A DNA stretch of 41,471 nucleotides from an uncultured bacterium (GTDB taxonomy: Bacteria; SAR324; NAC60-12): the NCBI GenBank assembly GCA_964010765.1, contig CAXGMD010000020.1, positions 1-41,471 on the forward strand, written 5' to 3'. The translations under genes and the position numbers were made by a program. The first letter of the stretch is position 1; the number at the start of each line of letters is the position of its first letter. A model generated the notes under the pieces. The model was not told the DNA's origin, ran no database searches, and worked only from the letters and a program-made list of their open reading frames with translations. Of this stretch, positions 1 through 41,471 are shown piece after piece.

Positions 1-1
1 C

Positions 2-580
2 TACCGTGACAGTTTACCAACACTTCTTTCTGATGATCCGAAGAAACTCAAAGTTTTGAAAAGCAGTGATGATGAAATTGATAGGATGCACAACGAGCTG
101 ATTGAATACTTAACGGAATTGGGAAGAAAACCGTTATCCTCTGAACAACAGGATGAGCAAATGCGGTTAGTTAAAATGGCAGATGAATTGGAGCACATTG
201 GTGATGTCCTTGAGACAAACATCAGCCGGTTGATTGAACAAAAACAGGAAAGCAAAGTTAATTTTGACGCTGAGTCTACGAAGCTTTTGTCAGAATATCA
301 TGCGATGACACTTGATGCCCTTGAGAAAACTGTTGTAGCTCTAGATTCTGAAAAGGGGCAGTCTGCAGAGACTGTCATTGGCATGAAGAAAAAATTGAAG
401 GCTTATGCGGAGAAAGCTCATTCTCAGGAAGCCAAAAGATTGGAAAAAATGGAGGGTGGAGGACTACTGGTTTACCGATTGGAGGTGGATATGATTGAGA
501 AAATGGAACAGGTTTTCAGACACTCTCGCAGGCTTGCTCGCCATATTCTAAAACTTGAGAAATCAGTTTTAGCCACATGA
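2..580 (+). CDS. Na/Pi cotransporter family protein, C-terminal PhoU-like domains (5' truncated by window)
   Basis: Frame is open from base 2 (YRDSLPTLLSDDP...). PhoU-like helical repeats DDEIDRMHNELIEYL...ELEHIGD and DMIEKMEQV are typical of NptA/YjbB C-termini. Confidence 0.75.
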   Translation, partial: YRDSLPTLLSDDPKKLKVLKSSDDEIDRMHNELIEYLTELGRKPLSSEQQDEQMRLVKMADELEHIGDVLETNISRLIEQKQESKVNFDAESTKLLSEYHAMTLDALEKTVVALDSEKGQSAETVIGMKKKLKAYAEKAHSQEAKRLEKMEGGGLLVYRLEVDMIEKMEQVFRHSRRLARHILKLEKSVLAT

Positions 581-591
581 TTTGAGTCATC

Positions 592-629
592 AAAAAACGA
601 TTGAACCGCTCATCCGTGGACGGTTCAAT
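592..629. terminator. Probable intrinsic terminator between convergent genes
   Basis: Perfect 9-bp inverted repeat ATTGAACCG (600-608) / CGGTTCAAT (621-629). The A6 at 592-597 gives a U-tract on the minus strand just after the amidase stop at 640. Confidence 0.65.
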
Positions 630-639
630 TCTAAATTTC

Positions 640-2535
640 TCATCGTTGGGCAATGAGGCCTTTGCTACCTCTGAAGTGAGACTCAAGACCATTTACCATT
701 GCATCAGCGATCTTTTGGCGATTTCTATAATCCAAAACCAATCTGCGATCGTGAGAGTTATTCAAATTTGCCACCTCCACAAGAATAGATGTCGGAATTT
801 TACTGTAACGTAAAATTGCAGGGAGCGACTTTTTACCTCGGCGTATGATGTAGCCACGAACGGTGTTGTTGCGATGAGTCAACCACTTCGCGTCTCGGAA
901 GCTATCGATCATTGTTTTCCCCAACTCTCTACTATATTTCTCAGAAAGTTGATTGTCACCTTTACTGAAAGTGACTCTCCTCGTGTATTCTTTGCGCTTT
1001 GTGTAAACGGACTTAACAACACCAAAAGCACGACTTCGTACACGTCGATCTGGGTAATAAATCATAGCGCCACGCAAGGAGTCGTGAAGGGCATCCCCAT
1101 GCACACTGATCAGGACAATCTGATCAGAGGGCACACCCTGTTTACGTAGTTTCAGGTAAATATGATTCACTAAAAATACCCTCATGTTGACTCCTACTCT
1201 CGCACTACCAAGATCGTAGCGTGGATTTACTAGGAGTTCTTCATCACGATCAACTTTTTCGCTTAGGTACTTGACAGGCCCACTTTGGCTTTTGTCCCTA
1301 ACGGTTTCATGAACAACGAATCCTGACTGCTTTAGTTCTGGCAACATTCGCTGAACGATGTCGTAAACAACATCATCCTCATAAACTCTATCTCCGTTTT
1401 TTGGATCCCCTTTTACTGCACCTGGATCAATTCCACCATGTCCTGAATCAAGAATGATGTGGATCTGATCTTTTGTGCGGACAACATTTCTTGCTGATTT
1501 ACTGCTAGATTTTTTTTTCTCAGCTTTGGTTTTTTTGATTTCTTTCTTTTTTGCTTCATTCGCAGAATTTTTTGCAATTTGGGGCACTACTTTTTTAAGG
1601 TGGATATCCGGTGCTGGTGGCGGTACTGGTGGTGGTTTGATTTTTAGTTCCTCTTCATCATCATTAAGATCAACCTCATCATCACTCTCAGCAACCGTAA
1701 CGGTGCCTCCCCCACTAGATAAGTCCAGATACTCATCACTTACCCACTCGAGTGGAAAGCGAACCAGTTGACCTGTCTGAATCAATCTTGCGTTGGTGAT
1801 ATCGTTTAATTCAAGAAGTTCTTTGGCCATTCGATCTACTTCCTCGTGCAAAAGTCGGCCGGTAAATCTTGCTACTACCGAAGAATATATCGTATCTCCG
1901 GACGACATCTTATATGCAGCAAAGCGCCTTCCCTTGGAATCAGCTTTGACCAACAATGGCTCTTTGACTTTTAGGGGCTGTAATTCCAAGCCTTCCCTCA
2001 ACCAATTCCAAGGAATTTCAACTACATCCCCAATTTTGAGAGAACGACCTTGGTTTCTTAGTTTATTATGTCGAATAAGGTGTCTGGCTCCAATCTCTCG
2101 CTTGGCAAACACACCAGAGATCAAACTAACGGTCTCCCACTTGTAGGTGACTCTATGCCGCCATCCCCCAGCCCCACTTGCATCTTCTGGAAACATTGCT
2201 TTCAAGGCAGCTCCCTGGAGTGCATCATTTAGAGACCAAAACGGGATCGGAACAAAGCGATGTTGATAAAGTTGCTTGTTCCCATTATATTTTTTGATTT
2301 TTTTGTGATTATTACGCCAATCATCAAGAACCCTTTTGCCCATCTTGTAGGTTCCTTCGCCTGATCTGGGCTTGATCAAAACTTCAAAGCTGTTCTTGGC
2401 TCTTTTGACACGCATGATGTCTTCATCATTAAAAATAAATTCTTGATAATCCTTTGTTTTTTTTGCCTCTACTGTAATCGGCAAGAGTAGTAAGAAACAG
2501 AATGTAAGATGAAAAAGCAAAGCTTTTGGATTCAT
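640..2535 (-). CDS. N-acetylmuramoyl-L-alanine amidase (Amidase_3) with N-terminal LysM-like repeats
   Basis: Signal peptide; Zn/catalytic motifs ILDSGHGGIDPGA, YEDD, ISVHGD, ILVEVANLNN; LysM-like segments (GDTIYS...LIQTGQLVRFP; WETVSLIS...LKIGDVVEIP). Confidence 0.85.
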   Translation of the reverse strand: MNPKALLFHLTFCFLLLLPITVEAKKTKDYQEFIFNDEDIMRVKRAKNSFEVLIKPRSGEGTYKMGKRVLDDWRNNHKKIKKYNGNKQLYQHRFVPIPFWSLNDALQGAALKAMFPEDASGAGGWRHRVTYKWETVSLISGVFAKREIGARHLIRHNKLRNQGRSLKIGDVVEIPWNWLREGLELQPLKVKEPLLVKADSKGRRFAAYKMSSGDTIYSSVVARFTGRLLHEEVDRMAKELLELNDITNARLIQTGQLVRFPLEWVSDEYLDLSSGGGTVTVAESDDEVDLNDDEEELKIKPPPVPPPAPDIHLKKVVPQIAKNSANEAKKKEIKKTKAEKKKSSSKSARNVVRTKDQIHIILDSGHGGIDPGAVKGDPKNGDRVYEDDVVYDIVQRMLPELKQSGFVVHETVRDKSQSGPVKYLSEKVDRDEELLVNPRYDLGSARVGVNMRVFLVNHIYLKLRKQGVPSDQIVLISVHGDALHDSLRGAMIYYPDRRVRSRAFGVVKSVYTKRKEYTRRVTFSKGDNQLSEKYSRELGKTMIDSFRDAKWLTHRNNTVRGYIIRRGKKSLPAILRYSKIPTSILVEVANLNNSHDRRLVLDYRNRQKIADAMVNGLESHFRGSKGLIAQR

Positions 2536-2621
2536 GAAAACAGGCTTCGTTCAAGTTCGCAAAGTGGGGAGCACATCATGCGCGGTAGGCCATCCAGGCG
2601 GAATCTAAATAAGTAACTTTT

Positions 2622-2637
2622 GACAAGAACTGTGCCA
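2622..2637 (-). promoter_or_regulatory. Candidate sigma54 (-24/-12) promoter for the amidase gene
   Basis: Minus strand reads TGGCACAGTTCTTGTC versus consensus TGGCAC-N5-TTGC; one mismatch at -12; lies ~87 nt upstream of the ATG at 2535. Confidence 0.35.
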
Positions 2638-2656
2638 ACAAATTAGGGAGAAATTT

Positions 2657-3118
2657 ATGGGCGTGCAGGGCCGTGTTCTCGCACAAAATAGACGTGCGCG
2701 GTTTGAGTATGAAATCTTGAAAACTTACGAAGTGGGAATTGAGCTGAAAGGAACCGAAGTCAAAAGTATTCGCGAGGGAAAAATAAACCTGAGTGAGAGC
2801 TACTGCCGGGTCACGGAACTAATGGAAGGCTGGTTGATGCAGTGCCATATTTCCCCGTATGATTTTGGAAACCGACACAACCATGATCCAGTTCGTCCAA
2901 GAAGACTACTTCTTCACAAAGGTGAACTTCGTAGATTGTATGGTCAAATTCGTGAAGCTGGACTTACGATTGTTCCCCTAAAAGTGTATTTAAAGAAAGG
3001 TCTCATCAAATTGGAGATCGCCTTGGTGAAGGGGAAAAAGATTCATGACAAGCGAGAAACCCTTAAAAAGAAGGAAGTGAGTCGAGAAATGGAAAGAGCA
3101 CTCAAAGCAAGGGACTGA
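2657..3118 (+). CDS. smpB: SsrA-binding protein SmpB
   Basis: NRRARFEY, GIELKGTEVKSIR, RPRRLLLHK, KGKKIHDKRE motifs; RBS GGGAG upstream. Confidence 0.97.
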   Translation: MGVQGRVLAQNRRARFEYEILKTYEVGIELKGTEVKSIREGKINLSESYCRVTELMEGWLMQCHISPYDFGNRHNHDPVRPRRLLLHKGELRRLYGQIREAGLTIVPLKVYLKKGLIKLEIALVKGKKIHDKRETLKKKEVSREMERALKARD

Positions 3119-3120
3119 GA

Positions 3121-4275
3121 ATGGTACTTGAGTCACCTGAGAAAGATTGGTTAGCGCTAAGCCTAGTTACCGGGGTTGGCACCCAGACTCTTCAAAAACT
3201 TTCGGAGACTTTCGGTAGCCTCTCCAAAATTTGGCAAAAATCCTCCGATCAACTTCTGCAATTGGGCCTTAGAAAAGATGTCATTAAGCTATTGCCGAAA
3301 GCAATGGATGTTCGAAGTTTCCAGATGGAAAAAAGGTTAATCGAATCATCTCCCAATCTTCACTTACTTTGTCCAGAAAGTGAGGGCTTCCCAACTAATC
3401 TATTACAGATTCATAGTGTCCCTTCAGTACTTTATGTAAAAGGTGAGTTACCCAATGCACACAATTTATGTTTAGGAATCGTAGGATCAAGGTCCTGCAC
3501 GAGTTACGGAAGAGATCAGACCAAAAGACTGGTAAATGAACTTGCTGAGTTGGTTCCAGATGCATTTGTAATCAGTGGGTTGGCTCGAGGAATCGATACC
3601 GTAGCGCACGAGGCCGCCTTGGAAGCTGGGTTAAGAACAATTGCTGTTTTGGCTGGGGGGCTCCAGCACATCTACCCTCCTGAAAACGAGAATTTAGCTG
3701 ATAGAATTTGTCAACAGGGAGCACTTATCAGTGAATTCCCTCTGGCCACCAAACCAGTTTCACACAATTTTCCTATTAGGAATCGCGTCATTAGTGGTAT
3801 CTCACAGGGTGTATTGGTGACGGAGGCGAGTGTGAAAAGTGGAGCCTTGATCACCGCGAAGTTTGGTCAAGAACAAAACCGCGAGGTTTTTGCCGTACCT
3901 GGTAGGATCGATTCGCATCCCAGTAGCGGATGCAATCAACTGATTTCAAGGAACCAGGCAAAATTAATAACCTCTGCCACTGACATCCTTGAGGATTTAC
4001 TGCCTACTATCTCCAATAAAGCAGGGATTCAGCTCTCATTTCCAGAACCATCAAAACAAATTCAGCTGTCCAAAAGTGACTTGAGTGATCAACAGATCAT
4101 GATTCTCAATTCCCTGAATGAGGGTGCAAAAGATCTGGACAACTTAAGTCTCATTACAGAGGAGGGACCACAGCAACTTTTGCCTTTGTTACTGGAAATG
4201 GAATTGCAGGAGTGGATTCGAGTTTTGCCAGGTGGTCATTATGAAATAAACCCATCGATTGAGATTGTTCCATGA
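3121..4275 (+). CDS. dprA: DNA-processing protein DprA
   Basis: IVGSRSCTSYG, ISGLARGIDTVAH, FPIRNRVISG, SGALITA, REVFAVPG motifs; C-terminal winged-helix-like tail. Confidence 0.95.
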   Translation: MVLESPEKDWLALSLVTGVGTQTLQKLSETFGSLSKIWQKSSDQLLQLGLRKDVIKLLPKAMDVRSFQMEKRLIESSPNLHLLCPESEGFPTNLLQIHSVPSVLYVKGELPNAHNLCLGIVGSRSCTSYGRDQTKRLVNELAELVPDAFVISGLARGIDTVAHEAALEAGLRTIAVLAGGLQHIYPPENENLADRICQQGALISEFPLATKPVSHNFPIRNRVISGISQGVLVTEASVKSGALITAKFGQEQNREVFAVPGRIDSHPSSGCNQLISRNQAKLITSATDILEDLLPTISNKAGIQLSFPEPSKQIQLSKSDLSDQQIMILNSLNEGAKDLDNLSLITEEGPQQLLPLLLEMELQEWIRVLPGGHYEINPSIEIVP

Positions 4276-5021
4276 AGAGATCATTTTTTTTGTTGGTGCT
4301 GATTCTTATCTCATTTTTTTTCGTAAAGCCGATTTCTGCGAAGACTTTCGGGGCCGAAGAAATCTCTATGATTCTAATTACCCATTCAGAGAATCAACTG
4401 CGTTTCCGCAGGGATTTCTCAGAAAAAGAACTAGAACTGAGTGGAGATTTTGAACAATTACGACCGCAAGGAAGAGATTGGGCCTTTGAACTAAAAAGCC
4501 AAGGTAACTATGTATCTTGTTTAATGAGTGAAAACGAGGCAATGAAATTTGTCGATACCGGGCGTGGAACAAATATTTTTCTTACCGGAAGGATCCAAAC
4601 GGTGCGTAAAAACGATGTGGATAACAACAAACCGATTCTAGAATTAGATCAATGTCGGATTAGGTTATTGTCAGAAAATCAGATTGCCTCCATCCTGATG
4701 GAAGGACGCTGGAAAGGCTGCAACGTACGGATTGGCAAGAAGAAGTATAATGGCAAATCTTGTAGCCTATATGTGACCATTCGGAGGCAAAACGATGGGT
4801 ACATGATCAGCGATCTGAAGAGAAGTGATGGACGGCCAATTGAGGTTGTAGCAGCTGATTTTCTGGGAGGAACACTTCCAGAATGGTCAACAAAGACATT
4901 ACAGACTGGAGTGATTACTTCCTATAACTGTCAATTTGAAGAAACGAACCAGAACAGTTTCATATGTGAGTGGGAAGAGCCAAAAAGAGAAGGAACCATT
5001 AATTTCCAAAGACTCAGATGA
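4272..5021 (+). CDS. Exported hypothetical protein, probable N-terminal OB-fold (tRNA_anti-like)
   Basis: Signal peptide (MKRSFF...PISA); ATGA overlap with dprA; pattern EN...F..K.LELSG...VSC...G..I.LTG...LELDQC resembles tRNA_anti-like OB-fold proteins. Confidence 0.55.
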   Translation: MKRSFFLLVLILISFFFVKPISAKTFGAEEISMILITHSENQLRFRRDFSEKELELSGDFEQLRPQGRDWAFELKSQGNYVSCLMSENEAMKFVDTGRGTNIFLTGRIQTVRKNDVDNNKPILELDQCRIRLLSENQIASILMEGRWKGCNVRIGKKKYNGKSCSLYVTIRRQNDGYMISDLKRSDGRPIEVVAADFLGGTLPEWSTKTLQTGVITSYNCQFEETNQNSFICEWEEPKREGTINFQRLR

Positions 5022-5042
5022 TGCGATAGTCAGGTACGGCGA

Positions 5043-5945
5043 TCATTTCGACAACAAATCCTCCAAGGCTGGTTTCAGCTTGGGGTGCTCAAAAGGGAAG
5101 TTTATCTCCATCAATCTTTTTGGTTGAACAGCAAGATCGCTGAGCACCGTAGAATCAGCCATCTCACCAAAAACTGTCTCCATCATAAACTTCGGGACTT
5201 TAAGAATTGCAGGCCTTTTTAAAACTTTTGCCAAGACTTTGCTGAATTTCAGATTTGAAACCACTTCAGGAGCCACTGCATTATAGTTTCCCTGCCAACT
5301 TTCAGAATGAATAGATTGCCAGATCATTTCGACAACATCAGATAGGGTTATCCAACTCATTCTCTGTTCTCCGTCCCCGATTGCTCCCCCCAAGCCCAAT
5401 CGAAAAACTGGCAGCATTTTGTGTAATGCCCCGCCTTCCTTAGCCAAAACGACTCCCAACCGTAAACGCACAACTCGGATTCCGTGCTCTTGGAGTACTT
5501 CACTAGCCTGTTCCCAATCTTCCACAACATCTGCTAAGAATCCTGAGCCAGGTGGACTTTCTTCAGTGACCCAGTCAGCTCTTTTTTGACCGTAGAACCC
5601 GATTGCAGATGCAAACACCACTACTTTTGGTGGGGATGGACTGGAGAGGATTTTTTCAACTAGGAACTCAGTGCCTTGTACACGACTTTCATATATCAAC
5701 TGTTTTTTGAAGCTGGACCAATGGCCATCTACCGTTTCACCCGCCAAATGAACCAGTGCATTGCAATCATCTATTCCACCATCTAAGACCTTCTCTGAAT
5801 AATTCCAGAAACGCTCACCTTCTTCGGAAGTTGGCTGACGAACTAGTTTTAGGAATGGTTGGTTTTCTGATCGAAACTTTTTTATCAGTGCCTTACCGAT
5901 CAGTCCAGATGCTCCGGTAATTGCTATTAATTTAGGATCTGACAT
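5043..5945 (-). CDS. TIGR01777/YfcH family NAD-dependent epimerase-like oxidoreductase
   Basis: ITGASGLIG, VHLAGE, SRVQGT, ASAIGFYG, RLGVVLAKEGGAL, GDGEQRMSWI, LKRPA motifs. Confidence 0.92.
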   Translation of the reverse strand: MSDPKLIAITGASGLIGKALIKKFRSENQPFLKLVRQPTSEEGERFWNYSEKVLDGGIDDCNALVHLAGETVDGHWSSFKKQLIYESRVQGTEFLVEKILSSPSPPKVVVFASAIGFYGQKRADWVTEESPPGSGFLADVVEDWEQASEVLQEHGIRVVRLRLGVVLAKEGGALHKMLPVFRLGLGGAIGDGEQRMSWITLSDVVEMIWQSIHSESWQGNYNAVAPEVVSNLKFSKVLAKVLKRPAILKVPKFMMETVFGEMADSTVLSDLAVQPKRLMEINFPFEHPKLKPALEDLLSK

Positions 5946-5984
5946 TGGGATCTATTCTTAAAGATTCAAAGTATTTTAGGACAT

Positions 5985-8066
5985 TCACAACTGCCTAGTA
6001 GTGCCAATTAAGATACTAAAGGGGCCGAGTTCGACAAATTTTTCATTGGACAAGTCATTGGGCACTCCCATGTAATGATTGGAATTCCATTGCCAAAAGA
6101 TAGATCTTTCTTCCTTGATTGCAAAAGACAATGGCGCATCATAACTATTGCAGAGGAACCACCAACTCATGCCTTCTTCAAAATTTTCTATTTTCCAAAC
6201 AAAACTTCGAATATGAGGTGACCAGTCTGCCTCAAATCCTTCCGAATTAAACCAACTGATCTTTGAAGAGGAAGAAATCCAACATGATTTGCACAATCTT
6301 GCTCTCAAAGCGAGCAGCTTTCGAACAAATTCAACCCTTTCAGACTTGGTCTCACTCTCCTGCCAATTAAGCCAGTTTAGTTCATTGTCTTGGCAATAGG
6401 CATTATTGTTTCCATATTGTGTTCGACCCCATTCATCACCGGCCACAAACATCATTGGACCACGACTAATGGCCAGAATGGTCCAAGCCATCCTCCATTT
6501 CTGTTCACGTAAGCCTAGTATTTCCTGATTCTCAGTTGGCCCCTCTACTCCTAAATTATTTGAAAAATTTGCTGAATGGCCATCTCGATTGTTCTCACCG
6601 TTTGCATGATTGTGCTTTTCTGAATAGCTGAACAAATCCCAGAGGGTAAAACCATCATGAGAAGTGATGAAATTCAGACTCGGCCAATAATCAGTTGATG
6701 GTTCACCGAAAATAGAGGGGCTTCCCTCAATCGCATCTTTTAGAGCAAGGCCTTGCCCTACTTCTCCGGAGATCACCTTGCGGGTGGTATCCCTAAATCG
6801 ATCATTCCATTCTGTCCATCCTGCCTTCTTCGCAGACCTTCCCAGATCGTATCCATGAGCGTCCCATGGTTCTGAGATCAGCCGCACATTCTTCAGTCTT
6901 GGCTCCTGCCGTAATTCCCAAAGAAGATTCGGAAAATCCTGAAAATCGCCTCTCTCCGGATGCCTATTCAAAATACTGGTCAGATCAAATCGAAAACCGT
7001 CAACTCCCATCCCTTCATGCCAGTAAAGTAAACTTCCCAAGATTAACTCCTTCACCAAGGGGTGTCCGCATCTAAGTGTGTTGCCACAGCCTGAAGCATT
7101 ATGAAGTTCACCTTGGGGGGTCTGGAGATACCATGTCTCTTTGTTCATCATTTTGAAGTGATATTTTGGTCCCTTGGCATCCTGTTCTGCAGAATGATTG
7201 TAGACAACATCCAACCAGACCTCGATTTTATGAAGATGGCATTCTTGAACAAATTCTTTGAATTCTTGGTGTCGGTATAAAGGATTTTCTGCGTAAGCTC
7301 CTTTAGGAGCAAACCATAAGATTGGTGAGTAACCCCAATAATTTTTGAGATTTTGTTGATTTTCTGGATTCCTTAATTGGTTTTCATTTTCATCGAAATC
7401 AAAAATAGGAAGCAACTCCACCACATCCACACCGAGTTGGCTTAAATATTTAATTTTTTGTTGAATCCCAGAAAAATTGCCGCGTTGCCTGACAGGAACC
7501 CCGGATGAGTGATGCTGAGTCATTCCACGAACATGACATTCATAGATAACTAACTCACCCAGCGACTTCTTAGAAAATCTTTCTGATTCAACTCGTACCT
7601 TTGCCATCTCTGTCAAGAGAGCTAACCTCTTCAACTTTATTGATGAAGTCTTGCTCAGAGAGTCTTCACTTTCAAAACATGCCTTTAAAAGTCCACATTT
7701 CTCATCAACTTGAAATGTAATGATTTGACCCCAGAGTTCCCCACCCAGGGAATTTCTCGCAAACGGATCAAGGATCCAATCGGTGATAGAATTACCATCT
7801 GAATCTGATCGAAAAACCTTTACCAAATATGCTGTCAAAACAGTTACTGGAGATTCAAATTTTCCCTGCCAAATTTCATGATCCGTTGAGGCTTTAATCA
7901 GATCGTATTTCCTTAGGAGTGGGAGATTTTCTGTGGTTTTATCATTGTGACTTTCAAAAAAATTGAGTGGTATCCCAAAGAACCAAAGTTCCACTTTGAG
8001 TGCATCGGGAATAGGGAGAGAAAAGTTAAAATAATTTTCATCTAAGTGAATACCAAATCTATTCAT
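5985..8066 (-). CDS. glgX: Glycogen debranching enzyme / isoamylase (GH13)
   Basis: IYECHVRG, VELLPI, NYWGY, DVVYNH, DGFRFDL (nucleophile), EPWD (acid/base), SHDGFTL, GNNNAYCQDN. Confidence 0.9.
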   Translation of the reverse strand: MNRFGIHLDENYFNFSLPIPDALKVELWFFGIPLNFFESHNDKTTENLPLLRKYDLIKASTDHEIWQGKFESPVTVLTAYLVKVFRSDSDGNSITDWILDPFARNSLGGELWGQIITFQVDEKCGLLKACFESEDSLSKTSSIKLKRLALLTEMAKVRVESERFSKKSLGELVIYECHVRGMTQHHSSGVPVRQRGNFSGIQQKIKYLSQLGVDVVELLPIFDFDENENQLRNPENQQNLKNYWGYSPILWFAPKGAYAENPLYRHQEFKEFVQECHLHKIEVWLDVVYNHSAEQDAKGPKYHFKMMNKETWYLQTPQGELHNASGCGNTLRCGHPLVKELILGSLLYWHEGMGVDGFRFDLTSILNRHPERGDFQDFPNLLWELRQEPRLKNVRLISEPWDAHGYDLGRSAKKAGWTEWNDRFRDTTRKVISGEVGQGLALKDAIEGSPSIFGEPSTDYWPSLNFITSHDGFTLWDLFSYSEKHNHANGENNRDGHSANFSNNLGVEGPTENQEILGLREQKWRMAWTILAISRGPMMFVAGDEWGRTQYGNNNAYCQDNELNWLNWQESETKSERVEFVRKLLALRARLCKSCWISSSSKISWFNSEGFEADWSPHIRSFVWKIENFEEGMSWWFLCNSYDAPLSFAIKEERSIFWQWNSNHYMGVPNDLSNEKFVELGPFSILIGTTRQL

Positions 8067-8269
8067 ATGCGGAACTGACCTTTGCCCATCATCTAATTCT
8101 TCTTTTTTTGTATATTTTAGTTATCAAGCCAAAAATATCAGGTTTGCCTAGTAACTTTCATAAGGTACATCCTGTGAATGTGTTGACCCACAGAAAGAAT
8201 CTTCGAGATAGCGGCATCCCTTGCCCAATCGCTGAAAAACAAACCGTACTGCAATCCCCTGAGTAAATA

Positions 8270-8653
8270 ATGCCCCGAAAAATTACGTTCTTCTTTACAA
8301 TCCTCTTCACGATAAGCTTTGGTGGATTTGCTTGGGCAGCAGGTGAAGGGAGAAGACAAATTCGACCTTTGGATTATCAGAGTTTACGCTCCTACACAGA
8401 ATCCCAGCAGGTTATCCCAAATTATGTTGCTGAACGATATCCTGATAATTTTGAAGACAAAGTACGTCGAGACGCTGCCCGTTATGTTCCACGAAAGCGC
8501 CGTTTCAAACCTGATCCACTGAATTACGGACAGCTCAGAATTTACCTAGACAGACAATACGAAAGCCCACCGGACAATCCTCTCACAAGAGATATTTATT
8601 CACGAAGAAAATCTGTGCGAACCATCATCCGCGAACCACGGGATATGCGATAA
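8270..8653 (+). CDS. Small exported basic hypothetical protein with internal repeat
   Basis: Signal peptide ending AWA; Arg/Tyr-rich; duplicated PL(D/N)YxxLRxY motif. Confidence 0.65.
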   Translation: MPRKITFFFTILFTISFGGFAWAAGEGRRQIRPLDYQSLRSYTESQQVIPNYVAERYPDNFEDKVRRDAARYVPRKRRFKPDPLNYGQLRIYLDRQYESPPDNPLTRDIYSRRKSVRTIIREPRDMR

Positions 8654-8775
8654 AAAGAAGATGATGGGATTCACAATTAATTTGTGCTATACAGAATGGT
8701 TTACTATTAAAATATTATCCATACCTTTTGGTTTTGGATCCTCCCTCATCTCTCTAGTAGTTTAGGCACTCCCGA

Positions 8776-9747
8776 ATGGCGAAGAAAAAAGTTCGCAAAG
8801 CTGGCATGGTTAAGCGCCAGCAGTCAAAGAAACATACGAAAGCACAACAACGTCGTAAGTTTGCCTCCCGAAGAATGATCAGTAATCCCCAGGCTGCAAC
8901 TCAAAAGCGTTTGGAAGAACTACTGAGCACACTCCCCTTCCTGGCATTCTCCGAACGGTTTGAAGATTTGAAATTTGATATTCAGGCAGTTAAAGAGGGA
9001 TTAGAAGCAGAAACCCCAGAACCTTTGCTACTCATGAGGCTGCTGACTGAAGAATTTCTAGAGGGATTCCGTGCTAGATTTGAGGAATTTGAGAGAGAGA
9101 CAACTCCACAGTCACCAGATAATCTTCTGGCGAAAGCTACGATCCATCAACTGGATCACAGTAATGAAATTCCTCATCTTTCAAATCCAATGATCGTGGC
9201 AGTCTATCTCAAAACACGTGCTGAAGCTCTTGGAGAGGAAGCACTTACAAGAGAGACGATTCATGATGCTCTTAATGATTATGAAGTGAGAAACAGCGAA
9301 TTGATTGAACTAATCTCCGAAAGCCCCAGTGAATTGATTTATGGGCCCGAAGCTAAAATACCCGGCTCCGCGGATTCAGGTATTGAGGAAGAAGCTACCA
9401 CTGATTCTGATTCGAAGGAAGTTGTTAGAGTTCCCCCAATCTCAGAAGAAGTCCTGGCAGATTTCCGGGAGAGTCTCGATTGGTCAGAAGAAGATCTCTC
9501 AAGGTTGGATGAAGATCTTGAAGTGTTTCTGGACGATTTCCAACCACCTGTGTATCAGGAATGGACACCTGATTTGATTGACGAATTCATTAATGAATGG
9601 TTTGTCAGGGAAGCAAATCCTTTGGAAGAAGACTTGGCAAGCATGCGTAAAAACATGCTCTATTTCCTGAGGTATTTGCGTGAAAAATCTCTGTTACCAT
9701 CATGCTTTGGAGATACACGACCAGCCAGCCTGGAAGGCGCTGCTTGA
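8776..9747 (+). CDS. Hypothetical protein (basic N-terminus, acidic body, possible integrase SAM-like C-terminal domain)
   Basis: 323-aa ORF heading a long co-oriented gene run; no confident family assignment. Confidence 0.7.
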   Translation: MAKKKVRKAGMVKRQQSKKHTKAQQRRKFASRRMISNPQAATQKRLEELLSTLPFLAFSERFEDLKFDIQAVKEGLEAETPEPLLLMRLLTEEFLEGFRARFEEFERETTPQSPDNLLAKATIHQLDHSNEIPHLSNPMIVAVYLKTRAEALGEEALTRETIHDALNDYEVRNSELIELISESPSELIYGPEAKIPGSADSGIEEEATTDSDSKEVVRVPPISEEVLADFRESLDWSEEDLSRLDEDLEVFLDDFQPPVYQEWTPDLIDEFINEWFVREANPLEEDLASMRKNMLYFLRYLREKSLLPSCFGDTRPASLEGAA

Positions 9748-9805
9748 ATCGAGCTTGTTTTCATGTGAATGGTCGGACATTTATCCAACCACCGCGGAGG
9801 TGACT

Positions 9806-11059
9806 ATGCGTATTCGTTGGCAATTTAGCATCCTTTTCATAATTATATCTCTTGTTGCACTCAATGGATGCAACAAGGATCAAGGACCACGACCTAGTCA
9901 GGGAACACTTGACAACCCTAGTTTCCATGTGATGCGGGGTAAAGACTTACTTGATGAGCAACGGATTGATGCTGCCTCCAAGCAGTTTGATCTTGGTCTT
10001 GAGTTGAAATCTGAATATGGACCTGCTCTAGCAGGCAAAGCGCTTGTCCTTACTCTCCAATCACAACAAGTCGGATTGGAGCCTGAAAAGGCTGCAGAAC
10101 TCCTTGAGGAATCTGAGAATTTATTGGGGAAAGCTCTAAGCAACGCGGAGGGTCCAAACGAGGAACTCTCCGTTCAATTGTTGGCAATGCGCACTATTAC
10201 AACCAGAGCGGAGGGAGATGACTGGATCGACGATGTTGAGGATCATTTTAATGAAGCCCTGGAGATTTTTGAAGACCATCCTGATCTTCAGGCAAGCAAG
10301 GCAGAACCTTGGTACTATTGGGGCCAATCGAATGAAAAATCTCTGAGATTTGAGGAGGCCCAGAATGCTTTCACTCAAGTACTTGAGTTAAATCGTGGTT
10401 TTACTAGAGAAGCTAACCATGCAATCGAACAACTGAACAAAATTGTCCGAGCTCAACCAGGTACAAGGCATGGGCGCGAGCTTGCGATGATTGAGCAAAT
10501 CACTCGTGCCGATATGGCAGCGTTGTTGATGCAAGAGCTCAAATTGGCCGATCTTTACACCCGAAATGCAACTGAGCAGAGGAAAGAACTAAAGTTTGAA
10601 TCTCCAACAAAAGATTTTATTCCTTCTGGCGAAAGCAAAATCGAAAGGCCGCTGGCATCTGATATCTTAGAACATCCATTGCGTGAAGATATTGAAACCA
10701 TTCTCAAACTCCAGGTTAGAGGCCTCGAATCTAACCCTCAATTCCTCTTTTTCCCAAATAAAGAAATCACTAGGGCTGAGTATGCTTTGATGTTGGAAGA
10801 TGTACTTATTCAAGTGACACAGGATTCAGCTCAATCCACACGATTTGTTGGTGACACCTCACCTTTTGTGGATGTTCGGCCAGACGCTTATTACTACAAC
10901 GCCGCCCGCACCCTTGTTTCAAGAAATATTATGCAGCTACAAGACAAGGTTCGTGGTGAATTTGGGCCTGATCGAGCGGTTGCAGGTGCTGATGCACTCT
11001 TAAGTCTGCGTCTTCTCAAAGACGAGCTACAGCGCTATGTAAGATCTCCGAGCAGTTGA
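9806..11059 (+). CDS. TPR- and SLH-domain-containing lipoprotein
   Basis: ATG 9806 preceded by GGAGG (9796-9800); lipobox LNGC; TPR-like helices; SLH signatures ITRADMAALL, ITRAEYALML, FVDVRPDAYYYNAA...FGPDRAV. Confidence 0.8.
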   Translation: MRIRWQFSILFIIISLVALNGCNKDQGPRPSQGTLDNPSFHVMRGKDLLDEQRIDAASKQFDLGLELKSEYGPALAGKALVLTLQSQQVGLEPEKAAELLEESENLLGKALSNAEGPNEELSVQLLAMRTITTRAEGDDWIDDVEDHFNEALEIFEDHPDLQASKAEPWYYWGQSNEKSLRFEEAQNAFTQVLELNRGFTREANHAIEQLNKIVRAQPGTRHGRELAMIEQITRADMAALLMQELKLADLYTRNATEQRKELKFESPTKDFIPSGESKIERPLASDILEHPLREDIETILKLQVRGLESNPQFLFFPNKEITRAEYALMLEDVLIQVTQDSAQSTRFVGDTSPFVDVRPDAYYYNAARTLVSRNIMQLQDKVRGEFGPDRAVAGADALLSLRLLKDELQRYVRSPSS

Positions 11060-11065
11060 CGAGAT

Positions 11066-12508
11066 ATGAGTTGCAATGTACTGGTTGTCGATGATGAGCG
11101 AAGTATTCGTTGGGTCCTAGAAAAAACCATCTCGCGAGCCAGTGCAACGCCTCACATTGCTTCGAATCTCCAAGAAGCACTGGAAATTCTAGAAAGCCAA
11201 TCCATCGACATGGCATTTGTTGATATTCACCTGCAACAGGAGAATGGACTGGCTTTCACCGAAGAAATTTTGAAGCAATTCCCTTCCTTATTGATCACGG
11301 TGATGACCGGTCAGAACACTATGTTCAACACGGTAGAAGCCATGAAGAAAGGGGCTTTTGAGTACATCACGAAGCCATTTGACATCCAAGAAGTAGAGGA
11401 AATCCTTGAAAGAGGTCAACACCTTCTAAGTAGTCACAGAGCCGACCGCCAAAGCCAACTCCAACTAACCCACCGCGAAGAACAAGAATTACTAATTGGC
11501 AGAAGTCGTGAAATGCGCGACATCTTCAAGTCGATTGGTAGAGTAGCCGCAACCCATTTGACCGTACTTATTCTAGGAGAGAGTGGCACGGGCAAAGAAT
11601 TGATTGCACGATCCATTCATGCACATTCTGACCGTTCAGAAGCACCATTCGTCGCGATAAATTGCGCAGCAATCCCAGGTGAATTACTAGAATCTGAGTT
11701 ATTTGGCCATGAAAAGGGGGCTTTCACAGGGGCTGTTGACCGCAAACGTGGAAAACTGGAGCTCGTAGGTCGAGGAACTCTTTTTCTTGATGAAATTGGC
11801 GACATGCCCCTAAAGCTGCAAGCAAAGCTGTTAAGGGTTCTACAAGAGCGACAGTTTGAGCGGGTGGGAGGTAGCGAGTTGATTCCCGCTTCCATGCGAG
11901 TGATTGCTGCTACACACCGGCAATTAAACAAAATGATTGCTGAGCAGGAATTCCGTGCCGATCTTTTTTATCGGTTAAGCGTGTTCCCAATTAGTGTCCC
12001 CTCTCTTAGGGAACATCGTGAGGACATCCCTCTGCTGGTAGAACATTTCCTGAAAAAAGGCCGTCAAGAACTAGCCGTAGGGCGCAAGAGTATTACTGAG
12101 GAGACGATGGAAATTCTTCAAAAATATTCTTGGCCAGGAAATATCAGAGAATTAGAAAATGTAGTCAAAAGTTTGATGATTACGAACGTTAGTGAAGTCA
12201 TTACCAAAGATGCTCTTCCACATAATCTACTAAGCCAAGCTCCCCTCCCAGAATTTGAAGAAACACTGGAAGAGTTGGCCTACAAAAAACTTCATATGGT
12301 AATTCCGGAATTTGTTCATCAGCAAAGAGAGGATTTGATGGACACCGTTCTTCACCAGATAGAAAGACCCTTATTGCAATTGTTGTTGGAAGAAACGCGG
12401 TGGAACCAACAGAAGGCTGCGCGTATTCTGGGCATCAACCGAAATACTCTTCGCAAAAAAATTGAGATTTTACAGGTGAGAAGACTCAGTTCCTCAAATC
12501 CCCAATAG
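11066..12508 (+). CDS. NtrC-family sigma54-dependent response regulator
   Basis: REC domain (VLVVDDE, FVDIHL, YITKPFD); AAA+ domain GESGTGKE, GAFTGA, FLDEIGD, WPGNIREL; Fis-type HTH NQQKAARILGINRNTLRKKI. NtrC/GlnG-like, but orthology is not proven. Confidence 0.9.
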   Translation: MSCNVLVVDDERSIRWVLEKTISRASATPHIASNLQEALEILESQSIDMAFVDIHLQQENGLAFTEEILKQFPSLLITVMTGQNTMFNTVEAMKKGAFEYITKPFDIQEVEEILERGQHLLSSHRADRQSQLQLTHREEQELLIGRSREMRDIFKSIGRVAATHLTVLILGESGTGKELIARSIHAHSDRSEAPFVAINCAAIPGELLESELFGHEKGAFTGAVDRKRGKLELVGRGTLFLDEIGDMPLKLQAKLLRVLQERQFERVGGSELIPASMRVIAATHRQLNKMIAEQEFRADLFYRLSVFPISVPSLREHREDIPLLVEHFLKKGRQELAVGRKSITEETMEILQKYSWPGNIRELENVVKSLMITNVSEVITKDALPHNLLSQAPLPEFEETLEELAYKKLHMVIPEFVHQQREDLMDTVLHQIERPLLQLLLEETRWNQQKAARILGINRNTLRKKIEILQVRRLSSSNPQ

Positions 12509-12829
12509 ATGCCAATGCTCCATCGAGTTTTAGAAACCATTCATCAGAGAATAGCATCGGGGGATACTAACTCTTCTTATGTAGCATCCCTTGTTCAAAA
12601 GGGAGAAGATCAGATTCTGAAGAAAATTGGTGAAGAAACCACAGAAGTAGTTTTGGCTGCTAAAGGTCAAGATCGTGCTGCCTTGGTGCATGAATTGACT
12701 GACCTCTGGTTTCATTGCCTTGTCTTGATGGCCGAAAAGGAAATATCTTTAGAAGATATTGACAATGAACTTAAGAGTCGTTTCGGCCAATCGGGAATTG
12801 AAGAGAAAGCTTCTCGCATCAAACCCTGA
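12509..12829 (+). CDS. hisE: Phosphoribosyl-ATP diphosphatase
   Basis: SSYVASL, ILKKIGEETTEVVLAAK, HELTDLWFHCLV, RFGQSGIEEKASR. Confidence 0.95.
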   Translation: MPMLHRVLETIHQRIASGDTNSSYVASLVQKGEDQILKKIGEETTEVVLAAKGQDRAALVHELTDLWFHCLVLMAEKEISLEDIDNELKSRFGQSGIEEKASRIKP

Positions 12830-12862
12830 TCATTTTCAGTTTTTCCACCCAAGTTAAGACCT

Positions 12863-13843
12863 ATGTTTACACCTTTCGAATCGTTCGGCATCAAATTCCG
12901 CAATCAAATCCTTGCCCCGCCAACAAAAGAAAACCTTGCAAACCACCGCGGCATTGTCACTGGAGAAATGATTCGTCACTACTCAGCCCTGGCAAAGCAG
13001 GGCGTAGGCACCATGCTTACCGAATCAGCTTTTGTTGCCCGCCAAGGGAAGATGGCAGTTGGTCAATTGGGTATTTCAGAGGAAGAGCACCTAGAGGGCT
13101 TAGAAAAATTAGTCAAAGCCATCAAGAAAGAGGGAGCTTGTATTGGGATCAAGCTTTCTCATGCAGGCGCAAGAACTTCGGAAGAGGTTTGTGGAGAAAA
13201 TCCAGTGGGGCCATCTCTCTACAACTTTGGCCGGGACTTCGATCTCAGTAGAGAGTTTGACGAGGGAGACATTGAAGAAATCATTTTACATTTTGTTCAC
13301 GCTGCAGAGAGAGCTCAAGAGGTTGGATTCGATTTTATTGAAATTAATGGTGGAGACCAACTGCTCTTAGATCAATGCTTTTCTGTCAGGTTCAACAATC
13401 GAGACGACGACTACGGATCTGAAACCATCGAAAACCGATTGCGGCTGACTTGTCAAATCATCCAAGCCATTCGTGATCGGAAAAGTGTTTCCATACCGAT
13501 CAGTTATTATTTTTCCATTTTTGATAAAATGGAGGATGGATTTTCCATCACTGATCTTCACGAAACACTTGAACTCCTTGAAAAAAGTGGGGTTGATATT
13601 TTCCATCCATTTGCAGTGCATGTAATGAATCGATGCTTTGATTCGGAGGAGTCCTTATTGGAATTGATTGGCCTAAACACAGAGCGGCCTCTCGTCGCAG
13701 ATGGAAACATCAAATCACCACAAGTGCTCTTAGAGGTACTAAATATAGACAAGGTAGGGTGGTACGTTCTTGAAAAGACACTTTTAGCACGTCCAAATTG
13801 GTTTAACTTTCTGAAGAAAAAAGTAGCGGATCAGGAGAAGTAA
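12863..13843 (+). CDS. Old yellow enzyme (NADH:flavin oxidoreductase) family protein, atypical active site
   Basis: FRNQI, L.HAG, AAERAQEVGFDFIEI, N.RDDDYG..IENRLR; the usual HxxHGYL motif reads NGGDQLL. Confidence 0.8.
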   Translation: MFTPFESFGIKFRNQILAPPTKENLANHRGIVTGEMIRHYSALAKQGVGTMLTESAFVARQGKMAVGQLGISEEEHLEGLEKLVKAIKKEGACIGIKLSHAGARTSEEVCGENPVGPSLYNFGRDFDLSREFDEGDIEEIILHFVHAAERAQEVGFDFIEINGGDQLLLDQCFSVRFNNRDDDYGSETIENRLRLTCQIIQAIRDRKSVSIPISYYFSIFDKMEDGFSITDLHETLELLEKSGVDIFHPFAVHVMNRCFDSEESLLELIGLNTERPLVADGNIKSPQVLLEVLNIDKVGWYVLEKTLLARPNWFNFLKKKVADQEK

Positions 13844-13845
13844 GC

Positions 13846-15156
13846 ATGTCCAGTTTATCCGAATCAAAACATAACCCTGATCCATGTCGGGTAGCTATTG
13901 TTGGCTTGGGGACTGTCGGAGGAGGAGTTGCAGAAGTCCTCTGGCAGCATGGAAAGGCAGATTACAGCGCTGTTCAGTTAGCAGGCATTTTAGAAAAGAA
14001 CCAAGAAAATCCAAACCTACCTATTTGGACACAACGTGATCAAATTTTACTCTATTCCTCACTTGAGGAGTTGCTTGCTGATCATTCCATTCAAGTAGTT
14101 GTAGAGACTGTCGGAGGACAAACATTCGCTCGTGAGTTGATTACCAAAATCCTTGAATCTGGAAGAGATGTAGTTACTGCCAACAAGGATCTGATGGCAG
14201 TGCATGGGGAAGAATTACTCGCCATAGCTGAAAAAAATGGGCGACAACTTCTTTTCGAAGCCAGTGTTACAGGAGCAATCCCGGTAGTGAGGCTGCTACA
14301 AGATTACTTCCATGTGGATGATATTGAGAAGGTCAGCGGTATATTTAATGGAACCTCCAATTATATCCTGACCGAAATGGAGCAGAAGCAACTATCTTTT
14401 GAAGTCGCTTTGAGGCAGGCTCAGGATTTAGGTTTTGCTGAAGCTGATCCGACTAATGATATTGCGGGATATGATGCTCGCTACAAATTAGTCATTCTGA
14501 CTTATCTGATCACTGGTGTTTGGCTGGCTCCAGATCAAATTACTCTTGAGGGAATTGAGCACCTGGAACCTGCAGATTTTGCTTACGCTTCAAGGATGGA
14601 TCGGCGCATCAAACTCATCGGTTATCTGAAACGAGAAGCGCAAGATCTTCAGGCTTTCGTTTTGCCACTGATGGTTCCAAGGGGTGGTGCCGTAGCAGAG
14701 ATAGGTGGCTCCACCAATATTGTATCGATTGAAGGTAGATTTAGTGAGGAAATCTCGATGGTTGGGAAGGGGGCAGGGAGTTTACCAACAGCTTCCGCAT
14801 TGGTTGCTGATCTCGAGAAAATCTCCAAAGGATCTGCGACAAAAAATAGCCCTTCAACAAAGCAATATAGACTTCAGCCTTTTGAGGAGTATATCTTCCG
14901 GCACACTCTAAGGATTACAGTCAAGGACCAGCCCGGAATTGTTGGTCAAATTGGTCAAGTTTTAGCGGAACATGAGATTAATATTTACGCACTTGAGCAA
15001 TTGCCTCAATATCACCAAAAGGATGGATCTCATCCTGTAATCTTCACAATCACATTGGAAGCTTGTCAAGAAGCGTTGTTGAAAAAAGCTCTCGAGAAAA
15101 TCAACAAATCTGATTATTTGCTACAACCAATTTCTGTTTTACGTGAAATCGCCTAG
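13846..15156 (+). CDS. hom: Homoserine dehydrogenase with C-terminal ACT domain
   Basis: GLGTVGGG, VVTANK, FEASVTGAIP, NGTSNYIL, GFAEADPTNDI, GAGSLPTASA, DQPGIV. Confidence 0.95.
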   Translation: MSSLSESKHNPDPCRVAIVGLGTVGGGVAEVLWQHGKADYSAVQLAGILEKNQENPNLPIWTQRDQILLYSSLEELLADHSIQVVVETVGGQTFARELITKILESGRDVVTANKDLMAVHGEELLAIAEKNGRQLLFEASVTGAIPVVRLLQDYFHVDDIEKVSGIFNGTSNYILTEMEQKQLSFEVALRQAQDLGFAEADPTNDIAGYDARYKLVILTYLITGVWLAPDQITLEGIEHLEPADFAYASRMDRRIKLIGYLKREAQDLQAFVLPLMVPRGGAVAEIGGSTNIVSIEGRFSEEISMVGKGAGSLPTASALVADLEKISKGSATKNSPSTKQYRLQPFEEYIFRHTLRITVKDQPGIVGQIGQVLAEHEINIYALEQLPQYHQKDGSHPVIFTITLEACQEALLKKALEKINKSDYLLQPISVLREIA

Positions 15157-15164
15157 GATTTCAG

Positions 15165-16013
15165 ATGCACTGGTTGCGTAGAAATTTATGGGGGCTTCTC
15201 TTAGGGGTAGTTCTCCTTTCTTCAGCAATCCTTCTTTATCAATCCTACCAAAGCGCGGATCGATCGGAAGCCTCATTGATCACCGAGGCAGCTCACCTCA
15301 TCGCCAGTCCCTTTCAAAGAGCGAATATTTGGTTTTCAAAACATTTTGAAGAGCTTGAATCATATTTTGTTCAGCTTGAAGAGCTCAAAAAAGAAAACCA
15401 GTCATTGAAAGAGCGGATCTTTCATCTCAATACTGATTTGAATGTACTCAACGAGACAGTTGCCCGGAGCAGCTCCCAATTCCTTCAGTTAAATTGGGCC
15501 AATAGCTATCCTGAACCAGTTATCTTTGGGGATATCTTAGGAATCAGCACAGATCCGCTGACTCGGGTTTGGTGGCTCAATCTTGGTACGCAAGATGGCA
15601 TACAGGTAAAGCAACCTGTTGCCGTCGCAGAAGGGTTGGTGGGCAGAGTGCAAAATGTCTCAGCAAAACAATCAACCATTCAAATCATCCTAGATCAACG
15701 GAGCCGATTTCCTGTTTTAGTGCAACGAACAAGGAGTAGGGGGATTGTGGCTGGCACAGGTAGGGGGATTGAACTAAGGCAGGTACTAATCAGGGATGAA
15801 TTGAAAATTGGAGACCGGATTATTACCAGTGGCTTAAGTCAATTGTTTCCTAAGGGATTGTTTGTCGGAGAAATCAAAGAAATCCTCCAATCAGAAAACC
15901 AACTGTTCCAAACCGCAGTCCTCGAACCAGGTGTTGATTTCAGCCGATTAGAGTCAGTGGGTATTCTTCCACTGGAGTTGGGTTTGTTTGATCCAGATCA
16001 ACCTCAAGAATGA
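15165..16013 (+). CDS. mreC: Rod shape-determining protein MreC
   Basis: N-terminal TM, coiled coil ELKKENQSLK, GLVGRV, GDRIITSGL..LFPKGL.VG, VDFSRLE. Confidence 0.92.
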   Translation: MHWLRRNLWGLLLGVVLLSSAILLYQSYQSADRSEASLITEAAHLIASPFQRANIWFSKHFEELESYFVQLEELKKENQSLKERIFHLNTDLNVLNETVARSSSQFLQLNWANSYPEPVIFGDILGISTDPLTRVWWLNLGTQDGIQVKQPVAVAEGLVGRVQNVSAKQSTIQIILDQRSRFPVLVQRTRSRGIVAGTGRGIELRQVLIRDELKIGDRIITSGLSQLFPKGLFVGEIKEILQSENQLFQTAVLEPGVDFSRLESVGILPLELGLFDPDQPQE

Positions 16014-16014
16014 T

Positions 16015-16500
16015 ATGTTTCCAGGATTAGTTTTTTTAATCCTCTTTGGCGTCGAAGTCATTTTTGGAGGCATATTTCATGAGCCATTGCCTTTTCCTCT
16101 CAGGCTTGTCTGGCTTGGTATGGCATTTTTGATTAGAGCAAATTTTCGAAGTGCCGTTTTTTGGGGAGGACTAGGCGGAATTTTTAAGGATTCACTGAGC
16201 CATGGATTGCTGGGCCTCGAAGGTTTTTCATATCTACTCTCCTTAGCCATCCTTCATAGAATTCTTCAAAACAAGCAGGTGATTTATGATGGGTATTTTC
16301 TACTAATTTTTCTTTTCACATTTTCGATCCAAGAAATTTTCAACATTTGTTTACAAAACTGGCTTTTCCTTGATAGCGCCCTGAAAAGTCTGCTTATCTT
16401 GGTGATCTACGGTACCCTGGCACATGGTCTGCTGGCGACTATGTTTCTAGGTTCAAAATTGATTTGGACATCTCGTTTTCCATTGAGGAAGCATTATTGA
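16015..16500 (+). CDS. mreD: Probable rod shape-determining protein MreD (divergent)
   Basis: Hydrophobic ~160-aa protein between mreC and PBP2; GIFKDSLSHGLLG matches the MreD G..D.L...LG motif; ATG 16015 preferred. Confidence 0.7.
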   Translation: MFPGLVFLILFGVEVIFGGIFHEPLPFPLRLVWLGMAFLIRANFRSAVFWGGLGGIFKDSLSHGLLGLEGFSYLLSLAILHRILQNKQVIYDGYFLLIFLFTFSIQEIFNICLQNWLFLDSALKSLLILVIYGTLAHGLLATMFLGSKLIWTSRFPLRKHY

Positions 16501-18374
16501 TGAGCCCAGCAAAAATCTTATCGGAACAAGATCTTTTCAGAACTCGTGTCATCTGTATTGCGCTAGCTATCTCTTTTGTATTTTCATTTTTGGGTGGTCG
16601 CCTTTGGTATCTTCAGGTGATTGAACATGAAGAATACCAGAGTTACGCTGAAGGTAACCGAATCCGGCTCCGTCCCGAACCAGGGTTACGTGGACAAATT
16701 CTTGATCGAAACGGTCAAATTTTAGCTGAAAATCGTCCTGCATACCACCTACAAATGGTCTGGGAAGACGCTCCAAATCCTCTCCAAACTCTCAATAAGC
16801 TTTCAGAAACCTTTCAGTGGTCCCTAATTGAACTGCTGGGAAAGTCCCAATACGCTAGTAGAACGCCTTTCAGATCCATCCGTTTAAAATCTGACCTTAC
16901 CGCAGATCAAGCAGCCTTCTTACAAACTCACTCTGACAAATTTCCAGGAGTCACCGTAGAAATGGAGGCGGCACGCTTCTATCCCCATGGCAAAACTGCT
17001 GCTCATGTCCTTGGGTATGTGGGAGCAACAAATAAAAGATCAGAGGAGTTGCCCAGCAATCAAAAGCGTTCCAGGAGTATTGATGGGAAGGCTGGGCTAG
17101 AGATGACTCTGAATGAATTTTTGACCGGACTTGATGGCGGGCGACAAGTTGAGGTTGATCACATTGGCAGAGAGTTAAGGACTATTCCCCCAGTGATTGC
17201 TTCAGTACCTGGGAATACTCTCCAACTAACCATTGATATTGAATTGCAGAAAGCAGTTGAATCTGCAATGGACAATCAGACTGGAGCAATACTGGTGATG
17301 CAGCCAGGAAGTGGTGAAATCCTAGCAATGGCTAGTCTGCCGGCTTATGATCCCAACTGGTTTGCTAACGGCATTGATCCAAATTTGTGGAACCAATTGC
17401 TCAATGATGCAGATCGCCCCTTGGAAAACAAAATTGTTCAGGGCGCCTATCCGCCTGGCTCAATCTTTAAATTAGTCACAGCCTACGCCGCATTGGATCA
17501 GCATTTGATCGATCCAAGCCATGAGGAAACCTGCAACGGCTATTTCTATGTGAAGGGCCGGAGTGCTCCCTTTAAGTGTTGGAAGTCAGGCGGACATGGC
17601 CCAGTCGACTTGATAGAAGCCATTCGAGGGTCTTGTAACATTTATTTTTATCAATTGGCAATGGAAATGGGCGTGGACACGTTAGCTCATTACGCCAAAA
17701 TGATGATGTTTGGTGAAAAATTAGATTTGGGGGTTGCTGGTGAAAAGACCGGCTTGATTCCTGATTCAGACTGGAAAAGAGCAACCTTCAATGAAAGATG
17801 GTATCCGGGAGAAACACCATCGGTAGCAATTGGCCAGGGATACGTGAGTGTCACTCCCATTCAACTCGCAAATTTTGTAAATTTGATTGCTTCCGGGGGT
17901 ATCTGGCATCCGCCTAAGCTTTTGCGGGATCAGGCAGAGTCACCTAGCCAAACAATCTTAGACCAGAGAATCATAGCTCCTTTGCTTCAGGGGATGGTAG
18001 CTGTGGTAAATGATCCAAATGGTGGAACAGCTAAGGTTGCTCGAATTGATGGCTTCACTGTCGCGGGTAAAACGGGCACAGCCCAGATCATCAGCCATGA
18101 AACTCGGAAAAATCTCACCAACGAGGAAAAAGAGCTTCGAAAATACCAAAATCATGCTTGGTTCGCAGGCTTTGCCCCTGCAGAAGCTCCAGAAGTTACA
18201 GTCCTTGTCCTGGTTGAGCATGGTCAGGGAGGAGGCAAGGCTGCTGCACCTGTAGCCCGGAAGATTCTGGAGTTTTATCAGGAACATCGCTACGGTCGAA
18301 GTGTAGCCAGTTCATTTCAAGATCAAACAGTGCCATTTTCTTGGCAACTAAATAATGCCTTTGACCAGCCATAG
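16500..18374 (+). CDS. mrdA: Penicillin-binding protein 2
   Basis: RLWYLQV, RGQILDRNG, RFYPHG, SxxK (GSIFK), SxN (SCN), KTG (GKTGTAQ), HAWF; ATG 16500 overlaps the mreD stop. Confidence 0.95.
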   Translation: MSPAKILSEQDLFRTRVICIALAISFVFSFLGGRLWYLQVIEHEEYQSYAEGNRIRLRPEPGLRGQILDRNGQILAENRPAYHLQMVWEDAPNPLQTLNKLSETFQWSLIELLGKSQYASRTPFRSIRLKSDLTADQAAFLQTHSDKFPGVTVEMEAARFYPHGKTAAHVLGYVGATNKRSEELPSNQKRSRSIDGKAGLEMTLNEFLTGLDGGRQVEVDHIGRELRTIPPVIASVPGNTLQLTIDIELQKAVESAMDNQTGAILVMQPGSGEILAMASLPAYDPNWFANGIDPNLWNQLLNDADRPLENKIVQGAYPPGSIFKLVTAYAALDQHLIDPSHEETCNGYFYVKGRSAPFKCWKSGGHGPVDLIEAIRGSCNIYFYQLAMEMGVDTLAHYAKMMMFGEKLDLGVAGEKTGLIPDSDWKRATFNERWYPGETPSVAIGQGYVSVTPIQLANFVNLIASGGIWHPPKLLRDQAESPSQTILDQRIIAPLLQGMVAVVNDPNGGTAKVARIDGFTVAGKTGTAQIISHETRKNLTNEEKELRKYQNHAWFAGFAPAEAPEVTVLVLVEHGQGGGKAAAPVARKILEFYQEHRYGRSVASSFQDQTVPFSWQLNNAFDQP

Positions 18375-18375
18375 G

Positions 18376-18975
18376 ATGAATTTACAGCAACATCGACCCA
18401 TCACACTTGCCTCCTCCTCGCCTCGTCGAAAGAGTTTTTTAGAGAGTTTCGGCCTTCAATTTACTAGTTTTTCACCTGATATTGAAGAAGTTCGCAAATC
18501 TGGGGAACAGCCAATCGCATACGTTCGAAGGATGGCATTGGAAAAAGCAGAAGCAACTCAAGGTGACTTCACTGAAAGTTTGATCTTGTCAGGAGATACG
18601 GATGTTGTTCTTGATGGTGAAGTCCTAGGCAAACCGAATGATCCTGAAGATGCACTTTTGCTTTTAGAGCGGCTCAGTGGCAGAGATCACCTAGTTCATT
18701 CTGGTTACTGCCTAATGGACTCCAAGAACAATTGGACTCATATTGGAGATGTCACCACAAGAGTTTGGCTGAGATCTTTGCCCAAAAAATGGCTGGAATG
18801 GTACATCTCCTCTGGAGAGCCTCTCGACAAAGCAGGTGCTTACTCAATCCAAGGATTAGGTACGCTACTCGTGGAGCGGATTGAGGGCTCGTACAATAAC
18901 GTTGTAGGTTATCCAATAGAGATCATCATAAATGTTTTACTTCGTGAAGGCTTCCTTTCTTTCTCAAACAATTAG
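18376..18975 (+). CDS. maf: Maf/YhdE nucleoside triphosphate pyrophosphatase
   Basis: LASSSPRR, DTDV, LGKP, DKAGAYSIQG, GSYNNVVGYP; ATG 18376 preferred. Confidence 0.93.
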   Translation: MNLQQHRPITLASSSPRRKSFLESFGLQFTSFSPDIEEVRKSGEQPIAYVRRMALEKAEATQGDFTESLILSGDTDVVLDGEVLGKPNDPEDALLLLERLSGRDHLVHSGYCLMDSKNNWTHIGDVTTRVWLRSLPKKWLEWYISSGEPLDKAGAYSIQGLGTLLVERIEGSYNNVVGYPIEIIINVLLREGFLSFSNN

Positions 18976-18999
18976 ATCCCGACTGTTATCATTCTTAAA

Positions 19000-19989
19000 A
19001 TGAATCAAATTTTTCGATACGTTTCTTTCATACTGATTCTCTGGGCTACTTCTGATCAAACTCTCCGAGCAATCGAAGTTGAACAACCACTACCCCCTGA
19101 AGTCATTGAAGCAAAATTTCGATATCAGACTCTGCCAGAATATTCAGAAATTTGGGGTGCAGGCGGTAAAGACACATCCCTCAAGGAAATGGTACTTGGA
19201 AAATATTCAAACGAATTTACGGGATCCATCAATCAATCTGAACAATTGCTCAGGGTTGATCTGATTTATGGTTGGACAGAAACCTGGGCTCTTGGAGCAA
19301 CCATTCCATGGGAGCAGAAGAAGCAAAGTACCTCGCTTACATTCAATGGCATCAATAAAACTGCTGAGCTTCAATCTGTCGAAAAAAATGTCGCAAGTGA
19401 TTCACAAGCTGGTCTAGGAGATGTAGCGCTCTGGATGCGCTACAACCTCTCCTCAAGCTATCGCTGGCTCTGGACCCTTACTCCCAAATTAGTTTTTCCG
19501 ACCGGAGTAACTGGAAAGGCAAGAGGTTTCAAGCCTGTGGCCATTGGTGGTGGGCAAATGGATTTTGGACTGAAATTGCAGTCCCAATGGTATCCTCCCC
19601 AATCAGAGGGTGTGCTACAAATCGCTTCGGTTGAAGGGCTGAATCAACTAAAGGGAGAACGTGAAAATTTAGCTGGTGAGAAAGTCAGTTACCAGCCTGG
19701 CAACTCATTTGACATGAGATATGGTTGGACTCTAGAGGTCGAGAATTTTATGCTAGGAGCCGAGTTTTCTTGGTTTATTCAAGCACCAGATGCACTTGGT
19801 TCTGAAAGCGGGAGCACTCGGCGCCTGTATCAATGGAATTTTGAACTTGGTTACGGGAATTTAACTCAATTGGACCGTGAGCCACTTCCAGTACCATTTC
19901 AGGTTCGTTTTGGTGTTCTCAGGCCATTTATGGGCGAAAACGTTCCAAAAATATCTCAATATTATCTGAGCGGGGATGTCTATTTCTGA
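19000..19989 (+). CDS. Outer-membrane beta-barrel, COG4313/SphA-like transporter family
   Basis: Signal peptide; GLGDV.L..RY...LVFPTG...IGGGQ.DF pattern; amphipathic strands; C-terminal aromatic residue (VYF). Confidence 0.6.
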   Translation: MNQIFRYVSFILILWATSDQTLRAIEVEQPLPPEVIEAKFRYQTLPEYSEIWGAGGKDTSLKEMVLGKYSNEFTGSINQSEQLLRVDLIYGWTETWALGATIPWEQKKQSTSLTFNGINKTAELQSVEKNVASDSQAGLGDVALWMRYNLSSSYRWLWTLTPKLVFPTGVTGKARGFKPVAIGGGQMDFGLKLQSQWYPPQSEGVLQIASVEGLNQLKGERENLAGEKVSYQPGNSFDMRYGWTLEVENFMLGAEFSWFIQAPDALGSESGSTRRLYQWNFELGYGNLTQLDREPLPVPFQVRFGVLRPFMGENVPKISQYYLSGDVYF

Positions 19990-20311
19990 GACTACTACTC
20001 TTCGATCCATCAGAAAATTTTGGAGAGCTACTTTATTTATAATAGGGGCTTTCCACCTCTCAGCCTGCAAAACGCAGAACAACCCAATCTCTCACCCCTA
20101 TTATCATGAATACCCGACTACACAGGAAGAAAGGGTTACTGAAATTTGTAACCACGTTGCAGCTTCACATTTTGTGGTAGAAAAACGCATGGTTTACTTC
20201 AGGAAAGCAGGTACAAAAGATGATATCAACATGCCTCACTACAACACCGCATTACCCGATGGATACTACTTCTGTAGCAATATTTTACTCCCAAAATCTC
20301 ATCTTGAGTAA
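19976..20311 (+). CDS. Small hypothetical lipoprotein
   Basis: Basic then hydrophobic N-terminus with lipobox LSAC; fills the gap before the convergent gene. Confidence 0.5.
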   Translation: MSISETTTLRSIRKFWRATLFIIGAFHLSACKTQNNPISHPYYHEYPTTQEERVTEICNHVAASHFVVEKRMVYFRKAGTKDDINMPHYNTALPDGYYFCSNILLPKSHLE

Positions 20312-20316
20312 GACTC

Positions 20317-22272
20317 TCATTTCTGAAGCTCAGGAATATTTCTGAAATACTCCAAGGCCTCTGGATTTGCCAAGGCTTCCTGACTTTTTACAGGCAAATT
20401 GTGAACGACTGCTCGAACAGCCAACTCCACGATCTTACCACTTAATGTTCTGGGCAAAGCAGCAACTGAAACAATCACCTCTGGAACATGTCTTGGGGTG
20501 GTATTCTGCTTGATTCGCCGACGTAACTGATCTTTCAATTCGACAGTTAGTTCTTGTTCCTCTTTCATGACGACAAACAAAACTACTCTCACATCGTTAT
20601 TCTTATCCTGCCCAATTGCTAAAGCCTCAAGGATCTCTTCAAAGGTTTCCACTTGTCTGTAAATTTCTGCGGTGCCGATTCGGACTCCTCCAGGATTGAG
20701 GACTGCATCTGAGCGACCATGAATGACAAATCCATCTTGGGCTGTTCTTTCAGCATAGTCCCCGTGCGTCCAGACCCCCTCAAATCTTTCAAAATAGGCT
20801 GAACGATATCTTTTTTGTTCTGGATCATCCCAGAAACCAATTGGCATAGCAGGAAAAGGTTTGGTACAAACCAATTCGCCTTTTTGTTCCTGAACTGGTT
20901 TTCCCTCTTCATCAAAAATGTCAACCGCCAACCCAAGGCCAGCACTCTGAAGTTGGCCCCGATAGACTGACCTGACAGGACAACTAAGCATAAAGCAGGA
21001 CACAATATCAGTACCACCTGAGATTGAACCTAGAAGAGCTTCGGCTTTTAATTTGCTATACACATAATCAAAAGATTCATGAGCTAGTGGAGAGCCTGTT
21101 GAAAGAATTGCTCTTAACTTCAATAATTTCATATTCTGGGGAGTCTGCCATTTTTGTTTTTCTAAGGCTGAAATGTATTTTGCGCTGGTGCCAAAAATAG
21201 CCCAATCATCATGTTCACACATTTCCCAGAGCGTCTTCGCTCCTCTTGAAAAAGGAGACCCGTCATAAAGAACAATTGTAGCTTTTGATGCAAGGCCAGC
21301 AATCAGCCAATTCCACATCATCCACCCGCACGTGGTGTAGAAAAAAAGCCTTTCATTAACTCTTAAATCTACGTGATATTGATGCTCCTTCACCAATTGA
21401 ATGAGGGATCCCCCATGACTATGCAGAATACATTTTGGCTTACCAGTCGTACCTGAACTGTAGAGAATAAAAGCCGGATGCAGAAATGGAGTGTCTTCAA
21501 AAAATAATTCAGTACCCAAAGGTGCTGGCTCAGGAAAATGAAGCGATGTTAAGTTTAGCTTCGAAAACTCAGTCCCCGCTAAAGCCTCTGTACCAGGGAA
21601 ATGAATGAGATGTGTGACGGACGGTAGTTCCTGACAGATCTCGATTATCCTTTGAGTGAGATCAATCGGCTTTTTATTGTAGCGAACCGAGCAACCTGCA
21701 ACGATCACCTTCGGTTTTGTTTGCCCAAACCGATCAAGCATCCCCTGTACACCAAAGTCTGGAGAACAAGAGGTCCAGATCGCTCCCAAAGAAAGGGTTG
21801 CCAAAGCTGCAATTACAGCTTCAAGGCCATTGGCCACATAACCACCAACCACGTCTGAAGCCATCACACCAGCTTCCCTAAGTATCTGCTGAAAACTAGC
21901 AACATTTGCTCTCAATTCCCCCCAGCTCAATTCTCTGCGAAGACCTGTTTCATCATGAGAGATTATGGCAATTGCCTCATCAGCTTGGTCGTGGTTCAGG
22001 CAGTTTTTTGCAAAATTGATCTTTCCTTTTGGGAAAAATTTTGCTCCGGGCATCAACTGGGGCTTTACCAAAGCTACTTCCCCTTGAACTCCCTGAAGTC
22101 CCATGTCCTCCCAAATTGTTCGCCAAAAAATTTCTTGATTTTCTATACTGAACTTATGCAGTTCTCTGTAATCATTCAGATTGATAGAATTTTCAGTGCA
22201 GATTCGTTTTCGCAATTGCTCTATTCGACTTTGTAGAACAAATTCTGGTGATGGACTCCAGATTGGATTCAT
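20317..22272 (-). CDS. Acetoacetate--CoA ligase (acetoacetyl-CoA synthetase)
   Basis: WTSCSPDFG, ILYSSGTTGKPKCI.H, TTCGWMMWNWL, SISGGTDIVSCF, WTHGDY, GRSDAVLNPGGVRIGTAEIY, PRTLSGKIVE. Confidence 0.95.
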   Translation of the reverse strand: MNPIWSPSPEFVLQSRIEQLRKRICTENSINLNDYRELHKFSIENQEIFWRTIWEDMGLQGVQGEVALVKPQLMPGAKFFPKGKINFAKNCLNHDQADEAIAIISHDETGLRRELSWGELRANVASFQQILREAGVMASDVVGGYVANGLEAVIAALATLSLGAIWTSCSPDFGVQGMLDRFGQTKPKVIVAGCSVRYNKKPIDLTQRIIEICQELPSVTHLIHFPGTEALAGTEFSKLNLTSLHFPEPAPLGTELFFEDTPFLHPAFILYSSGTTGKPKCILHSHGGSLIQLVKEHQYHVDLRVNERLFFYTTCGWMMWNWLIAGLASKATIVLYDGSPFSRGAKTLWEMCEHDDWAIFGTSAKYISALEKQKWQTPQNMKLLKLRAILSTGSPLAHESFDYVYSKLKAEALLGSISGGTDIVSCFMLSCPVRSVYRGQLQSAGLGLAVDIFDEEGKPVQEQKGELVCTKPFPAMPIGFWDDPEQKRYRSAYFERFEGVWTHGDYAERTAQDGFVIHGRSDAVLNPGGVRIGTAEIYRQVETFEEILEALAIGQDKNNDVRVVLFVVMKEEQELTVELKDQLRRRIKQNTTPRHVPEVIVSVAALPRTLSGKIVELAVRAVVHNLPVKSQEALANPEALEYFRNIPELQK

Positions 22273-22400
22273 TTTCTTCTCTCTGAATTAAATTTAATAA
22301 ATAATTTCAGATTTTTATTTACAAGATTATTCCTGAAAAAAATGTGTTTTTTCACTTAAATTTAATCAAGCTCCGAGAAATCACAAATCTAAGAATTGAT

Positions 22401-23225
22401 ATGTACCAAATTTCAGAGACCTTAGCAGGAATATGGAAAACTGCTGTTGATGATCCAGATTGCCAGATCATTGCCTTAACTGGGGCAGGTATTTCAGCAG
22501 AAAGTGGGATTCCCACTTTTCGAGGAGAAGATGGTTACTGGAAAATTGGATCGATGAATTACACGCCAATGGAAATGGCGACAGTTGAGAAATTTCGCAA
22601 CTATCCATGGGAGGTTTGGCATTGGTATCTGACCCGAATTTATAAGCATCGTTCAGCTCAACCAAATGATGGACATCGAGCTTTAGTGGAACTTGAGAAG
22701 CTTCTCGGTGAAAGATTTCAATTGATTACCCAAAACGTAGATGGCCTCCATCTCAAAGCAGGCAATAGTCCTGAAAAAGTCTACGAAATCCATGGCAATT
22801 TGAATTATATGCGCATCTTTGATTCAAGCAGGCCAAGTTTGCTGCCAATGCCAGATTTTGTTGAAGAACTTGATCCGAAGGAGCCTCTACCTGAAGAGGT
22901 AAAATCTAAACTCTGTGACGAAGCAGGGAATCTGATGCGGCCACACGTTCTTTGGTTTGATGAAATATACAATGAGGAACTGTACCGGAGTGAAAGTGCT
23001 TTAAAAGCTGCACGGGAGGCAGATCTTCTATTAACCATCGGAACCACCGGAGCTACTTCACTTCCAGCTGTGATCCTCAAAACTGTTGCTCAGAATGGAG
23101 GAACGATCATTGACATCAATCCTGAAGTAACTTGGTTCTCCGATTATGCGATGATCTCCGGTGGTTACCACCTGAAGGGCCCAAGCGGTGTTTTCTTGCC
23201 AAAGCTAATGAAACTTGTCGGGTGA
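22401..23225 (+). CDS. cobB: NAD-dependent protein deacylase, Sir2/CobB family
   Basis: LTGAGISAESGIPTFRG, ITQNVDGLH, EIHGN, RPHVLWFDE, IGT, DINP; ATG 22401 preferred. Confidence 0.88.
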   Translation: MYQISETLAGIWKTAVDDPDCQIIALTGAGISAESGIPTFRGEDGYWKIGSMNYTPMEMATVEKFRNYPWEVWHWYLTRIYKHRSAQPNDGHRALVELEKLLGERFQLITQNVDGLHLKAGNSPEKVYEIHGNLNYMRIFDSSRPSLLPMPDFVEELDPKEPLPEEVKSKLCDEAGNLMRPHVLWFDEIYNEELYRSESALKAAREADLLLTIGTTGATSLPAVILKTVAQNGGTIIDINPEVTWFSDYAMISGGYHLKGPSGVFLPKLMKLVG

Positions 23226-24435
23226 GCAAACATGCTCTTTCTCGCTTGCTAGAATGCTTTTGTTTGCTGGCAAGTGCATCCTGAATTTCAATAATGACCT
23301 GTTCAGCTGTTTCAACTCTGAGGTGACGCCAAAGAATGCTCTTTGTGATTCTTTGCCTGCGAAAACCAAGGGCCCATGCAGAATGCTGACGTACCAGTTC
23401 TTCCTCGTCTCTTAGGCCTATTAGCAGACCAGATATGGCTTGCGGGTGAGAACAAGCACTCAATGCGGTCACAACGTTTCTAAGTAAACCCCTTCGCTTC
23501 GTACGTTTGACCGCACTTTTTCTGAACTGCTTCGAAAATTCCTCTTGGTCTAGGCGAACCCAATCCCAGAGTTTTCGATCTCTTAGACCATTTCGAGCCT
23601 TCCAAGTGGAATCAGATGTTTTGGGTGCTTTACGATTCCAAGGGCAGACTTCCTGGCAAATGTCACATCCGAAAATCCAGTTCTGTAGTTTCGACCTATA
23701 CTGCTTTGGGATCGTATTTTTTAATTCAATCGTCAGGTAAGAAAGACAACGTCGTGCATCCACTTGTCGATCAGAGACGATTGCTCCAGTCGGACAAGCT
23801 TCAATACAACGAGTACAAGATCCACAATCAATCCCTGAAAAAGGCTGATCAGGAGAGATTTTTGAGTCAATTAAAACTTCTGCCAGTAACAACCATGATC
23901 CAAGTTTTGGATGAATCAGATTGCTATGCTTTCCAAACCAACCGAATCCAGCTCGCCAAGCCAACTCTCTTTCCAGAAGTGGCCCCGTATCGACATAGAC
24001 ACGTGTCTGCTCAAAACCTGAAGCCAGCCCTTCGCTCAAAAGCCACTTTCTAAATTCTTCCAAACGCTCTTTGAGAACCAGATGATAATCATCTCCCATT
24101 GAATAACGACTAAACCGTCCCCTACTTGAATCCTGAAATTTTATCGTCGAGGTGTCATCATGAAAATAATTGCAAGCAACGGAAATGACGGTTTGAGCGC
24201 TTTCCAAGACGTTTTGAGAGGAAGTCTTTTGAGCTGCATGTTTTTGGAGATAGTTCATCTCTCCAGCAAACCCTTCCTCAAGCCACGCTAAATAACTAGA
24301 ATGGGTCAGATTTTTAGAGGCACTGGTAAAGCCAACCCAATCAAAACCAAGCGACAAGCCCTGTTTACGAATCTTTTCTCGAAGTTGAACGTCTACTTCA
24401 TTGAAATTTGGAGCTTCTTTCAAATTCTTATTCAT
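23116..24435 (-). CDS. queG: Epoxyqueuosine reductase
   Basis: MNYL, DYH, VDTGPLLER, GWFGKH, GSWLLLAE, CGSCTRCIEACPT, RCLSYLTIE, FGCDICQEVCPWN; HEAT-repeat tail. Confidence 0.95.
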   Translation of the reverse strand: MNKNLKEAPNFNEVDVQLREKIRKQGLSLGFDWVGFTSASKNLTHSSYLAWLEEGFAGEMNYLQKHAAQKTSSQNVLESAQTVISVACNYFHDDTSTIKFQDSSRGRFSRYSMGDDYHLVLKERLEEFRKWLLSEGLASGFEQTRVYVDTGPLLERELAWRAGFGWFGKHSNLIHPKLGSWLLLAEVLIDSKISPDQPFSGIDCGSCTRCIEACPTGAIVSDRQVDARRCLSYLTIELKNTIPKQYRSKLQNWIFGCDICQEVCPWNRKAPKTSDSTWKARNGLRDRKLWDWVRLDQEEFSKQFRKSAVKRTKRRGLLRNVVTALSACSHPQAISGLLIGLRDEEELVRQHSAWALGFRRQRITKSILWRHLRVETAEQVIIEIQDALASKQKHSSKRERACLLTRQVSLALARKHRLGPSGGNHRRSSHNRRTKLLQD

Positions 24436-24442
24436 TTAACAA

Positions 24443-25609
24443 ATGTTTGATATTTTTTGGTCTTTTGAAGCGTTACTGTTTTTAGGATGCCTACCTTGGT
24501 ACCTGGTGGCCTGGGGGATTTGGCTGTCTTTAAAACACGTTCAGAGTCTCCCCGCAATCTCATCAGATGGAGATAGAAGTTACCCTAAGTTAAGTGTAAT
24601 CATCGCTGCTCGAAACGAGGCCGATACAGTTAAAAATGCATTGAAATCGGTTTTAGCCCAAAAGTATCCAAACCTTGAGATCATCTTGGTTAATGATCGA
24701 TCGACAGATGGAACTGATGAAATTTTGGCAAAACTTGCTGAAAAAGATCCGAGAGTCTCGATTCACCATGTTGAAGAATTGCCTTCTGGGTGGCTTGGGA
24801 AAGTGCATGCCATGCACCAAGGTTTCTTCAGATCCACGGGTGAATGGTTGTTATTCACTGATGCGGACGTGCATTTCGAAAAAGGATGTATAGATCGGAT
24901 CATTGACGTAGCTGAAAGAAGCTCAGTCGATTATCTTTGCGTCGTACCCGAAGTACAAGCACGACAAAGCCTTTTGAGAGCTCTCTACACCGTTTCCCTC
25001 AGCGGTTTTTTTCTCGCTACTAGAATTTGGGAGGTCAAAAACCAAAAAGCCTTTGTGGGAGTAGGAGCTTGTGGCCTTGTCCGGCGTTCTCAATTGGCAA
25101 AAAGTCCTGGTCTTTCATGGCTCAAAATGGAGGTTGTAGACGACTTAGCATTGGCTCAGTTGATATGGCAGACTGAGGGTAAACTTGATGTCTACTGGGG
25201 ACGCGAGTGCGTCGGGGTCGAGTGGTATCCAAGTCTGGGAGATTTGATCAGAGGACTCGAGAAAAATTTATTTGCTGGTGCCCAATATCAATATTGGCGA
25301 GCATTCCTGGGAATCAATGGAATCCTGTTTGTTGCTGTTGCTCCTTGGCTTTCTATTCTTTCTGGAAATTGGTTGTTAAGTCTCGCTGCTATTGGGGCTT
25401 TTTCAGGATATTGGCTGGCTTGGATCTCTGGAGATAAAGCCCAAGGGTTCGGGTGGTTGGAGCGGCTTATCAGTCCATTACTCCTTTTCGTGATCGCATG
25501 GGCCTTAGCCTGTTCCACTTTTAGAACATGGCGACAGGGGGGTATACAATGGCGAGAGACTTTTTATTCCATTGCAGCCTTGAGACGCGGACAGAGATTA
25601 AAATTCTAG
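24443..25609 (+). CDS. Membrane GT2 glycosyltransferase (CrtQ/HpnB/CruC-like)
   Basis: AARNEA, NDRSTDGT, LPSGWLGK, FTDADV, VVDDLALA; N- and C-terminal TM helices. Confidence 0.85.
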   Translation: MFDIFWSFEALLFLGCLPWYLVAWGIWLSLKHVQSLPAISSDGDRSYPKLSVIIAARNEADTVKNALKSVLAQKYPNLEIILVNDRSTDGTDEILAKLAEKDPRVSIHHVEELPSGWLGKVHAMHQGFFRSTGEWLLFTDADVHFEKGCIDRIIDVAERSSVDYLCVVPEVQARQSLLRALYTVSLSGFFLATRIWEVKNQKAFVGVGACGLVRRSQLAKSPGLSWLKMEVVDDLALAQLIWQTEGKLDVYWGRECVGVEWYPSLGDLIRGLEKNLFAGAQYQYWRAFLGINGILFVAVAPWLSILSGNWLLSLAAIGAFSGYWLAWISGDKAQGFGWLERLISPLLLFVIAWALACSTFRTWRQGGIQWRETFYSIAALRRGQRLKF

Positions 25610-26511
25610 TTTCCAATTGCTAATTCCGCTTTTATGGTTGGCAGAAGTGCTTTCATTGCCTCATAACCGGCCTGAATAGCAACATCTCTTTCTGCAAAGC
25701 TTAGAAAGTCTTTGGGCTCGAAATACGGCCTTAGTAACCAGTCCGCTTCTGCCAATTCACTCTTGTTGCCGCTACACATTTGCAGTCGAAAAGCCTGTGT
25801 AGTGGTCCAAAATGCATTTTCACTGATAGGATAACCTCTTCCACAAAAGGTATCGATAGCAAGCACTTTGTGGGCTCCAAGTGCCCTGGCAAATCGGACA
25901 GGGACGACAGAGAGCACTCCACCATCCACCCAGATTTCTTGATCAACTTTCACTGGAACAAAAGTACCCGGTATGCTTGATGATGCCTGCACAGCCTCCC
26001 CTGCTTTGCCCTCAACAACGAGAAGTAATTGACTGTCCACTAGTTCAGTGACTGCAACTCCTACCTTTTTTGGGAGTTCACTCAAAAGTTTGTTTCCCAA
26101 GATCTGGTTGATCCAGAAAGCCAGTTTTCTACCTTGAATCAAGCCTTTCAGGCTAAGAACCGGATCCGTAACATCCCACCTTTCAAGCTTGATCATTTCC
26201 TGCTGTATTTGCTGAAGAGGAAGCTCAGAGGCATACAAAACGGCAGCGATGGCACCAGCTGAGGTTCCGGTCACAATCTCTGCCTGAATCCCTGCTTCTT
26301 CTAGCGCCTGAATCACCCCAAGATGGACAAATCCCCGCACTCCACCACCACCAAAGGCGATTCCTAGTTTTACTGACTTGTTATCTTGGGGAGGATAAAT
26401 TTCCTGGATTTCTTCTAGGGTTTTCCCTTTGAGTGAGTCGTATCGATTATCTTGAACACACCCAGTCCAAAATAGCGCTAGACTCAAGAAAAGCAGGATG
26501 TTCAGTCGCAT
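25606..26511 (-). CDS. Patatin-like phospholipase, probable lipoprotein
   Basis: GGGGVRG, GTSAG, DGG motifs; lipobox-like FWTGC. Confidence 0.9.
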   Translation of the reverse strand: MRLNILLFLSLALFWTGCVQDNRYDSLKGKTLEEIQEIYPPQDNKSVKLGIAFGGGGVRGFVHLGVIQALEEAGIQAEIVTGTSAGAIAAVLYASELPLQQIQQEMIKLERWDVTDPVLSLKGLIQGRKLAFWINQILGNKLLSELPKKVGVAVTELVDSQLLLVVEGKAGEAVQASSSIPGTFVPVKVDQEIWVDGGVLSVVPVRFARALGAHKVLAIDTFCGRGYPISENAFWTTTQAFRLQMCSGNKSELAEADWLLRPYFEPKDFLSFAERDVAIQAGYEAMKALLPTIKAELAIGN

Positions 26512-26605
26512 GGAATCAATTGATGCTTGAATGTTGGAATTTACGAAACTAACTCAAGCAAGCTTATCAAGGAAGGAGGATGGAGAGAAGTTTTGGGTTT
26601 TTAAA

Positions 26606-27655
26606 TCAGATTCTTTCTCCGGTTTGATTCGAAAACAAGAAGCATTTGCTAGCTTCAAACTGTACCCCAACAGCTTCATCGATATTTATTTTGAATTCTT
26701 TAGGGCCTCGTATCGTTAGCCGATCTGGCCCAACGTTGATGGTGGTCAAAGTCGATTCACCTGTTAACTCATGGGCGTAAACTGTTCCCTGAAGAACTCC
26801 TTTTTGAGCAGCACACAAAATTAAATCTTCAGGACGAATTCCAAGAGTTGCTTCTTCCAGGTTTGCTTCGTGGTTGATAGAGATTGAAAAATTTGGATGC
26901 TGAAAGTTGTTATCGTGAAGTTTTCCTTTCATTAAATTCATTGGTGGAGATCCAATAAATCCTGCTACGAAAAGATTTGCAGGATCATTGTAGATTTCTT
27001 CAGGTGGTCCCAGCTGCGAAATGATTCCATGATCCATCACTGCTACACGATCCGCCAGAGTCATTGCTTCAATTTGATCGTGTGTTACATAAACAGTTGT
27101 GATCTTCAGTTCATGCTGCAAATGCTTCAGTTCCGCACGCATTGTCACACGAAGTTTGGCATCAAGATTCGAAAGAGGCTCATCCATCAGAAAAACTGTT
27201 GGAGTCCTGACTATTGCTCTGGCCAAGGCAACTCTTTGACGTTGACCTCCGGAAAGTTCTCTGGGCTTGCGTTCAAGCAAATGATCCAATTGAACTTTTT
27301 CAGCAGCTTGCCGCACTTTTTCTGAATGCAGAGACTTGGGAACTTTACGGACTTTCAGTGGGTAGCGAATATTTTCATAAACGGACAGATGTGGATACAA
27401 ACCGTAGTTCTGGAAGACCATTGCTACATCACGATCCTTTGGAAGGTCGTCATTGACTTTACGATCACCAATAAAAACCTCTCCAAGGGTTGGTTCTTCG
27501 AGGCCGGCAATCATTCTCATCGTGGTTGTTTTGCCACATCCTGAGGGCCCCAACAGCACCAAAAATTCCTGATCCTCAATCAATAGGCTCAGATCTCTGA
27601 CTGCAACAAATTCATTCCAGCGCTTCGTAATACCTTTTAAGGTCACAGATGCCAT
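26606..27655 (-). CDS. CUT1 sugar ABC transporter ATP-binding protein (MalK/UgpC-like)
   Basis: GPSGCGKT, VFQNY, LSGGQRQR, DEPLSNLDAKLR, VTHDQ, FIGSPPMN. Confidence 0.95.
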   Translation of the reverse strand: MASVTLKGITKRWNEFVAVRDLSLLIEDQEFLVLLGPSGCGKTTTMRMIAGLEEPTLGEVFIGDRKVNDDLPKDRDVAMVFQNYGLYPHLSVYENIRYPLKVRKVPKSLHSEKVRQAAEKVQLDHLLERKPRELSGGQRQRVALARAIVRTPTVFLMDEPLSNLDAKLRVTMRAELKHLQHELKITTVYVTHDQIEAMTLADRVAVMDHGIISQLGPPEEIYNDPANLFVAGFIGSPPMNLMKGKLHDNNFQHPNFSISINHEANLEEATLGIRPEDLILCAAQKGVLQGTVYAHELTGESTLTTINVGPDRLTIRGPKEFKINIDEAVGVQFEASKCFLFSNQTGERI

Positions 27656-27668
27656 CAGTAAGTCCTAC

Positions 27669-28496
27669 TTATCTCACTGCGCCAAGGGTCATACCTTGGA
27701 CAAAATGTTTCTGGATGATCATTGCCAACCCAAACATTGGCAGCATGATTAGAATGCCAGCCGCAGAAATGAGATGCCACAGGACGCCCTCCTCAGCGTG
27801 AAAAAGTGATAAGCCCACCGGCATCGTAACCGCCTTACTATTAGTAATGATCACAGCGAAAAGAAATTCATTCCAAGCCAGAATGAAACAGAAAATTGCT
27901 GCCGTTAAGATTCCAGGCAAAGCCATGGGCAAAACAATATTCCAAATCACCTGAAGTCGACTCGAACCATCAACTAGGGCAGCTTCCTCAGTATCCAAAG
28001 GGATGCCATCAATGAATCCTTTGATCATCCAAATAGCAAAGGGGAGGATCAACGACAAATTAACTAGGACTAAGGCAAGCCTTGTATCCAGCAAACCCAA
28101 ATCTCTAAACAGAAGAAAGTAGGGAAGCACAATCACGACAGCTGGTACAAACTGAGTAGATAAGATCATCAGGAACATCGTGCGCTCGAATCTCAGCCGA
28201 AATCTTGAGAAGCTGTAAGCTGCCATTGTTGCCATTGGAATGGCAACAATAACGGTTGTTCCGGCAACTAGTGTGGAGTTGAGAAGTTTTTCGTGGAGAT
28301 TGTATGGGGAACGGAAAATTTCGTTGAAGTTGGCAAGTGTTGGAGTGAAGAGAAGCTTGAGTTGGAAAACATCAACTTGTTGTTTGAAAGCCCCGGAGGC
28401 AATCCAATAAATTGGAACGAGGATAACTACCGCTGCGCAAAGAATTAGCGCAAATTGAAAAAGATCCGCTACTTGTTTTCTAATTGAGTTGCCCAT
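27669..28496 (-). CDS. Carbohydrate ABC transporter permease (MalG-like)
   Basis: Six TM helices; EAA loop EEAALVDG; AWNEFLFA. Confidence 0.93.
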   Translation of the reverse strand: MGNSIRKQVADLFQFALILCAAVVILVPIYWIASGAFKQQVDVFQLKLLFTPTLANFNEIFRSPYNLHEKLLNSTLVAGTTVIVAIPMATMAAYSFSRFRLRFERTMFLMILSTQFVPAVVIVLPYFLLFRDLGLLDTRLALVLVNLSLILPFAIWMIKGFIDGIPLDTEEAALVDGSSRLQVIWNIVLPMALPGILTAAIFCFILAWNEFLFAVIITNSKAVTMPVGLSLFHAEEGVLWHLISAAGILIMLPMFGLAMIIQKHFVQGMTLGAVR

Positions 28497-29401
28497 CAGC
28501 GTTTCAGGAAAACAAGTTTCATGTAAAGCCAGGTCAACCCTAGCATTGGAATCACCAAAAGATAGGAAACTGCTGAGGCATAGCCCATATCATAATACTT
28601 GAACCCGTGGAAATAGATGTAATGAGCCAGAGTTTGGGTGGCATTACCTGGCCCTCCATTAGTCAACATGTAGACCTGATCAAACATCTTCAGGGAGAAA
28701 ATACTCTTCAGAATAATCCCCACTGCCAGAACGGGTATCAGAGCTGGCAAAGTAACATCTACAAATACTCTCCAACTGGAAGCTCCATCAATCATTGCCG
28801 CTTCTTGTGCGTCCCGGGGCACGTTAGCCAACCCTCCTATGAATACAAGCGTCAAATAGGGTGTCCAATGCCAAACGTCACTACCAATAATTGCAATCAG
28901 AGCGAAGGTAGGGTCTCCAAGCCAATCCACATCTGCCAGACCCGGCACTACGGCACCAAAGACAGCCTGAAACAAGCCAAAATCAGGTTGGAACATGAAC
29001 CGCCAAGAAATTCCAATCAGCGCAGGACTCATGGCAAATGGAAGAATGAGCAGTGTCCTCACAGTCAATCTGAACTTGCCTCCTGGAGCAAGCAGAAGAG
29101 CCAACCCCAAAGCCAAACCGACAGACACAATTACTGAAGCGAACATAAAAGTGGTTGTGACCTGCACGGAATTCCAGAGTAGGTCATCTTCTAGGGCTCG
29201 CTGGTAATTCTCTAAGAGGTAGGGCCAGGTTTCCCAGCCATCAAATTCTGGTTCCCAGAGAGGTCTCGACTCACGAGCTCGACTGAGTTTCCATTCTCGA
29301 AAGCTGAGCCAGAATGATTGGAGCAACGGCCAAAAGGACGTAACCAACACCAACACCAATGCCGGTAAAACGAATAGGTATTTAAGGTGTCGGTCACGCA
29401 T
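28496..29401 (-). CDS. Carbohydrate ABC transporter permease (MalF/UgpA-like)
   Basis: WHWTPY, EAAMIDGAS, FDQVYMLTNGGPG, GYASA. Confidence 0.93.
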   Translation of the reverse strand: MRDRHLKYLFVLPALVLVLVTSFWPLLQSFWLSFREWKLSRARESRPLWEPEFDGWETWPYLLENYQRALEDDLLWNSVQVTTTFMFASVIVSVGLALGLALLLAPGGKFRLTVRTLLILPFAMSPALIGISWRFMFQPDFGLFQAVFGAVVPGLADVDWLGDPTFALIAIIGSDVWHWTPYLTLVFIGGLANVPRDAQEAAMIDGASSWRVFVDVTLPALIPVLAVGIILKSIFSLKMFDQVYMLTNGGPGNATQTLAHYIYFHGFKYYDMGYASAVSYLLVIPMLGLTWLYMKLVFLKR

Positions 29402-29413
29402 TTTCAGACCGAA

Positions 29414-30730
29414 TCAGTAACCAGCTCTTCGTAGAATACGTTCTGCTCGCTGGCCTGCTTCTGCCATCAATTCCTCGACATTACCCCCCGTGGAGGCTTT
29501 TTGAATCGCATTCGAAAGCAAGTCTCCAATTTCAGGCCATTCAGGGATCTGAGGCATGATGTCAGAATTCGCAAGACTCAGAGCGGCGGCTTGCTGAATG
29601 TTGTCATTCGCAGCATTTACCTCAGGATCTACAAGGCTCTGCTTGTGGGTAACGACATTGTTCACGATTGCCTCACCCGCGACCTCTCGTTCAATGGCAT
29701 TTCTTCGGTCAAGCTCTGGATTAGAGAGCCACTTCAAGAACTCCCAGCTTGCCTCCTGGTTCTTTGAATGCTTCGAAATACTGAAAGGCATGCTGATCGC
29801 GTAAGTTACCGTTTCCCCCTTGTAGGAAGGCATCCCTATGAAAGCAACCTGCTCCTTCGACAAAGTAGACTGATTGGGGTTGTAGAATCCACTATAAGCC
29901 CACCACCAAACTGGGATCATAGCTGCTTTCCCTTGCGAAAATTGGATCCTTGCATCCTGTTCCACATTCGAAACAGCACCCTCCCCACAGATATCGTCAG
30001 AGGTATGCATTTCGATGTAGTCTTTGGTTGCTTGAATCGCTGCTGCAGTTGTCCAAGCGGGTTTCATTTGACTGTCAAAAACATCTCCTCCTGCTGCCCA
30101 GAGGTAGTTCAGCCAAATAAACAGGTTTTGTCTGTTGCCATCAGCCCCATAGTAACAGGCGAGTCCCCCAATTCCCTCTTTCTCCTTGATCATTTTCCCT
30201 GCGCTGACGACGTCAGCCCAAGTCTTTGGCTCACTCAGTCCATGCTTATCGAACAGATCTTTGCGATAGAACATTAACTGGGGATGGGCACGCAATGGGA
30301 ACCCTAAGGTTTCTCCCTGAAACATTGCACTCTTTTTAAATGCTTCAGGATAGCGATCCATGCTTATGCCATCTTGCTTTAACCATCCATCGATTGGTTG
30401 AAGCCAATAAGCATTTGCAGGCCCCCAGGAATCTAAATAGTTCACCACATCAAAATTACCATCAGCAGCTACTCCGACACTTGCTACCTTCTCCTGAAGG
30501 GAGACGAATGGGATATGAGTCCAATTAACAGTAATGCCTGTCAGGCTTTCAAACTCTTCATCCCGCAACTCGTAGGCTTTAAACTGTGGAGTGACAACCG
30601 AAAGAATATTTAAATTTGTACCAGCGTAAGGTTTTCCAGATTTAAGACCATAAGGAAGAATATTTTCAGCCGCAAACACGCTTGAAGCCATTAAGGAGCC
30701 ACACAAGAGGGCACAAAAGGTTTTCCACAT
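29414..30730 (-). CDS. Sugar ABC transporter substrate-binding protein (family 1)
   Basis: Signal peptide from ATG 30730 with GGAG upstream; FYRKDLF, PKTW, FSQGKAAM, WEFLKWL motifs. Confidence 0.9.
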   Translation of the reverse strand: MWKTFCALLCGSLMASSVFAAENILPYGLKSGKPYAGTNLNILSVVTPQFKAYELRDEEFESLTGITVNWTHIPFVSLQEKVASVGVAADGNFDVVNYLDSWGPANAYWLQPIDGWLKQDGISMDRYPEAFKKSAMFQGETLGFPLRAHPQLMFYRKDLFDKHGLSEPKTWADVVSAGKMIKEKEGIGGLACYYGADGNRQNLFIWLNYLWAAGGDVFDSQMKPAWTTAAAIQATKDYIEMHTSDDICGEGAVSNVEQDARIQFSQGKAAMIPVWWWAYSGFYNPNQSTLSKEQVAFIGMPSYKGETVTYAISMPFSISKHSKNQEASWEFLKWLSNPELDRRNAIEREVAGEAIVNNVVTHKQSLVDPEVNAANDNIQQAAALSLANSDIMPQIPEWPEIGDLLSNAIQKASTGGNVEELMAEAGQRAERILRRAGY

Positions 30731-30764
30731 TTTCAACTCCAAAAATTTATGAAAACAAAAAATG

Positions 30765-30780
30765 ATGAATGCCTATGCAA
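30765..30780. promoter_or_regulatory. Degenerate second copy of putative LacI-family operator
   Basis: ATGAATGCCTATGCAA matches TTGCATAGCTATGCAA at 12 of 16 positions; lies ~35 nt upstream of the SBP start. Confidence 0.5.
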
Positions 30781-30877
30781 ACATGCACACTACTGCCAAT
30801 CTCCGGCTTGAAGGTCAAGCGATTTTTTCTGTGCTTGATTTTTGGGTTGATTAAGCTTTTATTCGTACAACTTAAAT

Positions 30878-30893
30878 TTGCATAGCTATGCAA
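30878..30893. promoter_or_regulatory. Putative operator of the local LacI-family regulator
   Basis: Perfect 16-bp palindrome TTGCATAGCTATGCAA, 30 nt upstream of the ATG at 30924, within the divergent control region. Confidence 0.7.
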
Positions 30894-30923
30894 GCAATTT
30901 AAATCTAAGTGTAGAGGATTACG

Positions 30924-32201
30924 ATGATTCAGTATCTGAAAGAAGGGAGAAGTGCAGCAGATGCGAAGGCTGATCAATCAAAAGTTCGCCAGACTGTAGA
31001 ACAGATCCTTGCAGAGATAGAGTTGCGCGGGGACGCTGCTGTTCGGGAACTGGCTCAGAAATTTGATGGATGGACTCTTCCAAACTTCCGACTTAGTCCA
31101 GATGAAATTCAAGCTGCTTTAGGGGAGGTACCTAAATCTACCTTAGATGATATTCGCTTTGCCCAGACACAGATTCGTAATTTTGCCCAGATTCAGCGCT
31201 CAGCTTTACAAGATGTAGAAGTCGAAACGCTCCCAGGCGTTATTCTTGGCCATAAAAACCTCCCGGTAAACAGCGTCGGCTGTTATGTGCCTGGTGGGAA
31301 ATATCCAATGGTGGCCTCGGCTCACATGAGCGTGGTCACAGCAAAAGTTGCGGGAGTTCCGAGAATTATTGCATGTGCACCACCCTTTGAGGGCCGCCCA
31401 CATCCAGCAATCATTGCTGCAATGCACCTCGGTGGAGCTGATGAAATTTATTGTCTTGGGGGAGTGCAGGCAGTGGGGTCCATGGCTTTGGGAACAGAAT
31501 CGATAAAAGCCGTTGATATGTTAGTGGGGCCTGGAAATGCCTTTGTGGCAGAAGCGAAGAGGCAACTTTATGGTAGAGTCGGCATCGATCTTTTCGCTGG
31601 TCCCACAGAAACACTCATCATTGTTGATGAAAGTTGTGATGGGGAGCTTTGTGCTGCGGACCTGCTTGGCCAAGCTGAGCATGGTCTAAACTCGCCAGCA
31701 ATCCTTCTCACCAATTCTGAGAAACTCGCCAGAGAGACCATGGAAGAAGTCGAACGACAGCTAAAGATTCTTCCAACTGGCGAAATTGCTGGACAAGCTT
31801 GGCGGGATTTTGGACAAGTAATTGTCTGTGAAAGTTACGATGAAATGGTCACTAAAGCCGATGAAATTGCTTCTGAACACGTTCAAGTGATGACAAGGGA
31901 TCCCAACTTTTTCTTGGAAAGGATGACCAACTACGGAGCTTTATTCCTTGGCAAGGAAACGAATGTCGCCTACGGAGATAAAGTTATCGGAACGAACCAC
32001 ACACTCCCAACAAACAAGGCAGCTCGTTACACTGGAGGATTGTGGGTTGGTAAATTCCTCAAGACCTGCACCTACCAGTGGGTGAAGACACCTGAAGCGA
32101 GTACTCTAATTGGTGAATACTGCTCGAGACTCTGTGCTCTTGAAAACTTTGCGGGCCATAAGGAACAAGCAGACATTCGTGTTCGGCGCTACAAGCAGTG
32201 A
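30924..32201 (+). CDS. hisD: Histidinol dehydrogenase-family protein, probably a non-biosynthetic paralog (HpsN-like)
   Basis: [43 protein letters not shown]. Has GDKVIG and [13 protein letters not shown] instead of the canonical HisD GDYxAG and YPSSVLM; catabolic gene context. Confidence 0.85.
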
Positions 32202-32223
32202 AACCAACTTTACGGCGTGATCT

Positions 32224-33285
32224 GTGGCTGAACGAAAAGTGAACGCAACCTCCACACAAGTGGCAAAATTAGCCGGGGTCTCTCAGTCAGCTGTTTCAAG
32301 AGCATTCACCCCTGGGGCAAGCATCGCCGAGAGTACCAGAAGAAAGGTTCTGCAGGCTGCCAGGAAGCTTGGCTATCAACCGAATGCGATCGCAAGAAGT
32401 CTAAGTACCAAGCGCTCTAAGATTATCGGGATCGTGATCGCTAATGTGACTACAAATCCCTTCTACCCGGAAGTCTTGGATGCCCTTAGTCGCCAATTCC
32501 AACAAAGGGGGCAACGAGTCATGCTCTTTGTTGTCACACGTGATCAAAACTTGGACGACATCCTCCCCCAACTTCTGGAATATCGTGTTGATGGAATTCT
32601 TCTCACAGCGGCAACACTCAGTTCCGCAATGGCTCATGAATGCGCACGCTTGGGTGTTCCAGTAACGTTGTTCAATCGTTCTGTTCCAGATGCCCATGCA
32701 AGCTCTTTTTGTTGCGACAATATTGAGGGGGGCCGAATGGCCGCAAGGCTTTTAATGAAATCTGGACATCATCAAGTAGCTTTCGTAGCAGGGAGTCATG
32801 ACACATCCACAAGTCTTGAGCGGGAAAGAGGATTCAGAGAAGAATTGAAAAAACATGGACTGGAACCCTATATCGAAATGGGGAATTTCAGCTATCATGG
32901 TGCATTTGACGCAGCTAGAAGATTAATGAACCTTCCAAAATCACCTGACGCAGTTTTTTGCGCTAATGACATCATGGCAATCGGGGTTTTGGATGCGCTT
33001 TGCCATGCCGAGCAGAAAAGAGTGCCTGAAGATGTATCCGTTATTGGTTTTGATGATATTCCAATGGCCGCCTGGCCCAGCTACAATCTAACTACCATTC
33101 GGCAACCCATTGAAAGAATGATCGATTCCGCAGTCAATGATCTTCTTGATCGCATAAACCAAGACAACATGGCCCCAAAGCAAGAGTTAGTTGCTGGAGA
33201 TTTAGTTGTCCGTTCTTCAGCAAAGTTACCCTCAGGACTTTCATCTGGTTGGGTAATTTCAACTTCTGAAACCAGAAATGTCTGA
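32224..33285 (+). CDS. LacI-family transcriptional regulator
   Basis: HTH VAKLAGVSQSAVSRAF, LGYQPNAIARSL, NPFY, FCANDIMAIG, VIGFDDI, LTTIRQP. Confidence 0.95.
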   Translation: MAERKVNATSTQVAKLAGVSQSAVSRAFTPGASIAESTRRKVLQAARKLGYQPNAIARSLSTKRSKIIGIVIANVTTNPFYPEVLDALSRQFQQRGQRVMLFVVTRDQNLDDILPQLLEYRVDGILLTAATLSSAMAHECARLGVPVTLFNRSVPDAHASSFCCDNIEGGRMAARLLMKSGHHQVAFVAGSHDTSTSLERERGFREELKKHGLEPYIEMGNFSYHGAFDAARRLMNLPKSPDAVFCANDIMAIGVLDALCHAEQKRVPEDVSVIGFDDIPMAAWPSYNLTTIRQPIERMIDSAVNDLLDRINQDNMAPKQELVAGDLVVRSSAKLPSGLSSGWVISTSETRNV

Positions 33286-34207
33286 GCATTCAACAATGAA
33301 ACTCATTGACGCTCACCACCATCTCTGGGAACCACAGGCGTTGCCTTATGGGTGGCTGCGCCAGCTTGGCCAACCAAAGCCATTCGGCGATCCCACGGCG
33401 ATTCAACGAAATTATCTTCCTAAAGATTACCTCGACGATGCTGGACAAGCTGAAGACGTTGAGTTGATTTCGACCGTGCATGTTCAGGCGGATGGAGCGC
33501 TGCCAGATCCGGTAGCTGAAACTCTTTGGTTGGAGAGCCTCAAATCCACTATCCCTTCCGCAATTGTTGGATTCGCTGACTTGGCAAGTCCTGATTTACC
33601 CAAAGTTTTGGAAGGACATGCCCAATCTCCTCGATTCCGTGGTGTTCGTCAAATCATCGGAAAACTGGCTGACCGCCCGGATCTTTCTTTCACCTTAGAC
33701 GATCTACTTGAAAAATCTGCCTGGCAAAATGGGTTTTCCCTTTTGAAGGAATTTAATCTGAGTTTCGATCTGCAACTCTATCCTGAACAAATGGAAGGTG
33801 CTGCTCAGTTTTTGGGAAAGCATCCGGAAACAAAAGTCGTGATCGATCATGCCGGTTGTCCTTATGACCAAACTGATCAAGGTCTTGAACTTTGGGGAGT
33901 TGGTGTAGAACAGCTTTCTCAACTCGAGAACGTGCATGTCAAACTTTCAGGCTTTGGGATGTATACCAAGGATTGGGATGCTGAAAATACAGAAAGAATT
34001 TTTCAAAAGTTATATCAAACTTTTGGAGCAGGGCGCTTGATGTGGGGGAGCAACTTTCCTGTTGATCGACTGATGCAGAGTTATGGACATTGTGTAAAGC
34101 AACTTCAGACTTGGTTAGCTTCCCTTTCTAAAGATGAGCAAGATGATATAGCTTGGCGCTCAGCTGCGAAGTTTTATCGTCTGGACATAGGCAAGTCTCA
34201 TGGCTGA
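33278..34207 (+). CDS. Amidohydrolase_2 family protein (COG3618, sugar-lactonase-like)
   Basis: IDAHHHLW, FRGVRQ, SFDLQ, IDHAG, VKLSG, MWGSNFPVD. Confidence 0.85.
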   Translation: MSEHSTMKLIDAHHHLWEPQALPYGWLRQLGQPKPFGDPTAIQRNYLPKDYLDDAGQAEDVELISTVHVQADGALPDPVAETLWLESLKSTIPSAIVGFADLASPDLPKVLEGHAQSPRFRGVRQIIGKLADRPDLSFTLDDLLEKSAWQNGFSLLKEFNLSFDLQLYPEQMEGAAQFLGKHPETKVVIDHAGCPYDQTDQGLELWGVGVEQLSQLENVHVKLSGFGMYTKDWDAENTERIFQKLYQTFGAGRLMWGSNFPVDRLMQSYGHCVKQLQTWLASLSKDEQDDIAWRSAAKFYRLDIGKSHG

Positions 34208-35252
34208 TCTTGAACTACGAAAAATTTGGAAGCGCTGGGGTGATTTTGTTGCTGTCAGGGATTTTGAGCTGGAGATCTCTGACCGGGAATTCTTGGTCCT
34301 GCTAGGACCTTCAGGTTGTGGCAAAACGACCACAATGAGGATGATCGCTGGGTTAGAAGATCCGACTTCGGGGGAAATTTTCATCGGTGGGAGAAGGGTC
34401 AACGACTTGGAGCCCAAGGATCGGGATGTGTCGATGGTCTTCCAGAACTACGGTTTGTATCCAAATCTGAATGTCTACGACAACATCTGTTTTCCGCTCA
34501 AGGTCAGAAAAGTTCGGAAGGCAGAGCAGGATCAGCGTGTTCGAAAGGCTGCCGGCATGGTCGAACTCAACGACTTGCTGGACCGACGCCCTGCCGAACT
34601 ATCTGGGGGTCAAAGACAACGGGTTGCTCTGGCTCGAGCCATTGTTCGGGAACCCAATGTCTTTCTGATGGACGAACCACTCTCCAATCTGGATGCGAAG
34701 CTGAGGATCTCGACTCGGGCTCAGATCAAAAACCTCCAATATGAGCTACAGGTCACCACGGTTTACGTAACTCACGACCAAACAGAAGCAATGACTCTCG
34801 CTGACCGAGTTGTTGTGATGAATCACGGAGAAATTCAACAAGTTGGGTCTCCCTTGGAGATTTACGATCGGCCCCAAAATGTTTTTGTTGCAGGTTTCAT
34901 TGGAAGCCCTCCGATGAACCTGATCGAGGGGAGCATTCAGGAAGGCCAATTCGTTTGTGAACTGAACAAAGGTTTTCCGCTATCGGGACCTGAAGGCCCG
35001 ATAACGCTTGGTTTTCGTGCAGAGGACGCCGAAATCATCTCGGAAGGTGGTCAATTGAAGGGGCTTGTATACGCAATGGAATTGCTGGGCGATGCCACCC
35101 TGATCACCTTGCGAACCGGGGGCAGCTTGGTGTGTGTCAAGATGCCGAAAGATTTTCGAGCCACGATGGGACAGGAACTGCCGGTCTTTTTAAAACCAGC
35201 TGCCTGCCATCTTTTTGAGAAGGATTCAGGACACCGTCTGAATAAATCCTGA
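34200..35252 (+). CDS. CUT1 sugar ABC transporter ATP-binding protein (second copy)
   Basis: GPSGCGKT, LSGGQRQR, DEPLSNLDAKLR, VTHDQ, FIGSPPMN. Confidence 0.95.
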   Translation: MADLELRKIWKRWGDFVAVRDFELEISDREFLVLLGPSGCGKTTTMRMIAGLEDPTSGEIFIGGRRVNDLEPKDRDVSMVFQNYGLYPNLNVYDNICFPLKVRKVRKAEQDQRVRKAAGMVELNDLLDRRPAELSGGQRQRVALARAIVREPNVFLMDEPLSNLDAKLRISTRAQIKNLQYELQVTTVYVTHDQTEAMTLADRVVVMNHGEIQQVGSPLEIYDRPQNVFVAGFIGSPPMNLIEGSIQEGQFVCELNKGFPLSGPEGPITLGFRAEDAEIISEGGQLKGLVYAMELLGDATLITLRTGGSLVCVKMPKDFRATMGQELPVFLKPAACHLFEKDSGHRLNKS

Positions 35253-35283
35253 ATCCAACAATTTTTTTCCTACGAGAGGAACC

Positions 35284-36501
35284 ATGATGAAAAAATTCCT
35301 GACGATCGCGGTCACCCTGTCAGCCTTCGTGGCTGTTCCAATGATAGGCTTCGCCGCCTGTGATTTTAAACCTTCCAGTAAGGTGAGTTTACTGGCAAAC
35401 AGTTTTGCTGCCTGGAAAGCCGTCTCTGATGCAATGAGCGAATGTGGAAATTTTGAAGCAGAATTAGATGCAGAGTTTAGGAAAAAACAGCCGGATGCAT
35501 TTGCTGCAAATCCTTCACTTTACCAACTTGGTGGGGTTTCCAATGGAACGATTCAACCTCTACTGTCTGCTGGCACCATTCGGCCACTTAATGATCTGGT
35601 AGCCAAGTATGGTAAAGATCTTCAACCCAATCAGTTGATTCGTATCAATGGACAAATCATGGCGATCGCTATGATGGTGAACAATCAACACTTGATGTAC
35701 CGAGAGGATATCTTCAAATCTTTGGGATTGGAGGTGCCAACTACTTACTTTGAGTTGCTTTCAGCAGCGGACAAAGTAGCTGCTTCGGGAAAAGTTCAAT
35801 ATGCTTTGGGCGGAACCTACAAAGCCGGATGGAACTTAGCTGAGGAGTTCGTGAATATGTACATGGGTATGGGAGGCGATTTTTTTGATGGATCCAAACC
35901 ATCTATAAATAACGTAATGGGTATCCGCACACTTGAAATGATGCGTAATCTAACCCACTACATGGATCCAGAGTACCTTGTTGCAGATTCCACTTATGTT
36001 CAGCAGCAGTTCCAACAGGGTAAAATTGCAATGGCAGTTTTGTGGGCTACGAGGGCCGCAGCAATGGATGATGCCAAGGAAAGCCAGGTTGTAGGAAAAG
36101 TTAAGATGGCTGCCGCACCATCCCCTGTATCGGGAGCGCTGCCTGCCTCAACACTCTGGTGGGATGGAGTTGTGCTTGCCAAGAATATGACAGACCAGCA
36201 AGCGGATGAGGCCTTTCAGCTATTGATGGAAGGAATCGACCGTGAAATGGTCACTAATAACAACGATGCTGCTGTCTGGTTGATCAATGGCTATAAACCT
36301 GGCCCCATGGCAATGGGGGCCGCTGAAACAGCTGAAAACGGTGCCTTACCTTATCCAAATGGAGTTGAAATGGGTTTGATGCACACCGCTCTCGGAAATA
36401 ACGTTGCAGATTTCCTTAAAGGCAAAGAGACAGCTGAGCAAACGCTTTTGGACATTGAGGCAGAATACACAACCGCAGCCAAAGAAAAAGGATTGCTCTA
36501 A
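35284..36501 (+). CDS. Sugar ABC transporter substrate-binding protein
   Basis: RBS GAGGA; signal peptide; LMYREDIF, PTTY, FQQGKIAM; position within an ABC cassette. Confidence 0.88.
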   Translation: MMKKFLTIAVTLSAFVAVPMIGFAACDFKPSSKVSLLANSFAAWKAVSDAMSECGNFEAELDAEFRKKQPDAFAANPSLYQLGGVSNGTIQPLLSAGTIRPLNDLVAKYGKDLQPNQLIRINGQIMAIAMMVNNQHLMYREDIFKSLGLEVPTTYFELLSAADKVAASGKVQYALGGTYKAGWNLAEEFVNMYMGMGGDFFDGSKPSINNVMGIRTLEMMRNLTHYMDPEYLVADSTYVQQQFQQGKIAMAVLWATRAAAMDDAKESQVVGKVKMAAAPSPVSGALPASTLWWDGVVLAKNMTDQQADEAFQLLMEGIDREMVTNNNDAAVWLINGYKPGPMAMGAAETAENGALPYPNGVEMGLMHTALGNNVADFLKGKETAEQTLLDIEAEYTTAAKEKGLL

Positions 36502-36516
36502 AGCAAGTTCGATCCT

Positions 36517-37545
36517 ATGAAGCATCGGACTTTTATTGGATTTATTGGCCCATCTTTGTTTTTAATGGCCCTGTTTATTGCAGGGCCATTATTCAGTGTT
36601 TTCTGGCAGAGTCTTCATGTCACTCAACCAATCTATATTCAGGTGGAGACTGAAGTTTGTACTCCCGGTTTCCTATCCCAAAAGTGTACAACTGAAATTC
36701 AAACTCAACCTCAAATGGGGCCTGATGGCAAGATCATCACAGAAACTAAATTTGCTGGTTTTGAAAGTTATCGATCTTTACTCAAACCGGAATTATTTTT
36801 AAAACACTTCTCGCAACAGGAATGGTCTGAATTAAATAATATCAATTTTTACAAGGCACTACGCTTCACACTCACATTCACCTTGATAACACTCCCCATC
36901 GTCCTAATTCTGGGATTGCTCATCGCCCTGAGTGTCAACCAAGCTTTGCAATCACTTCGAGGGCCAATCATCTTCATTTCGTTACTTCCTTTTGTGATTA
37001 CACCCGTTATTGGCGCTCTATCCATTCGTTGGCTTTTTGTTGGAGACGGTATTCTTACCACTTTATTTGAGTGGTTATTGGAAAGAGACATATCCATGTT
37101 CGCGCAGGGTTGGACCATTGAAATTTTGATGTTGGGCTATCGGGTTTGGCACGTTGCACCATTTGCCTTCATTGTATTTTATGCCGGTCTTCAAACGGTT
37201 AGTCGTGATACTCTTGAAAGTGCCATTGTCGATGGAGCGACCCGCTGGCAAAGGCTAAGGCTGGTGATTTTACCTCACCTAAGTCCGCTGATACTCTTTG
37301 TAAGCATTATCCATCTAATGGATTCCTACCGGGTTTTCGAAGAGGTTATTGGTTTCCGCAGTGAAGCCCACGTTATCTCACTCCAGTGGCTCACCTACGA
37401 TCTACTAATTCCAGATGACACGGGCAACCGTCTAATCAGCAGAGCTTCTGCCTCCTCGATGCTGACCATGATTGGCATAATTCTTCTGTTGATCTTCCCG
37501 TTGCGCCGAAGTTGGCGTGAGCATAAGCTGCTTAAAAGGGGTTAA
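36517..37545 (+). CDS. Carbohydrate ABC transporter permease (MalF-like) with extended periplasmic loop
   Basis: WHVAPF, ESAIVDGA, DSYRVF; Cys-containing insert after TM1. Confidence 0.88.
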   Translation: MKHRTFIGFIGPSLFLMALFIAGPLFSVFWQSLHVTQPIYIQVETEVCTPGFLSQKCTTEIQTQPQMGPDGKIITETKFAGFESYRSLLKPELFLKHFSQQEWSELNNINFYKALRFTLTFTLITLPIVLILGLLIALSVNQALQSLRGPIIFISLLPFVITPVIGALSIRWLFVGDGILTTLFEWLLERDISMFAQGWTIEILMLGYRVWHVAPFAFIVFYAGLQTVSRDTLESAIVDGATRWQRLRLVILPHLSPLILFVSIIHLMDSYRVFEEVIGFRSEAHVISLQWLTYDLLIPDDTGNRLISRASASSMLTMIGIILLLIFPLRRSWREHKLLKRG

Positions 37546-37546
37546 G

Positions 37547-38695
37547 ATGCAAATGAACATCGAACACCCTAAAAGCATCCAACTTTCAAAATCCCTCAAG
37601 ATACTCAGCAACGGATTTCTGGGCATTTGGTGTCTGATCGCGGTTTTTCCGCTGCTCTGGATTACGTTGATGAGCCTGAAGTATCCTCTTGATGCTTTCT
37701 CAGCCAATCCGCTGGTGGTGATTTTTGGCCCAGGAACACTATCCGCTGGTGCTTCAATCAACTTATTCGATTTGCTGTTGGTAATTCTTTGGGTGGTGGT
37801 GGCATCTCTGGGAATAAAACGCTGGCAGGCAGAAAAAAATCTGGGATCCAAAAATTGGTTGTACCTTGTTATCTCAATCGGATGGCTTTTTGCTGCTGTT
37901 GTCTTTACTGAGCTTAGTGTTGCTTTGAAGGAGCTGCTGGGAGCCGACTTTTTCTTAATGACTCCCTTGTTGGGGATGACCACTGAGCATTTCCAATCAG
38001 TTTGGATCGAACAGGAATTCTACAGACAATTCTTGAATTCACTGCTTGTAACTACCGGAGTCGTCAGCATTTCGCTGACAGTGGGAACATTGGCGGGCTA
38101 TGGATTGGCTCGCTCTGGTTCAAACTGGGCATTCTGGATTCTCATGACTGCCCTGGTTTTCCGGGCTCTACCACACTCTGTGCTGGTTTCTGGCTACCTC
38201 CCATGGTTCATCAATTCAGCCGAATGGCTACGACCTATTTTTGGCGAAGCCGCACCGACCTTATATGGCCAACCTTGGGCGATCATTGTGGTTCTCGCAT
38301 CGATCAACCAGCCTTTCACAATCTGGATGCTCCGTTCATTCTTTCAGAACATCCCAAGGGAATTGGATGAAGCGGCGCGTATTGATGGCTGTTCGCATGG
38401 AGAAGCCTTTGTGCGAGTGATAATTCCAGTCATGTGGCCGGGAGTCCTGACAGCAGGACTTTTCAGTTTTTTACTGGCTTACAACGACTACTTGGTTGCG
38501 GCTCTGTTGCTGGATGCCCAAAACCAGACGATGGTTCCCGCGATTTCTGGATACTTCAATCGTGAAACAACCTCGACAGACCAGGTGGAAGCCGTCGCTG
38601 CAGCAGTATCGATTACCGCACCACTTTTTGTTTTGGTAATGGTCTTTCAAAAGCAACTCGTTTCTGGCCTGACTCAAGGGGCCGTCAAGGGTTGA
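37547..38695 (+). CDS. Carbohydrate ABC transporter permease (MalG-like) with hydrophobic insertion
   Basis: FLNSLLVT, IWMLRSFFQNIPRELDEAARIDG, LAYNDY, GLTQGAVKG; ATG 37547 preferred. Confidence 0.88.
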   Translation: MQMNIEHPKSIQLSKSLKILSNGFLGIWCLIAVFPLLWITLMSLKYPLDAFSANPLVVIFGPGTLSAGASINLFDLLLVILWVVVASLGIKRWQAEKNLGSKNWLYLVISIGWLFAAVVFTELSVALKELLGADFFLMTPLLGMTTEHFQSVWIEQEFYRQFLNSLLVTTGVVSISLTVGTLAGYGLARSGSNWAFWILMTALVFRALPHSVLVSGYLPWFINSAEWLRPIFGEAAPTLYGQPWAIIVVLASINQPFTIWMLRSFFQNIPRELDEAARIDGCSHGEAFVRVIIPVMWPGVLTAGLFSFLLAYNDYLVAALLLDAQNQTMVPAISGYFNRETTSTDQVEAVAAAVSITAPLFVLVMVFQKQLVSGLTQGAVKG

Positions 38696-38723
38696 AGAAA
38701 ATCTTCAGTGTCAGGATTATCCA

Positions 38724-39230
38724 GTGGAAGAAAACGATAACAAGCAACTAATCGCAGATATGTATGGAGCCATGAACAAGAATGTACTTGGCCTGATGAA
38801 GAAATATTGGTTTGAAGACATGGTTTGGGAAGGGCCCGCTGGAGTGGGTACCAAACATGGATTGCAAGAGTTTGAAGAAGACTACCGTCGAGATTTCATC
38901 AATGCCTTCCCAGACAAGCATGCTACGGATTTGGTGCGTGTTGCTGAGGGGGATTGGGTAGCTGGAGCTGGTCATCAAGACACTACTTTTGCCAATTCAT
39001 GGCTGGGTATTCCACCGACCGGCCAGAAGATTCGCATTCGCTATATGGATTTTTGGAGGATTGCCAAAGATGAGTCAACTGGAGAAAGAAAACTCGCTGA
39101 AAATCTTGTGTTGATCGATATTTTGGGGGTCCTCGAACAAGCTGGTTATGATGTTGAAAAAGTCCTTAAGTTCGTTGGCTCTAAATCCCCTCAATTTTTT
39201 TTGAACCCTCCAGAATCAGATAATGAATGA
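38724..39230 (+). CDS. SnoaL-like / ester cyclase family protein (single domain)
   Basis: WEGPAG, AFPD, AEGDWV, WLGIPPTG, DFWR, EN.VLID..GVLEQ.G; GTG start. Confidence 0.8.
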   Translation: MEENDNKQLIADMYGAMNKNVLGLMKKYWFEDMVWEGPAGVGTKHGLQEFEEDYRRDFINAFPDKHATDLVRVAEGDWVAGAGHQDTTFANSWLGIPPTGQKIRIRYMDFWRIAKDESTGERKLAENLVLIDILGVLEQAGYDVEKVLKFVGSKSPQFFLNPPESDNE

Positions 39231-40279
39231 GCATATTTAAATTCAATAGTGAGCTAAATCAGCAGCATAAACAGTTAGTTTGGGACTATTGGCATAACGC
39301 AGCCTGGCAAAATCCTGCGGACATTCAAAAGCATCTGCTGCAATACCAGAATCAGGATGCCAATTGGTTTGGTTTTTCGCCGTTCAACCAATTGTCTTCA
39401 CCAACTGCACAGGTTGATGAATTTTGGCTTCCGCTCTACAAGGCGTTCTCGGATCTTCAGCGGCAGACCCATATCTTTATCGGGGGCAGTTCCAGTGGCA
39501 AAGCCGATGGCAGTCCAGATAATCGTTACTGGGTGGGAGGAACTGGGCTTTTCAAGGGGGTGTTTCAACAAGATTGGCAAATCAGTCACTTAAGAATTCC
39601 TGCCAACCAGCAACCTATCCAGATCCGTTGGGCAGAATTCTGTCGATTTGAAGAAGCAAGGATTGTTGAGACTTACCTGATGCTCGATCTCGTTGATTTC
39701 TTTGAACAGATCGGGCATCCCATTCTGCCACCCTGTAGGGGAGTGCCAGGAATTTACCCAGTACCGATTACTCAAGATGGGGTGCTGAGAGACATGCAGG
39801 AACAAGCTGTTACCGAGGCGAGTCTTCAATTGATTCGAGATTTCCTGTTTGAGGGCCTGAACCTTTATGATCAACATAACCTCAAAAGTATGGGGGTTGC
39901 GGACTTTTTTCATCAGGATGTCAAATGGTACGGTCCCGGAGGAATTGGCGGTTGTCTCAGTCTGAAAGCTTTTGAGGATAACCATCAAAAACCTTGGCTG
40001 ATTGCTTTTCCAGACCGCAAAGTTTGTGACTTGGATTCGCTCTTTGCTGAAGGAAACTACGTTGCTAGTTCTGGTTGGAAGGGGGTAATAGCCAAACATA
40101 CTGGGCCATACCTTGGACATCCTGCAAGTGACAAGGATATCTGCTTCAACGGTATCGATTTCTGGAGAAGCGAATCCGGGAAGTACGTCGAAAACTGGGT
40201 CTTTGTAGACATGATCCATCTGTTTGGACAGATGGGAATTGATCTATTAAAACGCTTGAATTTTGAGGGAGAGCGCTGA
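39227..40279 (+). CDS. SnoaL-like / ester cyclase family protein (two domains)
   Basis: N-domain AFSDL...IPA...F.RFEE.RIVE...D; C-domain WYGPGGIG, AFPD, AEGNYV, HTGPYLG.PAS, DFWR, ENWVFVD. Confidence 0.8.
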   Translation: MSIFKFNSELNQQHKQLVWDYWHNAAWQNPADIQKHLLQYQNQDANWFGFSPFNQLSSPTAQVDEFWLPLYKAFSDLQRQTHIFIGGSSSGKADGSPDNRYWVGGTGLFKGVFQQDWQISHLRIPANQQPIQIRWAEFCRFEEARIVETYLMLDLVDFFEQIGHPILPPCRGVPGIYPVPITQDGVLRDMQEQAVTEASLQLIRDFLFEGLNLYDQHNLKSMGVADFFHQDVKWYGPGGIGGCLSLKAFEDNHQKPWLIAFPDRKVCDLDSLFAEGNYVASSGWKGVIAKHTGPYLGHPASDKDICFNGIDFWRSESGKYVENWVFVDMIHLFGQMGIDLLKRLNFEGER

Positions 40280-41247
40280 TGTCAGCACCAGAATTGGAAT
40301 TTGCTGATCTGACAGATTTTATTCTGAGGATCACCGAGAGAATTTGGGAAGAGAGGCACGTTGAAGACATCCGCAAATACTACACTGCGGATTGTCGGGT
40401 AGAGACACCAGCAGGGGTTACTTCGAATGTGGAAGCAGTCATTCAATCCACTTTGGAAACGTTGAATCAGTTTCCTGACCGTCAACTGCTGGGTGAAGAT
40501 GTAATCTGGTCCGAAGACCAACCTGAATATTTCTACTCTTCTCATCGAATCTTCTCCACCATGACTCACCTTGGCGAGGGGAACTTTGGCAAAGGTACCG
40601 GAGCAAAAATTGGTGTTAGGACGATTGCTGACTGTGCTGTCTACAAAAATCAGATTTACGATGAATGGCTTGTTAGAGATCATGCAGCAATCCTGAGCGA
40701 TATAGGTCTGCCACTACAAGAAGTTGCGCTTTCACTGGCGGAAGCAAGAGCTGAATCTGGGCAGAAACCTATTCACTTCCATAGTCTTGAGAATCGACCA
40801 AAAGTTGACGGAATAAACTTGTCAGACACAGATGCTGCTCAGCATTATCTCCGAGGTTACAGAAGCTTGTTTGATGAATACGCCTTCGGCTGGGTTAAAG
40901 AGAGCTATGACAGGGCTGCACAAATTTATGCTCCAGGGGGGATAAATCTTCAGGGCTGGGACAGGATAACCGATTTCTGGTTGGGACTCAGAGCCAGTTT
41001 AGGTCAAGTAAAGTTTACAGCCGACCACTTGATTCATCGTGAGGATCCAAGAGAGCCTCAGCGGCTCGCCCTGCGCTGGACTGTAACCGGACAGCATGAA
41101 GGAAGAGGCCGATATGGAGAACCACGAGGCAACCCACTTCATTTTTTGGGTATCAGTCACGCAGAATTACGCAAAGGAAAGATTTTACGCGAATGGGTTT
41201 TGCTGGATGAACTGGCAATTTGGCAGCAAATTTTTTCTAAATTTTGA
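40279..41247 (+). CDS. SnoaL-like / NTF2-fold protein (two domains)
   Basis: IWEER, FPDRQLLGEDVIW, THLGEGNFGKGTG, DEWLVRD; second domain RWTVTGQHEG.G.YG.P.G...REW.LLDE. Confidence 0.78.
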   Translation: MSAPELEFADLTDFILRITERIWEERHVEDIRKYYTADCRVETPAGVTSNVEAVIQSTLETLNQFPDRQLLGEDVIWSEDQPEYFYSSHRIFSTMTHLGEGNFGKGTGAKIGVRTIADCAVYKNQIYDEWLVRDHAAILSDIGLPLQEVALSLAEARAESGQKPIHFHSLENRPKVDGINLSDTDAAQHYLRGYRSLFDEYAFGWVKESYDRAAQIYAPGGINLQGWDRITDFWLGLRASLGQVKFTADHLIHREDPREPQRLALRWTVTGQHEGRGRYGEPRGNPLHFLGISHAELRKGKILREWVLLDELAIWQQIFSKF

Positions 41248-41280
41248 GTTGGTCAATTTACTTTCGGACAGGAATTTCTG

Positions 41281-41471
41281 ATGGATATTGTTCGCTTCAA
41301 TGAACTGATCCCCTGTCGCACCGCCTTCATCGATGCGCACACCCCAGGTTCGGATCAGAAAGAAAATTACACCATCATTGGCGCAGGGGTCTCAGAATCA
41401 CCTGATCAGCACGTTCATCTCAGTAAAACTCCCGGTTTCAATATTGGGGCAGCCGCACAACCTGCAGGGTG
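41281..41471 (+). CDS. Probable cupin-domain protein (3' truncated by window)
   Basis: Not in the supplied ORF track. Hand translation MDIVRFNELIPCRTAFIDAHTPGSDQKENYTIIGAGVSESPDQHVHLSKTPGFNIGAAAQPAG is open to the window end; AGGA upstream. The cupin call is from recalled similarity; the metal motif lies beyond the window. Confidence 0.6.
   Translation, partial: MDIVRFNELIPCRTAFIDAHTPGSDQKENYTIIGAGVSESPDQHVHLSKTPGFNIGAAAQPAG

Follow-up and report, generated by a model that had tools for sequence, protein, structure and literature searches.

A block of genes in a marine SAR324 genome was found to bring together a conserved set of enzymes, a regulator of the LacI family and a pair of sugar-type ABC importers, which upholds the original prediction of a dedicated, regulator-linked uptake and catabolism system. 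The block probably takes up a small, polar compound that bears no sulfonate group and is likely to degrade it to central metabolites; its genes point to oxidation of an alcohol to an acid, demethylation, a cleavage that depends on a metal, and an aldol cleavage. The block is common to many other phyla and may break down its substrate by an undescribed route; as had been claimed for this enzyme combination, no description of such a route was found in the literature searched.

The window, that is, the whole stretch of DNA analysed here, comprises 41,471 nt and is an entire contig. The leftward operon, on the reverse strand, encodes an ABC ATPase of the MalK/UgpC type with a TOBE domain (26606..27655; Pfam ABC_tran, OB_MalK and TOBE_2; NCBIfam UgpC subfamily, 440.5 bits), a MalG/UgpE-like permease (27669..28496) and a MalF/UgpA-like permease (28496..29401), both assigned to BPD_transp_1, and SBP1, the solute-binding protein of this CUT1-type importer (29414..30742; SBP_bac_1, 131.9 bits). 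SBP1 more likely starts at an ATG at 30730, and on inspection of the sequence the divergent control region then spans 30731..30923. The rightward operon, on the forward strand, opens with an HpsN-like protein that belongs to the histidinol dehydrogenase family (30924..32201; PF00815, 461.8 bits), followed by the LacI-family regulator (32224..33285; Pfam LacI plus Peripla_BP_3/1, with all NCBIfam equivalogs scoring under their cut-offs) and a lactonase-like Amidohydro_2 hydrolase (33278..34207; PF04909, 111.1 bits). The second importer consists of an ATPase (34200..35252; Pfam/NCBIfam) that shares 59% identity with its leftward counterpart, the solute-binding protein SBP2 (35284..36501; SBP_bac_1, 66.9 bits) and two BPD_transp_1 permeases (36517..37545 and 37517..38695, the latter with an uncertain GTG start). 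Downstream lie sno1, encoding a single-domain SnoaL/NTF2 protein (38724..39230; PF07366, 55.4 bits), the tandem NTF2 protein Sno2 (39227..40279; PF07366 in the C-terminal half), a second tandem protein, Sno3 (40279..41247; PF07366 in both halves), and the opening 63 codons of a gene for a bicupin (41281..41471, ORF 41281-41469), which is open at the contig end. The reading frames, the 193-bp control region and the overlaps at 33278/33285, 34200/34207, 39227/39230 and 40279 all lie where they had first been placed, and each gene family named at that stage was backed by Pfam and NCBIfam assignments.

The downstream part of the rightward operon was located on contig C39 of the same genome (3.86 Mb, 92% complete), past a gap of about 718 bp, and comprises the remainder of the bicupin together with genes for a MetE-like zinc enzyme and a short-chain dehydrogenase (SDR). 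The 63-codon start shows 97-100% identity to the starts of the 307-residue bicupins of the SAR324 relatives L004, L006 and L007. Neither an aldolase nor an alpha/beta hydrolase was found in the SAR324 operon; the closest relatives of these enzymes are on contigs C51, C28 and C56 and have no operator site. A canonical hisD is present separately on contig C1, and a gene for a SuyB-like fold occurs on contig C2, unlinked to the operon. RNA-library contigs span the region, but the divergent promoter is bridged by one of these, which makes DNA carry-over a possible source.

A perfect 14-bp palindrome, TGCATAGCTATGCA, is located at 30879..30892, 32 bp before the HpsN-like start, and is a candidate LacI operator. 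It is the sole perfect copy in the genome; four copies with at most one half-site mismatch were found, and only the TGCATAGCTATGCA copy falls outside a long reading frame. The identical palindrome occurs at equal distance in the SAR324 loci L004-L007, and related operator-like sites were observed in L044 and L073. With the LacI protein bound at this site, the rightward operon would stay repressed until the regulator meets the substrate or a product as its ligand. A weak second site, TGAATGCCTATGCA (30766..30779, three mismatches), lies about 24 bp from the TTG start of SBP1. At this stringency 3 matches were found where 1.54 are expected, which does not exceed chance, so that LacI control of the leftward operon is only a possibility. 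A consensus promoter scan of the control region yielded nothing useful.

The genes of the block were observed to be co-conserved elsewhere, in shuffled order and across phyla. The recurring set comprises the HpsN-like protein, one single and two tandem NTF2/SnoaL proteins, the bicupin, the MetE-like enzyme, the SDR, the LacI regulator and the lactonase-type amidohydrolase, and is found in Woeseiaceae, SAR92, Saprospiraceae, Chloroflexota, Actinomycetota, roseobacters, Vibrio and a haloarchaeon. Using the tandem SnoaL protein as the sole query, we retrieved 32 loci of at least 18 kb from outside SAR324 and scored five partner families. At least two of these families were present in 24 of the 32 loci and none in five (HpsN-like in 15, bicupin in 19, MetE-like in 20, SDR in 16 and LacI in 15), a co-conservation far above chance. 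The sno1 and Sno3 families occur in 22 and 21 of these loci, four to six NTF2 genes per locus in 21, an HpcH or RraA aldolase in 14 and an SBP2 or SSF transporter in 21; PcaD-like hydrolases also recur, besides the two aldolase types. With HpsN-like orthologues as an independent anchor, SnoaL genes were found in seven of ten SAR324 loci fetched, two having no cassette gene nearby and one only LacI, SDR and HpcH genes. Among cultured carriers, Ruegeria sp. THAF33 holds the complete set together with an RraA protein and an alpha/beta hydrolase. Halobellus limi retains five 'ester cyclases', the MetE-like gene, an HpcH aldolase and an ABC importer, whereas an NAD(P) oxidoreductase with an aldehyde dehydrogenase replaces the HpsN-like gene and VOC proteins replace the bicupin; the first replacement fits oxidation of an alcohol to an acid, the second a cleavage that depends on a metal.

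The proposal of twin importers holds for SBP2, which accompanies the cassette across phyla (orthologues in 9 of the 32 long loci), whereas the linkage of SBP1 is confined to SAR324. There it takes two distinct arrangements, being divergent in the window and embedded between the bicupin and RraA genes in L097. The two proteins share only 28% identity over 144 residues. The best solved relative of SBP1 is 5iai, a 'sugar ABC transporter' (103 bits), and SBP2 has weak solved relatives only (5iai, 66 bits; SmoF, 48 bits). Uptake of one compound, or of two related ones, would rely on SBP2 and the permeases and ATPase that belong to it, joined in SAR324 by the SBP1 system.

The HisD-family protein was compared with HpsN, the (R)-2,3-dihydroxypropanesulfonate (DHPS) 3-dehydrogenase. 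The HpsN structures 8v35 (Cupriavidus pinatubonensis) and 8wwe are its best solved relatives (404.6 and 392.9 bits, with a shared fold and a full-length alignment for HpsN), the best HisD reaching 273.1 bits, and the protein described at first as a HisD paralog is thus closer to HpsN than to HisD. The SEH and GDK motifs, the equivalents of Glu318, His319 and Asp352, and Lys353 are all retained. It could then be argued that the block is a pathway for DHPS or another organosulfonate, in which the protein is a true HpsN making sulfolactate; an SDR gene often adjoins the HpsN-like gene, just as hpsO adjoins hpsN in the DHPS pathway, and sulfatase genes occur in 7 of the 32 long loci. The signature of HpsN is G-R-Y-A/S-H, the His126 of which binds the sulfonate, according to the published account of the enzyme (PMC11382572). 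At this position the window's protein has G-K-Y-P-M, so that the sulfonate-binding His126 is a methionine. The motif G-K/R-Y/F-P-M/L was found in all 34 orthologues examined (23 + 11), L031 having G-L-Y-P-L, and His126 is lacking in every one of them. The operon contains no SuyAB, Xsc or CuyA gene, and the best Xsc match in the 92%-complete genome reaches 302.7 bits against a cut-off of 676.4. The absence of His126 and the lack of a linked desulfonation gene make a sulfonate pathway very unlikely, and the earlier hint of a sulfonated substrate is not supported. The HpsN-like protein is instead predicted to be a four-electron alcohol-to-acid dehydrogenase, a zinc and NAD+ enzyme that would convert -CH(OH)/C(OH)-CH2OH to the carboxylate in two NAD+-dependent steps, employing Lys353 and lacking the sulfonate-binding histidine.

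Each of the two long SnoaL proteins carries NTF2 domains in tandem, which brings the number of NTF2 domains encoded in the window to five. The structure model of Sno2 (pLDDT 93.7) shows two NTF2 cones, and 239 of 249 pattern-matched stretches were confirmed as its relatives in a search of genome contigs. Structural matches are generic for both the tandem NTF2 and the bicupin folds: in Foldseek, the nearest folds to Sno2 are Lsd19 and MonBI-MonBII, followed by single-domain SnoaL types, and a metal dioxygenase fold was noted for the bicupin. The SnoaL family is named after polyketide cyclases, the nearest NTF2 folds (Lsd19, MonB, AclR and SnoaL2) are biosynthetic enzymes, and the cassette proteins are publicly annotated as 'ester cyclase'; hence a tailoring cluster in which SnoaL-type cyclases act on a polyketide-like product has to be weighed against catabolism. 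We consider it extremely unlikely, given that no PKS, NRPS or other scaffold-forming gene was found in the scanned window ORFs or the recurrent families annotated, that the cassette is always accompanied by SBP-dependent importers, SSF symporters or TonB receptors, and that a LacI-type regulator and pyruvate-forming aldolases are present. In the catabolic reading that we prefer, hydrolysis, isomerisation or retro-aldol reactions on a set of related substrates would fall to the NTF2 domains. The bicupin, in which H69, H71 and E75 are invariant across 17 sequences, would use this His-His-Glu site for a metal-dependent cleavage or isomerisation, and the MetE-like enzyme, with its His-x-Cys/Cys zinc motifs kept in 28 sequences, would move an alkyl group, probably a methyl, onto a thiol.

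The Amidohydro_2 enzyme, which may open a lactone or ester, is nearest to a lactonase-type entry (NCBIfam L-fucono-1,5-lactonase, 114 bits, cut-off 400 bits), and its best solved relative is 4dlf (71 bits), presumably an L-fucono-1,5-lactonase. The SDR is nearest to glucose 1-dehydrogenase models and the HpcH aldolase to HpaI/GarL. Together with the LacI regulator and the CUT1-type importers, these assignments would suit a conventional non-phosphorylative route for sugars or polyols, built from a dehydrogenase, a lactonase and an aldolase and supplemented by mutarotase-like accessory proteins; SMP-30 lactonases, present in 6 of 74 non-SAR324 loci, and L-fucose-isomerase-like genes, present in 4 of 81 sources clustered, point the same way. 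Such a pathway is nevertheless unlikely and the label 'sugar-like' doubtful. The recurrent families annotated include neither a glycoside hydrolase nor a kinase nor any known sugar-acid dehydratase, the NCBIfam equivalog scores are all far under cut-off, and the NTF2 array, the MetE-like enzyme and the bicupin would be left unexplained.

Alternatively, the block might degrade a methoxylated aromatic or lignin-type phenylpropanoid through O-demethylation, oxidation of a side-chain alcohol, cleavage of the ring, hydrolysis and aldol cleavage. The template for this is the Sphingobium syringate and protocatechuate 4,5-cleavage routes, whose lower pathway uses LigI, LigJ, LigK and methyl-ester hydrolysis. 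Class counterparts are the SDR, the Amidohydro_2 enzyme (LigI/LigJ class), the RraA-like aldolase (LigK class), the HpcH aldolase, the PcaD-like alpha/beta hydrolase and the metal dioxygenase fold, and Halobellus has, in addition, an IclR regulator, two VOC proteins and a member of the GcvT family, the class to which LigM belongs. Aromatic degradation is still rather improbable, as LacI regulators and CUT1 or SSF importers are, to our knowledge, unusual for aromatic acids, carriers include open-ocean lineages, LigI is not among the amidohydrolase's solved relatives at E 0.001 or better, and LigAB, PcaGH and ring-hydroxylating oxygenases are absent from the recurrent families annotated. In the route favoured here, pyruvate would finally be released by aldolases (HpcH or RraA-like), whose genes lie within the locus in most other lineages and at other places of the genome in this SAR324 bacterium.

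Known systems resemble the cassette in part. HisD (PDB 4g07, 1k75) shares the PF00815 and TIGR00069 families, both scoring over their cut-offs, whereas the window gene is placed in a catabolic operon, is additional to the host's own hisD and matches HisD at 273 bits against 405 for HpsN. The hpsN/hpsOP pathway shares the neighbouring SDR, but the HpsN-like gene is accompanied by NTF2 proteins, the bicupin and the MetE-like enzyme, with no sulfolyase linked. Lsd19 and MonBI-MonBII (3rga, 4rzm, 9kw6) also have two NTF2 cones per chain or complex and are the best matches of Sno2 over about 340 columns, yet at 10-12% identity and TM 0.3-0.4 with other domain packing; they are epoxide hydrolases of polyether biosynthesis, whereas the context of Sno2 is catabolic. 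With the protocatechuate 4,5-cleavage/syringate pathway, the wider cassette shares an Amidohydro_2 enzyme, both aldolase types (RraA-like and HpcH), an alpha/beta hydrolase, a candidate for demethylation and the fold of a metal dioxygenase; this likeness is one of enzyme classes, the regulator and transporter types differ, and the pathway has no counterpart of the NTF2 array or the HpsN-like enzyme. The non-phosphorylative L-fucose and L-rhamnose lactone pathways share a lactonase-like Amidohydro_2 enzyme, an SDR and, in other lineages, the HpcH aldolase; unlike them, the cassette is without a dehydratase, its lactonase-like enzyme falls under the equivalog cut-off, and it adds the NTF2, bicupin, MetE-like and HpsN-like genes.

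The ORF calls and the Pfam and NCBIfam assignments agree with the coordinates, overlaps and family names of the original prediction. A leftward SBP-permease-permease-ATPase operon starts at 30742 or 30730 and runs to 26606 on the reverse strand, and the rightward run on the forward strand begins at 30924 with a HisD-family gene, followed by LacI, Amidohydro_2, ATPase, SBP, two permease and three SnoaL genes. The window corresponds to one complete contig (C20, 41,471 bp), and the last rightward ORF has 63 codons and is truncated by the contig end. In SAR324 relatives this ORF is a 307-aa bicupin, 3' of which lie genes for a 373-aa MetE-like protein (PF01717) and a 252-aa SDR and then unrelated CHAD and ParA genes. 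The operon had been expected to run off the window, and its remainder was retrieved on a second contig, C39, of the same genome (92% complete, 266 contigs, 3.86 Mb), where the MetE-like gene (C39 26-1147) and the SDR gene (C39 1172-1930) are 95% and 97% identical, respectively, to those of the related locus L004. Within the L004 bicupin gene, the places that match the window's final 60 bases and the initial 60 of C39 lie 718 bp apart, and the rightward operon therefore comprises 13 genes. We refer to the HpsN-like, NTF2/SnoaL, bicupin, MetE-like, SDR, LacI and Amidohydro_2 genes as the cassette. Upstream, at 23116-26511, QueG (epoxyqueuosine reductase, 356.9 bits), a family-2 glycosyltransferase and a patatin-like phospholipase are encoded, which appear unrelated to it.

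The regulator has the N-terminal HTH (PF00356) and the periplasmic-binding-protein-like effector domain (PF13377/PF00532) of the LacI/GalR family and would repress the rightward operon. A perfect 14-bp palindrome, TGCATAGCTATGCA, was spotted by eye and then by pattern search at 30879-30892 in the control region (30731-30923), 32 bp before the first rightward gene, and is a candidate LacI operator. It is the sole perfect copy in the 3.86-Mb genome. Four copies were found when at most one half-site mismatch was allowed. The three besides the control-region site are imperfect and fall within long ORFs, so that the scan gave no connection between the regulator and the unlinked aldolase and hydrolase relatives. 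The palindrome is present at equal distance in the related loci L004-L007, and related sites were observed in L044 and, with the bicupin and LacI genes on either side, in a locus from Anaerolineales. The leftward operon is preceded by a weaker site (30766-30779) that did not rise above chance; just before this site, at 30763, one base is missing in the RNA-library run X17, a strain difference in the control region. An inverted-repeat search of the control region returned nothing, and a consensus scan for promoters and terminators across 26300-41471 yielded fewer sites than shuffled sequence and no helpful one in the control region.

That the genes would be co-conserved in other marine bacteria was borne out by a scan with the tandem SnoaL protein, using one genome per species, which confirmed relatives in 239 of 249 pattern-matched stretches and from which 80 loci were kept. 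Every ORF of 79 of these (L002-L081) was clustered together with the window tail. By number of sources the recurrent families were the Sno2-type (76), SDR (31), Sno3-type (30), bicupin and MetE-like (28 each), single SnoaL and LacI (27 each), HpsN-like (23), SSF symporter (20), PcaD-like alpha/beta hydrolase (19), HpcH aldolase (17), Amidohydro_2 and SBP2 (15 each), TonB receptor (12), S9 esterase (10), RraA-like and sulfatase (7 each) and SMP-30 lactonase (6). Family HMMs, with score thresholds that we set at gaps in the score lists, were then counted in the 32 non-SAR324 loci of at least 18 kb. Here the five partner families were found as HpsN-like in 15, bicupin in 19, MetE-like in 20, SDR in 16 and LacI in 15, with an aldolase in 14 and SBP2 or SSF in 21; at least two of the five partners were present in 24 of the 32 loci and none in five. 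Gene order varies among phyla, which speaks for the set being kept by selection and not by shared descent of the block.

Carriers of the same enzyme set include SAR324, SAR92, Woeseiaceae, Saprospiraceae and sponge- and sediment-type Chloroflexota and Actinomycetota, and the cassette was also confirmed in roseobacters, Vibrio, rhizobia and a haloarchaeon. In Ruegeria sp. THAF33 the set is complete and is joined by an alpha/beta hydrolase, an RraA protein and a SAM methyltransferase; the HpsN-like dehydrogenase there is annotated 'hisD'. The archaeal variant (L106, Halobellus limi plasmid NZ_CP031313.1, 134-153 kb) retains five 'ester cyclases', the MetE-like gene, an aldolase and an ABC importer, and also carries an NAD(P) oxidoreductase with an aldehyde dehydrogenase, two VOC proteins, a GcvT-family protein and an IclR regulator. 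An HpsN-like or bicupin gene is absent from this locus, and we read the dehydrogenase pair and the VOC proteins as a non-orthologous replacement of both, which supports steps of alcohol-to-acid oxidation, metal-dependent cleavage and methyl transfer.

Within the SAR324 phylum, 26 of 88 genomes, among them all eight other genomes of the window's genus, have an HpsN-like match with an E of 1e-120 or lower. Seven of ten SAR324 loci around HpsN-like genes contain SnoaL genes, one contains LacI, SDR and HpcH genes only, and two are devoid of cassette genes to a distance of about 10 kb. HpsN-like genes of the G-K-Y-P-M type without cassette genes were seen at L099 10207-11493 and L100 9971-11299, with an MFS transporter next to one and a 3-hydroxyacyl-CoA dehydrogenase-like gene next to the other. 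Elsewhere in the window's genome, a second Sno2-type tandem NTF2 gene (L095 243-2278, 439 bits to the family HMM) adjoins a PhyH-type dioxygenase on the 3.9-kb contig C178, and on contig C51 genes for an SDR, a single SnoaL protein and a mannitol dehydrogenase accompany a polyol-type ABC importer (L091 1082-8191), while at a separate site (L091 17890-19479) an SDR adjoins the top RraA relative of the cassette's family in this genome. DNA near-identical to 30700-40690 (0.95-0.96 of sampled words) was present in 13 runs from seven studies, one of which is described as a hot-springs metagenome, an unexpected source for marine SAR324. In four metatranscriptome-labelled runs 30, 30, 30 and 29 of 30 bins were covered at 95% or more by contigs that show neither strand nor level. 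An RNA-library contig (29268-31252) spans the divergent promoter, and this coverage is therefore not counted as proof of transcription.

The first rightward gene (30924-32201, forward strand) encodes a HisD-family protein (PF00815, 461.8 bits) that is closer to solved HpsN, the (R)-2,3-dihydroxypropanesulfonate (DHPS) 3-dehydrogenase (404.6 bits to 8v35 and 392.9 bits), than to the best HisD (273.1 bits). Its loop reads G-G-K-Y-P-M and not the HisD-type G-S-A-P-L, and the genome has a canonical hisD on contig C1. A third HisD-family paralog on C16 (38952-40184; 429 bits to PF00815) has a divergent substrate loop and is of neither the canonical HisD nor the HpsN-like type. According to one study (PMC11382572), HpsN catalysis requires Glu318, His319 and Asp352, and the sulfonate is bound by His126, part of the signature G-R-Y-A/S-H, together with Lys353. 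The equivalents of Glu318, His319, Asp352 and Lys353 align in the window protein, and the SEH and GDK motifs are kept in 23 orthologues, but the signature is replaced by G-K-Y-P-M. His126 has no equivalent in any of the 23 cluster orthologues, 22 of which read G-K/R-Y/F-P-M/L and one (L031) G-L-Y-P-L, and all 11 further orthologues, including that of Ruegeria, read G-K-Y/F-P-M. SuyAB, Xsc and CuyA were not found within the operon, nor was Xsc found at cut-off in the genome. The kinship to HpsN had prompted the suggestion of a sulfonated substrate, which is not supported given the missing His126, the lack of a linked sulfolyase and the Xsc result, and we consider a sulfonate pathway very unlikely. 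Contig C2 has a 397-aa ORF (19511-19882) with an altronate-dehydratase/SuyB-type domain (PF04295), which shows no linkage to the cassette and lies some 2 kb away from a further LacI-family gene. Public records label the HpsN-like dehydrogenase hisD, which the present result corrects, and surveys of DHPS cycling could mistake the gene for hpsN despite the missing sulfonate-binding residue.

Both importers have the CUT1 composition of an SBP_bac_1 protein, two BPD_transp_1 permeases and a MalK/UgpC-type ATPase with a TOBE domain, and would take up the substrate. Over 144 residues their binding proteins, SBP1 of the leftward system (29414-30742) and SBP2 of the rightward system (35284-36501), are only 28% identical, as against 59% identity between the two ATPases, and matches to solved relatives of both binding proteins were too weak to hint at the ligand. 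We had regarded the leftward operon as unrelated, as no SBP1 occurs with the cassette outside SAR324. This was withdrawn because in L097, a locus of another SAR324 genus, the bicupin gene and an RraA-like gene flank an SBP1-type importer (79% identical), which ties the leftward importer to the cassette in two arrangements, only inside SAR324. CUT1 importers and a LacI regulator would suit an ordinary sugar pathway; no glycoside hydrolase, kinase or known sugar-acid dehydratase was annotated among the recurrent families, and we regard such a pathway as unlikely.

Our verdict is that the cassette is real, conserved, regulator-linked and catabolic, and that it is neither the DHPS pathway nor a textbook sugar pathway. 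In the chemistry that we propose, the primary alcohol of a vicinal diol would be oxidised to an acid, an alkyl group passed to a thiol, a metal-dependent cleavage carried out, a lactone or ester hydrolysed, and aldol cleavage would yield pyruvate. Reasoning from chemical structures, we tentatively suggest, with more doubt than confidence, that this may be the missing bacterial pathway for the algal and cyanobacterial sunscreens, namely mycosporine-like amino acids, 4-deoxygadusol and gadusol. In such a sunscreen pathway the NTF2 paralogues would hydrolyse differing amino-acid imine and enaminone substituents, the MetE-like enzyme would move the ring O-methyl group to a thiol, and the HpsN-like enzyme would convert C(OH)-CH2OH to C(OH)-COOH. 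The bicupin might cut the resulting reductone ring, and lactonase or esterase together with RraA and HpcH aldolases could then give pyruvate and oxaloacetate. The wide spread of the pathway points to a dissolved organic compound that is common and that current accounts of turnover miss. Several carriers are cultured, with Ruegeria sp. THAF33, Ruegeria conchae, Phaeobacter piscinae, Vibrio pelagius, Granulosicoccus sp. 3-233, Porticoccaceae nBUS_09, SAR92 H231 and Halobellus limi as candidate strains, which opens the substrate question to direct test.

The original prediction knew of no described pathway with this enzyme combination, and we likewise found no description of the gene set in the literature searched, namely the main texts of papers outside subscription journals. 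Its parts do resemble known systems. The fold of SnoaL polyketide cyclases is shared by all three window proteins, the single SnoaL (38724-39230) and the tandem Sno2 (39227-40279) and Sno3 (40279-41247), as seen from PF07366 scores above cut-off and from model and fold matches. Sno2 was modelled as two NTF2 cones (pLDDT 93.7), with Lsd19 and MonBI-MonBII as the nearest tandem folds at low TM, single domains resembling AclR, SnoaL2 and ChaU, and polar residues D154, H253, Q254, D263, D311, E322, N323 and D328 invariant or nearly so in 109 sequences. These cyclase-like folds might suggest a biosynthetic role, but no PKS gene accompanies them in the scanned window ORFs or the recurrent annotated families of related loci, and we give this role hardly any credence. 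The bicupin conserves H69, H71 and E75 in 17 sequences and resembles MncA, oxalate decarboxylase and quercetin dioxygenases; for both it and Sno2 the structure comparisons returned generic neighbours only and did not narrow the chemistry. The MetE-like protein on C39 (42.9 bits to PF01717) has the His-x-Cys ... Glu ... Cys zinc site of the MetE catalytic-domain family, with HICWGN and DCG (Asp-Cys-Gly) motifs kept in 28 sequences, but it falls far short of MetE itself, scoring 76.3 bits with the best NCBIfam methionine synthase model against a 406-bit cut-off. A methoxylated aromatic as substrate is a further alternative, which we think improbable. PMC12478193 treats the cobalamin-dependent MtgBCD and has no bearing on the MetE-like gene. 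The amidohydrolase has 4dlf (nearest, 71 bits) and 6uvz as its sole solved relatives at E 0.001 or better, and no RraA or HpcH gene is present in the window. The cassette differs from the LigI/LigJ/LigK lower pathway, whose PDC lactonase, OMA hydratase and CHA aldolase orthologues were not found together in one cluster.

Follow-up and report, generated by a model that had tools for sequence, protein, structure and literature searches.

The contig analysed here in full (the window, 41,471 nucleotides, from an uncultured SAR324 bacterium) carries a gene at 30924..32201 (+ strand) that resembles those for histidinol dehydrogenase (HisD) and for the DHPS dehydrogenase HpsN. It raises the question of whether the product is one of these two enzymes or acts on a third substrate. 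The original prediction had called the protein neither canonical HisD nor clearly HpsN, and this description is supported: the protein belongs to a clade of its own, the genome encodes a separate hisD, and the counterpart of the HpsN residue His126 is missing.

Catalytic residues and the distinction from HisD

The open reading frame encodes 425 amino acids and starts with an ATG that is preceded, at a distance of 5 nt, by the ribosome-binding site AGAGGA. Its product matches the Pfam profile PF00815 over residues 14–420 (461.8 bits) and the NCBIfam profile TIGR00069 (448.9 bits), and its best solved relatives are the HpsN structures 8V35 and 8WWE. The HisD/HpsN-family motifs reported earlier were read correctly: two 13-residue segments at 123–135 and 351–363, QAEH at 250–253, SEH at 317–319, and GH at 411–412. 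The protein combines the clade motif GxYP[LM]xASAHM with a second 13-residue motif. For residue comparisons we used 119 close homologues, 11 HpsN-type and 25 HisD-type sequences, and the substrate loop was also read in the 80 best-matching loci described below. The zinc-binding and catalytic positions are retained, as had been claimed. Q250, H253, E318, H319, D352, H359, and H412 are invariant in all three groups (119/119, 11/11, and 25/25), with roles taken from the accessible text of PMC11382572 on HpsN of C. pinatubonensis (CpHpsN) and HisD. The catalytic set is intact. D48 corresponds to CpHpsN Asp46, which accounts for the NAD+ preference according to the same portion of PMC11382572, and is kept in all 119 close homologues. 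An AlphaFold2 monomer model has a mean pLDDT of 71.7, with values below 50 at residues 336–388, including the GDK loop; because the model is poor around this loop, we discuss the pocket from sequence only.

If the protein were an additional histidinol dehydrogenase, whether redundant or needed under certain conditions, this would agree with the RefSeq name hisD for relatives and with the TIGR00069 score, 449 bits against a cut-off of 243.8 bits. Two other paralogs (509 and 403 bits) and a proven-type HpsN protein (423 bits) also exceed that cut-off, and because the HpsN-type protein passes the same model, the score is uninformative for hisD identity. All 25 HisD-type sequences have Tyr353 after the zinc-binding Asp (GDY), where the dehydrogenase has Lys. 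The HisD-type substrate loop, given as G-S-A-P-L in the text of PMC11382572 available to us, has Tyr or Leu at the His126-equivalent position. A search for a separate hisD, proposed with the original prediction, located a canonical GDY-type gene on contig C1 of the genome (G000:C1:57665-58876); its product scores 537 bits against PF00815, carries GDYFAGPNHTLPT, and has HisD structures as its best solved relatives (379 bits). Furthermore, Pfam and NCBIfam scans of the 37 ORFs in the window revealed no his genes, no hpsO or hpsP, and no TRAP transporter, in agreement with the earlier reading. We therefore regard a second HisD as extremely improbable. The mislabelling that had been anticipated does occur: eight RefSeq plasmid records call clade members “hisD, histidinol dehydrogenase, GO:0000105”. 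JGI labels relatives “sulfopropanediol 3-dehydrogenase”, and both labels, hisD and DHPS dehydrogenase, distort metabolic reconstructions when applied to clade members.

A clade sister to HpsN

Relatives of the dehydrogenase occur at no fewer than 595 loci (at least) in a one-genome-per-species collection. The best 80 of these at least 595 loci encode proteins 68–78% identical to the dehydrogenase, and their carriers include Alpha-, Beta-, and Gammaproteobacteria, Flavobacteriales, Saprospiraceae, an actinomycete MAG, and Bryobacterales. Identity at this level across these taxa points to strong purifying selection on the clade. After eight frameshifted or truncated representatives had been left out before the first tree, a final IQ-TREE phylogeny was computed from 47 chosen rows of 82 full-length sequences (supports given as UFBoot/SH-aLRT). 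The dehydrogenase clade is monophyletic (100/99), as is the HpsN clade that includes the named C. pinatubonensis HpsN (100/98), and the two are jointly supported as sisters (100/99). The dehydrogenase lies outside the HisD group, from which a 100/98 split separates it. The phylogeny that had been suggested as a check thus places the dehydrogenase in a distinct clade that is sister to the DHPS dehydrogenase HpsN and not nested within it.

The substrate loop distinguishes the two sister clades. Section 2.6 of PMC11382572 describes an HpsN-specific motif, G-R-Y-A/S-H, whose His126 binds the sulfonate, and the accessible text of that paper also reports a hydrogen bond from CpHpsN Lys353 to the sulfonate. 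The HpsN motifs given in the original prediction were close to the real ones, except that the HpsN-type sequences mostly read GDK..GPNH in place of the GT form (Pro in 9/11, Thr in 2/11). The His at the 126-equivalent position is present in all 11 HpsN-type sequences, in 0/80 best loci, and in 0/119 close homologues. It is replaced by Leu (46/80 best loci; 63/119 homologues) or Met (34/80; 56/119), within a clade loop G-[KR]-[YF]-P-[LM] that is found at all 80 best loci in place of the HpsN motif. Lys353, as in HpsN, is present in 119/119 homologues, and GDK in 80/80 best loci. Positions 354–355 are Val-Ile throughout the clade (119/119) versus Ala/Cys/Thr followed by Ser/Ala in HpsN, and His134 and Trp374 are specific to the dehydrogenase clade. 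As read from the alignment, the sulfonate pocket is altered in the clade and the sulfonate-binding histidine is lost. Two further candidate positions were dropped, an Arg-to-Lys change at 126 as a clade marker, as Arg is retained in 19/80 best loci, and Ser226 as a discriminator, as Thr occurs in both groups.

Genomes of the same genus allow the two types to be compared side by side. In G003, G005, and G007, a copy of HpsN type (56–57% to P0129) accompanies a clade copy (48%), and the HpsN-type copy of these congeners sits beside a LacI gene in dctPQM-hpsN-hpsO-hpsP-suyAB. Two members of the same family, G010 (63% and 45%) and G016 (54% and 47%), show two grades of match as judged by percentages alone. 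The source organism itself has a decayed hps-suy locus on contig C2, where a LacI gene stands beside a truncated hpsO, hpsP, suyA, suyB (67% to C. pinatubonensis SuyB), and a YeiH exporter; true hpsN has been lost, while hpsP and suyAB are kept, and we found no HpsN-like gene besides the clade copy in the 92%-complete genome. A stand-in role of the dehydrogenase is therefore possible.

Such a role would make the protein a functional isozyme of HpsN that oxidises DHPS (or sulfolactaldehyde) and supplies sulfolactate to the orphaned hpsP-suyAB on C2. This reading draws on the 47% identity to C. pinatubonensis HpsN, on the shared Lys353 and A-S-A segment, on the solved relatives and the JGI label mentioned above, and on the order of LacI, N-type gene, SDR, and transporter, which the hps and Klebsiella clusters have in common. 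We nevertheless judge it quite improbable: the published HpsN discriminator His126 is absent from every clade sequence compared, SuyA and SuyB are encoded at none of the 80 best loci over a distance of 10 kb from the clade gene, congeners hold a true hpsN besides the clade gene, and the gene is embedded in an unrelated operon with which it shares a predicted operator.

The operon, its predicted operator, and its neighbourhood in relatives

The dehydrogenase gene is the first gene of a tight operon. About 30 bp 5' of its start codon lies a perfect palindrome, TGCATAGCTATGCA (30879..30892), which extends to 16 bp with the flanking T/A (30878–30893) and is likely a LacI-family operator. A second site with one mismatch (30766–30779) occupies the same divergent intergenic region, and the exact palindrome is retained in congeners (L104, L109). 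Across the 1.38 Mb of the 80 best loci, TGCAT-N4-ATGCA occurs 30 times, where a motif with 10 fixed bases would be expected about 1.3 times by our estimate. At 13 of 79 loci examined, and at 12 of the 29 LacI-positive loci, a copy lies no more than 260 bp 5' of the HisD-like gene. These occurrences indicate that the predicted operator is conserved across phyla.

The operon genes of the window all lie on the + strand. A LacI-family regulator (32224..33285; PF00356 and Peripla_BP_3) begins 22 nt 3' of the dehydrogenase and shares 29% identity with its counterpart in the hps cluster of C. pinatubonensis. Its stop overlaps by 8 nt a lactonase-type Amidohydrolase_2 gene (33278..34207; PF04909), whose product has 4DLF/4DNM (“Amidohydrolase 2”, 71 bits) as its sole strong solved relative and reaches 114 bits against the NCBIfam L-fucono-1,5-lactonase model, which is under the cut-off. 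A CUT1-type ABC importer follows (34200..38695), with an ATPase (34200–35252), a binding protein (35284–36501), and two permeases (36517–37545 and 37517–38695); all four genes are found in congener G005 at 81–96% identity and in 6/80 best loci. Because the solved relatives of the binding protein are remote (best 66 bits), they offer no clue to its ligand. Structure searches with other neighbouring proteins gave no ligand clue either (bicupin, no match; MetE-like protein, 27 bits; Ruegeria RraA-type protein, 35 bits; amidohydrolase, 71 bits). Downstream are three SnoaL/NTF2-like proteins (38724..41247; PF07366/PF12680), one single-domain (38724–39230) and two double-domain (39227–40279 and 40279–41247), with homologues in the best 80 loci (neighbour clusters 3, 4, and 20) and on Ruegeria and Sinorhizobium plasmids. 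The last gene of the window encodes a bicupin (41281..41471), of which the contig holds the first 63 codons.

The operon exceeds the contig and runs on in contig C39 of the same genome, where genes for a MetE-like protein and for an SDR follow. On congener contig G005:C34 the arrangement is contiguous: HisD-like, LacI, amidohydrolase, four ABC genes, three SnoaL genes, bicupin, MetE-like, and SDR. A second CUT1 ABC importer (26606..30742, − strand) is divergent and shares the intergenic region with its operator-like sites; its membership in the system is uncertain, and its binding protein adjoins the clade gene in just 2/80 best loci. Contigs from four metatranscriptome-labelled runs span the whole 15 kb at 95–99% identity. 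They take in the two divergent operons as well as the stretch between them, which a single contig crosses (29268–31252). Since these contigs carry neither strand nor level and DNA carry-over is possible, we make no claim on expression.

Partner genes were counted by tblastn over the 80 best loci. An SDR partner is present at 54/80, 26 of them within 100 bp, and a LacI homologue at 29/80; bicupin (20), MetE-like (13), HpcH aldolase (13), and alpha/beta hydrolase (11) partners are less frequent, and 44/80 loci lack all six “core” partner families. A minimal version on a Klebsiella michiganensis plasmid has LacI beside hisD-like, SDR, MFS, alpha/beta hydrolase, aldolase, and cupin genes. The dehydrogenase–SDR pair also appears in SnoaL/MetE-like settings, with a PF04199 cyclase/esterase (12/80), in molybdenum hydroxylase clusters, and in the aromatic-catabolic region of Novosphingobium pNL2. 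Neither a cl1-type SDR nor an aldolase or alpha/beta hydrolase belongs to the cluster of the source organism. As partner genes vary and these three are missing here, the pathway in this organism may be incomplete or different.

Proposed function and comparison with known systems

We consider it probable that the protein is an active dimeric Zn2+/NAD+ dehydrogenase whose substrate is something other than histidinol or a sulfonate, and that its operon is switched by LacI. We infer the reaction type, the NAD+ preference, repression by LacI, and a substrate with a -C(OH)-CH2OH group. By analogy with HisD and HpsN, from which a four-electron oxidation is deduced, a primary alcohol would be converted through a bound aldehyde to the carboxylate with two NAD+, and the zinc would hold the hydroxyl (or amino) group next to it. 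On the best reading, the enzyme would use Zn and NAD+ to take four electrons from a primary alcohol that is flanked by a hydroxyl and forms part of a non-sulfonated intermediate in the operon's catabolic pathway. The adjacent LacI-type repressor would switch the operon at TGCAT-N4-ATGCA, and the sugar-type ABC importer would feed it. Among the points on the other side are the 47–48% identity to proven HpsN enzymes together with the retained Lys353, and the divergent, unclustered SAR11 homologues that are still DHPS-active according to the available portion of PMC11131964, which counts against a non-DHPS substrate.

As to the substrate, a tentative proposal that we consider rather unlikely as it stands is a C7-cyclitol core, namely the desmethyl-4-deoxygadusol/gadusol ring of the mycosporine-like amino-acid sunscreens, whose hydroxymethyl at the tertiary carbinol carbon would be oxidised by the dehydrogenase. 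In full clusters, SnoaL proteins and amidases would remove the amino-acid arms, the MetE-like protein would take off the O-methyl group, the dehydrogenase would create the C(OH)(COO−) centre, and a cupin dioxygenase would then open the ring, an aci-reductone. These steps would lead on paper to exactly 4-carboxy-4-hydroxy-2-oxoadipate, the substrate that the RraA-/HpcH-type aldolase of full clusters would cleave to pyruvate and oxaloacetate; we infer this fit carbon by carbon. If true, a class of metabolites that algae and cyanobacteria make in abundance worldwide would gain its first catabolic route, and the HisD family its first member that acts on the hydroxymethyl of a tertiary carbinol. 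Our search of the full-text literature, with subscription journals and bioRxiv supplements outside its coverage, found no paper on the clade, the cluster, or mycosporine/gadusol catabolism.

Alternatively, the enzyme might be a dehydrogenase for another small compound of the form HO-CH2-CH(X)-CH2-Y that several pathways release. An amino-alcohol (e.g., cysteinolate), a C3–C4 diol-acid, and a DHPS analogue with a phosphonate group are candidates, and the dehydrogenase and SDR would form a portable two-gene module, not a step specific to the SnoaL/bicupin pathway. The pair is the sole widely conserved association and occurs in unlike settings, and the core partner families are all lacking at 44/80 best loci. 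An HpsN homologue of Bilophila sp. 4_1_30 oxidises L-cysteinolate, according to the accessible text of PMC12814064, and Lys126 or Arg126 together with Lys353 would suit an anionic Y. Yet an SDR of that type is missing from the cluster of this genus, where the dehydrogenase is still the first gene, and the operator and LacI go with the larger cluster. A second anionic group would also be at odds with the change of the pocket to more hydrophobic residues (Leu/Met129, Val354, Ile355). We hold this alternative to be unlikely, on a par with the cyclitol proposal.

The preferred reading, a non-sulfonated substrate, has consequences for sulfonate surveys. An hpsN cut-off of 167 bits was applied to Tara Oceans transcripts, as stated in the portion of PMC11131964 available to us; clade members score about 390–415 bits against HpsN and would therefore count as DHPS oxidation, so that estimates of marine sulfonate cycling may be inflated. 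In practice, the two groups can be told apart by CpHpsN position 126 (His in HpsN, Leu or Met in the clade) together with Val-Ile after GDK. Furthermore, the clade marks a conserved, putatively LacI-controlled catabolic pathway that is experimentally approachable, with cultured carriers and a defined candidate operator; among harmless cultured bacteria, Ruegeria sp. AD91A and Sinorhizobium medicae or meliloti (pSymB) have full clusters.

Compared with HisD (EC 1.1.1.23; E. coli 1K75/1KAE, Brucella 4G07), the dehydrogenase shares PF00815, the Gln/His/Asp/His' zinc site, the Glu-His pair, and, by analogy, a presumed two-step, two-NAD+ oxidation. It differs in its 38% identity to the HisD of its own genome, in GDK for GDY and the loop G-K-Y-P-M, and in its location in a catabolic operon away from his genes. 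The L-cysteinolate dehydrogenase of Bilophila, compared here by its description in PMC12814064, is likewise a PF00815 enzyme in a catabolic cluster that oxidises a 2-substituted primary alcohol to the acid; it acts on a sulfonate and occurs with cuyA, cuyB, and cuyC, whereas a Pfam scan of the recurrent neighbour clusters of the best 80 loci matched no cuyA- or xsc-type family. With regard to HpsN (C. pinatubonensis 8V35; R. pomeroyi 8WWE), the clade differs in His134, His110, Trp374, and about 18 more positions that are fixed differently, in the lack of adjacent suyAB, and in hpsP-like genes that are weak and rare (5/80, 25–36%), where the sequence similarity network criterion described in the accessible part of PMC11382572 relies on neighbouring hpsO (PF13561) and hpsP (PF00107/PF08240). 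The resemblance to HpsN is nonetheless the closest: fold and length are alike at 47–48% identity; the zinc and catalytic residues, Lys353, the A-S-A segment, and the NAD+-preference Asp are common to both; the clade gene is often followed by an SDR 35–39% identical to HpsO; and, as in hps clusters, a LacI regulator often lies divergent or adjacent on the 5' side, together with a transporter.

Sequence features and phylogeny of the dehydrogenase

The dehydrogenase gene occupies positions 30924–32201 of the forward strand as an ORF of 425 codons with an ATG start, five bases 3' of the ribosome-binding site AGAGGA. Its product matches PF00815 from end to end with 461.8 bits and TIGR00069 with 448.9 bits. 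The motifs quoted in the original prediction are all present: two 13-residue segments (residues 123–135 and 351–363), QAEH (250–253), SEH (317–319) and GH (411–412). The zinc-binding and catalytic positions, which the prediction had described as retained, are indeed invariant in our residue table across the window's clade, the HpsN-type and the HisD-type groups, as is the aspartate that explains the preference for NAD+.

To place the protein phylogenetically, as had been proposed, alongside histidinol dehydrogenase (HisD) and the DHPS 3-dehydrogenase HpsN, we used the best 150 of 14,392 matches at E ≤ 0.001 from a HMMER search covering 1.84 billion cluster representatives. The input comprised full-length representatives, the three paralogs of the organism's own genome, two HpsN-type sequences taken from relatives and the named HpsN of C. 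pinatubonensis; eight frameshifted rows were removed before tree building. In the careful IQ-TREE analysis (47 rows, LG+C20+F+G4), the window's clade is supported by UFBoot/SH-aLRT values of 100/99 and is present in 100% of 200 bootstrap trees. It is separate from the HpsN clade (100/98, or 100/95 when the representative P0135 is included), and the two clades are joined at 100/99. The topology was unchanged in quick trees of 74 and 47 rows. The HpsN anchor, P0129, matches the structure 8V35 with 737 bits and shares 72.6% identity with the gene product annotated as hpsN in C. pinatubonensis. Four GDK- or SDK-type lineages without His126 (P0135, P0141, P0143 and P0220) fall outside both clades, indicating that orphan specificities in the HisD family go beyond the three considered here.

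Among solved structures, DHPS dehydrogenases come closest to the window's protein (8V35, E 4e-120, and 8WWE), followed by HisD 4G07 (3e-80). The excerpted text of Burchill et al. 2024 (PMC11382572) describes the sulfonate in the C. pinatubonensis enzyme as a zinc ligand held by His126 and Lys353, and presents the motif G-R-Y-A/S-H, ending in His126, as setting HpsN apart from HisD (G-S-A-P-L). The equivalent segment here is G-K-Y-P-M and, judged by its sequence, the window's protein is not HpsN by this published criterion. At the position equivalent to 126, the 80 best related loci of a one-genome-per-species collection encode Leu (46) or Met (34) and never His, and 119 close homologues carry Leu (63) or Met (56), compared with His in 11/11 HpsN-type sequences. 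Among these 11 are the named hpsN of C. pinatubonensis HN-2 and seven copies found in the organism's relatives. GDK and His134 are each kept in 80/80 loci. The two residues following GDK are Val-Ile in 119/119 homologues versus Ala/Cys/Thr and Ser/Ala in HpsN, and the clade is fixed differently from HpsN at His110, His134, Trp374 and about 18 further positions. The Arg-to-Lys change at residue 126 of the window's protein, within the G-R-Y/G-K-Y segment, was rejected as a clade mark, because 19/80 loci retain Arg. The catalytic apparatus of HisD and HpsN is intact, and the pocket is remodelled, with predicted greater hydrophobicity where HpsN holds the sulfonate.

HisD and HpsN copies in the genome and its relatives

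The organism's genome (3.86 Mb, 266 contigs, 92% complete) contains three PF00815 genes. A separate canonical hisD, whose presence the original prediction had proposed to check, was found on contig C1. This paralog has the top PF00815 score (537 bits), reads GDYFAGPNHTLPT, matches HisD structures first (379 bits, versus 211–225 for HpsN) and falls among GDY-type sequences in the tree; it lies outside any his operon. It is, on these features, a canonical-looking HisD copy, and the window's protein, 38% identical to it, is not the organism's HisD. The original observation is real, and its interpretation is supported by the separate hisD, the distinct clade and the absence of a His126 equivalent. 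A Pfam/NCBIfam scan of 37 ORFs over the whole window also bore out that it contains no his gene, hpsO/hpsP-kind SDR/MDR pair or TRAP transporter; its first 22 kb hold housekeeping genes (smpB, dprA, mreC, PBP2, maf and homoserine dehydrogenase).

The third paralog (contig C16, L003, 1477–2835, reverse strand; 429 bits) has an altered metal site, with IEAEH for QAEH and GNFSLGPNAVLPT for GD[YK]..G.NH.LPT. It adjoins two ABC permease genes, forms a long branch within the HisD group and is perhaps non-canonical or inactive.

We searched 30 relatives and the organism's own genome with P0129. Three same-genus genomes (G003, G005 and G007) each carry an HpsN-type copy (56–57% identity to P0129) and a window-clade copy (48%), while a fourth (G008) carries an HpsN-type copy and a fragment of a window-clade copy. 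The search also gave two grades of match in each of two same-family genomes, namely 63% and 45% in G010, and 54% and 47% in G016. The HpsN-type gene reads PGGRYSHIASAIM in G005 and GDKASGPNHVLPT in G007, and its locus in both runs from LacI through dctP-dctQ-dctM-hpsN-hpsO-hpsP-suyA-suyB to yeiH. Outside the window, contig C2 of the organism (L092, 4220–9833) holds a decayed DHPS/sulfolactate locus with LacI, an hpsO remnant, hpsP, suyA, suyB and a yeiH-type exporter. Its flanking proteins are 87–97% identical to those of the congener locus, and its SuyB is 67% identical to that of C. pinatubonensis. The missing part, about 4.7 kb, takes in the TRAP genes, hpsN and the 5' end of hpsO (~75 codons). 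As dctPQM-hpsN-hpsO is intact at the same place in G005 and G007, this segment seems to have been deleted or mis-assembled, and the organism appears, barring an assembly error, to have lost its true hpsN. This apparent loss is the chief argument for seeing the window's enzyme as a substitute for HpsN, a role we regard as very unlikely. The more probable reading is that the window's protein is a mislabelled sister of HpsN with a substrate of its own.

The predicted misannotation is borne out in RefSeq plasmid records, where clade members appear as 'hisD, histidinol dehydrogenase, GO:0000105'; in JGI they are 'sulfopropanediol 3-dehydrogenase'. The 'equivalog_domain' hisD model TIGR00069 (cut-off 243.8) is passed by the window's protein (449), the canonical HisD (509), the third paralog (403) and an HpsN-type protein (423), and so cannot separate these functions. 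The HpsN-type protein and both non-canonical paralogs clear the cut-off by a wide margin, which explains why non-HisD genes are systematically labelled hisD.

Operon and candidate operator

The dehydrogenase is followed on the same strand by LacI, Amidohydrolase_2, a CUT1 ABC importer, three SnoaL/NTF2 genes and the start of a bicupin gene, neighbouring genes being separated by 22 nt or overlapping by at most 8 nt. The contig end cuts the bicupin after its first 63 codons; contig C39 of the same genome opens with a MetE-like gene (66% identity to the cluster representative) and an SDR. In the congener G005 (contig C34), the whole series is contiguous at 70–96% identity, and its bicupin matches a representative from another phylum at 56%. 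In the operon's permeases (36517–37545, 342 aa; 37517–38695, 392 aa), BPD_transp_1 begins at residues 130 and 190, respectively, leaving sizeable N-terminal extensions. A second, divergent CUT1 ABC importer (26606–30742, reverse strand) shares an intergenic region with the dehydrogenase; its binding protein lies beside the clade gene in only 2/80 loci.

The stretch 30 bp 5' of the dehydrogenase start, TGCATAGCTATGCA, is a perfect palindrome that is conserved in congeners, and a one-mismatch copy, TGAATGCCTATGCA (30766–30779), adjoins the divergent importer. The pattern TGCAT-N4-ATGCA, for which we calculate roughly 1.3 expected occurrences in the 80 loci (1.38 Mb), is present there 30 times, and lies no more than 260 bp ahead of the dehydrogenase in 13/79 loci and in 12/29 LacI-bearing loci. 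This distribution fits a conserved operator that a LacI-family regulator would bind.

Neighbourhoods in relatives and proposed reaction

Neighbour counts come from tblastn searches of the 80 loci; 47 loci span at least 19 kb. An SDR of the gluconate-5-dehydrogenase type is the most frequent (54 loci, within 100 bp in 26), followed by LacI (29), the bicupin (20), MetE-like and HpcH/GarL-type aldolase genes (13 each), a PF04199 cyclase/esterase (12), and a PcaD-like alpha/beta hydrolase and SnoaL double-domain B (11 each); SuyA or SuyB was found in 0/80. Since 44 loci lack all six 'core' partners, the dehydrogenase, usually with the SDR, also occurs in other settings, such as the dehydrogenase–SDR pair within an aromatic-catabolic region of Novosphingobium aromaticivorans pNL2. 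A Ruegeria sp. AD91A plasmid carries the full cluster, except that an RraA-type aldolase takes the place of HpcH, and Sinorhizobium medicae pSymB combines an ABC importer, dehydrogenase, SDR, LacI, cupin, RraA-like protein, amidase, alpha/beta hydrolase and SnoaL. The minimal cluster resides on conjugative enterobacterial plasmids, in Klebsiella michiganensis (L087; LacI, dehydrogenase, SDR, MFS, alpha/beta hydrolase, aldolase and cupin) and on an IncFII plasmid of Salmonella Milwaukee (L085; LacI, dehydrogenase, an unannotated gap and MFS), which indicates that the module is horizontally mobile.

We propose that the enzyme would oxidise a primary alcohol in two steps with two NAD+, with a neighbouring hydroxyl on the zinc, and that its substrate would be a sulfonate-free intermediate in the pathway encoded by the operon. 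The most specific candidate, an unlikely one that fits on paper, comes from mycosporine-like amino acids, namely the C(OH)(CH2OH) centre of their desmethyl-4-deoxygadusol-type ring. Such a sunscreen ring would undergo O-demethylation, oxidation of the hydroxymethyl group and dioxygenolytic opening between C2 and C3, and the product would be 4-carboxy-4-hydroxy-2-oxoadipate. RraA-type (LigK) aldolases have this compound as their textbook substrate.

A full-text literature search returned no description of the clade or cluster, nor do the excerpted texts of PMC11382572, PMC11131964, PMC12814064 and PMC12904256 contain one. The layout of LacI, dehydrogenase, SDR and transporter parallels that of the C. 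pinatubonensis hps cluster, and the clade's partner SDR shares 35–39% identity with HpsO.

Follow-up and report, generated by a model that had tools for sequence, protein, structure and literature searches.

The SnoaL-family cyclases and hydroxylases (SnoaL, AknH, SnoaL2, AclR, KstA15, ChaU and IdmH; PF07366) need no cofactor, and the catalytic aspartate of SnoaL, Asp121, is located on a C-terminal strand. In limonene-1,2-epoxide hydrolase, an Asp-Arg-Asp triad is accompanied by Tyr/Asn water ligands, and the polyether epoxide hydrolases/cyclases Lsd19 and MonBI-MonBII set the precedent for two NTF2 domains, either fused or as a hetero-pair, that act on one substrate. Here we analysed a stretch of 41,471 nucleotides (hereafter, the window) from a SAR324 bacterium, in which three consecutive genes encode proteins of the same fold and sequence family. 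The trio, for which no cofactor need is predicted either, shares with the SnoaL-family cyclases an N-terminal N-K helix and the AFPD, EGD-V and GI-PTG motifs, although the sequence identity to the solved members is 11-24%. Unlike the SnoaL-family cyclases, the trio belongs to an importer operon and lacks a polyketide context, two of its three proteins are tandem fusions, and its conserved residues are largely polar or charged. The features of the locus are summarized in Table 1.

Table 1. Candidate operator and genes of the SnoaL-importer operon (positions are those of the window).
Feature	Position	Strand	Basis
Perfect 16-bp palindrome TTGCATAGCTATGCAA, candidate LacI-family operator	30878..30893		Sequence; single copy in window
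HpsN-like, HisD-family four-electron alcohol dehydrogenase, probable first operon gene	30924..32201	+	Pfam Histidinol_dh 461.8 bits
LacI-family transcriptional regulator	32224..33285	+	Pfam LacI and Peripla_BP_3
Amidohydro_2 enzyme, lactonase-like	33278..34207	+	PF04909 111 bits
ABC importer ATPase, UgpC/MalK type, TOBE domain	34200..35252	+	NCBIfam UgpC subfamily 450 bits vs cutoff 432; Pfam ABC_tran, OB_MalK, TOBE_2
Periplasmic solute-binding protein, family 1 (sugar type)	35284..36501	+	SBP_bac_1, SBP_bac_8
ABC permease 1	36517..37545	+	BPD_transp_1; best NCBIfam UgpA, GlcT
ABC permease 2	37517..38695	+	BPD_transp_1 70.9 bits
168-aa single-domain SnoaL/NTF2 protein	38724..39230	+	Pfam SnoaL 55.4 bits; GTG start
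350-aa tandem SnoaL/NTF2 protein, domains ~1-170 and 195-350	39227..40279	+	SnoaL 69.1 bits, BLASTP, AlphaFold2 model, hhalign
322-aa tandem SnoaL/NTF2 protein, separate subfamily, domains ~1-145 and 178-322	40279..41247	+	SnoaL 70.1 bits, model mean pLDDT 90.9
Metal-binding cupin gene, first 63 codons, cut by window end	41281..41471	+	3'-open ORF; 307 aa in relatives

The first-pass annotation of this DNA had described three translationally coupled SnoaL/NTF2 genes with about five domains, followed by a cupin-like gene. The coupling is real: the three ORFs lie on the same strand over positions 38724-41247, the ATG of the 350-aa gene (39227-39229) overlaps the TGA of the 168-aa gene (39228-39230) as ATGA, and the 350-aa and 322-aa genes are joined by TGATG (TGA 40277-40279, ATG 40279-40281). 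The GTG start of the 168-aa gene is supported by the invariance of N6, K7, L9 and D12, which lie 5' of its first ATG. The family assignment also held, since all three proteins scored above the PF07366 gathering score of 28.4 bits, and so did the resemblance noticed by eye between the 168-aa protein and the C-terminal half of the 350-aa protein, for which BLASTP gave 30% identity over 146 columns (E 2e-20) in an alignment covering WEGPAGVG/WYGPGGIG, AFPD, AEGDWV/AEGNYV, DFWR and ENLVLID/ENWVFVD. With respect to the cupin-like gene, the window holds just its first 63 codons, and the identification stands only through relatives: these codons match, with 97-100% identity, the beginning of a 307-aa protein encoded in three related loci (L003, L005 and L006), a bicupin that scores 27.5 bits with Cupin_2 (cutoff 27.2) and keeps the HxH...E...H motif. 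In those loci the cupin gene is followed by a MetE-like gene, whose product keeps the zinc motif HxC...E...C, and then by an SDR gene.

Pfam, profile comparison and structural models put the number of SnoaL/NTF2 domains in the three proteins at five. Within the 350-aa protein Pfam detects only the C-terminal domain, and the N-terminal one was recovered by matching the 168-aa family profile to residues 6-165 of the 350-aa family (hhalign probability 99.7, E 2e-26). The AlphaFold2 models depict both the 350-aa and the 322-aa proteins as two alpha+beta NTF2 barrels, with a mean pLDDT of 82.7 for the former, four of whose five models were nonetheless of low confidence (mean pLDDT 54-63), and of 90.9 for the latter. 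The single domains have the alpha+beta cone fold, in which three helices pack against a curved sheet, with target-normalised TM-scores of 0.71-0.87 against AclR, SnoaL2, KstA15 and IdmH, and of 0.82-0.87 against SnoaL2, AclR and KstA15 (Foldseek). For both two-domain proteins the best PDB matches were Lsd19 and MonBI-MonBII (Foldseek, E about 1e-9 to 1e-10; identity 10-14%), but the target-normalised TM-score was only 0.35-0.42 and the rmsd 15-18 A, so that the domains are probably packed differently from those of Lsd19/MonB. Neither the window nor the recurrent neighbour families included polyether PKS or epoxidase genes.

Database searches yielded 322 matches for the 168-aa family, 744 homologues for the 350-aa family (more than 50% identity over the full length, across phyla) and 2681 for the 322-aa family, and the database sources name the homologues 'ester cyclase'. 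Many of the conserved residues are polar: in the alignment of the 168-aa protein with 19 homologues (66-90% identical), 66 of the 168 columns were invariant, including R106, D109, D132 and Y54, and the 350-aa family displayed 86 invariant columns. All five domains keep an acidic pair on adjacent strands. The 168-aa protein has D109/D132, the 350-aa protein has both E137/D154 and D311/D328, and the 322-aa protein has D118/D134 in its N-terminal domain and the invariant E305 and D310 in its C-terminal one. All five domains also carry, in the sequence columns, an invariant Asp within an E-x(4,5)-D strand motif. Judged from these columns, it is unlikely that the pockets are inert.

The operon is larger than the SnoaL array, a point that the first-pass annotation had missed. 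It begins about 8 kb upstream, at a gene for an HpsN-like dehydrogenase, and continues past the window end; from position 30924 onwards all genes lie on the same strand with gaps of 0-35 nt or overlaps, in the order HpsN-like dehydrogenase, LacI, Amidohydro_2, sugar-type ABC importer, the three SnoaL genes and the cupin. The palindrome in Table 1 ends 30 nt before the ATG of the first gene and, from its sequence, is a candidate LacI-family operator of the operon. Its core, TGCAT-N4-ATGCA, was found in 14 copies in 80 related loci (1.05 Mb), against 0.74 expected from shuffles, and most copies fall within promoter regions belonging to the same set of genes. In SAR324, Woeseiaceae and Betaproteobacteria the motif precedes the HpsN-like gene or LacI, and in Ruegeria it separates cluster genes that are divergently oriented.

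The product of the first gene was closer to the sulfopropanediol 3-dehydrogenase 8v35 (HpsN, the (R)-DHPS 3-dehydrogenase; full-length match of 404.6 bits) than to the best true HisD (273.1 bits), and it keeps the Glu-His catalytic pair and the Asp-Lys loop. The HpsN signature is G-R-Y-A/S-H, the His126 of which binds the sulfonate (PMC11382572). The window dehydrogenase displays G-K-Y-P-M instead, and G-[KR]-Y-P-[ML] replaces the sulfonate-His motif in 21 of 25 cluster-linked homologues, with a near variant in two and the search pattern unmatched in the remaining two. None of hpsOP, suyAB, xsc or cuyA accompanies the HpsN-like gene. The LacI protein had RbsR, CytR and PurR as its best NCBIfam matches, all of them under cutoff. 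For the Amidohydro_2 protein, the sole PDB relative at E<=1e-10 was 4dlf, and the NCBIfam L-fucono-1,5-lactonase model gave 114 bits, far under its cutoff of 400; by sequence it is lactonase-like, although it may be a hydratase or a decarboxylase. Positions 34200-38695 hold what is typical of a CUT1-type carbohydrate importer, that is, a UgpC/MalK ATPase with a TOBE domain, a family-1 binding protein and two BPD_transp_1 permeases. Among the PDB chains, those nearest to the binding protein were 5iai ('sugar ABC transporter'), the sulfoquinovosyl-glycerol binder SmoF and a sorbitol binder. Permease 2 may truly start a few codons further 3', and its relatives align from residue 7 or 32 on.

We examined the gene neighbourhood in the best-scoring 80 of 440 loci with 350-aa homologues, a sample that is not random, that includes six close relatives of the window and in which 53 loci hold at least 10 kb; the counts come from our own ORF calling and BLAST clustering. 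In these 53 loci the partners were the 322-aa family (28), LacI (26), SDR (29), the MetE-like protein, the bicupin and the HpsN-like enzyme (24 each) and any transporter (38). Of the 53 loci, 47 had one or more of six recurrent enzyme/regulator families, and the other six had none nearby. Less frequent neighbours were Amidohydro_2, HpcH aldolase, PcaD-like hydrolase, RraA-like protein, SMP-30 lactonase, GMC oxidoreductase and sulfatase. The 350-aa homologues adjoin transporters and LacI regulators, and likewise lactonases, dehydrogenases and pyruvate aldolases. The gene set surrounds homologues in many bacterial phyla, with ABC, SSF or TonB-dependent transporters; it was found in SAR324, Woeseiaceae, Chloroflexota, Bacteroidota, Roseobacters, vibrios and a haloarchaeon, being annotated on a plasmid of the cultured Ruegeria sp. 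THAF33 and partial in Vibrio and the haloarchaeon. For the heteromeric complex that the first-pass annotation had thought possible, the genome context speaks both ways. In its favour, 21 of 25 complete single-domain genes adjoined a double-domain gene, and one in-frame fusion of 691 aa joined a 322-type with a 350-type protein. Against it, the single-domain gene was present in only 24 of the 80 loci, and the two-domain form was the commonest architecture. Up to six SnoaL-family genes occurred per locus.

Regarding the genomic context, the first-pass annotation had noted that polyketide genes were missing nearby and had proposed a catabolic role. Both statements fit our results: the scanned window ORFs of at least 120 aa, a few of which had no Pfam match, included no PKS, NRPS, tailoring or resistance gene, and a PKS (judged from ORFs of at least 700 aa) adjoined only one of the 80 loci (L022, with a 3199-aa modular PKS directly downstream). 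The locus also resembles the oxidative sugar and uronate pathways, in which SDR, Amidohydro_2 or SMP-30 lactonase and HpcH/GarL-type aldolase work; the same families co-occur with the SnoaL genes, and the transporter and the regulator are likewise of the sugar type. Enolase-superfamily or IlvD-type dehydratases and sugar kinases were not recurrent in the loci examined, and we know of no oxidative sugar or uronate pathway with a tandem SnoaL, a MetE-like zinc protein, a bicupin and an HpsN-like enzyme. A literature search found no study of this cluster.

On balance, we believe that the trio are probably cofactor-free acid/base enzymes of a LacI-controlled catabolic operon for an imported polar carbohydrate- or polyol-like compound, possibly methylated or sulfated. 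The invariant columns of the 168-aa and 350-aa families and the acidic pairs suggest selection of the enzyme type, and a carbohydrate-type substrate is suggested by the LacI regulator, the UgpC/MalK ATPase and the relatives of the binding protein, as well as by the SSF and TonB-dependent alternatives in other phyla and by L-fucose-isomerase-family and gluconolactonase genes among the neighbours. The ABC importer would bring in the compound, which could bear a methyl or sulfate group, and the SnoaL proteins, the two-domain ones as built-in pseudo-dimers, would act inside the cell by cofactor-free acid/base catalysis, either directly on this compound or on keto or lactone intermediates derived from it, ring opening, isomerisation and beta-elimination being the candidate reactions. 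The products would then undergo NAD-dependent oxidation and lactone hydrolysis and, in other lineages, would also reach HpcH- and RraA-type pyruvate aldolases.

The bicupin, PcaD-like, RraA, HpcH, Amidohydro_2, GMC oxidoreductase and sulfatase partners would fit the breakdown of aromatic or lignin fragments as well as that of sugar acids. Were the substrate aromatic and lignin- or phenolic-derived, perhaps a sulfated or methoxylated phenolic or its glycoside, the SnoaL/NTF2 proteins would be stereospecific cofactor-free lyases or decarboxylases (NTF2-fold lyases on lignin dimers are known), the bicupin, with its metal ligands kept, a ring-cleaving dioxygenase, the MetE-like, URO-D and GcvT-like proteins would serve demethylation, and PcaD-like, Amidohydro_2, RraA and HpcH proteins a meta-cleavage-type lower pathway. 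Genes of these kinds do occur in the 80 loci (PcaD-like alpha/beta hydrolase in 16, HpcH/HpaI-like in 16, RraA-like in 10, arylsulfatase-like in seven, GMC oxidoreductase in six, URO-D and MTHFR-like in two each), and Halobellus has GcvT-family and VOC-family neighbours. However, the regulator, the ATPase and the binding protein all belong to sugar types, as do the alternative SSF transporters, the fucose-isomerase-family and gluconolactonase neighbours point to sugars, small diols are the substrates of the characterised relatives of the HpsN-like enzyme, and no Rieske, extradiol (LigAB-type) or intradiol dioxygenase or CoA-ligase/thiolase lower pathway was recurrent in the loci, all of which makes an aromatic substrate unlikely. 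An epoxide or strained ether, opened by the NTF2 proteins in the style of limonene epoxide hydrolase or Lsd19/MonB while the MetE-like zinc enzyme adds a thiol as epoxyalkane:CoM transferase does, is very unlikely. This transferase is akin to MetE, the MetE-like gene is present in 26 of the 80 loci, and both the top two-domain fold matches and, through limonene epoxide hydrolase variants, some of the single-domain ones are epoxide-opening proteins; but TM-scores of 0.3-0.4 stem from the generic tandem NTF2 fold, SnoaL2-, AclR- and KstA15-type proteins fit the single domains better, no epoxide-handling NCBIfam model was matched and no epoxide-forming monooxygenase was recurrent in the loci.

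The NTF2 fold is often non-enzymatic, and the trio could be small-molecule binders, whether cytoplasmic carriers, chaperones of a reactive intermediate or importer-attached regulators. The Vibrio pelagius cluster, in which four tandem NTF2 genes are the only companions of an ABC importer and no obvious enzyme is encoded, and the many paralogues speak for such a role, but the numerous invariant Asp, Glu, His, Arg, Tyr and Asn residues of all three families, the match of all three to the enzyme-derived SnoaL profile rather than to generic NTF2 profiles and the interleaving with enzyme genes in most loci leave it a slim chance. That the proteins are cyclases of polyketides or other secondary metabolites, as implied by the name of their homologues, by the Pfam match to SnoaL-like polyketide cyclases and by the modular PKS in L022, has a probability close to nil when confronted with the gene content of the window, the single PKS-adjoining locus, the importer operon with its LacI regulator and the 50-77% identity across phyla, which is unlike that of patchy biosynthetic clusters. 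Returning to the catabolic acid/base enzymes that we favour, a bolder version, to which we give a modest chance, is that the tandem SnoaL proteins form a new cofactor-free enzyme class on carbohydrate-like substrates (for example, for lactone or ring opening, or for beta-elimination of a methoxy or sulfate group) and mark an unrecognised global pathway for an abundant methylated or sulfated polar metabolite, a pathway that would recruit a third, non-sulfonate HisD/HpsN branch and a MetE-like zinc alkyl-transfer enzyme.

'Ester cyclase' and 'polyketide cyclase' are the names routinely given to SnoaL-fold proteins, and in the present case the fold marks a conserved set of genes for uptake and breakdown, which is carried by abundant lineages of the ocean, sediment, wastewater and freshwater and by a haloarchaeon. 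Because the cluster is also present in cultured Ruegeria, Vibrio and Halobellus strains, the question is directly testable. Identification of the substrate would give a function to thousands of mis-named genes, would likely reveal a new type of cofactor-free chemistry in primary catabolism, would define, among the HisD/HpsN dehydrogenases, a third branch of specificity and would provide a new marker for the turnover of a dissolved organic compound that SAR324 and further uncultured groups use.

The three adjoining SnoaL genes near the end of the window overlap through an ATGA at 39227-39230 and a TGATG at 40277-40281, as the first-pass annotation had read them. The GTG start of the 168-aa gene is credible, since four residues encoded 5' of the first ATG (N6, K7, L9 and D12) are invariant across 20 aligned homologues and an AGGA lies 7 nt 5' of the start. 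All three proteins exceeded the Pfam SnoaL cutoff. By Pfam alone, the 350-aa protein has a single matched domain and the 322-aa protein two matched stretches, while hhalign aligned the 168-aa family profile with residues 6-165 of the 350-aa family (probability 99.7, E 2e-26). AlphaFold2, supplied with 20-sequence alignments, folded each long protein into two alpha+beta barrels, with a mean pLDDT of 82.7 for the 350-aa model (the other four models reached just 54-63) and of 90.9 for the 322-aa model (all five 88-91). As hhalign, AlphaFold2 and PDB fold matches give two domains per long protein, the SnoaL/NTF2 domains of the three proteins total five, in agreement with the earlier estimate of about five. 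The by-eye alignment was likewise reproduced: the 168-aa protein matches the 350-aa protein's C-terminal half at 30% identity (E 2e-20), and the motifs are precisely those that had been listed.

Coordinates in the window of the SnoaL genes and of the genes transcribed with them
Feature	Position	Strand	Basis
HisD-family (HpsN-like) dehydrogenase	30924-32201	+	
LacI regulator	32224-33285	+	
Amidohydro_2 protein	33278-34207	+	
UgpC/MalK-type ATPase, family-1 solute-binding protein, two permeases	34200-38695	+	
168-aa SnoaL gene	38724-39230	+	ORF call; GTG start
350-aa SnoaL gene	39227-40279	+	ORF call
322-aa SnoaL gene	40279-41247	+	ORF call
Cupin-gene start	from 41281, 63 codons then window end	+	ORF call

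In a maximum-likelihood tree built from 8 sequences of each of the five domain types, both 322-aa-family domains split from the 168-aa protein and both 350-aa-family domains (support 100/99), and profile comparison detected no relation between the 322-aa family and the 168-aa profile (probability 1.3). The 168-aa protein was placed beside the N-terminal 350-aa-family domain (99/99), at a point where long branches meet and the program issued a warning. The best whole-chain PDB matches of both long proteins were the tandem NTF2 protein Lsd19 and the MonBI-MonBII pair (E ~1e-9 to 1e-10), at target-normalised TM-scores of just 0.35-0.42 and rmsd of 15-18 A; single domains matched AclR, SnoaL2, KstA15 and IdmH at 0.71-0.87. 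The closest solved relative of the 168-aa protein was 8ysb, and the PDB code 8kaa points to the biosynthesis of chartreusin and kosinostatin. A PDB sequence search returned no match for the 322-aa protein or the cupin. Invariant polar residues are numerous in all three proteins, and each of the five domains retains an acidic pair placed on neighbouring strands. The 168-aa protein has D109/D132 and the 350-aa protein E137/D154 and D311/D328; the 322-aa protein has D118/D134 in its N-terminal domain and the invariant E305 and D310 in its C-terminal one. In known SnoaL-fold enzymes such residues serve cofactor-free acid/base chemistry. From the invariant polar residues and the shared acidic pair we infer that the SnoaL proteins are enzymes.

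Searches of a 5.8-billion-protein set found 744 homologues of the 350-aa protein (most 50-57% identical, full length), 2681 of the 322-aa protein and 322 of the 168-aa protein, the latter mostly ~67-77% identical outside the SAR324 clade among the matches listed. Source organisms include Chloroflexota, Woeseiaceae, Acidimicrobiia, Polaribacter and Caldilineaceae. The homologues were named solely 'ester cyclase' or 'NTF2 family protein' at source, and protein atlas look-ups gave only the generic 'ester cyclase' and 'cupin'. Against 50%-identity representatives, the 168-aa profile matched 1204 clusters at E<=1e-3, of which 48 reached E<=1e-30; among the best 150 of the 1204, most were 320-350 aa with two matched stretches and a few had three, so that the fused pair is the usual architecture. 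The NTF2/SnoaL fold and the idea of a fused pair are already known; the prevalence of the two-domain architecture suggests that the pair itself is the functional unit. A 1177-aa representative (P0507) carries six stretches matching the 168-aa profile.

A scan of 185,579 species genomes yielded 440 loci encoding a relative of the 350-aa protein, of which we kept the best 80, a top-scoring and non-random sample in which six are near-copies of the window. Neighbour families were defined from our own ORF calls and BLAST clusters, each recurrent cluster being named from one representative.

Gene families beside relatives of the 350-aa gene, as loci of at least 10 kb and as all loci kept
Family	Loci >=10 kb	All loci
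322-aa family	28/53	29/80
LacI	26/53	28/80
SDR	29/53	32/80
MetE-like	24/53	26/80
Bicupin	24/53	25/80
HisD-like	24/53	24/80
Amidohydro_2	14/53	14/80
HpcH/HpaI aldolase	14/53	16/80
PcaD-like alpha/beta hydrolase	14/53	16/80
RraA-like	9/53	10/80
ABC components	17/53	21/80
SSF symporter	16/53	18/80
TonB-dependent receptor	12/53	12/80
Any transporter	38/53	44/80
>=1 of 322-aa family, LacI, SDR, MetE-like, bicupin, HisD-like	47/53	53/80

Rarer neighbours were a 753-aa sulfatase and a TPR-sulfotransferase (7/80 each), SMP-30 lactonase and GMC oxidoreductase (6/80 each), L-fucose-isomerase and creatininase families (4/80 each), Ldh_2 (3/80), and URO-D and MTHFR-like proteins (2/80 each). Up to six SnoaL-family genes occur per locus. 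Orthologues of the 168-aa protein (>=54% identity) were found in at least 13 of the 80 loci, some being masked by ORF choice, and a second single-domain type (33-39% identity) in at least 11 further loci; 21 of 25 complete single-domain genes adjoin a double-domain gene. A 187-aa ORF family with no Pfam match (f20; L011, L012, L014, L039, L042, L079) is probably spurious, an antisense reading of single-domain SnoaL genes picked up by tblastn; because it appears to mask them in several loci, the single-domain gene count is a lower bound. In a Saprospiraceae MAG (L037, 1783-3858), 322-type (residues 18-330) and 350-type (351-691) sequences are fused in frame into a 691-aa chain of four NTF2 domains. 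For the heteromeric complex that the first-pass annotation had put forward as possible, this genomic context is mixed evidence: the adjacency and the fusion would favour it, whereas the small share of loci with a single-domain gene and the prevailing two-domain architecture would not. No polyketide gene was seen in the window, and one of 22 unassigned ORFs of >=700 aa scanned in the related loci was a modular PKS, a 3199-aa protein encoded directly 3' of the 350-aa homologue of a Chloroflexota MAG (L022, 10281-19877) and the sole case among the 80 loci; the first-pass remark that polyketide genes are absent nearby thus holds.

Among plasmid sequences, tblastn matched 28 records, and these include carriers in culture. 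Plasmid pTHAF33_a of Ruegeria sp. THAF33 is annotated with an amidohydrolase, an NTF2 protein, four ABC genes, an ester cyclase and hisD, after which come an ester cyclase, SDR, LacI, another ester cyclase, a cupin and a SAM methyltransferase, and then a 'cobalamin-independent methionine synthase II family protein', an alpha/beta hydrolase and an RraA-family protein. On a Vibrio pelagius ATCC 25916 plasmid (L082) the cluster comprises solely the ABC importer and four NTF2 genes in tandem, adjoined by sarcosine oxidase (soxBDAG) and purU. In the archaeon Halobellus limi, the plasmid locus (L085) combines an ABC system and an IclR regulator with 'ester cyclase' genes (four tandem, one single) and a MetE-II family protein, with GcvT-family aminomethyltransferase, VOC and aldolase genes nearby. 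The soxBDAG and purU genes in Vibrio, and the GcvT-family and VOC genes in Halobellus, hint at removal of methyl groups. The substrate is possibly methylated, the sole pointer being the recurrence of MetE-like, URO-D, MTHFR-like, GcvT-family, sox and purU genes.

In the window, the genes 5' of the trio lie on the same strand and overlap or are separated by <=35 nt; promoter and terminator scans yielded fewer sites than shuffled sequence, and no trustworthy terminator inside the operon. SAR324-cluster contigs match the window at 88-95% protein identity, and in L003, L005 and L006 the operon extends further: the cupin is complete there, at 307 aa, and is followed by a Meth_synt_2-like protein of 373 aa and by an SDR. 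The unit extends beyond the three SnoaL genes, both upstream and past the window end. An HxH...E...H motif is kept across the cupin family and HxC...E...C, the zinc ligands of MetE, across the MetE-like family. The nearest solved binders of the solute-binding protein are a 'sugar ABC transporter' protein, SmoF (sulfoquinovosyl-glycerol) and a sorbitol binder. Permease 1 (36517-37545) is 100% identical to that of L003 and just 77-86% to those of L004-L006, with flanking genes 85-95% identical in all four loci, and appears to be a stretch of the operon that has diverged or recombined locally. In L005 (15995-21514) the SDR gene is followed by genes for a CHAD-domain protein, a ParA/MinD-like ATPase and a >1080-aa carboxyltransferase plus biotin-carboxylase protein, which are probably unrelated to the operon.

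By eye, and then by pattern search, we located a perfect 16-bp palindrome, TTGCATAGCTATGCAA, at 30878-30893, a candidate operator that is unique in the window; 30 nt separate its end from the HisD-like gene. Its core, TGCAT-N4-ATGCA, occurs at 14 sites in the 80 loci (1.05 Mb), a ~19-fold enrichment over 50 composition-preserving shuffles (mean 0.74, maximum 2). The HisD-like gene has a site no more than 45 nt upstream in five cases (L003-L006, L078) and LacI has one just upstream in two (L014, L030); one site lies between divergent SnoaL genes (L075), and the other six are less clearly placed; in Ruegeria the motif sits between a divergent NTF2 gene and the ABC ATPase gene. This placement supports a single LacI-type regulon conserved across classes, in which the regulator would bind the motif, and suggests that the window operon begins at 30924. 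The remaining window holds housekeeping genes and a second sugar-type ABC importer operon divergent to the HpsN-like gene (26606-30742, - strand; family-1 binding protein 29414-30742, two permeases, MalK-type ATPase 26606-27655), and the 180-bp region with the palindrome may control both units.

The HisD-family protein scored 404.6 bits against HpsN (PDB 8v35) and 273.1 against the best true HisD. HpsN is a sulfopropanediol (DHPS) 3-dehydrogenase. According to its structure paper (PMC11382572), G-R-Y-A/S-H sets HpsN apart, with His126 of this motif binding the sulfonate, and HisD has G-S-A-P-L instead. The window protein reads G-K-Y-P-M there, whereas the Glu-His and Asp-Lys catalytic/loop residues are kept; among 25 cluster-linked homologues, 21 show G-[KR]-Y-P-[ML], two near variants, and two were unmatched by the search pattern. 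With its own motif in place of those of HpsN and HisD and the catalytic residues retained, the protein is, on sequence grounds, a third branch of the HisD/HpsN family, and probably oxidises a terminal CH2OH beside CHOH or CHNH2 to the carboxylate in a non-sulfonate substrate. DHPS itself was rejected as substrate, because the sulfonate-binding His is absent and none of hpsOP, suyAB, xsc or cuyA lies near the gene. The protein passes the NCBIfam hisD model (449 bits, cutoff 244) yet is much closer to HpsN, and annotation pipelines will therefore call it histidinol dehydrogenase. Neither a conserved catabolic gene set with tandem SnoaL as its signature, nor a non-sulfonate HpsN-like branch or shared operator, was found in the open-access PMC/bioRxiv literature; a rhizobial 'two SnoaL' match (PMC12337268) was unrelated.

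The transporter, its binding protein and the regulator all belong to sugar types, and the enzymes encoded alongside comprise lactonases, NAD-dependent dehydrogenases and pyruvate aldolases. Degradation of aromatics or lignin fragments would account for the bicupin, PcaD-like, RraA, HpcH, GMC and sulfatase partners, but it fits poorly with sugar-type uptake and regulation, and we regard it as unlikely. We give little credence to an epoxide-opening pathway in which the MetE-like enzyme transfers a thiol, a proposal drawn from generic fold matches and from homology. That the proteins are non-catalytic binders would suit the minimal Vibrio cluster; it does not fit the pattern of conserved polar residues, and appears similarly improbable. 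Their being polyketide cyclases is contradicted by the genomic context and is very improbable indeed.

The fold and number of domains, the layout of the operon, its conserved surroundings and the operator-like motif are established by the data. We lean, with somewhat better than even confidence, towards the SnoaL proteins being catabolic enzymes of a LacI-type regulon. The first-pass annotation had also judged them probably catabolic, a reading that gains support from the importer/LacI setting, the lactonase, dehydrogenase and aldolase partners, and the adjacency of a PKS in just 1/80 loci. Their specific chemistry is far less certain than this general claim. No enolase-superfamily or IlvD-type dehydratase recurs in the loci, and on this ground, together with the sugar-type uptake and regulation and the types of partner enzyme, we propose that the SnoaL proteins would carry out those steps of a sugar-acid-like pathway that involve no redox change, candidates being ring or lactone opening, isomerisation or epimerisation, and beta-elimination of water, methanol or sulfate.
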